From Escherichia coli (GTDB taxonomy: Bacteria > Pseudomonadota > Gammaproteobacteria > Enterobacterales > Enterobacteriaceae), in NCBI RefSeq assembly GCF_050920415.1, contig NZ_CP169310.1: a DNA stretch of 64,000 nucleotides; one strand, written 5' to 3'. Position numbers and translations under genes: made by a program. Positions within the stretch are counted from its first letter, which is position 1; the number at the start of each line of letters is the position of its first letter. The notes beneath the pieces are model-generated. The model worked only from the letters and a program-made list of their open reading frames with translations. It was not told the origin of the DNA and did not search any database. Positions 1 to 64,000 of the stretch are shown here, one piece after another.

Positions 1-1175
1 ACTTCGCAGATATTTGTATAACGTAAAAATGCTACACGCAACGTATTAAATCTGCCGTACTTCGCCTCAATGTTCAGGGTAAGATTTATGCTCAGTGCGG
101 CAGATATACAAATGAACTCAGCTTTAAGGTTTCAGCTCACAAATCTTAGCATTTGATATTGTATCTTGTTGAAAATGTTGTACTGAATGTATATAAAAAC
201 TAAGGACACATTATTCTGACTGAATCATTCCTTACCCCTCTGCATGCTCTCAGAGGGATTTTTTTATTTCCTGAATGAATAATAAAATGAAGGTGCGACT
301 CCGATACCACCATTTACATCATTACCCCTGATATACAGTACCGGAATCGCATTAATATCATGTTACATGTTTTGTTTTTTCATGTCCAGAATAATGGGGG
401 GAAGCTTCTGTTGCGAAATAATATGCAAATCATGTCTTCTGGTGTTTGTTTTTAACTTATTGTCTTACTTGTGCTTTGCTTATAGTGCCTGATAACTCTT
501 CGGTTTGTTGTGAGTATAAAAAACCCCTGGTAACTCAGGGGTAAGAGAACAAATGAATGCTCAGTTTATGTTGCACTTTAAACTAATGGAACTATAGAGG
601 AGGTTGTTACATTTCCACTTATAAATCACCCACTCCTTTTTTGCAATAGATTAATATTAATTGTAAAATTTTTGTGATGTTGATCAGGGTATTTTTAGTT
701 ATTTATTGACCATGGACTCTGCCATAGTTTCTGCGTATCAACTGATAAGAGATAAGCTTTTGTTTTGAGTTTTTATTAAAAATGCGATTTATCTCACAAA
801 AAAATAATCATATAAACATGAAGGAGTTAATGGATAAATGCATATATCTTTAAAGTATTGTGCAGATGGTTATTCTTGTTTTTGTTTACTCGAATGGTTG
901 TTTTGTCTGATGTGAGTTTATTGATGCGTATTAATTATACGCCAGAAGCTTAAGTTAAGTATTGAAATCAGTGGGCTGTACGGTTAAATTTTTGTTTCAG
1001 CGTAGCTGATTCATCGTTATTCGAATATGACCAACGCACCTGTAATTGTTGTTTCTCTTGGAGCCCCCACTTTTTTGTGGGGATTTTTTTATTCCATGTG
1101 TCGTTAAAGGGATACACCCGGAATATGTAATTGTTCCACATAAGAAGAATTAAGCTGAATGACATTATGATTAGA
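1..1175. repeat. Left arm of a ~1.16-kb AT-rich, essentially non-coding inverted repeat (partner 14780-15941); cut by the window start, so it may be longer
   Basis: The reverse complement of 15941->14780 matches 1->~1175 with scattered mismatches (about 95% by eye). It contains hairpin plus T-run motifs at 236-266 (+), 518-541 (minus sense) and 1064-1090 (+). The only >=60-aa ORF (968-1189) is not conserved in the partner. Confidence 0.85.
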
Positions 1176-1983
1176 AATCGTCTCTCCATGCCTTACATAC
1201 CAGTGAACGGATATGTCCATCCGGTTGACTGATGCAGATACATGGGGCAAAAGTGGAGTATACCGACCATGGCTGATAACAGCAAGATGCTCAGAAAAAC
1301 ATGGCTACACGTTCTTAACCTGACCCTTTTTCCATTCAGATATAATATCTCATCCGTTCAGGTGCGCTCTTCGTTACTCAAAATAATCACAGATTATATC
1401 TCATCCACATAATTACCGGAACCATGAGTTTTCCACGTTACGGATATCATATGTCTGACGTAAAAAACACCAGCTTCCGGAGAGACTTTCTCTGTATCCG
1501 AAAAAGAATGTTTTATAAAACATAGCATTTTCACCATAATGTCCATAGTGCCACGGGGATATAATTTTTGCATCATTCCCTGCTACATTTTTAATCATAT
1601 TATTCTGCATACTTACCTGTCGTCGTAATGCAAAACTGCAATTCATCTTCTCTTTGCGGTATAAAAACTCACCATACCTGAAGGCATTAGCATGGTATAC
1701 GCGGGTTACAAGTTCCTATGTGCGTATTCCAACTGAACAGCCATCCAGTATATCTGTAAAGAAATAATTAAAATCTGAATTTAATTCCAGTGACAGGGAT
1801 GTAACATTATTCTTTTTGTAGGGCAGGTAATATGCTTTAAAAGTAATGTCCTCAGGAATATTATCTGTGGCCTGCATTAACTTATATGAAGGAATACTTC
1901 CCCGGACAGGACAGCTATAATTACCGGCTTGCTTTTGAAAATAAAAATTACCTGTTTTCTTTTCAGATGAATCAGAAAAGAAA

Positions 1984-2112
1984 TCGAGTAGGCAGCCTGA
2001 CGGCTGCGGCTTGTCATGGCCTGAGATTACCGTTATAAAAACAGACAATGTCATTGTCTTTCAGTTAGTTATACGGTCCGTTCAGCTAAACCTCGCAAAC
2101 AAAAATCCGGCG
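1984..2112 (+). mobile_element. IS91-family left-end fragment (terminus TCGAGTAGGC... plus the first codons of orf121, start codon lost)
   Basis: Aligns by eye with 16370-16500 and 55366-55495 (tcgagtaggcagcctgacggctgcggcttgtcatgg...cagttagttata...ttcagctaaacctcg). Confidence 0.7.
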
Positions 2113-2208
2113 ATCTTCAGCAATAGTCTGCGCACGTTTGGTAGCCAGATCATCATTATTCATGGTTATTGCATCTCCGTCAGACGTTTTTATATCCGGA
2201 CAGCCCCT

Positions 2209-2350
2209 CTATGGCCACTTCTGTGCGGTATGCGATACGCGCAGGATATACACTTTTCCCCACAGGCTATCGACCTCATAAACCAGAACAAAATGCGGGT
2301 GAATAACCAGTTCCCGGGTACCTTCCACACGACCGTTGCGGCCTTTTATA
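2209..2350 (-). pseudogene. 3' remnant of a RelE/ParE-family toxin gene; the 5' part is lost at the IS1414 boundary
   Basis: The minus-strand translation IKGRNGRVEGTRELVIHPHFVLVYEVDSLWGKVYILRVSHTAQKWP* has the typical ParE/RelE C-terminal signature (..YEV....V.ILRV.H.AQ.WP). There is no start codon and no antitoxin partner. Confidence 0.5.
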
Positions 2351-2384
2351 GAGCCTGTTTAAGATTCTGTGTAAATGCCTTTTC

Positions 2385-3593
2385 TCAGAAGTGACCGTCC
2401 AGGCGGTCACCGAACTCGATAATAAAGCGGCTCATTGCCATTCGCCAGTCCTTCAACGGCATCGTCCATTTCTGGGACGCAGACTGGATTGCCAGCCACA
2501 CCACTTTTTTCACCGAGTCGTCTGTCGGGAACACTTTACGCTTTTTGATCGCATGGCGGATCACGCTGTTTAGCGACTCGATGGCATTCGTCGTATAGAG
2601 CACTTTGCGGATGTCCGTTGGATAAGCGAAGAACGTGGCAAGATTCGGCCAGTTAGCCTGCCAGCTTCGGCTTATCTGAGGATAGCGACTGTCCCAGGCC
2701 GCAGCGAACGCTTCCAGTGCCTGCTGGCCTGCCTCTTCCGTGGGTGCCTGATAAATCGCTTTCAGGTCGCGAGTGACGGCTTTGTAGTCCTTCCATGACA
2801 CGAAGCGCAGGCTGTTGCGCACCATATGCACGATGCATAACTGGATGCGGGCCTTCGGATATACTGTGTTGATGGCATCCGGGAAGCCTTTCAGGCCATC
2901 CACACAGGCGATGAGGATATCATTCAGACCGCGGTTTTTCAGTTCAGTCAGCACATTGAGCCAGAACTTCGCCCCTTCATTTTCGGCCAGCCACATACCT
3001 GGCAGTTCTTTCTGACCTTCGATATTGATGCCCAGTGCCAGGAACACCGATTTGTTGATGACGCGACTGTCATGCCGAACTTTCAGGACGATACAGTCAA
3101 GATAAACAATGGGGTAAACAGCATCCAGTGGTCGGTTTTGCCATTCTACAACCTGCTCCATCACGGCATCGGTAACCTTTGATATCAGTGCCGGTGAAAC
3201 ATCTGCGTCATACAGTTCTTTGAACGCAGCGGCTATCTCACGGGTGGTCATCCCTTTGGCATACAACGAGAGGAGCTGGTTATCCATCCCGGTAATACGG
3301 GTCTGATTTTTCTTTACCATTTGTGGTTCGAAGGTACCGTCACGATCGCGCGGAGTACGCAGTTCCAGTGGACCGTCGCCTGTGATAACGGTCTTTGTGG
3401 AATAACCGTTGCGGGAGTTAGCTCCTGGTCTGGACTGATTTTTCTCATACCCAAGATGGTGTGTCATCTCTGCATTGAGAGCGGCTTCAACGCTGAGCTT
3501 TTTCAGCAGCCGATCAAACTGACTGAGGTCTTCAGGGGTTTTGAGGTTTTTGGCCAGTTCGTTAGCCAGAGCCTGTAACTGTTTGTCGTCCAT
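2385..3593 (-). CDS. tnpA: IS256-family (IS1414) transposase
   Basis: 402-aa ORF MDDKQLQALANELAKNLKTPEDL...; mutator/IS256-type transposase sequence recognised over its full length. Confidence 0.9.
   Translation of the reverse strand: MDDKQLQALANELAKNLKTPEDLSQFDRLLKKLSVEAALNAEMTHHLGYEKNQSRPGANSRNGYSTKTVITGDGPLELRTPRDRDGTFEPQMVKKNQTRITGMDNQLLSLYAKGMTTREIAAAFKELYDADVSPALISKVTDAVMEQVVEWQNRPLDAVYPIVYLDCIVLKVRHDSRVINKSVFLALGINIEGQKELPGMWLAENEGAKFWLNVLTELKNRGLNDILIACVDGLKGFPDAINTVYPKARIQLCIVHMVRNSLRFVSWKDYKAVTRDLKAIYQAPTEEAGQQALEAFAAAWDSRYPQISRSWQANWPNLATFFAYPTDIRKVLYTTNAIESLNSVIRHAIKKRKVFPTDDSVKKVVWLAIQSASQKWTMPLKDWRMAMSRFIIEFGDRLDGHF
2762..2878 (-). CDS. astA: EAST1 heat-stable enterotoxin (38 aa), embedded out of frame inside the IS1414 transposase gene
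   Basis: I hand-translated the minus strand from the ATG at 2878: MPSTQYIRRPASSYASCIWCATACASCHGRTTKPSLAT*. This is the EAST1 peptide with its 4 Cys. It is below the 60-aa cutoff of the ORF track. Confidence 0.9.
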   Translation of the reverse strand: MPSTQYIRRPASSYASCIWCATACASCHGRTTKPSLAT

Positions 3594-3693
3594 AAATTAA
3601 CCTTCATTTGATGCTGGATTGAACATATCAAAATCAGGCAATTACACAAATCTATGTACAGGCTCCATGGTATTTAACGAATTCTATGTCGTA

Positions 3694-4887
3694 TTATCTT
3701 GGTTGCAGACAGTTGTCTTCTTTCCAGCCGTACAGCCACTCCATACTCCGATAAAAATCTACCTGCGATTTCCCTTTCCACAGCAGATTACGTACCTGGC
3801 GTTCTACCCCTGCGGCGTGGTAAACCCGCCCCATTTCACGGGTCGACCAGACGATGCGCGCGGTGCGCGGAATTCGTACCGACTCATACAGCGCAAAGGC
3901 TTGCGCCGCATCACCCTCACACTGCGCCAGCGCCTTACCCAGCGTTACTGCATCTTCCAGCGCCATACAGGCTCCCTGCGCCATATATTGCGCCACCGGA
4001 TGGGCCGCATCGCCAACCAGCGTTATGCGCTTCGTTCCCCACTTCGCCACCGGTTCACGGTCAGCGGTTGACCAGCGTCGCCATGAAGTCGGTTTATCCA
4101 ACATCTGGCGCGGACGGGGGTGAATCCCTTCAAAGTAAGAGAGCACTTCCTCTTTACTGCCATCCTTCACGCCCCACTCTTCCTGCTGGCGGCTGTGGAA
4201 TGTTACCACCAGGTTATACTGCTTGCCGCCGCGCAAAGGGTAATGCACCAGGTGACAATGCGGCCCCGCCCACAGTACCGGTGCGTTAATGCGCAAATCT
4301 TCCGGCATATCGGCACAATCGATAACCGCACGGTAGACAACATGTCCGGTGACACGCGGCGCATCGCCCAATAAGCTCTGGCGCACCACTGACTTCACGC
4401 CGTCACAGCCAATCAGAATATCGCCGGTCCAGCTATTGCCGCGATCGTCAAACACGGTGACATCGTCTTCCGTCTCGCGAATATCCACGACGTTGGTGGA
4501 GGTGTGATATTCCACGTCCGGATGCGTCAGTACCGCTTCCCACACCGAGGCGTGAATATCAACCCGGTGGATCACCGCGTAAGGGCCGCCGAAATGGTCA
4601 CGAAAGGCCTGCCCGGTTTCAATGCGCACCACTTCTTCGGCATTCACCGCATCCATCATGGTAATGTGATCGGTAAACACCGCGCGCTGGCGGGCAACTT
4701 CGCCGACGCCGAGGCTGTCCAGCGCCGAAAACGCATTTGGCCCCAACTGGATGCCCGCGCCAATCTCACCGATCTCATGCGCCTTTTCCAGCAGCACCAC
4801 TTTGATCCCCAGGCGGGCCAGTGACAGCGCAGTTGCCGCACCACCGATCCCGCCTCCCACAATTACTGCGCGTGTCACTTTCGTCAT
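3694..4887 (-). CDS. mhbM: FAD-dependent aromatic monooxygenase, 3-hydroxybenzoate 6-hydroxylase-like
   Basis: 397 aa with an N-terminal GxGxxG motif (VIVGGGIGGAATAL) and flavoprotein monooxygenase motifs. It is the last gene of a gentisate-pathway operon in the same order as Klebsiella mhbTDHIM. Confidence 0.8.
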   Translation of the reverse strand: MTKVTRAVIVGGGIGGAATALSLARLGIKVVLLEKAHEIGEIGAGIQLGPNAFSALDSLGVGEVARQRAVFTDHITMMDAVNAEEVVRIETGQAFRDHFGGPYAVIHRVDIHASVWEAVLTHPDVEYHTSTNVVDIRETEDDVTVFDDRGNSWTGDILIGCDGVKSVVRQSLLGDAPRVTGHVVYRAVIDCADMPEDLRINAPVLWAGPHCHLVHYPLRGGKQYNLVVTFHSRQQEEWGVKDGSKEEVLSYFEGIHPRPRQMLDKPTSWRRWSTADREPVAKWGTKRITLVGDAAHPVAQYMAQGACMALEDAVTLGKALAQCEGDAAQAFALYESVRIPRTARIVWSTREMGRVYHAAGVERQVRNLLWKGKSQVDFYRSMEWLYGWKEDNCLQPR

Positions 4888-4901
4888 TATAGTTCTCCTG
4901 G

Positions 4902-5549
4902 TCAGGCTGAAATTTTATCTTGTTGATTTTCTGGCGCTGCAGCAATGAACGCTGGCAGCTGTGTGCAGGCGTCGTACACCGCTTTGCAGCGTGGATACCC
5001 GCTCAAATCGCAGTTCATGCGTAGCGCGTTCGCCCACTGCGGGACAAGGCAGCAATCTGCCAGCGTCGGCGTCTCGCCCACACAAAATTGCCCCGACTGG
5101 TTCTGGCGCAACAGTTGTTCCACCGCGCTTAACCCTTGCTGGATCCAGTGCGCATACCAACGTTTTTTTTCTTCTTCACTGACGTTCAGTTCTTCGGTCA
5201 GGTAGCGCAGCACGCGCAAGTTATTCAATGGATGAATATCACAAGCGATGGCATAGACAATTTCCAGCACCTTGTTGCGGGCCGGTTCTTCCTGCGGCAC
5301 CAGCGGAACTTGCGGGTAGTGCCTCTCCAGCCAGTCAATAATCGCCAGCGACTGACCGAGTGACTCACCCTCGTCAGTCAGCAGCGTCGGCACCAGCCCG
5401 ACCGGATTCATCCGCCGATAGGCCAGTTCATTTTGCTGACCAATGCGGATATTCACCCCTTCGGTCTGGTAATTAATGCCTTTCAGCGCCAACGCAATGC
5501 GTACCCGGTACGATGCTGAACTATTAAAAAAACTGTACAGCTTCATCAT
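4902..5549 (-). CDS. mhbI: Maleylpyruvate isomerase (GST-zeta / maleylacetoacetate isomerase family)
   Basis: 215 aa; MKLYSFFNSSASYRVRIALALKG... is a typical zeta-class GST N-terminus. Operon context supports the call. Confidence 0.8.
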   Translation of the reverse strand: MMKLYSFFNSSASYRVRIALALKGINYQTEGVNIRIGQQNELAYRRMNPVGLVPTLLTDEGESLGQSLAIIDWLERHYPQVPLVPQEEPARNKVLEIVYAIACDIHPLNNLRVLRYLTEELNVSEEEKKRWYAHWIQQGLSAVEQLLRQNQSGQFCVGETPTLADCCLVPQWANALRMNCDLSGYPRCKAVYDACTQLPAFIAAAPENQQDKISA

Positions 5550-5554
5550 GCACC

Positions 5555-6256
5555 TCAGACAATCTTCACCGCGATAGGGGTTAAGCCCTCGACGTTACCC
5601 GTGATCACATCACCTTTCACTACCGGGCCAACCCCTTCCGGCGTACCGGTAAAGATCAGATCACCCGGTTGCAGTTCAAAGAAACCAGACAGGTAGCTGA
5701 TGGTTTCATTCACTGACCAGATAAGATGACGAATATCGCTGCGCTGATGATCTTCGCCGTTAACCTGTAACCAGATTGGCGCATTATCAATACCGCCGAT
5801 ATCGCTGGCTTTGTGCAGCGGCGCGATGGGCGCTGAGAGATCAAACGCTTTACCGATTTCCCACGGGCGGCCCATCTGACGCATTTCCATCTGACGGTCA
5901 CGGCGAGTCATATCAAGACCCGTGGCATAACCCCAGACATATTCATGGGCGTTTTCCAGCGGGATATCACTGCCCTTTTTACCAATGGCCACCACCAGTT
6001 CAATTTCGTAATGGTAGTTATCGGTCTGCGCCGGATACGGCAGCGCCAGCGTTTCGCCTGCGGCAACCGGAACAACGGCATCCGCCGGTTTGCAGAAGAA
6101 GAATGGCGGTTCACGATCCGGATCAAAGCCCATTTCGCGGGCATGGGCGGCATAGTTACGCCCGACGCAGTAAACGCGGCGCACGGGGAATTGTTCATCA
6201 CTGCCAACAACCGGTACGGTAACGGGCACTTGAGGTTCGAATACGTATTGAGTCAT
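5555..6256 (-). CDS. mhbH: Fumarylpyruvate hydrolase (FAH family)
   Basis: 233 aa with the fumarylacetoacetate-hydrolase-family core (..[24 protein letters not shown]..). Operon context supports the call. Confidence 0.8.
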
Positions 6257-6271
6257 TTTTTCTCTCCCAAA

Positions 6272-7300
6272 TTAATAACGCGCTTCGCGAAACAGCCCTA
6301 GGGCTTCTTGTACCGGTCTGTCCGAAAAACTAAATAAAACGGTATCTTGCGTGGTCTGGAACGACACACCGTGCCAGGACGGCACCACGAAGATATCTTT
6401 TGCACTAAAGCTGAAGGTTTCATTGCCGATGCTCACCTGACCGCCACCTTCCACCACATGATAGATGGTGCTGTCAGTCGTACGCGCCACACGTGAAGTA
6501 AATCCTTTTGGTAACAGTTGCAGGAAAGCGCCCATCGACGGCATCGGATAGCCACCAGTGACCGGGTTGACGTAGCGCATTTTGTAGCCATCCCATTCGT
6601 CGGCATCGCCCAGACGGGTTAAATCGTGCAGCACTTCGCGGCTGCGGTCATAACGGTAGTTAAAGATCGGCGAGGAGTTCCCCGTCTGATAGCGCAGCGG
6701 CAACATATTGGCGGCATAACGCGGCAGGTAATCGCCCTCTTTACGTGTTACCGGTTGTTGCTCTTCCGGGTAATCTTCGGCAAAACCGCAGCCCAGCGTG
6801 TTCACTAATGGCAGATCCAGCCCATCGAGCCAGATAACCGACTCCTCTCCAGGGTTACCGTGATCGTGCCAGCACCACTGCGGAGTCAGGATAAAATCGC
6901 CCTCATTCATTGGCGTGCGTTCACCGTCAACGGCAGTGAATGCCCCTTTGCCTTCAACAATAAAACGCAGCGCCGACTGGTTATGGCGATGGCTGGGGGC
7001 CACTTCGCCCGGCATGATCAGTTGCAAACCGGCATATAAAGTCGCGGTAATGGAAGACTGCCCGCGCAGCGCCGGGTTTTCCAGTACCAGCACACGACGC
7101 ACAGCTTCTTTCGCGCCAATCAGGCTGCCGCTCTTCAGCAGCAGCGGGCGGATCTCCTGATAATTCCAGTACGCTGGCGCACAGGTAGCGTTGGGCGTTT
7201 TGGGCACCAGGTGGTGCAGTGACTCCCACAGCGGGGTCAGGTTTTGCCCGGAAATATGCTGATAAAATTGCTCGCGGCTATTTTGATTGCTATCAGTCAT
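6272..7300 (-). CDS. mhbD: Gentisate 1,2-dioxygenase (bicupin)
   Basis: 342 aa with cupin His motifs ([23 protein letters not shown]). Sits between the transporter and hydrolase genes. Confidence 0.85.
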
Positions 7301-7311
7301 TGGGATGCTCC

Positions 7312-8670
7312 TTATTCGTTCACTACGCCTGCGTGAGGCAGTGAGTCAGGGACAGAGGTCGACTGGCGAACCACGATGATCAGCAGGGTTAACATCACCG
7401 CACTGATCACCGCGGGCACAGCGATAATAAAAAACAGGGTGTCGAAAGAGAAATTCATCGCCATCATCACGCCGCCAGACAGCGAACCAACAATCGCGCC
7501 GCAGCGGCCGATAGCATTTGACCAGCTCACGCCCGTGGCGCGGCTTTGCGTTGGGTAGAGCGTTGCGGTCAGCGCATTCAGCCCCACCTGCGATCCGCTA
7601 ATGCCAATACCGGTGCCAAAAATCGCCAGCGCCATCAGCCATAATCCATCCTGGCTTAAACCAATCATCACGATGCATCCAGCGCCTGTGGCATAGCTCA
7701 GGGCCAGAACGTAGAAAGGATTGAACTTGTCCATCAACATGCCCAGCGCCAGCGCGCCCAACGTACCGCCAATCTGGAACGCGGCGGTGACCCAGGACGC
7801 ATGTTGCAGATCGATACCACGATGGCTCAGTAGCGTCGGCATCCAGCTTGAAAGCAGGTAAATAATCAGCAGGCTCATAAAGAACACTACCCACAGCATC
7901 AACGTAATGGCTAGTTGGCGCCCTGCGAATAACTGACGAATACTGCTATTAGCAGTTGCGACTGATTCGTTGAGATAAAAATGAGTATCAGGATAACATT
8001 CACGAGTAATGGCGCTCACGGTTCTTGCAATCACCGCCTGCGGTAACTGGCGGCGTACCTGCCAGCGTGGAGATTCCGGCAAAATCACCAGCAGTGCGAC
8101 AAACAGCATCAGCGGTAATACGCCCCCCAACACCAGAATCCCGTGCCAGCCTATCACCGGCACCAGCTGCGCACTGACAATCCCGCCAAACGCCGAACCC
8201 AGCGTAAAGCCGCAAAACATCAGCGTCACCAGCGCGCCACGGCGGCGAGCAGGCAGATATTCCGAGGTCATGGTGATGGTGTTCGGCATCGCGCCGCCCA
8301 GTCCCAGGCCGGTGAGAAAACGCAGGAATATCAGCGTTTGCAGATCCGGCGAGAACGCTGAGGCGAGACTTAACGCGCCAAATAAAAAGACGCACAGCTC
8401 GATCACTCGTTTGCGACCAAAGCGGTCGGACAACGGGCCACAAAGCAGTGCGCCTGCCGTTAATCCCAGCAGACCCGCACCAAAAAGCGGGGCAAGAGCG
8501 CCTGCGGTGAGTTGCCAGTGAGAACGGATATCAGGGGCGATAAAGCCGATAGCCGCGGTGTCAAAACCATCGAGCATTACCACCAGAAAACAGCAGATGA
8601 TAACGCACCACTGCATCTTGCCGATCGGAGCTGCATCGATAAGTGCTTGTAAATCACGTCGTTGAGTCAT
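7312..8670 (-). CDS. mhbT: MFS aromatic-acid:H+ symporter (3-hydroxybenzoate transporter-like)
   Basis: 452 aa with 12-TM-like hydrophobic periodicity and an MFS motif ([12 protein letters not shown]). First gene of the catabolic operon. Confidence 0.8.
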
Positions 8671-8792
8671 AGTAAATGCCTCAGTGCAGGTAAGGTAGAT
8701 GTTTCTTTTGTATATGTTGCGATAATGTGATTAAAGAGATGGGATGTACAATGGCATTTTGGGCAGAAAGATAACCTGGAGGTTATGGTAAA
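8671..8792. promoter_or_regulatory. Divergent mhbT / mhbR control region
   Basis: 122-bp AT-rich gap between divergently oriented transporter and LysR genes. No operator was defined. Confidence 0.45.
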
Positions 8793-9719
8793 ATGGCAAA
8801 ATGGGCGCAAAAAATAAAACTACATCACCTGCAAATGCTGGTTGCGCTGGGTGAACAGGGTAATCTGACCCACGTCGCACGGATGATGAATATCACCCAA
8901 CCCGCGCTTTCGAAATGGTTGTCACAACTCGAAGATGATATTGGAATCACACTTTTTGAGCGGCACAGCAAAGGCTTACGTCCGACTGAAGGCGGCAAAT
9001 TGTTATTGCAACATGCCCAACGGTTAATCAATGACATGGAGCGATCACAATATGAACTGGCCCGTTTTAAACAAGATGGACTGGTCGGCAGTCTGAAAAT
9101 TGGCTGTTCTCCTGTCGCCACTGACTGCGTATCCCAGGCGATTTTGCATTTGCTTACGGAGATGCCAACTCTACACCTGAATATTGAAGAGAAGGTGATG
9201 ACCCCATTGCTGCAAGATCTGTTGGCAGGTTCTGTCGATGTGGTCGTTGGGCGAATAGGCGGCCGCGCATTGCAGCTGCCACTGAATTATCAGGTGCTGT
9301 ACACCGAGCCAGTATGCTTTGTCGCCCGCCCAGAGCACCCACTGGCGAAATACGCCACCCTCAGCTGGAATGATCTTGCCAACTGGCGCTGGATAGTCTG
9401 GCCGACGGGTACCCCCATTCGCATCAGTATTGATAATGCGCTGGTAGACCACGGCGTAATGCTGCCAGAAAACACGATTGAGTCGGCGTCGATGAACGTC
9501 AGTACCAACCTGTTACAAAGCAGCGATATGATCTCTATTTTGTCATTACGCCTGGCGCAACGTTATGCCAGCCAGGGACAACTGGTGATACTCAACCTGC
9601 CAAAGATAGAACAGAAAGGCAGCGTCGGTGTGTTCTGGCGAAATAATATTCCACTCACGTATGCCTTAAGTAGATTTATAGATTTTTTAATTCATGATAG
9701 AATAGGAGAAAGTCGGTAA
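8793..9719 (+). CDS. mhbR: LysR-family transcriptional regulator of the gentisate cluster
   Basis: 308 aa with an N-terminal LysR HTH (LHHLQMLVALGEQGNLTHVARMMNITQPALSKWLSQLE). Divergent from the operon. Confidence 0.85.
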   Translation: MAKWAQKIKLHHLQMLVALGEQGNLTHVARMMNITQPALSKWLSQLEDDIGITLFERHSKGLRPTEGGKLLLQHAQRLINDMERSQYELARFKQDGLVGSLKIGCSPVATDCVSQAILHLLTEMPTLHLNIEEKVMTPLLQDLLAGSVDVVVGRIGGRALQLPLNYQVLYTEPVCFVARPEHPLAKYATLSWNDLANWRWIVWPTGTPIRISIDNALVDHGVMLPENTIESASMNVSTNLLQSSDMISILSLRLAQRYASQGQLVILNLPKIEQKGSVGVFWRNNIPLTYALSRFIDFLIHDRIGESR

Positions 9720-9726
9720 TTTATAT

Positions 9727-10128
9727 CCCCTGTGTTACCATTTTTATACTCATAACAAAAAACATCAGAAGACACGATTTACATATTATTTCGCAACAGA
9801 ATTTTCCCCCATTATTCCAGATATAAAAAATGTAATATGATATTAATGCGATTCCGGTACTGTATGGCAGGGATAATGATGTAAATAGTGGTGCCGGAAT
9901 CGCATTTTTATTTTATTATTTCTTGTGGAAATAAAAAATCTCTGAGAGTACAGAGGGGGTAAGGAATGATTAGGTCAGAATAACATTATTCTTATTTAAC
10001 ACAACATTTTTCAATAAGATACCATATCACATCATAAAGTTTGTGAACTGAAACCTTAAAGCTGAGTTTCATTTTATATATCTGCCGTACTGAACATAAA
10101 TCTTATCTTGAATATTGAGGCAAAGTGC
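9727..10128. repeat. Third, diverged and shortened copy of the large repeat (same orientation as 15405-15888)
   Basis: cccctgtgttacca...attaatgcgattccggtactgtat...aaccttaaagctgag... aligns with 15401-15890 at about 80% identity by eye, with an internal deletion of about 50 bp. Confidence 0.75.
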
Positions 10129-10149
10129 TTATGAACCGGCCCCTTGAAA

Positions 10150-10219
10150 GAGCCTGTTTAGGATTCTGTGTAAATGCCTTTTCTCAGAAGTGACCGTCCA
10201 GGCGGTCACCTAACTCGAT
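10150..10219 (+). mobile_element. Solo IS1414 end fragment (same end and orientation as 2351-2420)
   Basis: gagcctgtttaggattctgtgtaaatgccttttctcagaagtgaccgtccaggcggtcacctaactcgat is nearly identical to 2351-2420. Confidence 0.85.
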
Positions 10220-10648
10220 CGATAGGAATTCAAACCCCAAAAAGATTAAAAAAACACCCAAAAATGGATGGTTATTCAACACCGCCAGAACGTCACGTAA
10301 TAAGTATCACCAATTTAATTGCTGGCATTGATTGATTCAGGGTATCGGTGGCGATTTTTCGCTCCATTTCCCTCAAAATGGACGCAACTTCCCCTCTGCG
10401 CCCCTCAGCCGCACACCCACATTCGCGCCAGCGGCTCATGCATCTGTAACGATAGCCCCGCTTCAGCCCCGTAAAATGCATCTGACTCCCGCACAGGATG
10501 CACTTCAGCGGGTCAACCTTCAGTAACTGCTGATACATCCCTCTCCACCTGATTTGCATCGCCGTTTTTTCACTGTCTCCGTTATGATGTACACCACTTC
10601 TTCCAGTAAGGGATTCCGCGCCCATTTCATCCAAAAGTTCCAGGAATG
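10220..10648 (-). mobile_element. IS91-family 3' remnant (C-terminal transposase codons plus right terminus)
   Basis: The reverse complement shares ...ggggaagttgcgtccatttt.agggaaatggagc.aaaaa.cgccac... and ...ttaatctttttggg.tt..aattcct.tcgat with 17218-17401. The ORF contains DPLKCILCGSQMHF, a typical IS91-transposase C-terminal Zn motif. Confidence 0.7.
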
Positions 10649-10913
10649 TTGATTATCTATATGAATTAAATATAATTTCCTGCCAGCTTTTGTTTTTTAC
10701 CGTCAAACCGGATATCTGTTGCGAATTTCTACGGTTGGCATTTTAGAAAAATGCGTCCTGACTGGTATCAAAAGTCGTTTTTGAGGATAAGTGCTATCAA
10801 AATAACACCAAAACGATATTAGATACCTCATTTCAGACCAATAAATGCAGTCTCAGATTTCACAACATATGAGATGGTGAAAAACAACGGTCTTAAACCT
10901 CATCATCAAAAAA

Positions 10914-21833: not shown

Positions 21834-24800
21834 ATGGAGTTCAATCGGAGACAGTTCTTTCGAATCTGCGCGGGCGGTATGGCAGGAACAACTGTTGCAT
21901 CTCTCGGATTCTTATCATCTTTTTCCGTTCACGCGGAAACCCGTCAATACAAACTCTTAAAAGCAAAAGAGACACGTAATAACTGCACATACTGCTCAGT
22001 AGGGTGCGGCATGCTGATGTACAGTCTTGGCGATACAGCTAAAAACGTCAAAGAAAGTATCTACCATATTGAGGGCGATCCGGATCATCCGGTGAGCCGT
22101 GGCTCGTTGTGTCCTAAAGGCGCTGGCGTGTTGGATTATATTCATAGTAAAAACCGTCTGCAGTATCCCGAATATCGAGCACCTGGGGCAGATAAATGGC
22201 AGCGTATTAGCTGGGATGATGCGATTAATCGTATTGCCCGACTCATGAAAGATGATCGTGATGCCAACTTTATTGAGAAAAACGCACAGGGCGTTACTGT
22301 CAACCGATGGGCCACTACAGGCATGCTATGTTCCTCAGCGGCAAGCAATGAAACCGGGATCCTTGACGGTAAATTTGCTCGTGGACTAGGTATGGTCGCT
22401 ATCGACTGTCAAGCACGATTATGTCATGGCCCCACCGTTGCTGCTCTTGCACCAACATTTGGACGTGGTGCTATGACCAACAATTGGGTCGATATTAAAA
22501 ATGCCAACGTAATACTTATTATGGGCGGCAATGCTGCTGAGGCACATCCGGTAGGCTTTAAATGGGTGGTCGAAGCGCAAACTAAAAACGACGCGACCGT
22601 GGTGGTGGTAGACCCGCGCTTTAACCGTAGCGCCGCCGTCGCCGATCTGTATGCGCCAATACGCGCTGGTTCAGACACAGTATTCCTGCTCGGAGTAATC
22701 CGTTATCTGCTGAAGAACAACCGGGTGCAGCACGACTATGTGCGCCATTACACGAACGCCAGCCTTATAATACGTGATGACTATCAGTTCAATGACGGTC
22801 TGTTTAGCGGCTATGACGACAAGAAACGTCAGTATGATAAATCAAGTTGGTTCTATCAGCTTGACGAACAGGGTAATGCCCTGCGTGATGATTCATTGAA
22901 TCACCCACGCTGCGTGTGGAATTTGTTGAAAACTCACGTCGAGCGTTATACGCCAGAAATGGTTAACCGACTGTGTGGGACTACCGTGGCGGATTTCAAT
23001 CGAATCTGCGAAATTCTCGCTAGTACCTGTGTTCCTGATCGCACCGCCACCATCCTGTACGCACTGGGTTGGACACACCACTCCAACGGGGCACAGATTA
23101 TTCGCGCCGCTGCTATGCTCCAGTTACTACTGGGTAATATAGGTATGGCAGGCGGTGGTGTTAACGCCCTACGTGGCCATTCCAATATTCAGGGATATAC
23201 CGATCTTGGCTTATTGTCGACAAACCTGCCGGGCTATATGCCGCTGCCGTCGGAAAAACAGCCAGACTATCAGACCTATATTTCGCAAATCACGCCACCT
23301 GCGTTAGGTGTGAATGAGGTCAATTACTGGAAAAATACTCCGAAATTCTTTGTTAGCATGATGAAAAGTTTCTGGGGCAATAATGCAACAGTGGAAAATA
23401 ACTGGGGCTACGACTGGCTACCTAAATGGGATCGCCTGTATGACGTAATGACTCAGACCGAATTGATGCTCGAAGGGAAGCTCAATGGTTACATCGTTCA
23501 GGGATTTAACCCACTGGCGGCGTTTCCCGATAAAAACAAATCAATTCGGGCACTTTCCAAACTGAAATATATGGTGGTTATCGATCCACTGGCCACTGAG
23601 TCTTCCAATTTTTGGCAGAATCATGGCGAGATGAACGATGTAACCCCGGCAGATATTCAGACCGAAGTTTTCCGCCTGCCATCTTCCTGCTTTGCTGAAG
23701 AAAATGGTTCAATAGCTAACTCCGGGCGTTGGTTGCAGTGGCACTGGGCTGCGGCAGAACCACCAGGTGAAGCCTGGCATGACGGAAAGATCCTTGGCCA
23801 CCTGTTTATGCGACTGCGTGAACTATATCAGCAGGAAGGCGGAGCGAATCCTCAACCCTTGTTGAATATTGCCTGGAATTATAAAGATCCATATGACCCA
23901 CACCCAGAAGAGATTGCTCGTGAAGCAAATGGCCAGGCACTTGAAGACATTTATGATGATAAAGGCCAGCTTATTGCCCAGAATGGTCAGCAGCTCAGCA
24001 ATTTTGCACAGTTACGCGATGACGGCTCTACCAGTTGTTTCTGCTGGGTCTACTGTGGAAGCTGGACAGAGCAAGGTAACCAGATGGCAAATCGTGATAA
24101 TAGTGATCCATATGGTTTGGGCTGCACACCGGGCTGGGCGTGGTCATGGCCAGCCAACCGCCGTATTCTCTACAATCGCGCTTCGGCAGATCCATCAGGA
24201 AAACCGTGGGATCCAAAACGAGCTCTGCTGCATTGGGATGGCAGAAAATGGCTCGGTATGGATGTCGCAGACTATGATAAGGCAGAACCGGGCAGCAGTG
24301 TTGGTCCGTTTATCATGAATCCGGAAGGTGTAGCGCGTTTGTTCTCCATCGACAAAATGAACGACGGGCCATTCCCGGAACATTACGAACCCATTGAGTC
24401 GCCTATTGGTACTAACCCGCTGCACCCGGATGTTGTATCCAGCCCAGTTGCACGTATCTACAATGACGATATCACCAATATGGGTAAAGCGGATGCCTTC
24501 CCGTACATCGCAACAACTTACTCCATTACGGAACTGTTTCGCCACTGGACCAAACATGCTCTGCTCAACGCCATCGTTCAACCCGATCAATTCATCGAAA
24601 TCGGTGAGGCGCTGGCGAGCAAAAAAGGCATTAAAGCTGGTGATACGGTGAAAGTGATGTCGAAACGCGGCTTTATAAAAGCAAAGGCGGTGGTCACCAA
24701 ACGTCTGCAAACGCTGATGATCGATGGTAAGCAGGTCGATACAATCGGTATTCCTTGTCACTGGGGCTTTGAAGGTGCTACACGCAAAGGGTTCCTCGCC

Positions 24801-24884
24801 AATACGTTAACGCCATCGGTGGGTGATGCGAACTCGCAAACACCGGAGTATAAAGCATTTCTGGTCAACATAGAGCGAGCGTAA
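21834..24884 (+). CDS. fdnG: Formate dehydrogenase-N-type catalytic alpha subunit (Mo-bisPGD), Tat-exported, cysteine variant
   Basis: The 1016-aa ORF is uninterrupted and has a twin-arginine leader (MEFNRRQFFRICAGG). I recall it as collinear with E. coli FdnG. The active-site segment CQARLCHGPTVAALAPTFGRGAMTNNW corresponds to NQARV-U-HGPTVASL. Codon 197 is TGT at 22422-22424. Confidence 0.9.
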   Translation: MEFNRRQFFRICAGGMAGTTVASLGFLSSFSVHAETRQYKLLKAKETRNNCTYCSVGCGMLMYSLGDTAKNVKESIYHIEGDPDHPVSRGSLCPKGAGVLDYIHSKNRLQYPEYRAPGADKWQRISWDDAINRIARLMKDDRDANFIEKNAQGVTVNRWATTGMLCSSAASNETGILDGKFARGLGMVAIDCQARLCHGPTVAALAPTFGRGAMTNNWVDIKNANVILIMGGNAAEAHPVGFKWVVEAQTKNDATVVVVDPRFNRSAAVADLYAPIRAGSDTVFLLGVIRYLLKNNRVQHDYVRHYTNASLIIRDDYQFNDGLFSGYDDKKRQYDKSSWFYQLDEQGNALRDDSLNHPRCVWNLLKTHVERYTPEMVNRLCGTTVADFNRICEILASTCVPDRTATILYALGWTHHSNGAQIIRAAAMLQLLLGNIGMAGGGVNALRGHSNIQGYTDLGLLSTNLPGYMPLPSEKQPDYQTYISQITPPALGVNEVNYWKNTPKFFVSMMKSFWGNNATVENNWGYDWLPKWDRLYDVMTQTELMLEGKLNGYIVQGFNPLAAFPDKNKSIRALSKLKYMVVIDPLATESSNFWQNHGEMNDVTPADIQTEVFRLPSSCFAEENGSIANSGRWLQWHWAAAEPPGEAWHDGKILGHLFMRLRELYQQEGGANPQPLLNIAWNYKDPYDPHPEEIAREANGQALEDIYDDKGQLIAQNGQQLSNFAQLRDDGSTSCFCWVYCGSWTEQGNQMANRDNSDPYGLGCTPGWAWSWPANRRILYNRASADPSGKPWDPKRALLHWDGRKWLGMDVADYDKAEPGSSVGPFIMNPEGVARLFSIDKMNDGPFPEHYEPIESPIGTNPLHPDVVSSPVARIYNDDITNMGKADAFPYIATTYSITELFRHWTKHALLNAIVQPDQFIEIGEALASKKGIKAGDTVKVMSKRGFIKAKAVVTKRLQTLMIDGKQVDTIGIPCHWGFEGATRKGFLANTLTPSVGDANSQTPEYKAFLVNIERA

Positions 24885-24896
24885 GGAAGGTGACTC

Positions 24897-25784
24897 ATGG
24901 CTATGCAATCACAAGATATTATAAAACGCTCTGCGACGAACAACATCACGCCGCCGCCTCAGGCGCGGAATTACCGTGCAGAAGTGGCGAAACTAATTGA
25001 TGTAACCACCTGTATTGGGTGTAAAGGCTGTCAGGTAGCATGCTCAGAGTGGAACGATATTCGTGATGAAGTGGGTTACTGCAACGGAGTCTATGACAAC
25101 CCGACAGATCTCAGCGCTAAGTCTTGGACAGTGATGCGCTTTAGCGAAACCACCCAGAACGATAAGCTGGAATGGCTGATCCGCAAAGACGGTTGCATGC
25201 ACTGCGCCGATCCTGGTTGTTTGAAAGCCTGTCCATCACCTGGAGCAATCATTCAGTATGCCAACGGGATTGTCGACTTTCAGTCCGAGCACTGCATTGG
25301 CTGTGGCTACTGCATTGCTGGCTGCCCATTCAATATTCCCCGGCTTAATCCTGAAGATAATCGGGTCTATAAATGTACGTTGTGCGTTGACCGGGTCAGC
25401 GTGGGTCAGGAACCTGCCTGCGTGAAAACTTGTCCGACCGGTGCTATCCAGTTTGGAACCAAAAAAGAGATGCTTAATGTAGCTGAAACTCGTGTGGCAC
25501 AGTTGAAAAAACGTGGCTATGTCAACGCGGGTATTTACAACCCTCAAGGGATTGGCGGCACCCACGTGATGTATGTACTTCATCACGCGGATCAACCATC
25601 TCTTTACCACAATCTGCCAGATGACCCCAAAATCGCCGTACCAGTAAACTTCTGGAAGGGGATTTTAAAACCACTCTCCGCAGCCGGATTTATCGCCACT
25701 TTTGCCGGGCTGATTTACCACTACGTGGGAGTAGGCCCAAACAAAGAGACGGATGATGATGAAAAGGAAAACGGTCATGAGTAA
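24897..25784 (+). CDS. fdnH: Formate dehydrogenase beta subunit (4x[4Fe-4S], C-terminal TM anchor)
   Basis: 295 aa with CxxCxxCxxxC clusters ([38 protein letters not shown]...). Confidence 0.9.
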
Positions 25785-26430
25785 AAGCAACATGATTCTG
25801 CGTACCAAATTTATCGACCGTGCTTGTCACTGGACGGTGGTAATAAGCTTCTTCCTGGTGTCACTTTCCGGTATTGCGCTTTTCTTCCCAACATTGCAAT
25901 GGCTTACTGAAACCTTCGGTACACCGCAAATGGGACGAATTCTACATCCGTTTATCGGAGTGATGATTTTCATCATGCTGATGTTTATGTTCGTTCGTTT
26001 TGTATACCACAATATTCCCGATAAACAGGATCTTCCTTGGATTAAAGGGATCGTTGATGTACTTAAAGGCAATGAGCATAACGTCGCTGATGTGGGGAAA
26101 TACAACGCAGGGCAGAAAATGATGTTTTGGAGCATCATGAGCCTGATTCTGGTATTACTGGTTACCGGCGTTATTATCTGGAGGCCATACTTTGCCCATT
26201 ATTTCTCAATTAACATAGTTCGTTGGTGTTTGTTAATCCACGCGACAGCAGCTATTGTACTGATTCACGCCATTCTGATTCATATATACATGGCGTTTTG
26301 GGTAAAAGGTTCAATTAAAGGTATGATTGAAGGGAAAGTTAGTCGACGCTGGGCGAAGAAACACCATCCTCGCTGGTATCGTGAGGTTGAATCTACTGAA
26401 AAAGAAACAACGGAATTACAGTCTAAGTAA
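25777..26430 (+). CDS. fdnI: Formate dehydrogenase gamma subunit (cytochrome b556)
   Basis: 217 aa from [22 protein letters not shown]...; it looks very similar to E. coli FdnI as I recall it. The start overlaps the fdnH end. Confidence 0.9.
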
Positions 26431-26496
26431 AAGATCACCTCCTAAGGAGCTGGTTTCAGATTGCAGACAAAGTCCTAAATAACTGCTCCTAATACC

Positions 26497-26960
26497 GCTA
26501 CACTGTAAGCGTCAACGGAGCACCGTATTGACGCTTATTTATTGGTGAGAACTACGTTCCATGGCAGGAGTTCGTCAACACGGTTGGAGGGCCATTCCGG
26601 CAGTACGCTCAGAATATGGCGCAGATACGCTTCCGGATCGATACCGTTCAGACGGCAGGTGTCGCGATCAGCCCGTACAGCAGTGCACCACGCTCGCCGC
26701 CGTGATCGCTACCGAAGAACACGTAATTTTTCTTTCCGAGACAGACAGCACGAAGCGCTCTTTCCGCTGTGTTATTGTCCGCCTCCGCCAGACCGTCATC
26801 ACTGTAATAACAGAGGACGTCCCACTGATTCAGTACATAGCTGAACGCTTCGCCCAGTCTGGAGTTTTTCGACAGCGTGCCATTCTTCTCCACCATCCAT
26901 TCATGCAGCGACGTCAGTAACGCTTTGCTTCGCTGCTGCCTGACTGCTATTCACCGGAAA
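26497..26960 (-). pseudogene. IS66-family right end plus frameshifted 3' part of tnpC
   Basis: IR gtaagcgtcaacgg... at 26497. Minus-strand fragments read ...NNTAERALRAVCLGKKNYVFFGSDHGGERGALLYGLI... and ...PEAYLRHILSVLPEWPSNRVDELLPWN. Confidence 0.7.
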
Positions 26961-26979
26961 GGAGCCAGTCAGTGAATAC

Positions 26980-27135
26980 CTAGTGAAATCGCTTCACCAG
27001 AGAAAAAATAGCGGTTTTGCTGACACCAGTCTGCGCAGAAATGCGCGGGTACGACAGTGACTCGTCAAATCTCAGCTGTAGCACACGCGGGATTAATTCC
27101 GGATTATCTGCCAGTACCGCCTTTCGTGCATTCAT
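26980..27135 (-). CDS. Small (51-aa) HTH-like protein, possibly IS- or resolvase-derived
   Basis: Hand translation gives MNARKAVLADNPELIPRVLQLRFDESLSYPRISAQTGVSKTAIFSLVKRFH*, which contains an HTH-like SYPRISAQTGVSKTAIFSLV segment. Confidence 0.35.
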   Translation of the reverse strand: MNARKAVLADNPELIPRVLQLRFDESLSYPRISAQTGVSKTAIFSLVKRFH

Positions 27136-27336
27136 CTTAAATGTCCTTTTACTGCGAAAATGGACATTGGTATCGGAAACAGGAAAGGGAGGCGAAAGAC
27201 GGTGAAGCGCTTACCATCAAGGCCAAGGGCGGTTAAGATATCAAAGTGAAATGAGTGCCGCTCCGATTAAGTGAACGGTATTTCACTGGTATCATTTTTT
27301 ACTGCCTCATCCGGCGAAAAGATGCTTGATAAAGAA

Positions 27337-28509
27337 TTAATCTCGTGAATATATATCACGAGTATATACTTTATCTCTGACATCCATTAATTCATCTGTA
27401 ATTCTGTTCGCGAGTATAATGTCTGACTTTTTTTTGAATACAGGCAATTCATTGACTAATATTAAATCACTTACTGTTTTATTTTGCAATATTGGTTCAT
27501 ATATAATAATAGATATGTCTCTTGACTTTAGTTGACGGATGATATCCATAACGGCAGACTCACGGAAGTTATCTGAACCATTTTTCATAATAACTCGATA
27601 AAAACCCACTACTTTATGTTTTTTTTCCAATACTCTCTGTACAATAAAAGATTTACGTGTATCGTTTGCTCTCACTGTAGCAGTAATAATATCGCAGTGT
27701 ATATTTAGTTTATCATAGTTTGCTTTCAGTTGTTTCGTATCTTTTGGCAGACAATATCCACCATAACCAAATGATGGGTTATTATAATAATCACCAATTC
27801 TTCTATCCAGACAGACACCTCTGATTATATCTTTAGTGTTCAGCCCCGTAATTTCAGCATAGGTATCAAGTTCATTGAAAAATGCCACTCTTGTAGCGAG
27901 AAAAGCATTGGAAAATAGTTTTATTGCTTCAGCTTCTGCAGGCTCTGTGAACAAAACGGGTACATCCCTTTTCATTGCAGCATTTTTCATAATACTGGCA
28001 AAATGCCTCGCGCACTCTGAACGCTCTCCGATAATAATTCGAGATGGATAGAGATTATCATATAGTGCTTTCCCTTCACGTAAGAATTCTGGCGAAAATA
28101 TTATTTTGTCAGTGCAATATTTATGTCTGACTTTTTTTGTAAATCCAACAGGGATCGTTGATTTAATGATTATCACTGCCTGTGGATTAAATTTTACCAC
28201 ATCTTCTATAACTGACTCCACAGAAGCAGTATCAAAGAATCCTGTATTAGGATCATAATCAGTTGGAGTAGCAATTATAACATAATCAGCATCTAGGTAA
28301 GCTTCACTTTTATGCGTGGTTGCTTTAAAACAAATATTCCCATTTTGGAATACCTCCCGTATTTCATCATCATCAAGCGGTGAAATTCGTTTGTTCAACT
28401 GCTCAACCCTAATGGCATCAATATCAAATGCCGTCACATTATGATAACGTGCAAGAAGTAGTGCATTGGATAACCCAACGTATCCAGTTCCTGAAACGGT
28501 AATATTCAT
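27337..28509 (-). CDS. ugd: UDP-glucose 6-dehydrogenase
   Basis: 390 aa; [20 protein letters not shown]...[24 protein letters not shown]...[14 protein letters not shown] is collinear with E. coli Ugd. Last gene of the operon. Confidence 0.9.
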
Positions 28510-28540
28510 ATTTCACACCATAAAAATAACGATTATTCAG

Positions 28541-29881
28541 TTAAATTTTTATTTCTACTTCTAGACCGACTGAATATGCAGGGGAACTGCGGGGAGAATT
28601 TTCAGTAGATGATGCCCGAAAACGCTCTGATGGCATAAACATCCCTAGCAATAGCTCAGTTTTTATATTTTTACTAAATTCGTAGCCCCAGATAAGATCT
28701 ATTTCACTCCCGAGATCCAGAGTAGAACTATTGTCATAACGGGACTTCAGGTCTGGATCATGAGAAGATAAAAAATCCCTGTCTGATTGTCTATAATAAT
28801 GATATACAAGATCCAGTGAACTGCTTGGGGATATATCCATTCCAGTGCCAACCGTCAGGATACGTATATTTGTCAACTCTGGAGATAATGTATTACCATA
28901 AATACTGAATTTAGTATTTCCACCAAAGCTGGCTTCATTCGACTGCAATCCGGTCTGATGATATTTTTTACTGGCTATGGCGTAACCCAGAGTAAAGCGG
29001 CTGCGCGATGGACTGTTATGAATCCAGGTAAGCCCTGCATCAATTACCCTCCCCTGATATTTTTTTTCGGATTTTTCTGCATACATTCCTCCGACCTCCA
29101 GCCAGTGCCGCCATCCCGTATCCGATGTACTGTGGGAACGTATCCCGTAAAAAGACTGACGCTCATATACATCATGCGTGTTTTTATTTACAGCAAAATA
29201 AATACCGGTATCCCAGTCCTTTTCCACACTGTACTGCAAAAATGCAGATTGTACGGATATCACACTTTTGTTACGTGTTGTATCATCAAGCAAATCTCGC
29301 TGCCAGTAATTCACACGTCCTGCCACCATCTCCACCTGCCAGTCATCTTTTTTCCAGCGCCCCCATATACCATCAAGATTTTCATCAAAAAGCCATTCTC
29401 TGACATCGCGGTACAGCCACCGCCCGGCTCGAATTTCTGCTCCGACTTCACGCAAACTTCCCCCTATATATCCCTGAGTCAGTTCCAGTCGGGTTTTATG
29501 TTCTTCTGGTTTACCGGAATCCCTCCTGGTTTTGTTTTTCAGTTCAGCTTCCGCCACACCATACAGAGAAGACTTTCTGGCAATCTCAATTCTTAAACGA
29601 TATTGTGGCTCAAATTCATGTCGGTTTTCCTGCTTTTGTCCCTTCCTTAATGTTCTGTTCCGCCAGCTCTCGCCTTCCAGCTTCATTGTAGAATGAAACC
29701 GTATCAGTTGTTCCCGGTTACTTCTGTCCCCGGACAGACTGTTTTTTTTTGGACGAAATAACTCATTGTCAACAGACTCTGAAGCCTGTACCGGAACTAC
29801 TCCACAAACAAAAAACAGAAGAAAATAACCACAGAATCGACCGGAACCGTTTCTGAACATAATTAAAAATACTCCATGCAC
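28541..29881 (-). CDS. Outer-membrane beta-barrel, AlgE/alginate-export-family-like (the start is more likely the ATG at 29860)
   Basis: Signal-peptide-like MFRNGSGRFCGYFLLFFVCGVVPVQA|SE, with alternating beta-strand pattern throughout. The C-terminal LGSEIDLIWGYEFSKNIKTELLLGMFMPSERF...VGLEVEIKI resembles the alginate_exp motif (LG.E.DL......l......g.F.PG..F). Confidence 0.55.
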   Translation of the reverse strand: MHGVFLIMFRNGSGRFCGYFLLFFVCGVVPVQASESVDNELFRPKKNSLSGDRSNREQLIRFHSTMKLEGESWRNRTLRKGQKQENRHEFEPQYRLRIEIARKSSLYGVAEAELKNKTRRDSGKPEEHKTRLELTQGYIGGSLREVGAEIRAGRWLYRDVREWLFDENLDGIWGRWKKDDWQVEMVAGRVNYWQRDLLDDTTRNKSVISVQSAFLQYSVEKDWDTGIYFAVNKNTHDVYERQSFYGIRSHSTSDTGWRHWLEVGGMYAEKSEKKYQGRVIDAGLTWIHNSPSRSRFTLGYAIASKKYHQTGLQSNEASFGGNTKFSIYGNTLSPELTNIRILTVGTGMDISPSSSLDLVYHYYRQSDRDFLSSHDPDLKSRYDNSSTLDLGSEIDLIWGYEFSKNIKTELLLGMFMPSERFRASSTENSPRSSPAYSVGLEVEIKI

Positions 29882-30876
29882 TTTTCACAATAAGCAAGCA
29901 AAAGTAGGGTGGTATGCTTCCGCCCCGGAATTCGGGTACTCAAAAAAATATGCCGGGCCAGTGATAACAACCGGAACCCTTCCGTTTCTTTCACTGTTAC
30001 CCCGGACATGTGGCTGAGCCATGACTCCACAAATGCTGTTTCATGTGCATGGAATATCCGGTAATCCCCCTTATAGCGGATCCCCAGTTCACAGACATGG
30101 GCCAGCCAGTTACCAGCATCCAGAGCGGAAGGCCCGGTACAACTCAGGTCAAAATCAAGAAGGGTCAGACAGCGTCTGTCATTTCGGTTACTGATAATCT
30201 GATCAGGGTAAAAATCACGATGAAGGCAGCTTTTCCGTGTACCCGAAAGAACAGCAGCCACTTCACGCAGCCCTTTCATCAACGCATCGATACGTTTATA
30301 AAGGGCAACGTTTTCCTCTCCTGCTATTGTCAGTCCCTGCTCAAGTACAGACAGTTCATCTGTCAGAGTCCACTGCCGTCCATTCACGACCCGGGCCAGT
30401 TCACCATGCTGCTGAAGGGCAGAAAGTGCGTATCCGACAGCTGTGCCAGTACTTATCTGCTCGTGCCTAGAAAACACATTTGAAATCAGTACGTCTGTCA
30501 GCAAAAGACCATCAACATGACGCTGCAGCCACATTCTCTTTTCCGGCAAAATCATCAACGGTTCCGGCACACTGATCCGGTTCTGCCGATGAAAACCATC
30601 AGACCACAATGCCTGCTGACAGCAGTATGAAAATTTATCAACCCCCTTTTCACGATACTTCCCAACAATCAGCAGAGGAGAAGAACTCCCTCGTCTCCCA
30701 AAATGGTATTCAATCAGAGCCCTACGCCCAGGCTTCTGCCGTAATAACCGGGTACTAATAAGTTGACTATCTGCTGTCACACAAGGGAGTTTGAGGAGAA
30801 AAGATTGCATTTCATGGACAGAACAAAGCTCCTGCAACGTTGCCTGCCACTCAGGAGATAGGTGTAGCTGACGCAC
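29863..30876 (-). CDS. Kinase-fold phosphotransferase (APH / protein-kinase-like superfamily), substrate unknown
   Basis: 337 aa with an N-lobe LLRQKPGRRALIEYHF, a catalytic-loop-like CLHRDFYPDQII and a metal-site-like LTLLDFDLS. Confidence 0.55.
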   Translation of the reverse strand: MRQLHLSPEWQATLQELCSVHEMQSFLLKLPCVTADSQLISTRLLRQKPGRRALIEYHFGRRGSSSPLLIVGKYREKGVDKFSYCCQQALWSDGFHRQNRISVPEPLMILPEKRMWLQRHVDGLLLTDVLISNVFSRHEQISTGTAVGYALSALQQHGELARVVNGRQWTLTDELSVLEQGLTIAGEENVALYKRIDALMKGLREVAAVLSGTRKSCLHRDFYPDQIISNRNDRRCLTLLDFDLSCTGPSALDAGNWLAHVCELGIRYKGDYRIFHAHETAFVESWLSHMSGVTVKETEGFRLLSLARHIFLSTRIPGRKHTTLLLLAYCEKCMEYF

Positions 30877-32176
30877 AGATATCCTCCACTCTGTTCAGTA
30901 ACAGTTCTGCTTTTTTCGGCCAGTAGGCATCCCGTTTACGAAAAGGCTCCACAACAAGACACATCAGCGCTTTTGCGGTATACCATTCGATATCAAAAGC
31001 ATTGATCTTTCGTTCCATTTTGTATCCGGCAAGCAGTGCGTCATGAATTCCTCTTGCCTGAGCAGCGGTGAGCTCTCCGTTAATGACATCCATTTCAGTC
31101 CGGGCAATAAAGCTGCCGGGATCACCAGCAGGATGACCATATACACAACGATCCCAGTCGATGATATTCACACTCCGGCCATCCTCTGCAACGATAACCT
31201 GATCAGCAGAAAAATCTCCGTGCAAAAGAACCTGCTCATGGCTCAGCCATTCAGATAACGCCTTCAGACGAAGAATACAATGACTAAAACGTTCCGCGAG
31301 CTCTGGATAAAGTGCAGTCACCATGCCATGTTCCTGCCAGAGCTGCTGGAGCGCCTCCCGGCAGGTTTGTTTCTCTGGCAGGAAATAAGGCTCATTATGG
31401 ATCTTGGCCAGTGACTTTCCAGTCAACGTGACCAAACTGAGATATTCCTGACCATGCAGAAAATAATCCAGACTTTTTCCCGCTATCCATCGGGTAGCGA
31501 TCAGTCTGTCTGTTTCATTCACCCCCAGAAGTTCAATATGAGCCAGAGAGGATCCGGCCTGGCTTCCCCGTAACTGACGAAAAAACTCTTTTTCTGCCGC
31601 ACAACGAATGACCGCAAAAGGATGTTCATCTCTATAAACACCAATGACACAACGACGCCCGGGTTTGTAACGCAAAAAATGCCAGCGTTCCCGCTCTTGT
31701 CCGGTGACTGAGCCTCGTGCATTCTGCAGCAGTGCTGTATATTTATTATTATACAGTGCGGCCAGGCATAACTTGCGATCCAGTTGTGGTGAAGAAATAA
31801 ATGCAGCCAGTTCATCAAGTAATACAGGGGTTTCAGGCCAGTCACTGGTATTTTTCCCGTCAGAAACTAATCGACTGCAATAAGATATAAATCTGGAGCG
31901 CGTCAGCGCTCTGACAAAACAAAAATACGGTATCTCATCAGCAATATAGAGCGTCACCCCCACGACACAACTGGTTTTAGGTTTGTAACGGATGTAGGTA
32001 ACGCTTACACGCTTCAGGGATAAAAAAGGCTTTTGCTGTCGCAGAACGCCAGTCAGCACCGTTTCGTCAAGTAGTGCAGCAAGCCCGGGCAGCATGGAAT
32101 CCCGGCTAACAAGAGCGCGCTCAACATCATTCAGCATTCCCTTTTCCCTCCTTCTGCAGTAACCACAGTTCTGCAT
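30851..32176 (-). CDS. Kinase-fold phosphotransferase with an extra N-terminal pseudo-N-lobe (the start may be the ATG at 32137)
   Basis: 441 aa with two KP(K/G)..C.(V/I)GV segments (YIRYKPKTSCVVGV; FLRYKPGRRCVIGVY), then LLHGDFSADQVIV and NIIDWDRCVYGHPAGDPG (APH-type HGD....N/D and DWD motifs). Confidence 0.55.
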   Translation of the reverse strand: MQNCGYCRRREKGMLNDVERALVSRDSMLPGLAALLDETVLTGVLRQQKPFLSLKRVSVTYIRYKPKTSCVVGVTLYIADEIPYFCFVRALTRSRFISYCSRLVSDGKNTSDWPETPVLLDELAAFISSPQLDRKLCLAALYNNKYTALLQNARGSVTGQERERWHFLRYKPGRRCVIGVYRDEHPFAVIRCAAEKEFFRQLRGSQAGSSLAHIELLGVNETDRLIATRWIAGKSLDYFLHGQEYLSLVTLTGKSLAKIHNEPYFLPEKQTCREALQQLWQEHGMVTALYPELAERFSHCILRLKALSEWLSHEQVLLHGDFSADQVIVAEDGRSVNIIDWDRCVYGHPAGDPGSFIARTEMDVINGELTAAQARGIHDALLAGYKMERKINAFDIEWYTAKALMCLVVEPFRKRDAYWPKKAELLLNRVEDICASATPIS

Positions 32177-33941
32177 AGCGTCCCTGTCGTGCCATCAGAG
32201 AATGGTGATTGCCTCGCTCCGTTATTTTTCCCTGCTCCATGAAAATAACTTCATCAGCCTGAGCGGCCAGAGATAAATCATGTGTGATAATCAGTGCTGT
32301 TTTATTCTTGAGGAGTCTTTTCAGCTCTGTAAAGACCGCCAGTTCATTTATACTATCCAGCCCTACACCTGGTTCATCAAGCAGAATAAAAGGCGTATTC
32401 AGGAGAATCACCCGGGCAATTGCTATGCGCTGTCGCTGCCCTCCGGAAAGCGTATTTCCACGTTCTCCTACTATAGTATTATATCCCTGTGGTAGCCCGC
32501 TGATGAACTCATGTGCATTGGCCTGTCTGGCCGCTGCAATTATTTCATCATCACTGAAGGTCTTTCCTGCTCCCAGCGTAATATTATCCCGAATACTGTA
32601 TCCGAATAACAGGGGCTCCTGAGGTAGATATCCAATCCTCTGACGCAGAGATGTCACACAAAACTCGTGCAACTCATTCTTTCCCAAAAGGATACGACCA
32701 GAATCCGGCTCATATAACCGTAACAATAAACGGCTGAGCGTGGATTTTCCAGCCCCCGAGGGTCCGGTCACTGCCAGAGTATGACCCGACGGGAGATGGA
32801 AACTGACATTATGAAGAGTTCTACCGCACTCTCCATTCTTTCCCTCTCGGTAAGTGAAACTAACATTTTCAAAGCGAATATCCGGCATCTCTGATAACGG
32901 CAGTTTTTTTCCCTCAACAGAGTATTCTACTGGCAGATAATGCAGTAACCCTGCAACCCTTTCTCCAGCTGTAAATGCCCTGATCAGACGCGTACTGTAT
33001 CTTGCAAACTCACGTACAGGACGGAACATATTTTTCAGGTAGGATAAAAAAACCAGTAATTCTCCGGCTGACATTTTTCCGCTCAGAACACTTCTGGCTC
33101 CCAGCAGTAATACCATAGCTGTGATCCCCGCAATCAACAGTTCAATCAGACACTCCAGCCCGACAGCCTGTTTTCTGGCTTTCACATTCTGTTGTAGACT
33201 CTGTCGTTCCGGTCCCTCAAATGCCCTTATGGCATCTTTCTCCAGTGCCATGGCCTGAACTGTTGCTATCGCAGTCATGAACTCTGCTGAACGGGCAGCA
33301 AGTTCCCCTTCATGCTGTCTCTGAACCCGGTTGACATCTCTGATCCGTCTTCCTCTCCAGACTGTCACCAGCACAAGAAGTGGAACCGGAAGCAATGCTA
33401 CCACTGTCAGTTGCCAGTTCAGCCAGAGCATGATGCCGGCCATACCAGTGAACACTGTAAGGCTAGATAACAGAGGCATTACAGCTGTCACCATCGCATC
33501 ACGCATCATTCCGATATCATTTATCAGTCTCATAGTCAGATCACCGGCTCTCAACTCCTGATGAGCTGAAAGGGGTAATCTTAGCAGATGTGTAAACAGT
33601 GACTTCCGGATAATGCTCAGGATCCTGCTTCCGGCCAAGGCCATTCTGGTTGCGGTGAAATAGCCACATAATCCCTTTAGCACAGCTATAGCAATAACAC
33701 CCAGAGCACATCCCGGTAACAGATAGTCTTGGATAGTGTCATTCCCGACCGAAAACCAAGAAAAGTCATCATATCTGGCTTTTCCCAGAACAAAATCCAC
33801 AGCAAGTGCTAATGGCCAGGGTTCCAGTAACCGGATAATACTGGTCAGAAGTAATGTCAGAAATACACTTGACAACAGCATCTTCTGTGTCCGGATGGCC
33901 GGCCAGAACGTTCGTAATACCTGCTGATGTTCAGACTTCAT
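32127..33941 (-). CDS. Fused TMD-NBD ABC exporter (MsbA / NdvA-ChvA type half-transporter)
   Basis: 604 aa with six N-terminal hydrophobic segments, Walker A GPSGAGKST, signature LSGGQRQR and Walker B FILLDEPG. Confidence 0.85.
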   Translation of the reverse strand: MKSEHQQVLRTFWPAIRTQKMLLSSVFLTLLLTSIIRLLEPWPLALAVDFVLGKARYDDFSWFSVGNDTIQDYLLPGCALGVIAIAVLKGLCGYFTATRMALAGSRILSIIRKSLFTHLLRLPLSAHQELRAGDLTMRLINDIGMMRDAMVTAVMPLLSSLTVFTGMAGIMLWLNWQLTVVALLPVPLLVLVTVWRGRRIRDVNRVQRQHEGELAARSAEFMTAIATVQAMALEKDAIRAFEGPERQSLQQNVKARKQAVGLECLIELLIAGITAMVLLLGARSVLSGKMSAGELLVFLSYLKNMFRPVREFARYSTRLIRAFTAGERVAGLLHYLPVEYSVEGKKLPLSEMPDIRFENVSFTYREGKNGECGRTLHNVSFHLPSGHTLAVTGPSGAGKSTLSRLLLRLYEPDSGRILLGKNELHEFCVTSLRQRIGYLPQEPLLFGYSIRDNITLGAGKTFSDDEIIAAARQANAHEFISGLPQGYNTIVGERGNTLSGGQRQRIAIARVILLNTPFILLDEPGVGLDSINELAVFTELKRLLKNKTALIITHDLSLAAQADEVIFMEQGKITERGNHHSLMARQGRYAELWLLQKEGKGNAE

Positions 33942-35100
33942 CCAATCCTCCAGTCAGCAGCGTAATATCGGCATATAACCAGATTTTCCTAAGCACATTC
34001 TCCCAGCTATTCTGTTTCACATATAGACCTCCGGCTTCCCCCATTTTCCGGCACAACGAAGGGGAGTCAGCCAAAGTGATAATTGCATCAGATAGTGCTG
34101 ACGGTGATTCTGGTGGGATCAGAAGTCCGGTTTTTTCATGCTTTACAATGCTATCAAGATCTCCGGTTCGAGATGTGATTACTGGCAATTCTGCCGCCAT
34201 ATATTCATAAATTTTAAGAGGCGAAAAATAAAAATCATCGAAATGCGGATAGGGAGCAACCCCCGCATCAGCACAAGCAAGCAATGCAGGAACATCACAA
34301 TGAGCAACACCACCATGAAATACCACTGCGTTATCTACACCAGCACTCCGGAAAGCATTCTCCAGTGCTGGACGCTCCGGTCCATCCCCGATGATAGAAA
34401 GACTAATATCTGTTCTCTGACGACGCAGTAAAATAAACGCTTCTGCCAAGGTATCCATCCCGTGCCAGGGCTTCAGGGTTCCGGAAAATACCACAGTAAA
34501 AACGCTACCCCGCGCCATGTTTTTTTTATAAAAAGAAGCCGGATTCACGCCGTTTCGGACAACATGGACTTTTCCTTCTGTTGCAGGTAATGTCTCCAAC
34601 CAACGACGGATACCGGGCGAAACTGCTATCACCGTACTGGCATACTCCAGTACAAGCTCCAGTACTTGATAAGCTTCATGCTCCATCACCATCTTTCGCC
34701 AGCGTTTCTGCTCCAGCGGAAGGGGAGCATTAACCTCCAGTATGCCCGGGATCCCTGCATTCCGGGCATATTCCATCCCGGCAAAACTCCAGAGAGAATA
34801 GCGCTCATAAACAACATCAAAAGGACCGGCAGACACCAACCTACTCTTCAGTTCTTGATTTCCCCTGAGTGCTTGACTGGCTTTTTCCTCATCTGAATCT
34901 GTTCCGGATAAATCAAAAAGAGGGACAACCCTGACAGCACGAAATTCTTCCGGTACTGGCGAAAATCCCCGGCAGGTAAACAATGTCACATCCATACCGG
35001 CGTTCAGCATTTCCCTGAGCATTCCCTGGATATGAATGGAAGCTCCTTTATATCCAAAAACAGGAATACCAGGATCTGCACAAACATAGGCCACTCTCAC
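33931..35100 (-). CDS. GT4-family glycosyltransferase
   Basis: 389 aa; MRVAYVCADPGIPVFGYKGASIHIQ..., with a C-terminal E-x7-E-type region KIYEYMAAELPVITSRTGDLDSIVKHEKTGLL. Confidence 0.8.
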   Translation of the reverse strand: MRVAYVCADPGIPVFGYKGASIHIQGMLREMLNAGMDVTLFTCRGFSPVPEEFRAVRVVPLFDLSGTDSDEEKASQALRGNQELKSRLVSAGPFDVVYERYSLWSFAGMEYARNAGIPGILEVNAPLPLEQKRWRKMVMEHEAYQVLELVLEYASTVIAVSPGIRRWLETLPATEGKVHVVRNGVNPASFYKKNMARGSVFTVVFSGTLKPWHGMDTLAEAFILLRRQRTDISLSIIGDGPERPALENAFRSAGVDNAVVFHGGVAHCDVPALLACADAGVAPYPHFDDFYFSPLKIYEYMAAELPVITSRTGDLDSIVKHEKTGLLIPPESPSALSDAIITLADSPSLCRKMGEAGGLYVKQNSWENVLRKIWLYADITLLTGGLDEV

Positions 35101-36344
35101 TGAACTCTCTCCTGTATTCCTGCCTGAATTGCATCCTCAAATATTTCACGCAGTCGCCGGGTGTTACGATCAATATCAAATGCATCTTCAATTCGTTTTC
35201 TCGCATTCAGCGCCAGATACTTCCTCAGCACAGCATCACCAGCCATTCTTTCAATGGCATCAGCCATTACACCCGGTTTTTCAGGATCAATACAGAATCC
35301 AGTGTGGCCGTCAGTCACCAGTTCAGGGATCCCGGCAACCCGGGTAGAAATAACAGGCAATCCCTGCGCCATGGCCTCCAGTAATACTGTCGGCAACCCA
35401 TCCCGGTCCCCATCACTACTGATAATGCAGGGAGCAACCAGCATCGTGGCCCGGTGCATAGCCATTTTCACATATCCCTGAGGTTGGGCTCCGGTCAGTG
35501 TGATGACAGACGACAGACCACTCTCTTCAACCTGTCGCCTCAGCATCTCTTTTAGAGGACCATCTCCCACTAAAGTGCAGTGAAAATTCATTCCCCGACA
35601 ATACAACAAACGCAGCGCTTCAATCAGCGTACTGAAGCCCTTTTTAACGACCAAACGTCCCACCGCTAATATTTCAGTGTTTTCCGGCCCTATGAGATTG
35701 TCGCGACACAGGTATTGTTGTAAATCAATACCGTTATAAAGCCTCTCCAGTGAAGCCAGATTTCCACCATACTTTTTCTGTAACCAGGCACAATTATAAT
35801 CTGATACAGTAATCACCCGGCTCGCATCCCGGAGCTTCAGGGAAATTGCAGAGTCTTCAGGATAATCAAAATAAATATCTTTCGCATGTGCGGTAAAGCT
35901 GTACGTGATCCCTGCGAGTTTTGCTGCCAAGCGAGCGACTGTGGTCGCTTTTGTAGCAAAATGTGCATGAAGATGCCTGATCCCTCTTTCCTGTACAGTT
36001 GCTGCCAACATCACTGCCTGAGCAAATTCGTGTACATGATTATATCCGGGATCGGAAAAACATCCGGAAAGTTCCGGTAGTAACGGAAAAGAACGGCGCA
36101 GTAAATCATGATAATATTCAGCATTATATTGCCTAGAATTAAAACGAGTTACCGGTGCTTTTACCCGGGAAATAGATTCCTGAAAAAAAGCCTCCTGAAC
36201 ATCTCCAAGGGCGAAAATATCCAGCTTCATTCCGGCTCGTTCATGAGCGAGAATTTCATTGACAATAAATGTTTCTGAAAAGCGGGGATAGCGTTTAACC
36301 ACATATCCGACATAAGGGTGTTTATTATCCATTACACTCTCCAT
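35097..36344 (-). CDS. GT4-family glycosyltransferase (WcaL-like architecture)
   Basis: 415 aa; ...GDGPLKEML...GLPTVLLEAMAQGLPVISTRVAGIPELVTDGHTGF. There is a 4-nt ATGA overlap with the next gene. Confidence 0.8.
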   Translation of the reverse strand: MESVMDNKHPYVGYVVKRYPRFSETFIVNEILAHERAGMKLDIFALGDVQEAFFQESISRVKAPVTRFNSRQYNAEYYHDLLRRSFPLLPELSGCFSDPGYNHVHEFAQAVMLAATVQERGIRHLHAHFATKATTVARLAAKLAGITYSFTAHAKDIYFDYPEDSAISLKLRDASRVITVSDYNCAWLQKKYGGNLASLERLYNGIDLQQYLCRDNLIGPENTEILAVGRLVVKKGFSTLIEALRLLYCRGMNFHCTLVGDGPLKEMLRRQVEESGLSSVITLTGAQPQGYVKMAMHRATMLVAPCIISSDGDRDGLPTVLLEAMAQGLPVISTRVAGIPELVTDGHTGFCIDPEKPGVMADAIERMAGDAVLRKYLALNARKRIEDAFDIDRNTRRLREIFEDAIQAGIQERVQ

Positions 36345-36354
36345 GCCATTGATT

Positions 36355-37515
36355 TTAATTATTTTCTCTCCGCGCTGTAAATATCGCGTTCATTTTTTCT
36401 GTAAAGGAATGCAGCCCATTCAGACTGAGGTAAAGTCGTGGATCTGAAGGACACCAGTCGGAAATCAGCCAATCAGTTATTGACTGTGGCGTCAGACTGT
36501 CCGGATGCAAACATGTAACCAGATTCTTTTCTGCCATCCGTGAAGCACGTATCCATTGCTCAAGACGAGGAACAATACGGGGAATAATCAATGCCCGTTT
36601 CCGTAATGAAAGAATTTCCCGTAAGGTGTTATATCCCCCCATTGCCACCACGCTGTGCGTATGCTGTAGAAGAAAAAGAGGATCAGATACAAAACGAATA
36701 ATATGTAAATCATTACGCATGGACGCAATACGCTGTAATGATGTCACTTCCTCCCGAGCCATCTGGCTACCGGTAAGAATAACACCGTCCATCCCTGGCG
36801 GTAACAATGTCTCTGCAAATACAGATGCAAGGTGGTAGCCATCCTGCCCTCCCCCTGTAAGACATAATACGAATGGACGAGAAATCAGAGACTGAAATTG
36901 CTCATCCTGTAACACCGATGGAGATAATGGAACATCCGGATATCCAAGAAAACTGATTTTTCGGTATACTGATGGTTCCGGAGCAAGATCAAGCGACAAA
37001 TCATAGAATGAACGATCGCCATAAATCCATATATCAGAATAATACTGACGGACAATCGTATAATTATCTGCAGCATGCCATTGATGACGAACAACTGATG
37101 GTTCATCAATAATATCCCTGAGTCCAAGAATCAGATGCACATTATCATCAACCAATTCCGGAAGCACCGGCAGCAGTTCTGATAACGCCCCAGCAGGTAC
37201 ATTATCCACAACCATTACATCCGGACAATATTCACTCAATGCAGCTCGAATTATCTGTCTCCGAAGGCTAACCAATTTCCGGGTATTATTGCCCAGTGAC
37301 CGGGGGTGATATTTGCCGCACAACGTTTTGGCATAGGCTGGTAACGTAAGAATATCTGAGCGTTCAGGTAGTGTAAATAATCCGGATTCACGGGCACTGT
37401 TAATAATCAAAATTTCAGTATCAGAAAACCTTTTCTGAACTGCTCCTGCAAGCAAAAGATTTCGCCGTAAATGCCCAAGCCCCATCGTATCATGAGAATA
37501 AAACGCCAGCTTCAT
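36355..37515 (-). CDS. GT-B-fold glycosyltransferase (MurG/GT28-like, COG4671-type); first gene of the operon
   Basis: 386 aa; MKLAFYSHDTMGLGHLRRNLLLAGAV... and ...LCLTGGGQDGYHL...VVAMGGYNTLREILSLRKRALIIPR resemble MurG/UDP-glycosyltransferase C-terminal motifs. Confidence 0.6.
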   Translation of the reverse strand: MKLAFYSHDTMGLGHLRRNLLLAGAVQKRFSDTEILIINSARESGLFTLPERSDILTLPAYAKTLCGKYHPRSLGNNTRKLVSLRRQIIRAALSEYCPDVMVVDNVPAGALSELLPVLPELVDDNVHLILGLRDIIDEPSVVRHQWHAADNYTIVRQYYSDIWIYGDRSFYDLSLDLAPEPSVYRKISFLGYPDVPLSPSVLQDEQFQSLISRPFVLCLTGGGQDGYHLASVFAETLLPPGMDGVILTGSQMAREEVTSLQRIASMRNDLHIIRFVSDPLFLLQHTHSVVAMGGYNTLREILSLRKRALIIPRIVPRLEQWIRASRMAEKNLVTCLHPDSLTPQSITDWLISDWCPSDPRLYLSLNGLHSFTEKMNAIFTARRENN

Positions 37516-37748
37516 ATCATCAATAAATTTAAAATGTCAATATTTCTATCATTTTTAAATAGCTACCGCACTAATTATAACAATTAGCATTAAACTTTTT
37601 AACCCATTTTGTTTTTAGATTTAATGTTTTAAATACTGGCAGATACTCAGCAATTTTCCCAACGAGATAAAATGCTATTATTTTTTAACATCCTTTTACA
37701 CCAGTACCCAAGTATATAAAATAAATAATAAGTCATCTTTCTAAATAA

Positions 37749-37797
37749 TTTTAACTAATTGTGTACTCCTCTTTAAAATGTGCACAATTAGTTAAAA
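37749..37797. promoter_or_regulatory. Near-perfect 18-bp inverted repeat (13-nt spacer) upstream of the glycan operon; candidate operator shared with 52871-52917
   Basis: ttttaactaattgtgtac-N13-gtgcacaattagttaaaa (17/18 complementary). The right arm matches gtgcacaattagctaaca at 52902-52919 in 16/18 positions. Confidence 0.5.
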
Positions 37798-37909
37798 CTT
37801 GGCTTCTACATTCTCTAGATGTACACATCCCTGTTTGCAAGGCTGAGGTGTACTGGCAATAGCGGACACCACCATTTGTTCTTTTTCTAAGCAGCCATCT
37901 GATAATATT

Positions 37910-38350
37910 TTATCCTGAAGGCTGCCGGGGAGATATTCCCAGACGAGAGTGACGACGCTGACGATTGTAAAAAATCTCAATGTATTCCCGTATTACTGAG
38001 ATGGCCTCATCCCAGCTCTTAAAACGATAGTTGCTCAGACTTTCATTTTTCAGTGTTCCCCAGAAGCTTTCCAACGAAGCGTTGTCGTAACAGTTACCTT
38101 TACGCGACATTGATGTTTTCAGACCAAACTGTTCCTGTATGGCCCTGTAATCGTATGCTCAGTACTGTGAACCACGATCGGAGTGGTGGATTATCCCGGC
38201 AGGTGGGCGCTGGTTCCTGAGCACCATAAACAGGGCTTTACCCGTCAACTCTTTCGTCATGCGCTCTCCCATGGCGTAACCGACAATTTCGCTCGTATAA
38301 ACATCTTTGACGCCAGCGATATACAGCCATCCTTCCCGGGTGGCAACATA
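37910..38350 (-). pseudogene. IS3-family OrfB 3' portion (frameshifted)
   Basis: MSRKGNCYDNASLESFWGTLKNESL...YNRQRRHSRLG. Upstream frames read ...GWLYIAGVKDVYTSEIVGYAMGERMTKELTGKAL...HHSDRGSQY. Confidence 0.7.
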
Positions 38351-38360
38351 CGTTATATCT

Positions 38361-38480
38361 AGTGGTCAACAAAAACTGGCCACCGCGTTAGAGTTTTTCC
38401 AGTATCGATTTTCCGATTCGTTTGGGGGTAACCCACCGTTATATTCGTGCGGTCTTAGTGCGCTGTAATATCCAACGATA
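38361..38480 (-). mobile_element. IS911 right-end fragment (lacks the terminal TGA)
   Basis: agtggtcaacaaaaactggccaccgcgttagag... is the reverse complement of 61200-61317. Confidence 0.8.
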
Positions 38481-38543
38481 GAGCCTGCGGTAATGCTTAT
38501 TCCCGACGGTTCATGCCTGACAATTACATATAAAAATATTCCG

Positions 38544-38563
38544 GAGGGGCTATCCAGCCCCTC
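38544..38563 (-). terminator. Rho-independent-like terminator after the SPATE gene
   Basis: Minus strand: gaggggctggatagcccctc followed by cggaatattttta, 30 nt after the stop codon. Confidence 0.6.
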
Positions 38564-38593
38564 AACAGAATAAGTTATCAGCGATATCTGCTA

Positions 38594-41500
38594 TCAGAAA
38601 TCATACCGAATACCCAGTCTCCCTTCAGCATCGGTCTTAAAGTAACCATCAAAACTGCTGTTCACTTTTGCCTGTACTGACAGTTTATCTGTCAGCTTTC
38701 CGTTGATACCAAACGAAACGGTATAGCGGTCAGCTTTCTCTGCATCATAGTGACGGGCTTTCCAGTCATCACGTAGGGTCATTCCGGGCATATCGTTAAA
38801 CGTGATATTCCGCCAGATACCTGCCTTCAGCGTCATATTTCCAAATAATTTTTCTGCCTCAACCCCGGCTTTCAGCCACAAGGCATCGCCATCATGAAGC
38901 TCCACGCTCCGCTCCCGGCCCTGCAGACGATTTCCGTCCACCCGTGCACCGTTCAGTGAAACAGTCGGTGTTATCGACATATCAAGAGGGGATGCATACA
39001 TCTTCCACCCGCCACGGATACCCGCTGTCAGGATATGGCTTTTTGCTCTGCCGGACAGGTCACTCAGCTCTCCCTGAATAGTGTAATCTTCTGACAGCTC
39101 CCGGTATCCGACCATACCATCCACAAACAGACCACAGTCAAAGGATTTACCTGCCAGAACATGCACGCCCCACAGGCTGAAATCATCCCGGTAGCCATCT
39201 GTGCTGCTGTGCCCCCGGTAAAACTCTGCCCCCATCCCCCACCAGGTATTACTGGCAGCAGACTGGCGAAATCCCACATTCAGTCCACTCTGGTTTAGGC
39301 TGAAGTCGTCATATCCACCATGACTGTACCCTGTCATGGCCCATACACCACCGTCTGCATCGCTGTTGTCCACCACCTGTGTCCAGCGGTCAGCGCTGTC
39401 GCTGAGAATAAACTCACGGGCGGAAAACATGACACGCGCTTTCTTCAGAAGAGATGTGTTATCCGCGCCCTTAAACAGCGTACTGCCATTCACCGTCGTG
39501 CCCGCATTCTCTCCCGGAGAATCAGGGGAAGGCGTCACACCACTGCTGTTATTCCCTTCAGACACAATACCATCAGCCTCAGTGCTTCCTGTATTACCTG
39601 TATCCGGTGCAACCGGAGAGGTTGTATCTGTCACACCATCACTGACACCCGGTGATATCTGTGATTCTGTTGTTCCGGCATGACTTTTCAGTTGCCAGTA
39701 AACTCTGCCGTCTTTCTCCTGCACCTGTGTAATACCATCAGCCTCAGTGCTTCCTGTATTACCTGTATCCGGTGCAACCGGAGAGGTTGTATCTGTCACA
39801 CCATCACTGACATCCGGTGATATCTGAGATTCTGTTGTTCCGGCATGACTTTTCAGTTGCCAGTAAACTCTGCCGTCTTTCTCCTGCACCTGTGTGTCAG
39901 GGGTATAAACAGTAAACCCCCTGTTCAGGCTGGCAAAGGAGAAGTACCCGTGAGAAGTTCCGACCGGTGCAGATGCCAGAGTCAGGTCATTTTTCAGTGT
40001 GAGAGTCTGGTCAAACAGGGTGGACAGGTCCAGAGTGTTATGTCCGCCAGTTGCCTTATTCAGAATATCAATCCGGTCGCCCGTGTTGTCGGCAGTGCTG
40101 ACACCCATAGCGATATTCATACTGCTGGCATGCAGTGTGTTTACCGTCAGCGTTTTCGGCGACCAGTTGTCTGTCACAAGGGAGAGCGTCCCGCCTTTGC
40201 TTCTGAACGAATCCAGCGTGGAGCTTTTCGTCATATTCCAGTGACTTCGACTAGACAACTCTACATGAGAGCTGGCATGACCGCTGATATCACCATTAAA
40301 GGTTGCGTTCATGATATCCAGTGTCGTCTTCCCGTTCAGGACAGCGCCCCCATTAAACACGCTACGGTCTGCATCCTTCACAGCCTCTGATGTGCCTTCT
40401 TCCAGCGTAAAGGTCGTACCGTTACCGTCGTTTTTGTCGATAAAAACCCGGCTGTCGCCCAGTGTGACCGTCGAATCTGTTGCTTCAAGCATGGTGTTCA
40501 GCGTGGCATTACGGCCAAGGCCAAAATCGGTGTTCTTCAGTGACAGGTTGTCAAAGGTAAAGCTCCGGTTCTCCCAGTCCTCCTGACTGAATGATGTGGG
40601 CTGAGTCAGAACCGAATGGTCTCCACTGGCAGCCAGTTTGTCAGCCACAGACTGAGTATTGTATGCATGGATAACCGGATGCCCCTGCAACGTCAGACGC
40701 CCGTTTTCCTGGGTAAATTTACCGGATATATCAGCGGAGCCATCCATGACCAGTACAGCGCTCTGCCCAACTTCAACCACATTAGTTACATCCACGTTTC
40801 CTTTTAGCTGCCCATGATACAGATATTCTTCTGTATCGAAATCCAGCGTAATAGAGGCATGATTATCAGAATTATTTGCCAGCACAGCACCATAATCTGC
40901 GGCCTTCAGCTGATGAAACGTCAGATCGTTACCATTAACATCCAGAATCCCCCCACGATATCCCCAAGAAATGGTATCCGGGTTTACCTGTCGGTCATCA
41001 GTTAGTACCACAGTCGGTCGGCCACTGGCAATATTTACACTGCTGAAAGCCTGCACCTGTCCTTTACTGTCCGCCTGCTGACTCAGAACAACCTTCCCAT
41101 CCCCGACCTTCAGACCTCCCTCATTGATACCTGTACCCTGTACCGTCAGCGTACCCTCACCGATTTTATGCAGATTGTCACCTGCCTCGCCGTTGACCAG
41201 CCAGTTTACGGACACTCCTTTATCCACAATAATACCAGCCCCAGTCCAGGTACTTCCGTTAGAGGTTGTTACTGTGTAATTATCACGGAACGTCAGGGAA
41301 CCCGCGCCCTGCGAAACCGAATCCTTCAGTTCAATCTGCCCATTCTGCCCCAGAAATTCCAGATTCTTACCGGCATTCAGGTCATTTCCCAGCTGTCCGT
41401 GCATGTCATATGTGATGGTCCCTTGGGTCAGGGTGCCAACTCCGGTGCTGCTGTCAAAGCTCCACTCCAGTACTCCCCCCTCAGATGAACTGAACGTAAC

Positions 41501-64000: not shown

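Follow-up and report, generated by a model that had tools for sequence, protein, structure and literature searches.

The locus at positions 21,834 to 26,430 of the window, the 64,000-nucleotide stretch of Escherichia coli contig NZ_CP169310.1 analyzed here, is likely an intact, horizontally acquired operon for a cysteine-type formate dehydrogenase-N (FDH-N), fdnGHI. The operon is real, and judging from its sequence it encodes a selenium-independent enzyme that is probably functional. Its activity, expression, and benefit in E. coli are putative, as is its use of host maturation factors, and a fitness role for the host is unproven. The operon is already annotated in RefSeq; no discussion of it was found in the accessible literature.

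The profile matches of all three subunits were far above the NCBIfam equivalog cutoffs: 1543 bits for FdnG (TIGR01553; cutoff, 814), 467 bits for FdnH (TIGR01582; cutoff, 335), and 434 bits for FdnI (NF007558; cutoff, 339). Pfam domains were also matched in FdnG and, as PF13247 and PF09163, in FdnH. In the PDB, the operon proteins best matched chains A and C of 1KQF, FdnG scoring 1760 bits against chain A. As claimed in the initial annotation, the alpha reading frame is unbroken over 1016 codons, with zero internal stops. The start of fdnI had been placed at 25753, but 25777, where RefSeq puts it and where the collinear alignment with 1KQF chain C begins, is more likely. A 12-nt gap separates fdnG from fdnH, and fdnH and fdnI overlap by 8 nt, the same spacing as in E. 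coli. The features of the locus are given in the table.

Features of the fdnGHI locus and its flanks (positions in the window)
Feature	Position	Strand	Basis
Decayed insertion sequence mosaic upstream of operon	19225..21519	.	RefSeq annotation of identical plasmid; megablast
IS21 istA/istB, frameshifted	19225..20993		
IS21 end	20995..21066		
IS3/IS1203-like fragment	21062..21224		
IS91-associated fragment	21231..21519		
Upstream leader, common to L093, absent from Citrobacter chromosomes	21661..21752	+	blastn vs L093 and L003; upstream comparison
Captured segment homologous to Citrobacter pasteurii chromosomal Cys-type fdnGHI	21753..26432	+	blastn; both junctions aligned
Sigma-70-like promoter candidate: -35 TTGCCC, 17-bp spacer, -10 TAAAAT	21764..21792	+	consensus scan; alignments
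Shine-Dalgarno GGAG	21825..21828	+	sequence; alignment
fdnG, alpha subunit, 1016 aa, Mo-bisPGD and [4Fe-4S]	21834..24884	+	
Tat signal peptide of fdnG, codons 1-34	21834..21935	+	
Cys197 codon TGT, column of Sec196 (TGA) in E. coli FdnG	22422..22424	+	sequence and alignment
fdnH/fdxH, beta subunit, 294 aa plus stop, four [4Fe-4S] motifs, C-terminal membrane anchor	24897..25784	+	
fdnI, gamma subunit, 217 aa, di-heme cytochrome b556	25777..26430	+	
Downstream flank, common to L093, not Citrobacter	26433..26470	+	
IS66-family remnants downstream	26505..27135	-	
IS66 tnpC fragment	26505..26950	-	
IS66 TnpB fragment	26983..27135	-	

Codon 197 of fdnG is an in-frame TGT. A gap-free local alignment put Cys197 directly opposite Sec196 of E. 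coli FdnG (CQARL-C-HGPTV versus NQARV-U-HGPTV), directly followed by the conserved His198. The proposed replacement of the selenocysteine codon thus holds; indeed, the alpha reading frame contains no Sec codon. The Tat leader, beta-subunit Fe-S motifs, and gamma cytochrome b, reported earlier as intact, were also verified, cofactor ligands being conserved throughout all three subunits. The alpha subunit carries the Tat motif NRRQFFR, the [4Fe-4S] cysteines C51, C54, C58, and C93, His198, and Arg447. FdnH has all 17 cysteine positions of E. coli FdnH, and FdnI has all four heme-ligand histidines (18, 57, 155, and 169).

E. coli FdnGHI (PDB 1KQF/1KQG) is one of the closest known systems. It has the same three-gene order, Tat signal, FS0 cysteines, active-site His and Arg, 16 beta cluster cysteines with membrane anchor, and four gamma heme histidines, and the plasmid gamma subunit aligns gap-free over residues 1-210 of 1KQF_C. 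The two differ at the active-site codon and in their setting: E. coli fdnGHI lies between yddG and adhP, the plasmid operon between insertion sequence (IS) remnants. Identity to the E. coli proteins is 70% for the alpha and 84% for the beta subunit.

The operon is most closely related not to E. coli fdn but to Cys-type operons on the chromosomes of Citrobacter, Kluyvera, and Kosakonia, which bears out the suggested horizontal acquisition. A mutated E. coli gene was rejected as the source, since the alpha subunit is 95% identical to that of C. pasteurii and only 70% to E. coli FdnG. In a neighbor-joining tree, the analysis by which the initial annotation had proposed to find the donor, the plasmid alpha nests inside the Citrobacter/Kluyvera/Kosakonia Cys clade, apart from the Sec-type Escherichia branch. 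Its 90%-identity cluster takes in C. freundii, the Klebsiella oxytoca complex, Kluyvera ascorbata, and Pantoea ananatis. The codon had also been read as one base away from TGA, but it is not a recent change of this kind: among the best 80 species loci retrieved, the active-site codon was TGC in 44, TGT in 21, and TGA in 15, so that 65 encode Cys. On these counts, Cys is ancestral to a very large clade, and cysteine-type FDH-N is therefore ordinary outside E. coli.

Homology to the C. pasteurii operon (92.65% nucleotide identity) is confined to the captured segment, which begins 81 bp 5' of the start codon and ends 2 bp beyond the stop codon. The capture took only the operon itself, into an IS-rich region. 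The upstream leader is shared with L093, a second E. coli copy of the operon (95.8% identical), and is probably flanking DNA of the true donor or of an earlier carrier. The earlier description of bracketing by IS fragments was confirmed: IS21, IS3, and IS91 pieces lie upstream and an IS66 fragment (26505-26947) downstream. Positions 21520-21752 are not IS-derived. The upstream mosaic had thousands of multi-copy matches in E. coli genomes (megablast). The native terminator hairpin of Citrobacter is missing from the 3' flank of the plasmid copy, and a scan for terminator-like sites behind the operon was negative.

The window comes from an IncF plasmid, a p7v-family virulence plasmid found in STEC/ETEC hybrids and Escherichia cryptic clade I. 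The virulence element proposed initially is borne out by the cargo of STa, K88-like fimbriae, SPATE proteases, enterohaemolysin, and a T6SS (PMC10100065). The operon occurred in 17 of 5426 complete E. coli genomes, every time on a p7v-family plasmid, and the exact alpha protein was recorded in 1178 collection blocks, of which the 25 longest contigs read had the same neighborhood. In PLSDB, an Escherichia host and a Cys-type enzyme were combined only in the p7v family.

Purifying selection bears on whether the operon is a neutral passenger, that is, a potentially functional enzyme of no benefit to the host, kept only for its place between decayed IS elements and beside virulence genes under selection (STa, fimbriae, polysaccharide cluster), on a plasmid whose spread is recent and clonal. 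We consider this explanation rather unlikely. The IS-rich setting and the loss of the native control element favor it, as does the host's existing complement of three Sec-type formate dehydrogenases, FDH-N, FDH-O, and FDH-H. The neighboring polysaccharide cluster co-occurred with the operon in all 17 genomes and the operon copies were 99.4-100% identical, as fits recent spread; this near-identity may reflect clonal spread of the plasmid instead of selection for the operon. Moreover, an IS110 insertion disrupts fdnH in at least one sublineage (L086; five similar places among the 25 contigs read), so the operon is dispensable there. Against this, dN/dS was 0.05-0.14 relative to C. pasteurii and about 0.06 on the branch of the E. 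coli copies, despite about 150 directional substitutions, although an unsampled donor may account for part of that branch. Changes on it ran 113 from GC to AT versus 16 from AT to GC, and GC3 of the plasmid operon was 0.49 versus 0.58-0.67 in relatives. All 17 complete copies were uninterrupted, whereas nearly all IS genes beside the operon are pseudogenes in the RefSeq annotation. The diverged copy L093 (97.8% amino acid identity), in a different context, is also intact.

A second alternative, which we regard as improbable, is that E. coli does not express or does not assemble the enzyme although its genes are intact, either because the promoter is truncated or because host FdhD, FdhE, or Tat proofreading does not serve the foreign alpha subunit. 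Native upstream DNA was indeed cut to 81 bp. The inverted repeat TAACCA-N11-TGGTTA, conserved in nine of ten chromosomal orthologs, lost its left half at the capture junction, and its right half is mutated. FNR sites and NarL heptamers, both present upstream of E. coli fdnG, are absent upstream of the plasmid gene. However, the 5' leader around GGAG is invariant across the ten orthologs and is kept, and the -10 box aligns with their conserved TATAAT/TACAAT. The candidate -35 region takes the place of the right half of the repeat and matches the consensus at 4/6 positions versus 2/6 in Citrobacter; the consensus scan alone was not above chance for this promoter. The reported absence of fdhD and fdhE extended from the window to the whole 225-kb plasmid, so maturation must depend on the host. 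Nevertheless, neither gene lies within 8 kb of the native loci in Citrobacter, Kluyvera, and Kosakonia; operons of this type, like E. coli fdnGHI, therefore normally rely on accessory genes elsewhere. The donors are also close relatives of Escherichia, and a silent locus would not be expected to show purifying selection.

Least probable is an active enzyme with another role (for example, tuning to oxygen, to a different quinone or acceptor, or to the clearing of formate produced in formaldehyde metabolism) in which Cys is incidental: the C. pasteurii operon adjoins the formaldehyde detoxification genes frmRA, the upstream control element departs from the FNR/NarL layout of E. coli fdn, and species such as Citrobacter and Klebsiella keep the Cys-type operon as an extra copy beside Sec-type enzymes, but the frm adjacency is not conserved, as the neighbors differ in Kluyvera and Kosakonia, and the active site is that of FDH-N in sequence except for Cys.

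Among known systems, the chromosomal Cys-type operons (C. pasteurii, C. freundii, Kluyvera, Kosakonia, K. oxytoca complex, P. ananatis; alpha identity 85-95%) share the clade, the active-site motif DCQARLCHGPTV, and the -10 region with the plasmid copy. The plasmid copy differs in having lost the conserved inverted repeat and the native terminator, has a lowered GC3, and resides on a conjugative virulence plasmid. Providencia rettgeri pVCSW10.1 carries a Cys-type fdnG-fdxH-fdoI that is only 74% identical, and E. coli pECTOK-001_1 carries the species' own Sec-type yddG-fdnGHI-adhP, captured beside ISEcp1. Another enteric plasmid with accessory anaerobic-respiration genes is the IncY plasmid of E. 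coli Fec10, which encodes tetrathionate respiration (PMC7984374). FdhF of Pectobacterium atrosepticum FHL-2, a natural Cys-for-Sec Mo formate dehydrogenase whose activity was shown genetically, is the precedent for an active enzyme of this type in Enterobacterales (PMC7384014); it is cytoplasmic, hydrogenase-4-coupled, and chromosomal in a species entirely lacking Sec machinery, whereas the plasmid enzyme is of the periplasmic respiratory FDH-N type. In E. coli FdhF, turnover drops greatly when Cys takes the place of Sec (Axley et al. 1991, as cited in PMC7384014); the kinetics of the plasmid enzyme therefore cannot be assumed.

For the preferred reading, a selenium-independent FDH-N, the donor was the chromosome of a Citrobacter-like Enterobacteriaceae member, from which a cassette of ~4.8 kb reached a virulence plasmid (IncF, STEC/ETEC) of Escherichia cryptic clade I, where it lies in an accessory region rich in IS elements. 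The operon has evolved under purifying selection while its composition drifted toward that of the AT-rich plasmid. With the native upstream control element lost, transcription would probably start from the retained -10 and a new, better -35 box, so that regulation likely matches neither that of E. coli fdn nor that of the donor. By homology to 1KQF, the Tat pathway would export the alpha subunit jointly with beta, and formate would be oxidized in the periplasm at a Mo-bis-pyranopterin center with Cys197, not selenocysteine, as protein ligand. Electrons would pass through five [4Fe-4S] clusters and the two gamma b-hemes to the quinone pool. The host would supply Mo-cofactor synthesis, the FdhD sulfurtransferase, FdhE, and Tat, while the alpha subunit would be translated without UGA recoding, SelA/SelB/SelC/SelD, or selenium.

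The alpha-subunit reading frame comprised 1016 codons with no internal stops, and its codon 197 was an in-frame TGT. We compared its product with FdnG from the E. coli chromosome (L002), translated through the in-frame TGA. The pairwise alignment contained a single gap, of one residue, within the signal peptide and placed Cys197 in the column of Sec196 (...DCQARL-C-HGPTV... versus ...DNQARV-U-HGPTV...). Thus, the codon at the active site was TGT in place of the in-frame UGA of the Sec-containing FdhA type. Identity to the E. coli proteins was 70% for the alpha subunit and 84% for the beta subunit. Folding of the 48 nt 3′ of the codon yielded z-scores of −0.8 for the window and −1.3 for the genuine E. 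coli fdnG, such that the real SECIS was not outstanding either.

All three subunits were recovered by FDH-N models. The alpha subunit scored 1542.9 bits over its full length against the FDH-N alpha equivalog, TIGR01553 (cutoff 814.2), and 1760 bits against 1KQF_A, from the E. coli FDH-N structure. The beta subunit scored 467 bits against TIGR01582 (cutoff 335) and matched PF09163 (Form-deh_trans). The gamma subunit scored 434 bits against the FdnI model NF007558 (cutoff 339) and only 265 bits against the FdoI model. The alpha N-terminus, MEFNRRQFFRICAGG...SVHA, aligned with the E. coli FdnG signal peptide and is, from this motif, a predicted twin-arginine signal. Further into the alpha subunit, C197-H198 and R447 aligned with U196-H197 and R446 of E. 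coli FdnG, and the FS0 [4Fe-4S] cysteines C51, C54, C58 and C93 aligned with C50, C53, C57 and C92. FdnH contained four [4Fe-4S] motifs and a C-terminal transmembrane helix, with cysteines at 17 of 17 positions of E. coli FdnH, and the gamma subunit kept all of the heme-ligand residues of a di-heme cytochrome b: His18, His57, His155 and His169. We take the ligand roles of these alpha, FdnH and FdnI residues to be those established for the 1KQF structure. Judged from the three subunit sequences, the enzyme is of the membrane-bound respiratory FDH-N type (FdnGHI/FdoGHI), and the operon probably encodes a functional, selenium-independent FDH-N.

These data bear on the initial annotation, which had described an uninterrupted alpha reading frame, a Cys in the Sec column, and an intact Tat leader, beta subunit and gamma subunit. 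The first two were confirmed by the ORF list and the alignment, and the third by the motif, the cofactor ligands and the equivalog-level models. The gene coordinates also stood apart from the start of the gamma gene, which is better placed so as to overlap the beta gene by 8 nt, as in E. coli.

Coordinates of the operon, its surroundings and the loci compared with it
Feature	Sequence	Coordinates	Strand	Remarks
fdnG (alpha)	window	21834-24884		
Codon 197 (TGT)	window	22422-22424		
fdnH/fdxH (beta)	window	24897-25784		295 codons
fdnI (gamma)	window	25777-26430		
Upstream IS remnants	window	to 21519		frameshifted IS21 genes, IS3/IS1203-like fragment, IS91-associated fragment
IS91-associated fragment	window	21231-21519		89% identical to 16556-16857
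Stretches not of IS origin	window	21520-21752; 26433-26504		
Downstream IS66-family fragment	window	26505-26947		accompanied by a TnpB remnant
Homology to C. pasteurii chromosome	window	21753-26432		
Homology to L093	window	21661-26470		
Region corresponding to the TAACCA-N11-TGGTTA repeat of the orthologues	window	21740-21775		
sta1 (STa)	window	17620-17838		
sta1 (STa), identical copy	NZ_CP012500.1	123946-124164		outside the window
Gentisate and 3-hydroxybenzoate degradation cluster	window	3695-9720		3-hydroxybenzoate 6-monooxygenase, maiA, fumarylacetoacetate hydrolase-family gene, gtdA, MFS transporter, LysR regulator
Polysaccharide synthesis/export-like cluster	window	27337-37515	-	nucleotide-sugar dehydrogenase, alginate-export-family outer-membrane protein, two APH-like phosphotransferases, ABC transporter, three glycosyltransferases
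IS110-family insertion point in fdnH	window	25366-25368		
IS110-family element	L086 (GCA_046698015.1)	11536-12811		1.28 kb
Second operon copy	L093 (E. coli GCA_051559265.1)	7828-12635		
Flanks of fdnGHI	L003 (C. pasteurii)	6247-7739; 12706-15134		divergent frmR-frmA; umuDC-cybB
Providencia rettgeri plasmid operon	L100 (pVCSW10.1)	4001-8634		fdnG-fdxH-fdoI
Sec-type plasmid block	L103 (E. coli pECTOK-001_1)	2888-11045		yddG-fdnGHI-adhP

In protein and genome searches, the alpha subunit was closest to chromosomal genes of Citrobacter pasteurii, Citrobacter freundii and Citrobacter sp. (94-95% identity), Kluyvera (92%), Kosakonia, Enterobacter sp. and Pantoea ananatis (87-89%), and the Klebsiella oxytoca complex (85%). 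The motif DCQARLCHGPTV was common to all of them. Of the 80 species loci retrieved as most similar, 65 had Cys in the column (44 TGC, 21 TGT); TGA occurred in 15, which were fdn-type genes of Escherichia, Enterobacter, Buttiauxella, Lelliottia and Phytobacter with 69-70% identity. In a neighbour-joining tree, the plasmid alpha subunit was placed beside C. pasteurii, within the Cys clade and apart from the Sec branch. The shared motif, alpha identity of at least 85% and tree placement make it a member of the Enterobacteriaceae Cys-type clade (Citrobacter/Kluyvera/Kosakonia). Based on the tree and the predominance of Cys among the loci, this residue is ancestral to a large clade. The gene did not arise from E. 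coli fdnG by a recent change of TGA to TGT, given the low identity to that gene and the clade-wide Cys.

At the nucleotide level, the window matched the C. pasteurii chromosome (92.65% identity) over the operon only, from 81 bp 5′ of the start codon to 2 bp past the stop codon. The C. pasteurii operon lies between frmR-frmA, whose products function in formaldehyde detoxification with formate as product, and umuDC-cybB. Its neighbours differed elsewhere, an AraC/FtrA-like regulator in Kluyvera and a class A beta-lactamase in Kosakonia, indicating that in its chromosomal hosts, as on the plasmid, the operon is an insertion of accessory DNA. No pieces of the Citrobacter flanks, such as a umuC fragment, were found elsewhere on the plasmid. 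A second, diverged E. coli copy (L093; 97.8% identical in protein, 95.8% in DNA) adjoined a Pap/Mrp-like fimbrial operon, with IS3/IS21 downstream, a context unlike that of the window. Its homology to the window extended slightly past the Citrobacter homology at both ends, and the non-Citrobacter junctions were common to both copies, which suggests a cassette of ~4.8 kb whose source was a donor not yet sampled or a previous carrier. The L093 flanks did not point to a donor: they contained only IS elements and a fimbrial operon that complete E. coli genomes hardly ever carry.

The operon of the window was flanked by IS remnants on both sides, as the initial annotation had it: IS21, IS3/IS1203-like and IS91-associated upstream, and IS66-family downstream. 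Two identical sta1 genes, one in the window and one outside it, are each located just downstream of an IS91-family fragment, and the IS91-associated fragment upstream of the operon resembles sequence further upstream. These observations hint at IS91-type one-ended capture in the assembly of the sta1/fdn region.

Positions 21700-26500 and their flanks were 100% identical to pCFSAN004180G, pCFSAN004179G and plasmids of 10290, HH091_1A and KS167_9B. The operon region was likewise 100% identical to 214-242 kb IncF plasmids of GB089, 09-00049, 08-00022 and 06-00048, and to plasmids of 'Escherichia sp.' 10290, HH091_1A, KS167_9B and HH154_1D. Okuno et al. 2023 (PMC10100065) described the p7v family, chimeric STEC/ETEC virulence plasmids of Escherichia cryptic clade I, in an account that does not mention formate. 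The plasmid of the window is a p7v-family STEC/ETEC virulence plasmid of this clade. The annotation of pCFSAN004180G includes two STa genes, K88-like fimbriae, two S6/SPATE proteases, ehxCABD, a T6SS, a full F-type transfer region, IncFII/RepB replicons, and gentisate pathway and polysaccharide-export-like clusters. The operon occurred in 17 of 5426 complete E. coli genomes, plasmid-borne and as a single uninterrupted piece each time. The exact alpha protein is on record in 863 contigs; all of the 25 longest, which we read, had the STa–IS21–fdnGHI–IS66–polysaccharide neighbourhood. The window cannot be part of the chromosome of a Cys-FDH species, since the operon region and its flanks match Escherichia IncF plasmids perfectly and all 17 genome hits are plasmids. 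The proposed location on a virulence element was thus upheld by the near-identity to p7v-family plasmids and by the toxin and fimbrial annotation, and the proposed horizontal acquisition by the position of the alpha subunit beside C. pasteurii. The operon was acquired from a Citrobacter-like enterobacterium and is fixed in an accessory region of the clade-I STEC/ETEC virulence plasmid.

Two other clusters were observed in the window. The polysaccharide synthesis/export-like cluster was found in exactly the same 17 of 5426 genomes as the operon, always on a plasmid, and the accessible literature contained no description of its function. The gentisate and 3-hydroxybenzoate degradation cluster is complete and IS-flanked, and is another metabolic cargo of the virulence plasmid.

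Searches of the entire 225-kb plasmid by tblastn and annotation revealed no FdhD or FdhE homologue (best tblastn E-value 0.11), extending the absence of fdhD and fdhE initially reported, and no sel or Mo-cofactor genes. Within 8 kb of the operon, fdhD/fdhE were absent at the C. pasteurii, Kluyvera and Kosakonia loci and present at many more distant Cys-type loci. E. coli fdnGHI is matured with chromosomal fdhD and fdhE, and maturation of the plasmid FDH-N would similarly proceed through these host genes.

Upstream of fdnG, nine of ten chromosomal orthologues contained the inverted repeat TAACCA-N11-TGGTTA, centred ~41 bp 5′ of the likely transcription start and ~60-85 bp from the gene (L003-L011). 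Its CC-N13-GG spacing recalls IscR type-2 sites, and IscR is a candidate for the protein that binds it. Downstream of the repeat, the orthologues have a TATAAT/TACAAT box and then an invariant leader with GGAG at its end. Both E. coli copies retained the −10 box (TAAAAT), leader and Shine-Dalgarno sequence, and in both the repeat was destroyed: the left half was gone at the junction and the right half was altered. The altered half reads TTGCCC with a 17-bp spacer, a candidate −35 element with a 4/6 match versus 2/6 before; the promoter remains a predicted one, as the promoter scan overall was not above chance. In E. coli, the '-N' denotes induction by nitrate and anaerobiosis, mediated by NarL and FNR. 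A motif search of the 300 bp upstream of the plasmid fdnG yielded no NarL heptamer and no credible FNR site, the sole match having three mismatches and lying 230 bp upstream in foreign DNA; in the E. coli fdnG control, the same search yielded an FNR-like site with two mismatches at −78 from the start codon. The '-N' label of the plasmid operon thus reflects protein homology and not regulation. The native terminator was absent from the captured segment. Based on the altered repeat, the absence of NarL and FNR sites and the lost terminator, regulation probably differs from that of both E. coli fdn and the donor.

Values of dN/dS versus C. pasteurii were 0.076 for alpha, 0.045 for beta and 0.141 for gamma. 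Using Citrobacter sp. FP75 as the outgroup, nearly all divergence was assigned to the branch leading to the E. coli copies (dN 0.019, dS 0.32, ratio ~0.06). Changes on this branch comprised 113 GC-to-AT versus 16 AT-to-GC (21834-24881 compared with L003, L004 and L005), and GC3 was 0.49 in the captured operon versus 0.58-0.67 in relatives; the GC content of the whole window is 0.474. Two readings fit this pattern: purifying selection acted on an operon that had long resided on AT-rich mobile DNA, or the donor was an unsampled relative of lower GC content. Both speak against a decaying pseudogene. From the GC drift, the time spent on such mobile DNA could also be gauged roughly. Of the E. coli copies, the most divergent (plasmid pOkiPb01695_1, L083) had seven alpha substitutions, all conservative, and no disruptions. 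The fdnGHI of the plasmid is a complete, apparently maintained, cysteine-type FDH-N. In one copy (L086, with which five similar places among the 25 contigs read were collapsed), an IS110-family element lies within fdnH. The operon has thus been naturally inactivated in one sublineage of the plasmid, and there, at least, it can be dispensed with.

Cys-for-Sec formate dehydrogenases are widespread, bacterial Sec-to-Cys replacements having been documented mainly for FdhA and SelD (PMC1794560, PMC13188914), and an active selenium-free FdhF is known from Pectobacterium (PMC7384014). Tetrathionate respiration on an E. coli plasmid provides a conceptual precedent (PMC7984374). In PLSDB, FDH-N genes were found on 148 of 72,556 plasmid records, mostly chromids or megaplasmids. 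Among enteric bacteria, plasmids of Providencia rettgeri carry a Cys-type operon (74% identity). The conjugative E. coli plasmid pECTOK-001_1 carries the species' own chromosomal Sec-type block adjoining ISEcp1. RefSeq already annotates the genes studied here as fdnG, fdxH and fdnI. In the accessible literature, which did not include the original p7v paper, searches for a plasmid-borne or Cys-type FDH-N in E. coli yielded no account of this operon. The p7v operon belongs to a well-populated, known kind of enzyme and is not a new kind. As the class is common and the genes already annotated, the advance would be ecological and physiological rather than mechanistic.

A further possibility is a selenium-independent contribution of the enzyme to formate respiration and gut fitness. 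Purifying selection, as estimated from substitution rates, and intact copies in two contexts provide some evidence for such a role. Some evidence also speaks against it: the lost control element, the IS-disrupted sublineage and the redundancy with three host enzymes. The copies are 99.4-100% identical and perfectly linked to the genes beside them, and recent clonal spread of the plasmid would explain this equally well. Overall, we consider it unlikely that the Cys-type FDH-N has been selected as a fitness factor on the clade-I STEC/ETEC plasmid. We similarly doubt the fuller proposal of a selected factor with a rewired promoter (operator lost, −35 improved) supporting formate respiration in a selenium-poor or Sec-limiting gut. 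Under that proposal, the promoter and the Cys would free production of the enzyme from the donor's regulator and from any need for selenium, with a benefit in the ruminant or inflamed intestine where the three chromosomal selenoenzymes are limited.

E. coli is the textbook example of a species whose formate dehydrogenases are all selenoproteins. Here, a lineage of emerging STEC/ETEC hybrids carries genes for a fourth, selenium-independent respiratory formate dehydrogenase on a conjugative virulence plasmid. If active, it would provide a natural, E. coli-compatible Cys-type FDH-N with which to gauge selenium limits on gut formate respiration and to compare Sec and Cys enzymes within one host, and it would be a candidate metabolic fitness factor moving with toxin and adhesin genes.

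Follow-up and report, generated by a model that had tools for sequence, protein, structure and literature searches.

An eight-gene Escherichia coli plasmid operon built on a widespread six-gene cassette, possibly for assembly and export of an anionic glycan

Assembly and flipping of the LPS inner core depend on a set of the WaaG/WaaP/MsbA type, and PglK and the Wzk protein of H. pylori are TMD-NBD half-transporters. In an ABC-dependent pathway, WbdD is the precedent for a kinase-fold glycan terminator (PMC3482155). AlgE is the translocon of the polyuronate alginate, and the current scheme couples barrels of 16-18 strands either to a synthase pathway or to a short OPX protein (PMC9601211).

The window analysed here, a stretch of 64,000 nucleotides of E. 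coli DNA, carries at positions 27337-37515 eight intact and tightly coupled minus-strand ORFs of a virulence plasmid, as given by the ORF listing (Table 1). From GTa to ugd the junctions measure +10, -4, -11, -11 (or -50), -26, +2 (or -19) and +31 nt, with the start of GT4c overlapping the stop of GT4b by 4 nt. This translational coupling, recomputed here, agrees with the overlaps and gaps of the preliminary description, whose parts list (GTa, two GT4 enzymes, an ABC protein, two kinases, a barrel and Ugd) is backed by family matches and motifs. The operon is a real and intact unit and no chance arrangement, since the same gene order occurs in about 80 independent loci.

Table 1. Features of the operon and its flanks (window coordinates)
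Feature	Position	Strand	Length	Remarks
GTa	36355-37515	-	386 aa	
GT4b	35097-36344	-	415 aa	
GT4c	33931-35100	-	389 aa	
ABC	32127-33941	-	604 aa	
K1	30851-32176/32137	-	441/428 aa	alternative upstream start 32176
K2	29863-30876	-	337 aa	
barrel	28541-29881/29860	-	446/439 aa	longer ORF start 29881
ugd	27337-28509	-	390 aa	
IS66-family remnants (transposase pseudogene + accessory-protein fragment)	26535-27135			RefSeq annotation, identical plasmids; downstream boundary
IS3-family transposase pseudogene	37887-38359			RefSeq annotation and sequence read; upstream boundary
Candidate promoter TTAAAA-17-TATAAT, extended -10 TG	37574-37602	-		consensus match, 10/12 positions
Inverted repeat CTCGTGATATATATTCACGAG	27342-27362	-		pattern match; overlaps ugd end

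A scan found relatives in 289 species genomes, and gene order was read in 80 loci of this set. The order GTa-GT4b-GT4c-ABC-K1-K2 is near-invariant in these ~80 loci, which are spread over many phyla and include Enterobacterales, Rhodobacterales, Thauera, Chromatiales, Marinobacter, Chloroflexi, Actinobacteria, Planctomycetes, Acidobacteria and cyanobacteria. Judged from this synteny, the six genes are a fixed, ancient and widely distributed cassette, with the barrel and ugd as recurrent accessories. The invariant order argues for a single pathway that makes a single class of product. Apart from the cassette, no biosynthetic gene is found repeatedly in the neighbourhoods of the related loci, which suggests that the cassette is self-sufficient with common UDP-sugars and ATP. 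Its distribution is patchy and HGT-like, and a two-component system sometimes adjoins it. A peculiar mosaic assembled by IS elements is ruled out, six of the eight genes being this fixed and widespread cassette. In Nostoc, a divergent paralogous set is accompanied by a histidine phosphatase. Most of the relatives are bacteria of the environment, such as marine Rhodobacterales, Chloroflexi, Thauera and cyanobacteria, which argues against a dedicated virulence factor; the short glycoconjugate and the surface or host-interaction role proposed earlier had the plasmid position as their sole basis. The cluster had been described as not recognisable under any name, and no named system was found for it in full-text literature, NCBIfam, PADLOC or Rfam. 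Being widespread and with no published function found, the cassette offers a tractable entry to an unstudied bacterial glycan pathway.

The exact eight-gene form is present in 17 of 5426 complete E. coli genomes, in all of them on large ST-toxin/F4-fimbria plasmids (sources: cattle, food, humans and a crow), with the eight genes intact and 99.3-100% identical. A second allele, at 79-91% amino-acid identity, has the same eight genes including the K1/K2 split. In most other taxa K1 and K2 are fused into one protein of ~760 aa, and separate genes are also found in Actinobacteria and Chloroflexi. RefSeq copies annotate the IS debris that had been noticed on both sides as IS66 and IS3 remnants, the IS66 pieces lying at 26535-26950 and 26983-27135 (window coordinate = RefSeq locus coordinate + 15336). 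The AT-richness ascribed to the whole block holds only for ugd (34.7% GC) and the upstream intergenic region: the barrel has 43.2% and GTa 43.8%, and the remaining five genes, at 46-49%, resemble the window mean (47.4%) and fdnGH (49%). The candidate promoter precedes the GTa start codon by ~60 nt, within an AT-rich leader of ~370 nt, and the inverted repeat at the end of ugd is a possible operon terminator. The IS remnants, the rarity of the operon, the kinase split and the leader, which is of the kind that H-NS presumably silences, would fit a silent or decaying IS-delivered passenger, unexpressed or nonfunctional in E. coli. This is highly improbable in view of the eight intact ORFs with their catalytic motifs kept, the conservation among plasmids of such different sources, the divergent second allele that retains all eight genes and the split, the normal occurrence of split kinases in other phyla, and the strong promoter-like site predicted by its consensus match.

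GTa, the first gene of the cassette, is predicted to encode a GT-B glycosyltransferase of the GT1/GT28 structural class (MurG, MGD and natural-product GTs). It is nearer to GT1 small-molecule GTs than to MurG, and its nearest structural relatives mostly act on small hydrophobic aglycones or lipids. GT4b and GT4c match PF00534/PF13692/PF13439 in Pfam. The former (PF00534 1.5e-32, also PF13692) is probably a retaining GT4 enzyme of the WcaL/EpsE/TuaC kind, whose NCBIfam models (EpsE 177 bits, WcaL, TuaC) all match under their cut-offs; its orthologues, 41-59% identical, hold the same position in all loci. The latter (PF13692 4e-29, PF00534, PF13439), also conserved in position, is probably a second retaining GT4 enzyme. 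Neither Wzx/Wzy/Wzc/Wza, KpsMTED, an initiating phosphoglycosyltransferase nor a synthase was found in the block or ~20 kb on either side, and the parts list matches none of the three classical export pathways (Wzx/Wzy, ABC-2 with Wzm/Wzt or KpsMT, and synthase), as first proposed. The absence of an initiating transferase stands but weighs less than was assumed, because wecA is chromosomal in E. coli and GTa resembles GT1/MurG/MGD enzymes with lipid or non-sugar acceptors.

The products of K1 and K2 both pass the APH PF01636 cut-off of 23.2 bits (54.9 and 26.5 bits) and are predicted choline/aminoglycoside-kinase-fold (CAK) kinases, in agreement with the two APH-fold phosphotransferases expected. 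The catalytic residues are H306-G-D308...Q313 and D327-W-D329 in K1, which has an extra N-terminal cap resembling a duplicated N-lobe, and H219-R-D221...Q226 and D241-F-D243 in K2, where K73 is conserved. The motifs reported before (HGDFSADQ..IDWD and HRDFYPDQ..LDFD) are present, and motif comparison showed HxDxxxxQ and DxD to be kept family-wide. K1 shares its fold with choline, homoserine, methylthioribose, N-acetylhexosamine and antibiotic kinases; it resembles small-molecule kinases generally, with no specific sugar-kinase match, which counts against a glycan as the substrate. This fold also agrees with a product that is small and soluble, either a phospho-oligosaccharide or a glycoside, which would serve as a signal, public good or antimicrobial and be released by the ABC pump and the porin. 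Here three single-addition GTs would build a product of tri-saccharide scale on a common metabolite, and the APH-type phosphorylation would, as in producers of aminoglycosides, yield either the acceptor or a form protected for export. The number of GTs is exactly three throughout, genes for a polymerase, a chain-length regulator or a lipid carrier are lacking, and some characterised GT4s (MshA, BshA) take small-molecule acceptors, although both cassette GT4s match those NCBIfam models weakly, below cut-off. The patchy distribution, the occasional two-component system and the histidine phosphatase of the Nostoc set agree with it as well. On the other hand, tailoring and aglycone-synthesis genes are absent, neither a conserved small ORF nor a conserved RNA element was found upstream, nothing points to an acceptor, and the AlgE-family channel is known from polymer export (PMC9601211). 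We consider such a product unlikely.

The ABC protein (PF00664 2.5e-41, PF00005 3.3e-33) has five hydrophobic windows in its N-terminal half and matches ABCB1, Sav1866, BmrA and MsbA in the PDB. Its best bacterial family is MsbA (MsbA_lipidA 380 bits, cut-off 602), followed by the HepA family (320) and the NdvA-type glucan exporter (276), with the MsbA and NdvA equivalog scores under cut-off. These family matches bear out an MsbA/NdvA-type half-transporter, predicted to have the TMD-NBD architecture and the ABCB/MsbA/Sav1866 type IV exporter fold. ABCB-type exporters have better-established roles with lipids, lipid-linked glycans and cyclic glucans than with linear free polymers, which counts against export of a free polymer. 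The same architecture in PglK and Wzk raises an undecaprenyl-diphosphate-linked glycan, where WecA would prime Und-PP-GlcNAc, the MurG-like GTa and the GT4s would extend it and a PglK/Wzk-type flippase would turn it over; in E. coli, WaaL would then ligate it to lipid A-core, so that the plasmid would encode an O-antigen-like decoration of the LPS. An initiating enzyme of their own is normally missing from E. coli O-antigen clusters, in line with this locus. However, the NCBIfam PglK model matches the NBD only, in no phylum is a ligase, oligosaccharyltransferase or LCP gene found beside the cassette, neither the kinases nor the AlgE-type barrel would have a role, and GTa is not closest to MurG, so that this route appears distinctly unlikely.

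The barrel matches Alginate_exp PF13372 with 84.2 bits (cut-off 25.2) over model positions 9-391 of 395, and a profile of 20 barrel orthologues found AlgE as its sole PDB match (1.2e-18). By sequence it is a true homologue of AlgE and, with its hydrophobic N-terminus and signal peptide ...VPVQA|SE, conforms to the alginate-export-like barrel of the preliminary description. It lies directly after K2 in ~28 proteobacterial loci and was seen only in diderm Proteobacteria, its place being taken by an OprB porin in two cyanobacterial loci. Actinobacteria and Chloroflexi are monoderm and have no LPS, and their loci have no barrel. This is the pattern expected of an outer-membrane exit step, and the barrel appears to be an accessory part of the cassette; most Rhodobacterales loci have no adjoining barrel, which counts against release through it. 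The barrel-free cassettes of Actinobacteria, Chloroflexi and many Rhodobacterales agree with a phosphorylated glycolipid made by an LPS-core-like logic: GTa would glycosylate a membrane lipid (e.g. diacylglycerol or phosphatidylglycerol), the GT4s would add two more sugars, the kinases would phosphorylate these and the MsbA-like ABC protein would flip the anionic product, which stays anchored in the outer leaflet while the barrel is an accessory porin or serves another step. The MsbA family match, the GT-B set with kinase-fold sugar kinases and MsbA as in the LPS inner-core scheme, and the lack of an encoded lipid-carrier initiating enzyme all favour it, and the acceptors of GTa relatives fit a glycolipid as well as a primer. 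A glycolipid is nevertheless unlikely, as an AlgE homologue or cyanobacterial OprB lies directly downstream in ~30 diderm loci, such channels pass soluble solutes and not lipids, and the ABC protein is under the MsbA equivalog cut-off.

Ugd has all three UDPG_MGDP_dh domains in Pfam, scores 342 bits with TIGR03026 (above cut-off) and 568 with PRK15057 (below the cut-off of 757), and is a probable UDP-glucose 6-dehydrogenase and low-GC add-on (GC3 24.6%). The plasmid protein shares 60% identity with K-12 Ugd and 52-55% with the Ugds linked to the cassette in Neisseria, Aggregatibacter and Brenneria. Since the cassette-linked Ugds (E. coli, Neisseria/Aggregatibacter, Brenneria) are no closer mutually (52-57%) than to K-12 Ugd (60-62%), the comparison points to ugd as an accessory recruited independently at least three times, and hence to UDP-glucuronic acid as a substrate. 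The glucuronic-acid content suggested earlier is strengthened by this recruitment in several lineages.

The gene families support the proposed glycan assembly and export operon. We tentatively propose, with a probability of about 0.45, that it makes and secretes an anionic, phosphorylated, glucuronic-acid-containing glycan, exported by the ABC protein and released through the barrel. Ugd would supply UDP-glucuronic acid, and the inverting GT1/GT28-type GTa would work at the inner face of the cytoplasmic membrane, attaching the first sugar to a membrane lipid or to another primer that is not a sugar. The retaining enzymes GT4b and GT4c would extend it to a short oligosaccharide, or to a polymer if they alternate. 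K1 and K2 would phosphorylate sugar hydroxyls with ATP, giving charge and/or a chain cap, as does the kinase domain of WbdD in E. coli O9a. The ABCB/MsbA-type homodimer would carry the finished product over the inner membrane, and the anionic chain would cross the outer membrane via the AlgE-type barrel. The AlgE partners AlgK, Alg44 and AlgX, and OPX, PCP and TPR proteins, are absent from the cassette neighbourhoods (in E. coli, ~20 kb), which counts against a polymer crossing the periplasm.

Compared with NdvA/ChvA cyclic beta-1,2-glucan export and with WaaG/WaaP/MsbA, the cassette shares an MsbA-like half-transporter for a cytoplasm-made glycan or glycolipid and, with the latter, GT4 transferases and kinase-fold sugar kinases acting before flipping. 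Unlike the first, it has no Cgs/NdvB synthase, and unlike the second, it also occurs in the LPS-less monoderms. With PglK/Wzk flipping it shares a single-polypeptide exporter beside soluble GT-B transferases and the absence of Wzx and Wzy, but it has kinases and an outer-membrane barrel in place of an initiating phosphoglycosyltransferase, oligosaccharyltransferase and ligase. As in the O9a system (WbdA/B/C, WbdD, Wzm/Wzt), GT-B (GT4) transferases would assemble the glycan in the cytoplasm, a protein-kinase-fold enzyme would phosphorylate it (PMC3482155) and an ABC transporter would export the finished product. The cassette differs in its fused half-transporter instead of the ABC-2 pair Wzm/Wzt, in its two CAK-fold kinases with neither methyltransferase nor coiled-coil ruler, in its dedicated barrel, and in showing no sign of WaaL-dependence. 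Alginate secretion (Alg8/Alg44, AlgK, AlgX, AlgE) has in common the homologous barrel and, probably, a uronic acid in the product. However, the cassette lacks a processive GT2 synthase, c-di-GMP receptor, TPR lipoprotein, epimerase and acetylase, and would use an ABC exporter at the inner membrane; it has neither of the partners, synthase or short OPX protein, to which the current scheme assigns 16-18-stranded barrels. The EpsX/EpsY composite translocon of M. xanthus also places an AlgE-like 18-stranded barrel outside a synthase pathway (PMC9601211), but no OPX (D1D2)/PCP partner lies within 20 kb of the cassette or recurs in related loci. Whereas EpsX is a structural AlgE analogue at 13% identity (PMC9601211), the cassette barrel is a member of the AlgE family at the sequence level.

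The eight minus-strand genes of the operon encode, in order, a GT1/GT28-like glycosyltransferase (GTa), two GT4 glycosyltransferases (GT4b and GT4c), an ABCB/MsbA-type half-transporter (ABC), two kinases of the choline/aminoglycoside-kinase (CAK) fold (K1 and K2), an AlgE-family outer-membrane protein (the barrel) and a UDP-glucose 6-dehydrogenase (Ugd). The junctions from GTa to ugd measure +10, -4, -11, -11 (or -50), -26, +2 (or -19) and +31 nt. This close and partly overlapping spacing, between -50 and +31 nt for co-directional genes, has the pattern of a putative single, translationally coupled operon, as the preliminary description had read it. A predicted promoter, rated strong by pattern match, lies within an AT-rich leader, and a predicted hairpin lies at the other end of the operon. 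The leader is very AT-rich (window GC 0.38-0.40), has several promoter-like sites that overlap one another and lie on both strands, and looks like the regions that are silenced by H-NS in E. coli. A search for riboswitches and leader RNAs in the window and in three related loci returned no Rfam family at the gathering score.

Positions of the features considered and loci in which the cassette neighbourhood was read
Feature	Sequence or organism	Position or locus	Strand	Remark
Eight-gene operon	window	27337-37515	-	co-directional ORFs (ORF listing of the window)
Leader	window	37516-37900		~370 nt, 5' of GTa
Promoter-like site, extended -10	window	37602-37574	-	~60 nt 5' of the first start codon; pattern match
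Hairpin	window	27362-27342	-	overlaps the 3' end of the last gene (ugd); pattern match
Barrel	window	28541-29881	-	
Barrel	NZ_CP012499.1	28366-29511		
fdnG-fdxH-fdnI	window	~21834-26430	+	formate dehydrogenase-N
S6-family autotransporter protease	window	38594-42433	-	1279 aa
Eight-gene operon, second allele	E. coli, GCA_049745855.1, contig JBMVIF010000034.1	L009, 4622-14821		
RTX-like protein	Loktanella	L004, 12333-13076		gene after the kinases; 247 aa
Divergent second set beside the canonical cassette	Nostoc parmelioides	L010, 526-9342		
Cassette neighbourhood	Mixta	L002, L003		
Cassette neighbourhood	Loktanella	L004, L005		
Cassette neighbourhood	Neisseria	L006		
Cassette neighbourhood	Georgenia (Actinobacteria)	L007		
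Cassette neighbourhood	Thauera	L008		
Cassette neighbourhood	second E. coli allele	L009		
Cassette neighbourhood	Nostoc	L010		
Cassette neighbourhood	Aggregatibacter	L011		

The debris of insertion sequences noted earlier on both sides of the block corresponds to remnants that RefSeq annotates, on identical plasmids, as IS66 and IS3. The whole block had also been described as AT-rich, which holds for ugd (34.7% GC; GC3 24.6%) and not for the five central genes, whose 46-49% GC is similar to the window average of 47.4% and to the adjacent fdn genes; the seven genes other than ugd span 43-49%. A complete formate dehydrogenase-N operon, fdnG-fdxH-fdnI, adjoins the glycan operon between IS21 and IS66 remnants and is an unusual cargo for a toxin and fimbria plasmid; fdnG requires an in-frame selenocysteine codon. 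Between its passenger and beta-domain, the S6-family autotransporter protease repeats about 57 aa in a near-perfect tandem duplication; the repeat unit, read in translation, is TQVQEKDGRVYWQLKSHAGTTESQISP[D/G]VSDGVTDTTSPVAPDTGNTGSTEADGI.

The order GTa-GT4-GT4-ABC-kinase(s) was found in all the neighbourhoods read. A wider search of one genome for each species with the K1 catalytic-loop motif gave confirmed relatives in 289 stretches or species genomes; 80 loci were retrieved for gene order, and tblastn searches with all eight proteins of the E. coli operon recovered the order GTa-GT4b-GT4c-ABC-K1-K2 in essentially all those that were sufficiently long. The loci belong to Enterobacterales, Rhodobacterales, Thauera/Rhodocyclaceae, Chromatiales, Marinobacter, Granulosicoccus, Chloroflexi, Actinobacteria, Planctomycetes, Acidobacteria and cyanobacteria. 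In most other bacteria, K1 and K2 homologues are the N-terminal and C-terminal halves of a single protein of about 760 aa, and where the E. coli K2 query matched nothing a separate, more divergent K2 gene lies directly 3' of K1. An exhaustive HMMER search over 1.84 billion representatives returned 287 clusters at E<=1e-30, a number that rises to 1231 at E<=1e-10; most are of 750-810 aa. For GTa, the relatives at 42-57% identity number more than 5799.

A census of accessory genes found only three recurrent neighbours of this six-gene cassette: an AlgE-type barrel, a two-component system and Ugd. The census relied on a crude longest-ORF caller, which picked up spurious antisense ORFs in high-GC loci and may have missed rare accessories. 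Given the conserved gene order and so few recurrent neighbours, six of the eight operon genes are an old, self-contained unit to which the barrel and Ugd are add-ons. The barrel occurs in about 28 loci, all from Proteobacteria, and usually directly 3' of K2; an OprB porin takes its position in two cyanobacterial loci. The two-component system, divergent and upstream in about 20 loci, was rejected as a regulatory clue, since it is a generic OmpR/PhoB-type pair by NCBIfam and the neighbours in Mixta are the housekeeping NarQ/NarP.

The phosphate-transport genes pstS-pstA-pstB are divergent beside the cassette, upstream of GTa, in three Serratia loci (L018, L020 and L021), an adjacency that could be a coincidence or a tie to phosphate status. 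In Loktanella, an RTX-like calcium-binding protein with GGxGxD repeats is encoded next after the kinases; its sole relative is in L075, and it does not belong to the conserved parts of the cassette. In Nostoc parmelioides, where the canonical cassette comes with an OprB porin and a single APH kinase, a divergent second set lies beside it on the opposite strand; this set comprises two GT28C-like glycosyltransferases, an ABC exporter, a His_Phos_1 phosphatase, two GT4s and a GT2. The phosphatase in this paralogous set hints that phosphate is perhaps removed after export or glycosylation.

Linked Ugd genes were found in both E. coli alleles, Neisseria, Aggregatibacter and Brenneria. The E. coli protein has the three UDPG_MGDP_dh domains in Pfam, scores 342 bits with TIGR03026 (against 189.8), stays below the cut-off of the E. 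coli-type equivalog PRK15057 (568 against 757 bits) and is 60% identical to K-12 Ugd. The cassette-linked Ugds share 52-57% identity with each other (73% for Neisseria and Aggregatibacter), against 60-62% with the chromosomal K-12 Ugd. As they are no closer mutually than to the K-12 enzyme, and as the E. coli gene has a foreign composition, Ugd was recruited to the cassette in three or more independent events, and the ugd of the window is a separately acquired add-on. Such repeated recruitment points to UDP-glucuronic acid as a substrate, for which it is the best available evidence.

The family assignments of the preliminary description agree with Pfam, which recognises GT4b and GT4c as GT4s, ABC as an ABC_membrane plus ABC_tran half-transporter, K1 and K2 as APH-fold kinases, the barrel as Alginate_exp and Ugd as a three-domain UDP-glucose/GDP-mannose dehydrogenase. 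The barrel scored 84.2 bits with Alginate_exp (PF13372; cut-off 25.2), with residues 66-431 aligned on model positions 9-391 of 395. As a single sequence it had no match in the PDB; a profile of 20 cassette-linked barrels matched the AlgE chains 4afk, 4xnk and 3rbh only (E 1.2e-18), in line with the AlgE-like character first proposed. Its hydrophobic N-terminus, with a cleavage-like site VQA|SE, is a predicted signal peptide. RefSeq annotates this gene inconsistently on identical DNA, with 381 aa in strain GB089 and 439 aa in OkiPb01701; the shorter form opens a 176-nt gap and loses the signal peptide. The uninterrupted ORF of the window makes the longer form the likely one.

ABC scored 142.6 bits with PF00664 and 115.6 bits with PF00005, its translation has Walker A, signature and Walker B motifs in GPSGAGKST, LSGGQRQR and ILLDEP, and its matches in the PDB are ABCB1, Sav1866, BmrA and MsbA. 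By these features it is a predicted generic exporter of the ABCB/MsbA/Sav1866 type, with an N-terminal ABC_membrane domain fused to an ABC_tran nucleotide-binding domain (NBD). NCBIfam and the PDB gave generic ABCB matches only, with no indication of the substrate. Orthology to MsbA was rejected (TIGR02203, 380 bits against 602; PRK11176, 316 against 867), as was a cyclic-glucan exporter of the NdvA/ChvA type (PRK13657, 276 bits against 733; TIGR01192, 228 against 585), given also that the loci hold no glucan synthase. The protein stays below the HepA equivalog cut-off as well, and its match to PglK is confined to the NBD. We consider it very unlikely that the product is an Und-PP-linked glycan, flipped in the manner of PglK/Wzk and ligated to LPS.

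GT4b and GT4c both pass PF00534, PF13692 and PF13439. GTa had no match in Pfam, and a profile built from 40 of its orthologues matches MurG at 1e-4. It is a candidate member of the GT28/MurG family. A membrane-retained phosphoglycolipid, built with the logic of the LPS core, is favoured by the MsbA-like transporter and by the structural neighbours of GTa, although the porin genes speak against such a product, which we regard as unlikely. Hydrophobicity scans found no hydrophobic segments in GTa, the GT4s or the kinases, which places assembly in the cytoplasm or on the inner side of the membrane.

K1 and K2 reach the gathering score of PF01636 and carry the features of the APH/CAK fold. Their catalytic HxDxxxxQ loop and DxD metal site are kept across 80 fused homologues, so both kinases are probably active. 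In K1, the N-terminal cap repeats the protein's own N-lobe in degenerate form (z 8.4 against shuffles). The gene overlaps of ABC with K1 and of K1 with K2 point to a possible complex. No substrate class stands out in sequence and structure comparisons of the two proteins. Their identification as aminoglycoside or macrolide resistance phosphotransferases was discarded, since the sole match, to Mph(F), reached 17 bits with a cut-off at 650, and the context is one of glycan genes and not of resistance. Maltokinase (Mak/Pep2) was set aside as a candidate, judged by specific structural or sequence similarity above that to other CAK kinases and by linkage to TreS/GlgE. Weak similarities to LxmK and TvaE raised a RiPP or glycopeptide cluster, rejected because no small ORF is conserved upstream of GTa in about 85 loci; anti-phage defence was dismissed because the PADLOC matches are generic ATPase or kinase fragments only. 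That the kinases and glycosyltransferases make a small phospho-oligosaccharide or glycoside seems rather improbable.

We tentatively propose that the operon makes a secreted anionic glycan, with a probability of roughly 0.45. Ugd would supply UDP-GlcA; GTa, as an inverting enzyme, would prime on a lipid or other non-sugar acceptor; and the two retaining GT4s would lengthen the glycan. K1 and K2 may then add phosphate, giving charge to the chain and/or capping it, after the manner of the WbdD kinase domain in the O9a pathway (PMC3482155). A homodimer of ABC would export the product, and the barrel would release it. The acceptor, sugars, chain length, phosphorylation site and fate of the product are what we infer; the data themselves cover no more than families and motifs, synteny and coupling, the homology to AlgE and the pattern of ugd recruitment.

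A joint reading goes further, to a separate, phylum-spanning glycan route in which ATP-driven phosphorylation by the tandem CAK kinases would be an obligatory chemical step and not a decoration. For example, the kinases may create phosphate acceptors for GT-B sugar transfer, giving a sugar-phosphate (teichoic-acid-like) or phosphate-capped uronic-acid polymer without a polyprenol carrier, with ABCB-type export and, in diderms, release by a stand-alone AlgE-family barrel without an OPX, PCP or TPR partner. We hold this decidedly speculative version to be improbable as a whole.

The 10.2-kb block is 100% identical to pCFSAN004181P, a plasmid of E. coli GB089, and occurs at 99.3-100% identity in 17 of the 5426 complete E. 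coli genomes, plasmid-borne in all. It is also present in 10 PLSDB plasmids, all predicted to be conjugative. The host plasmids are large and carry ST-Ia, F4(K88)-like fimbriae and S6 peptidases, in hybrid STEC/ETEC and cryptic clade I strains (RefSeq annotation; PMC10100065). The paper on the clade I plasmid lists toxins, fimbriae, T6SS and SPATEs (PMC10100065); its main text contains neither 'polysaccharide' nor 'glycosyltransferase', and it does not appear to mention this cluster. The second E. coli allele (L009) has all eight genes, at 79-91% amino-acid identity, and adjoins another fimbrial/FaeA/DsbA cluster and a PAPS-reductase gene. This different setting indicates that the eight-gene form is older than the IS-bounded insertion in the plasmid of the window. 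That the operon is silent cargo is barely credible, since all ORFs are intact, the divergent allele retains all eight genes and the block is conserved at 99-100% across hosts.

The operon could affect surface charge, serology, and phage or host interactions. The host-interaction role proposed earlier draws on the plasmid location, beyond which it found no support; most relatives are environmental bacteria, and the cassette should not be read as a new, demonstrated virulence factor. On the side of pathogen genomics, ST-toxin/F4-fimbria/SPATE plasmids of hybrid STEC/ETEC and cryptic clade I strains carry it as unannotated cargo. More generally, the finding is a glycan cassette that is widespread, rigidly conserved and uncharacterised, has an unusual tandem kinase and is now accessible in a host with easy genetics. 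The E. coli copy, of 10 kb on a conjugative plasmid with one promoter-like site, is the most tractable for finding the product and the role of the kinases.

Current schemes of polysaccharide export comprise three routes, Wzx/Wzy, ABC-2 transporter and synthase, with passage of the outer membrane through OPX proteins, synthase-linked barrels or OPX/barrel composites (PMC9601211). Genes for OPX, PCP, TPR, Wzx/Wzy, ABC-2, synthase or initiating transferase were found nowhere within about 20 kb on either side. The view that the operon fits no classical route was borne out, as the membrane proteins that define the three routes, namely Wzx and Wzy with PCP/OPX, an ABC-2 permease and its separate ATPase (Wzm/Wzt, KpsMT) with KpsE/D, and a processive GT2 synthase, are absent from the eight genes, these flanks and the recurrent neighbours of related loci. 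Nor did NCBIfam, PADLOC, Rfam or the searched full-text literature hold a name or publication for the cassette; most subscription journals lie outside that search and may contain an earlier description.

AlgE has 18 strands and a positively charged pore. It serves a polyuronate as its translocon in the outer membrane, and AlgE-type barrels go with synthase pathways or short OPX proteins in current schemes (PMC9601211), whereas the operon has neither partner. Unlike the alginate system, the block, its 20-kb flanks and about 80 related loci lack the Alg8/Alg44 synthase, the TPR lipoprotein AlgK and the modification enzymes AlgG/X/L; the operon has an outer-membrane channel of the alginate kind and is not a member of that system. 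The operon also works somewhat like the ABC-transporter-dependent polysaccharide pathway with a kinase terminator, again without membership. The combination of an ABCB-type exporter, two small-molecule-type kinases and, in Proteobacteria, a stand-alone AlgE homologue falls outside current schemes. The proteins themselves are ordinary members of the GT4, CAK-kinase, ABCB, Alginate_exp and Ugd families. Since all its parts come from known families and its chemistry is deduced and not demonstrated, we rate the cassette as not categorically new and place it with the known principle of cytoplasmic assembly followed by ABC export.

Follow-up and report, generated by a model that had tools for sequence, protein, structure and literature searches.

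The window, a 64-kb stretch of Escherichia coli DNA that was analysed over its full length, is 100% identical to large IncFIA/FIB plasmids of hybrid Shiga-toxigenic/enterotoxigenic E. coli, e.g., pCFSAN004181P (CP012499). It contains two large operons, two regulator genes and the remnant of an insertion sequence (IS), which are arranged as follows:

27337-37515, minus strand: glycan operon (annotation and Pfam)
37828-38500, minus strand: IS600-like (IS3 family) remnant that forms the right-hand border of site 1 and lies outside the element itself (repeat scan, plasmid BLAST)
44215-44808, minus strand: 197-aa ORF of an unannotated family, called LuxR-like in the first-pass annotation, with a receiver-like domain and a helical C-terminus
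44917-52822, minus strand: K88 (F4)-like chaperone-usher fimbrial operon, divergent from regulator 1 (annotation and Pfam)
52986-53810, plus strand: regulator 1, Rob/Caf1R-like AraC family, with a two-HTH N-terminal and a GyrI-like C-terminal domain (Pfam)
54341-55189, plus strand: regulator 2, its paralogue, 42% identical to regulator 1 and alignable with Rob over the full length

According to Pfam and annotation, the glycan operon encodes a GT28-like protein, two GT4 proteins, an ABC exporter, two APH-type phosphotransferases, an alginate-export-family porin and a nucleotide-sugar dehydrogenase. Between the two operons, a K88-type fimbrial subunit gene is apparently split into two minus-strand ORFs (43111-43368 and 42470-43114) that both match Pfam Fimbrial_K88, and the gene for a 1279-aa S6-family autotransporter protease contains a 165-nt tandem duplication that is 99% identical (39566-39895).

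The first-pass annotation had described one palindromic motif at two places in this DNA, and its description of both was confirmed. Site 1 (37749-37797) reads ttttaactaattgtgtac-N13-gtgcacaattagttaaaa, with arms that are complementary at 17 of 18 positions, and is located 234-282 bp from the ATG of the glycan operon at 37515. Site 2 (52871-52917) reads tttagccaataatgcac-N14-gtgcacaattagctaa, with arms complementary at 13 of 16 positions, and separates the faeC-position gene from the first of the Rob-like regulator genes, which starts with the ATG at 52986. The right arms of the two sites are indeed identical at 16 of 18 positions, and the 12-mer that they share, GTGCACAATTAG, occurs twice exactly in the window and once more with a single mismatch, in the left arm of site 1; the shuffle mean for this 12-mer was 0.43, and three copies were reached in none of 100 shuffles. 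The similarity is restricted to an element of ~49 bp. As the flanking sequences of sites 1 and 2 cannot be aligned, we rejected a longer duplicated promoter segment as its source. The short motif CACAATTAG was likewise discarded as a general motif of the window, where it is unenriched (10 matches versus 17 expected with one mismatch allowed), and the signal thus resides in the full box.

Each arm is a 15-bp marbox-like box, GTGCAC-AWWWA-GCTAA. Read outward, the arms give GTGCAC-AATTA-G(C/T)TAA, in agreement with the marbox core of the MarA/SoxS/Rob family, GCAC-nnWnn-RYYAAA. Both boxes of a pair face outward, one per flanking transcription unit, and their centres are ~32 bp, or three helical turns, apart. 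We built a weight matrix from 81 Salmonella ChIP-seq sites (MarA/SoxS/Rob/RamA) and scored the whole window on both strands (127,972 positions). The four arms ranked 1, 3, 7 and 10 with 15.6, 14.6, 12.0 and 11.8 bits, compared with a true-site median of 11.2, and dropping the two most similar training sites from the matrix changed this little. The chance of four named positions all falling within the top 10 is ~2e-17. The boxes are distributed as follows:

37749-37797, strand not assigned: site 1, inverted pair of marbox-like boxes with the GCAC ends inward and the AAA ends outward
37750-37764, minus strand: left box of site 1, ACACAATTAGTTAAA, forward towards the glycan operon (12.0 bits, rank 7 of 127,972)
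37782-37796, plus strand: right box of site 1, GCACAATTAGTTAAA, an orphan that faces the IS600-like end ~31 bp away (14.6 bits, rank 3 of 127,972)
37568-37587, plus strand: third element CTAATTATAACAATTAG with the overlapping weak box GCACTAATTATAACA (37568-37582, matrix score 9.96, rank 25)
52871-52918, strand not assigned: site 2, inverted box pair flanked by the K88-like fimbrial operon and regulator 1
52871-52885, minus strand: left box of site 2 (15.6 bits, rank 1 of 127,972)
52904-52918, plus strand: right box of site 2 (11.8 bits, rank 10 of 127,972)

The third element was also found where it had been reported, at 37571-37587. It falls inside the leader predicted for the glycan operon, is oriented away from the operon and is invariant across four plasmid lineages, as is most of the leader. 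An ops-like core, GCGGTAGC, overlaps the weak third box in this leader (37562-37569, minus strand) and hints at RfaH-type antitermination, but the window contains two copies versus 1.2 expected by chance. With respect to what we take to be the ops consensus, positions 10-12, in its 3′ part, mismatch at this locus. Further high matrix scores were obtained at 35952-35966 (minus strand), inside the second GT4 gene and ranked 2 in the window, and at 53021-53035 and 54386-54400 (both plus strand), each just within the coding start of a regulator. Upstream of regulator 2, we found only a single moderate box (54254-54268, plus strand), 73-87 bp before the gene, and no inverted partner for it.

Comparison among plasmids showed that site 1 is kept in four lineages with both arms intact and 17 of 18 positions complementary. 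It bears the lineage-specific variant CACAATTAG, which it has in common with site 2 and which is not the generic marbox. The arms of site 2 are kept in three lineages around unrelated spacers (AAACAAAAAGCTCG, AATTAAAAAATATA and AACATGACAGTGA) of a constant length of 13-14 nt, and in two of these three lineages the palindrome is better than that of the window. CP012498 has another fimbrial operon upstream, and the homology begins there at the site 2 pair, which indicates that the element travels with the regulator gene. In the lineage of the window, site 2 is a hybrid, with a left arm of the CATTATTGG variant, as in a third pair described below, and a right arm of the CACAATTAG variant, as in site 1; both of its arms are of the CACAATT(A/G)G type in CP012501 and CP012498. 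Given this hybrid, the two paralogous regulators might each have their own type of box.

The first-pass annotation had also called for a search of the full replicon. Our scan of the 224-kb CP012499 yielded three strong pairs only, one of which lies outside the window:

CP012499 99004-99050 (locus L024 35205-35251): third pair, TTTAGCCAATAATGCAC-N13-GTGCATTATTGGCTAAA, perfect (replicon scan)

The third pair has 17-bp arms identical to the left arm of site 2. It is located ~690 bp upstream of a small gene that heads a type VI secretion cluster, with IS-derived DNA to its right at a distance of ~150 bp. All three pairs are shared by one set of 10 PLSDB plasmids, which also carry the regulators and the glycan operon. 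Of the complete E. coli genomes, 16 carry site 1 together with regulator 1, one has site 1 only and two have the regulator only; the genome that has the glycan operon but lacks regulator 1, and the two that show the reverse, count against joint regulation by this protein. The co-occurrence may stem from common descent, all site 1 plasmids being related. A metagenome scan with the site 1 sequence gave zero matches. A second one with the core palindrome TTGTGCAC-N11-14-GTGCACAA gave 135 matches, of which only one (locus L065) has box-like arms on both sides; the others are chance matches.

An IS terminus, an origin that the first-pass annotation itself had considered, does not account for the motif. 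The IS600-like end begins at ~37828-37843, at least 30 bp past the right arm of site 1. We rejected a terminal inverted repeat or MITE, as there are three copies of the pair per 224-kb plasmid and none lies inside IS sequence. In CP012501 and pN96-1, an IS630 takes the place of the IS600-like DNA beside site 1 and the palindrome is unchanged. The right flank of site 1 is nevertheless IS DNA in every copy found.

Each arm resembles a site for Rob-type proteins in its own right, and the two neighbouring regulators are candidate binders. Both combine the Pfam domains HTH_18/HTH_AraC and GyrI-like/Cass2, i.e., the architecture of Rob, and the Rob alignment covers residues 6-251 of regulator 2. Rob is the best PDB and NCBIfam match of both proteins, yet they score far below the NCBIfam Rob cut-off. 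They are ~41% identical to Caf1R of Y. pestis (267 residues) and 50% identical to a regulator of F18 fimbrial plasmids, and a scan of a genome collection with regulator 1 returned one relative only, in Y. pestis. The predicted recognition helices are invariant in all 8 aligned members, Caf1R included (helix 3, SG(Y/F)SRRYLQ; helix 6, YDSQQTF(T/S)REFKK). Helix 3 is unlike the SKWHLQR of Rob and MarA, and the regulators therefore form a distinct subfamily and are not Rob itself. Two of the helix 3 positions that differ from Rob/MarA contact the GCAC element in the MarA-DNA structure, which counts against a marbox-like site as their target. Both genes are intact in the window and frameshifted or split in the near-identical pCFSAN004180G (CP012500), the strain of which may be a natural regulator mutant.

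Caf1R activates the divergent caf1MA1 chaperone-usher operon as a Rob-like AraC protein (PMC6440114). The caf1R-caf1M intergenic region of Y. pestis pMT1 contains five 15-nt marbox-like repeats (R1-R3, R3′ and R4′), of which R4′ is the Caf1R site and overlaps the -35 element of the promoter PM in a class II arrangement, as established by EMSA and lacZ fusions, and is adjoined by the oppositely oriented R3 (PMC8470410). We read these repeats directly in the Y. pestis locus (L008). Like the Caf1R system (PMC8470410, PMC6440114), the locus studied here has a gene for a Rob-like AraC protein divergent from a chaperone-usher operon and 15-nt GC(A/G)C...AGCTAA repeats, including an inverted pair, in the intergenic region. 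Unlike that system, it has two paralogous regulators and one tight inverted pair instead of five repeats, and the same pair recurs, as far as the sequence tells, at non-fimbrial loci, namely the glycan operon and the vicinity of the type VI secretion cluster. Plasmid-borne AraC family activators that control fimbriae and further virulence genes through a shared asymmetric site are also familiar from Rns, CfaD and AggR of ETEC and EAEC, but these belong to another subfamily that lacks the GyrI-like domain and recognize a different site consensus. LdaA, from the locus for diffuse adherence of atypical EPEC, and AfrR, from the AF/R1 pili, have been named as Caf1R relatives (PMC6440114); by that literature statement alone, they resemble the present regulators as AraC-type proteins encoded next to chaperone-usher adhesin operons, K88-like or related, on virulence elements of E. 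coli.

We inspected the upstream regions of 13 further diverged regulator homologues from plasmids. An outward-facing pair was located 55-91 bp upstream of the regulator start in 6 of them, against a background for such pairs on this plasmid of 0.03 per 450 bp. These six comprise an F18 plasmid (ATTAGCTAAATGTGCAC-N12-GTGCACATTTAGCTAAT), a bovine K88-like locus, a Salmonella Inverness pef-like locus and three further E. coli plasmids with only partly annotated neighbour genes. The remaining 7 of the 13 had no clear pair upstream, which counts against the boxes being the sites of this regulator family. The consensus of 22 aligned family arms is nGT-GCAC-AWWWA-GCTAA-n. On an E. fergusonii plasmid (CP057211, locus L018), a Caf1R-like regulator gene, the product of which is 38% identical, stands directly upstream of polysaccharide deacetylase and GT4 genes and has one box, 70 bp before it, a second case of a Caf1R-like regulator beside glycan genes.

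The boxes share with the marboxes of the mar-sox-rob regulon (Martin et al. 1999; PMC10268841) the GCAC and YYAAA elements at the same spacing. Classical marboxes are single, degenerate and chromosomal, whereas the boxes described here form tightly conserved inverted pairs with extra fixed bases, and their probable reader has a helix 3 of SRRYLQL in place of the SKWHLQR of the marbox readers Rob and MarA. It is doubtful that they are ordinary marboxes for host MarA, SoxS or Rob, i.e., part of the chromosomal stress regulon, with the plasmid regulators not being the main binders. A matrix built from host-type regulators does rank the arms at the top, and the arm GCACAATTAGCTAAC is identical at 14 of 15 positions to the Salmonella leuL-leuO site that MarA, Rob and SoxS bind in ChIP-seq. 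However, the pair is inherited with the plasmid regulator gene across fimbrial operons and genera, the consensus of the family is stricter than that of a marbox (GT before GCAC, AGCTAA, often no third A), and Caf1R itself binds such a box (PMC8470410). Cross-talk with the host may also coexist with recognition by the plasmid regulators.

A different binder had been proposed in the first-pass annotation, which saw the LuxR/GerE-like product of the ORF at 44215-44808 as the more natural candidate for a dimeric protein that could occupy the palindrome as a classical operator. We find this proposal very unlikely. The 197-aa protein has no match in Pfam or NCBIfam, GerE included, even at E ≤ 10, and neither database gave a match for any of 120 homologues. 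In the AlphaFold model (mean pLDDT 82), a receiver-like alpha/beta domain is followed by a four-helix C-terminus, and the best full-length fits are RcsB, EvgA and FixJ; these fits are weak (TM 0.58, E ~8e-3 for RcsB), and none reaches E ≤ 1e-3. The impression of the fold was thus not unreasonable, given this weak resemblance to RcsB/EvgA/FixJ, but no GerE signature is present in the sequence. The receiver-like domain apparently lacks the acidic pocket normally located where strand 1 ends, and the model suggests that the protein may be a divergent regulator.

The operator of a LuxR-type dimer is a compact palindrome of ~20 bp with adjacent half-sites. This geometry is not found here, as the arms are asymmetric 15-bp marboxes of 15-18 bp each in the palindrome, lie 13-14 bp apart and have centres separated by ~32 bp. 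The family of the 197-aa ORF was found in 311 plasmids, mostly of Salmonella and Escherichia, and co-occurs with K88/pef-type loci, a point in its favour. Many of the homologues are located on the same contigs as Caf1R-like regulators. However, the family has no match in Yersinia plasmids, which bear boxes, and because no pig-derived plasmid was present among 60 evenly sampled match rows, it also appears to be absent from F18 plasmids, which carry boxes as well. We do not favour the 197-aa protein as the binder.

That the element acts by its structure, as a DNA cruciform, an RNA hairpin or a recombinase site, is in our view highly improbable. Site 1 folds far better than its shuffles (-13.6 kcal/mol, z = -8.6), the arms show symmetrical co-variation from lineage to lineage, and tyrosine recombinase genes are located nearby on several plasmids. 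The arms of site 2, on the other hand, are two variants with only 13 of 16 positions complementary and fold with a z of only -2.1, yet each is a top-scoring box; a search for a terminator-like site found none, the arms match an independent protein-binding matrix, and Caf1R binds a single repeat (PMC8470410). The central box positions change jointly in the two arms from lineage to lineage despite invariant reading helices, which a simple model of one regulator per box does not explain and which counts against it.

The arrangement of the boxes relative to promoter elements was then compared with the caf locus. For the MarA/SoxS/Rob family, the class II rule is a forward box that overlaps the -35 element. 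PM consists of the -35 hexamer TAAACT, a 17-nt spacer and the -10 hexamer TAAAAT (PMC8470410), and in the Y. pestis sequence these hexamers occupy box positions 12-17 and 35-40. The left box of site 1 is associated with a candidate promoter:

37725-37753, minus strand: predicted class II glycan promoter, with the -35 hexamer TAAAAT at 37753-37748, a 17-nt spacer and the -10 hexamer TATTAT at 37730-37725

A promoter scan returned TTAAAA-18-TATTAT at 37754-37725 on the minus strand. The layout of site 1 is the same as that of R4′ and PM, with the -35 element at box positions 12-17 and the -10 element at 35-40, and from this geometry we predict a transcription start near 37718 and a leader of ~200 nt. 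Such a long leader has to be assumed, as site 1 is located 234 bp from the start codon, and this counts against its use as the glycan promoter. The hexamers at site 2 are weaker and were read by hand (left, TAAATT/TTTAAT; right, TAACAG/TTAAAT); the weakness of the predicted -10 elements counts against promoters there. All four boxes are forward relative to their flanking unit, and the predicted -35/-10 hexamers fit this orientation.

Site 1 could instead be the relic of a divergent regulator promoter that was destroyed by an IS, with the glycan operon transcribed from a nearer promoter. All other family members carry a regulator gene downstream of the right box, and IS DNA begins ~30 bp past the right box of site 1 and differs in kind by lineage; moreover, a good sigma-70 match with an upstream TG, TTAAAA-17-TATAAT at 37602-37574, lies nearer to the gene. 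A decaying relic would nevertheless be at odds with two arms that are intact and complementary at 17 of 18 positions in four lineages, with a left box that has a correctly spaced -35/-10 towards the operon, and with the third pair, which repeats the orphan layout with perfect arms and suggests maintenance by selection. Weighing these points, we regard a relic as unlikely. Both orphan pairs, site 1 and the third pair, abut IS DNA where other family members carry the regulator gene.

Taken together, the sequence comparisons make it probable that the palindromes are paired, marbox-like activator sites of the Caf1R type that are read by the Rob-like regulators of the plasmid. Building on the observed sequence match and its conservation, the regulator homology and the promoter geometry, and inferring from them that the boxes are bound, by how many monomers, where transcription starts, in which direction regulation runs and what induces it, we propose the following model. 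One molecule of regulator 1, possibly also of its paralogue regulator 2, would bind each box, which would overlap the -35 element of the promoter it faces and lead to class II activation, as demonstrated for Caf1R on the caf1M promoter. The left box of site 2 would drive the K88-like fimbrial operon and the right box regulator 1 itself, in an autoregulatory fashion. At site 1, the left box would drive the glycan operon through the leader of ~200 nt, and the right box would be an orphan cut off by the IS. The same regulators would thereby switch on fimbriae and glycan operon together, in response to a signal that may be temperature if the analogy with Caf1R extends that far.

This model retains one half of the co-regulation by a single dimeric protein that was suggested in the first-pass annotation. 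The shared cis-element that joins the fimbrial/regulator region and the glycan operon is supported, because the same box variant is present at both sites, the four arms score in an independent matrix and the element is conserved; a dimer as its binder is not. The Rob-like AraC proteins had been set aside there as monomer-binding, and the evidence points the opposite way. Each arm alone is a full marbox-type site, and Rob-like binders are favoured because the neighbouring regulators are relatives of Caf1R and the pair travels with the regulator gene.

The Caf1R-like regulators are a little-studied class in the literature, in which a binding site has been mapped for Caf1R only. The present comparison provides the family with a cis-signature, an outward-facing marbox-like pair, that extends over K88-like loci of E. 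coli, F18 plasmids, the pef-like locus of Salmonella and caf of Yersinia. A sugar-polymer operon and a locus close to a type VI secretion cluster bear this signature as well on the hybrid STEC/ETEC plasmid, which predicts one plasmid regulon that couples an adhesin, a surface glycan and possibly secretion. Within such a regulon, each of the two paralogous regulators may recognize one of the variants CACAATTAGCTAA and CATTATTGGCTAA in the manner of a two-key code, with site 2 as the hybrid.

The close likeness to host marboxes further raises the question of cross-talk with the mar/sox/rob stress regulon. That the plasmid Rob-like regulators and host MarA, SoxS and Rob read overlapping boxes is a tentative idea that we would not expect to hold, but it would have consequences in both directions. 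Antibiotic and oxidative-stress signals of the host would switch on the plasmid fimbriae, the glycan operon and perhaps the type VI secretion system, and the plasmid regulators would act on chromosomal marboxes (acrAB, micF, leuO), by which a virulence plasmid would alter the intrinsic drug tolerance of its host. For the plasmid itself, the sequence evidence indicates that fimbriae and a sugar-polymer operon, both carried on a virulence plasmid, are probably switched on together by a regulator of a known kind.
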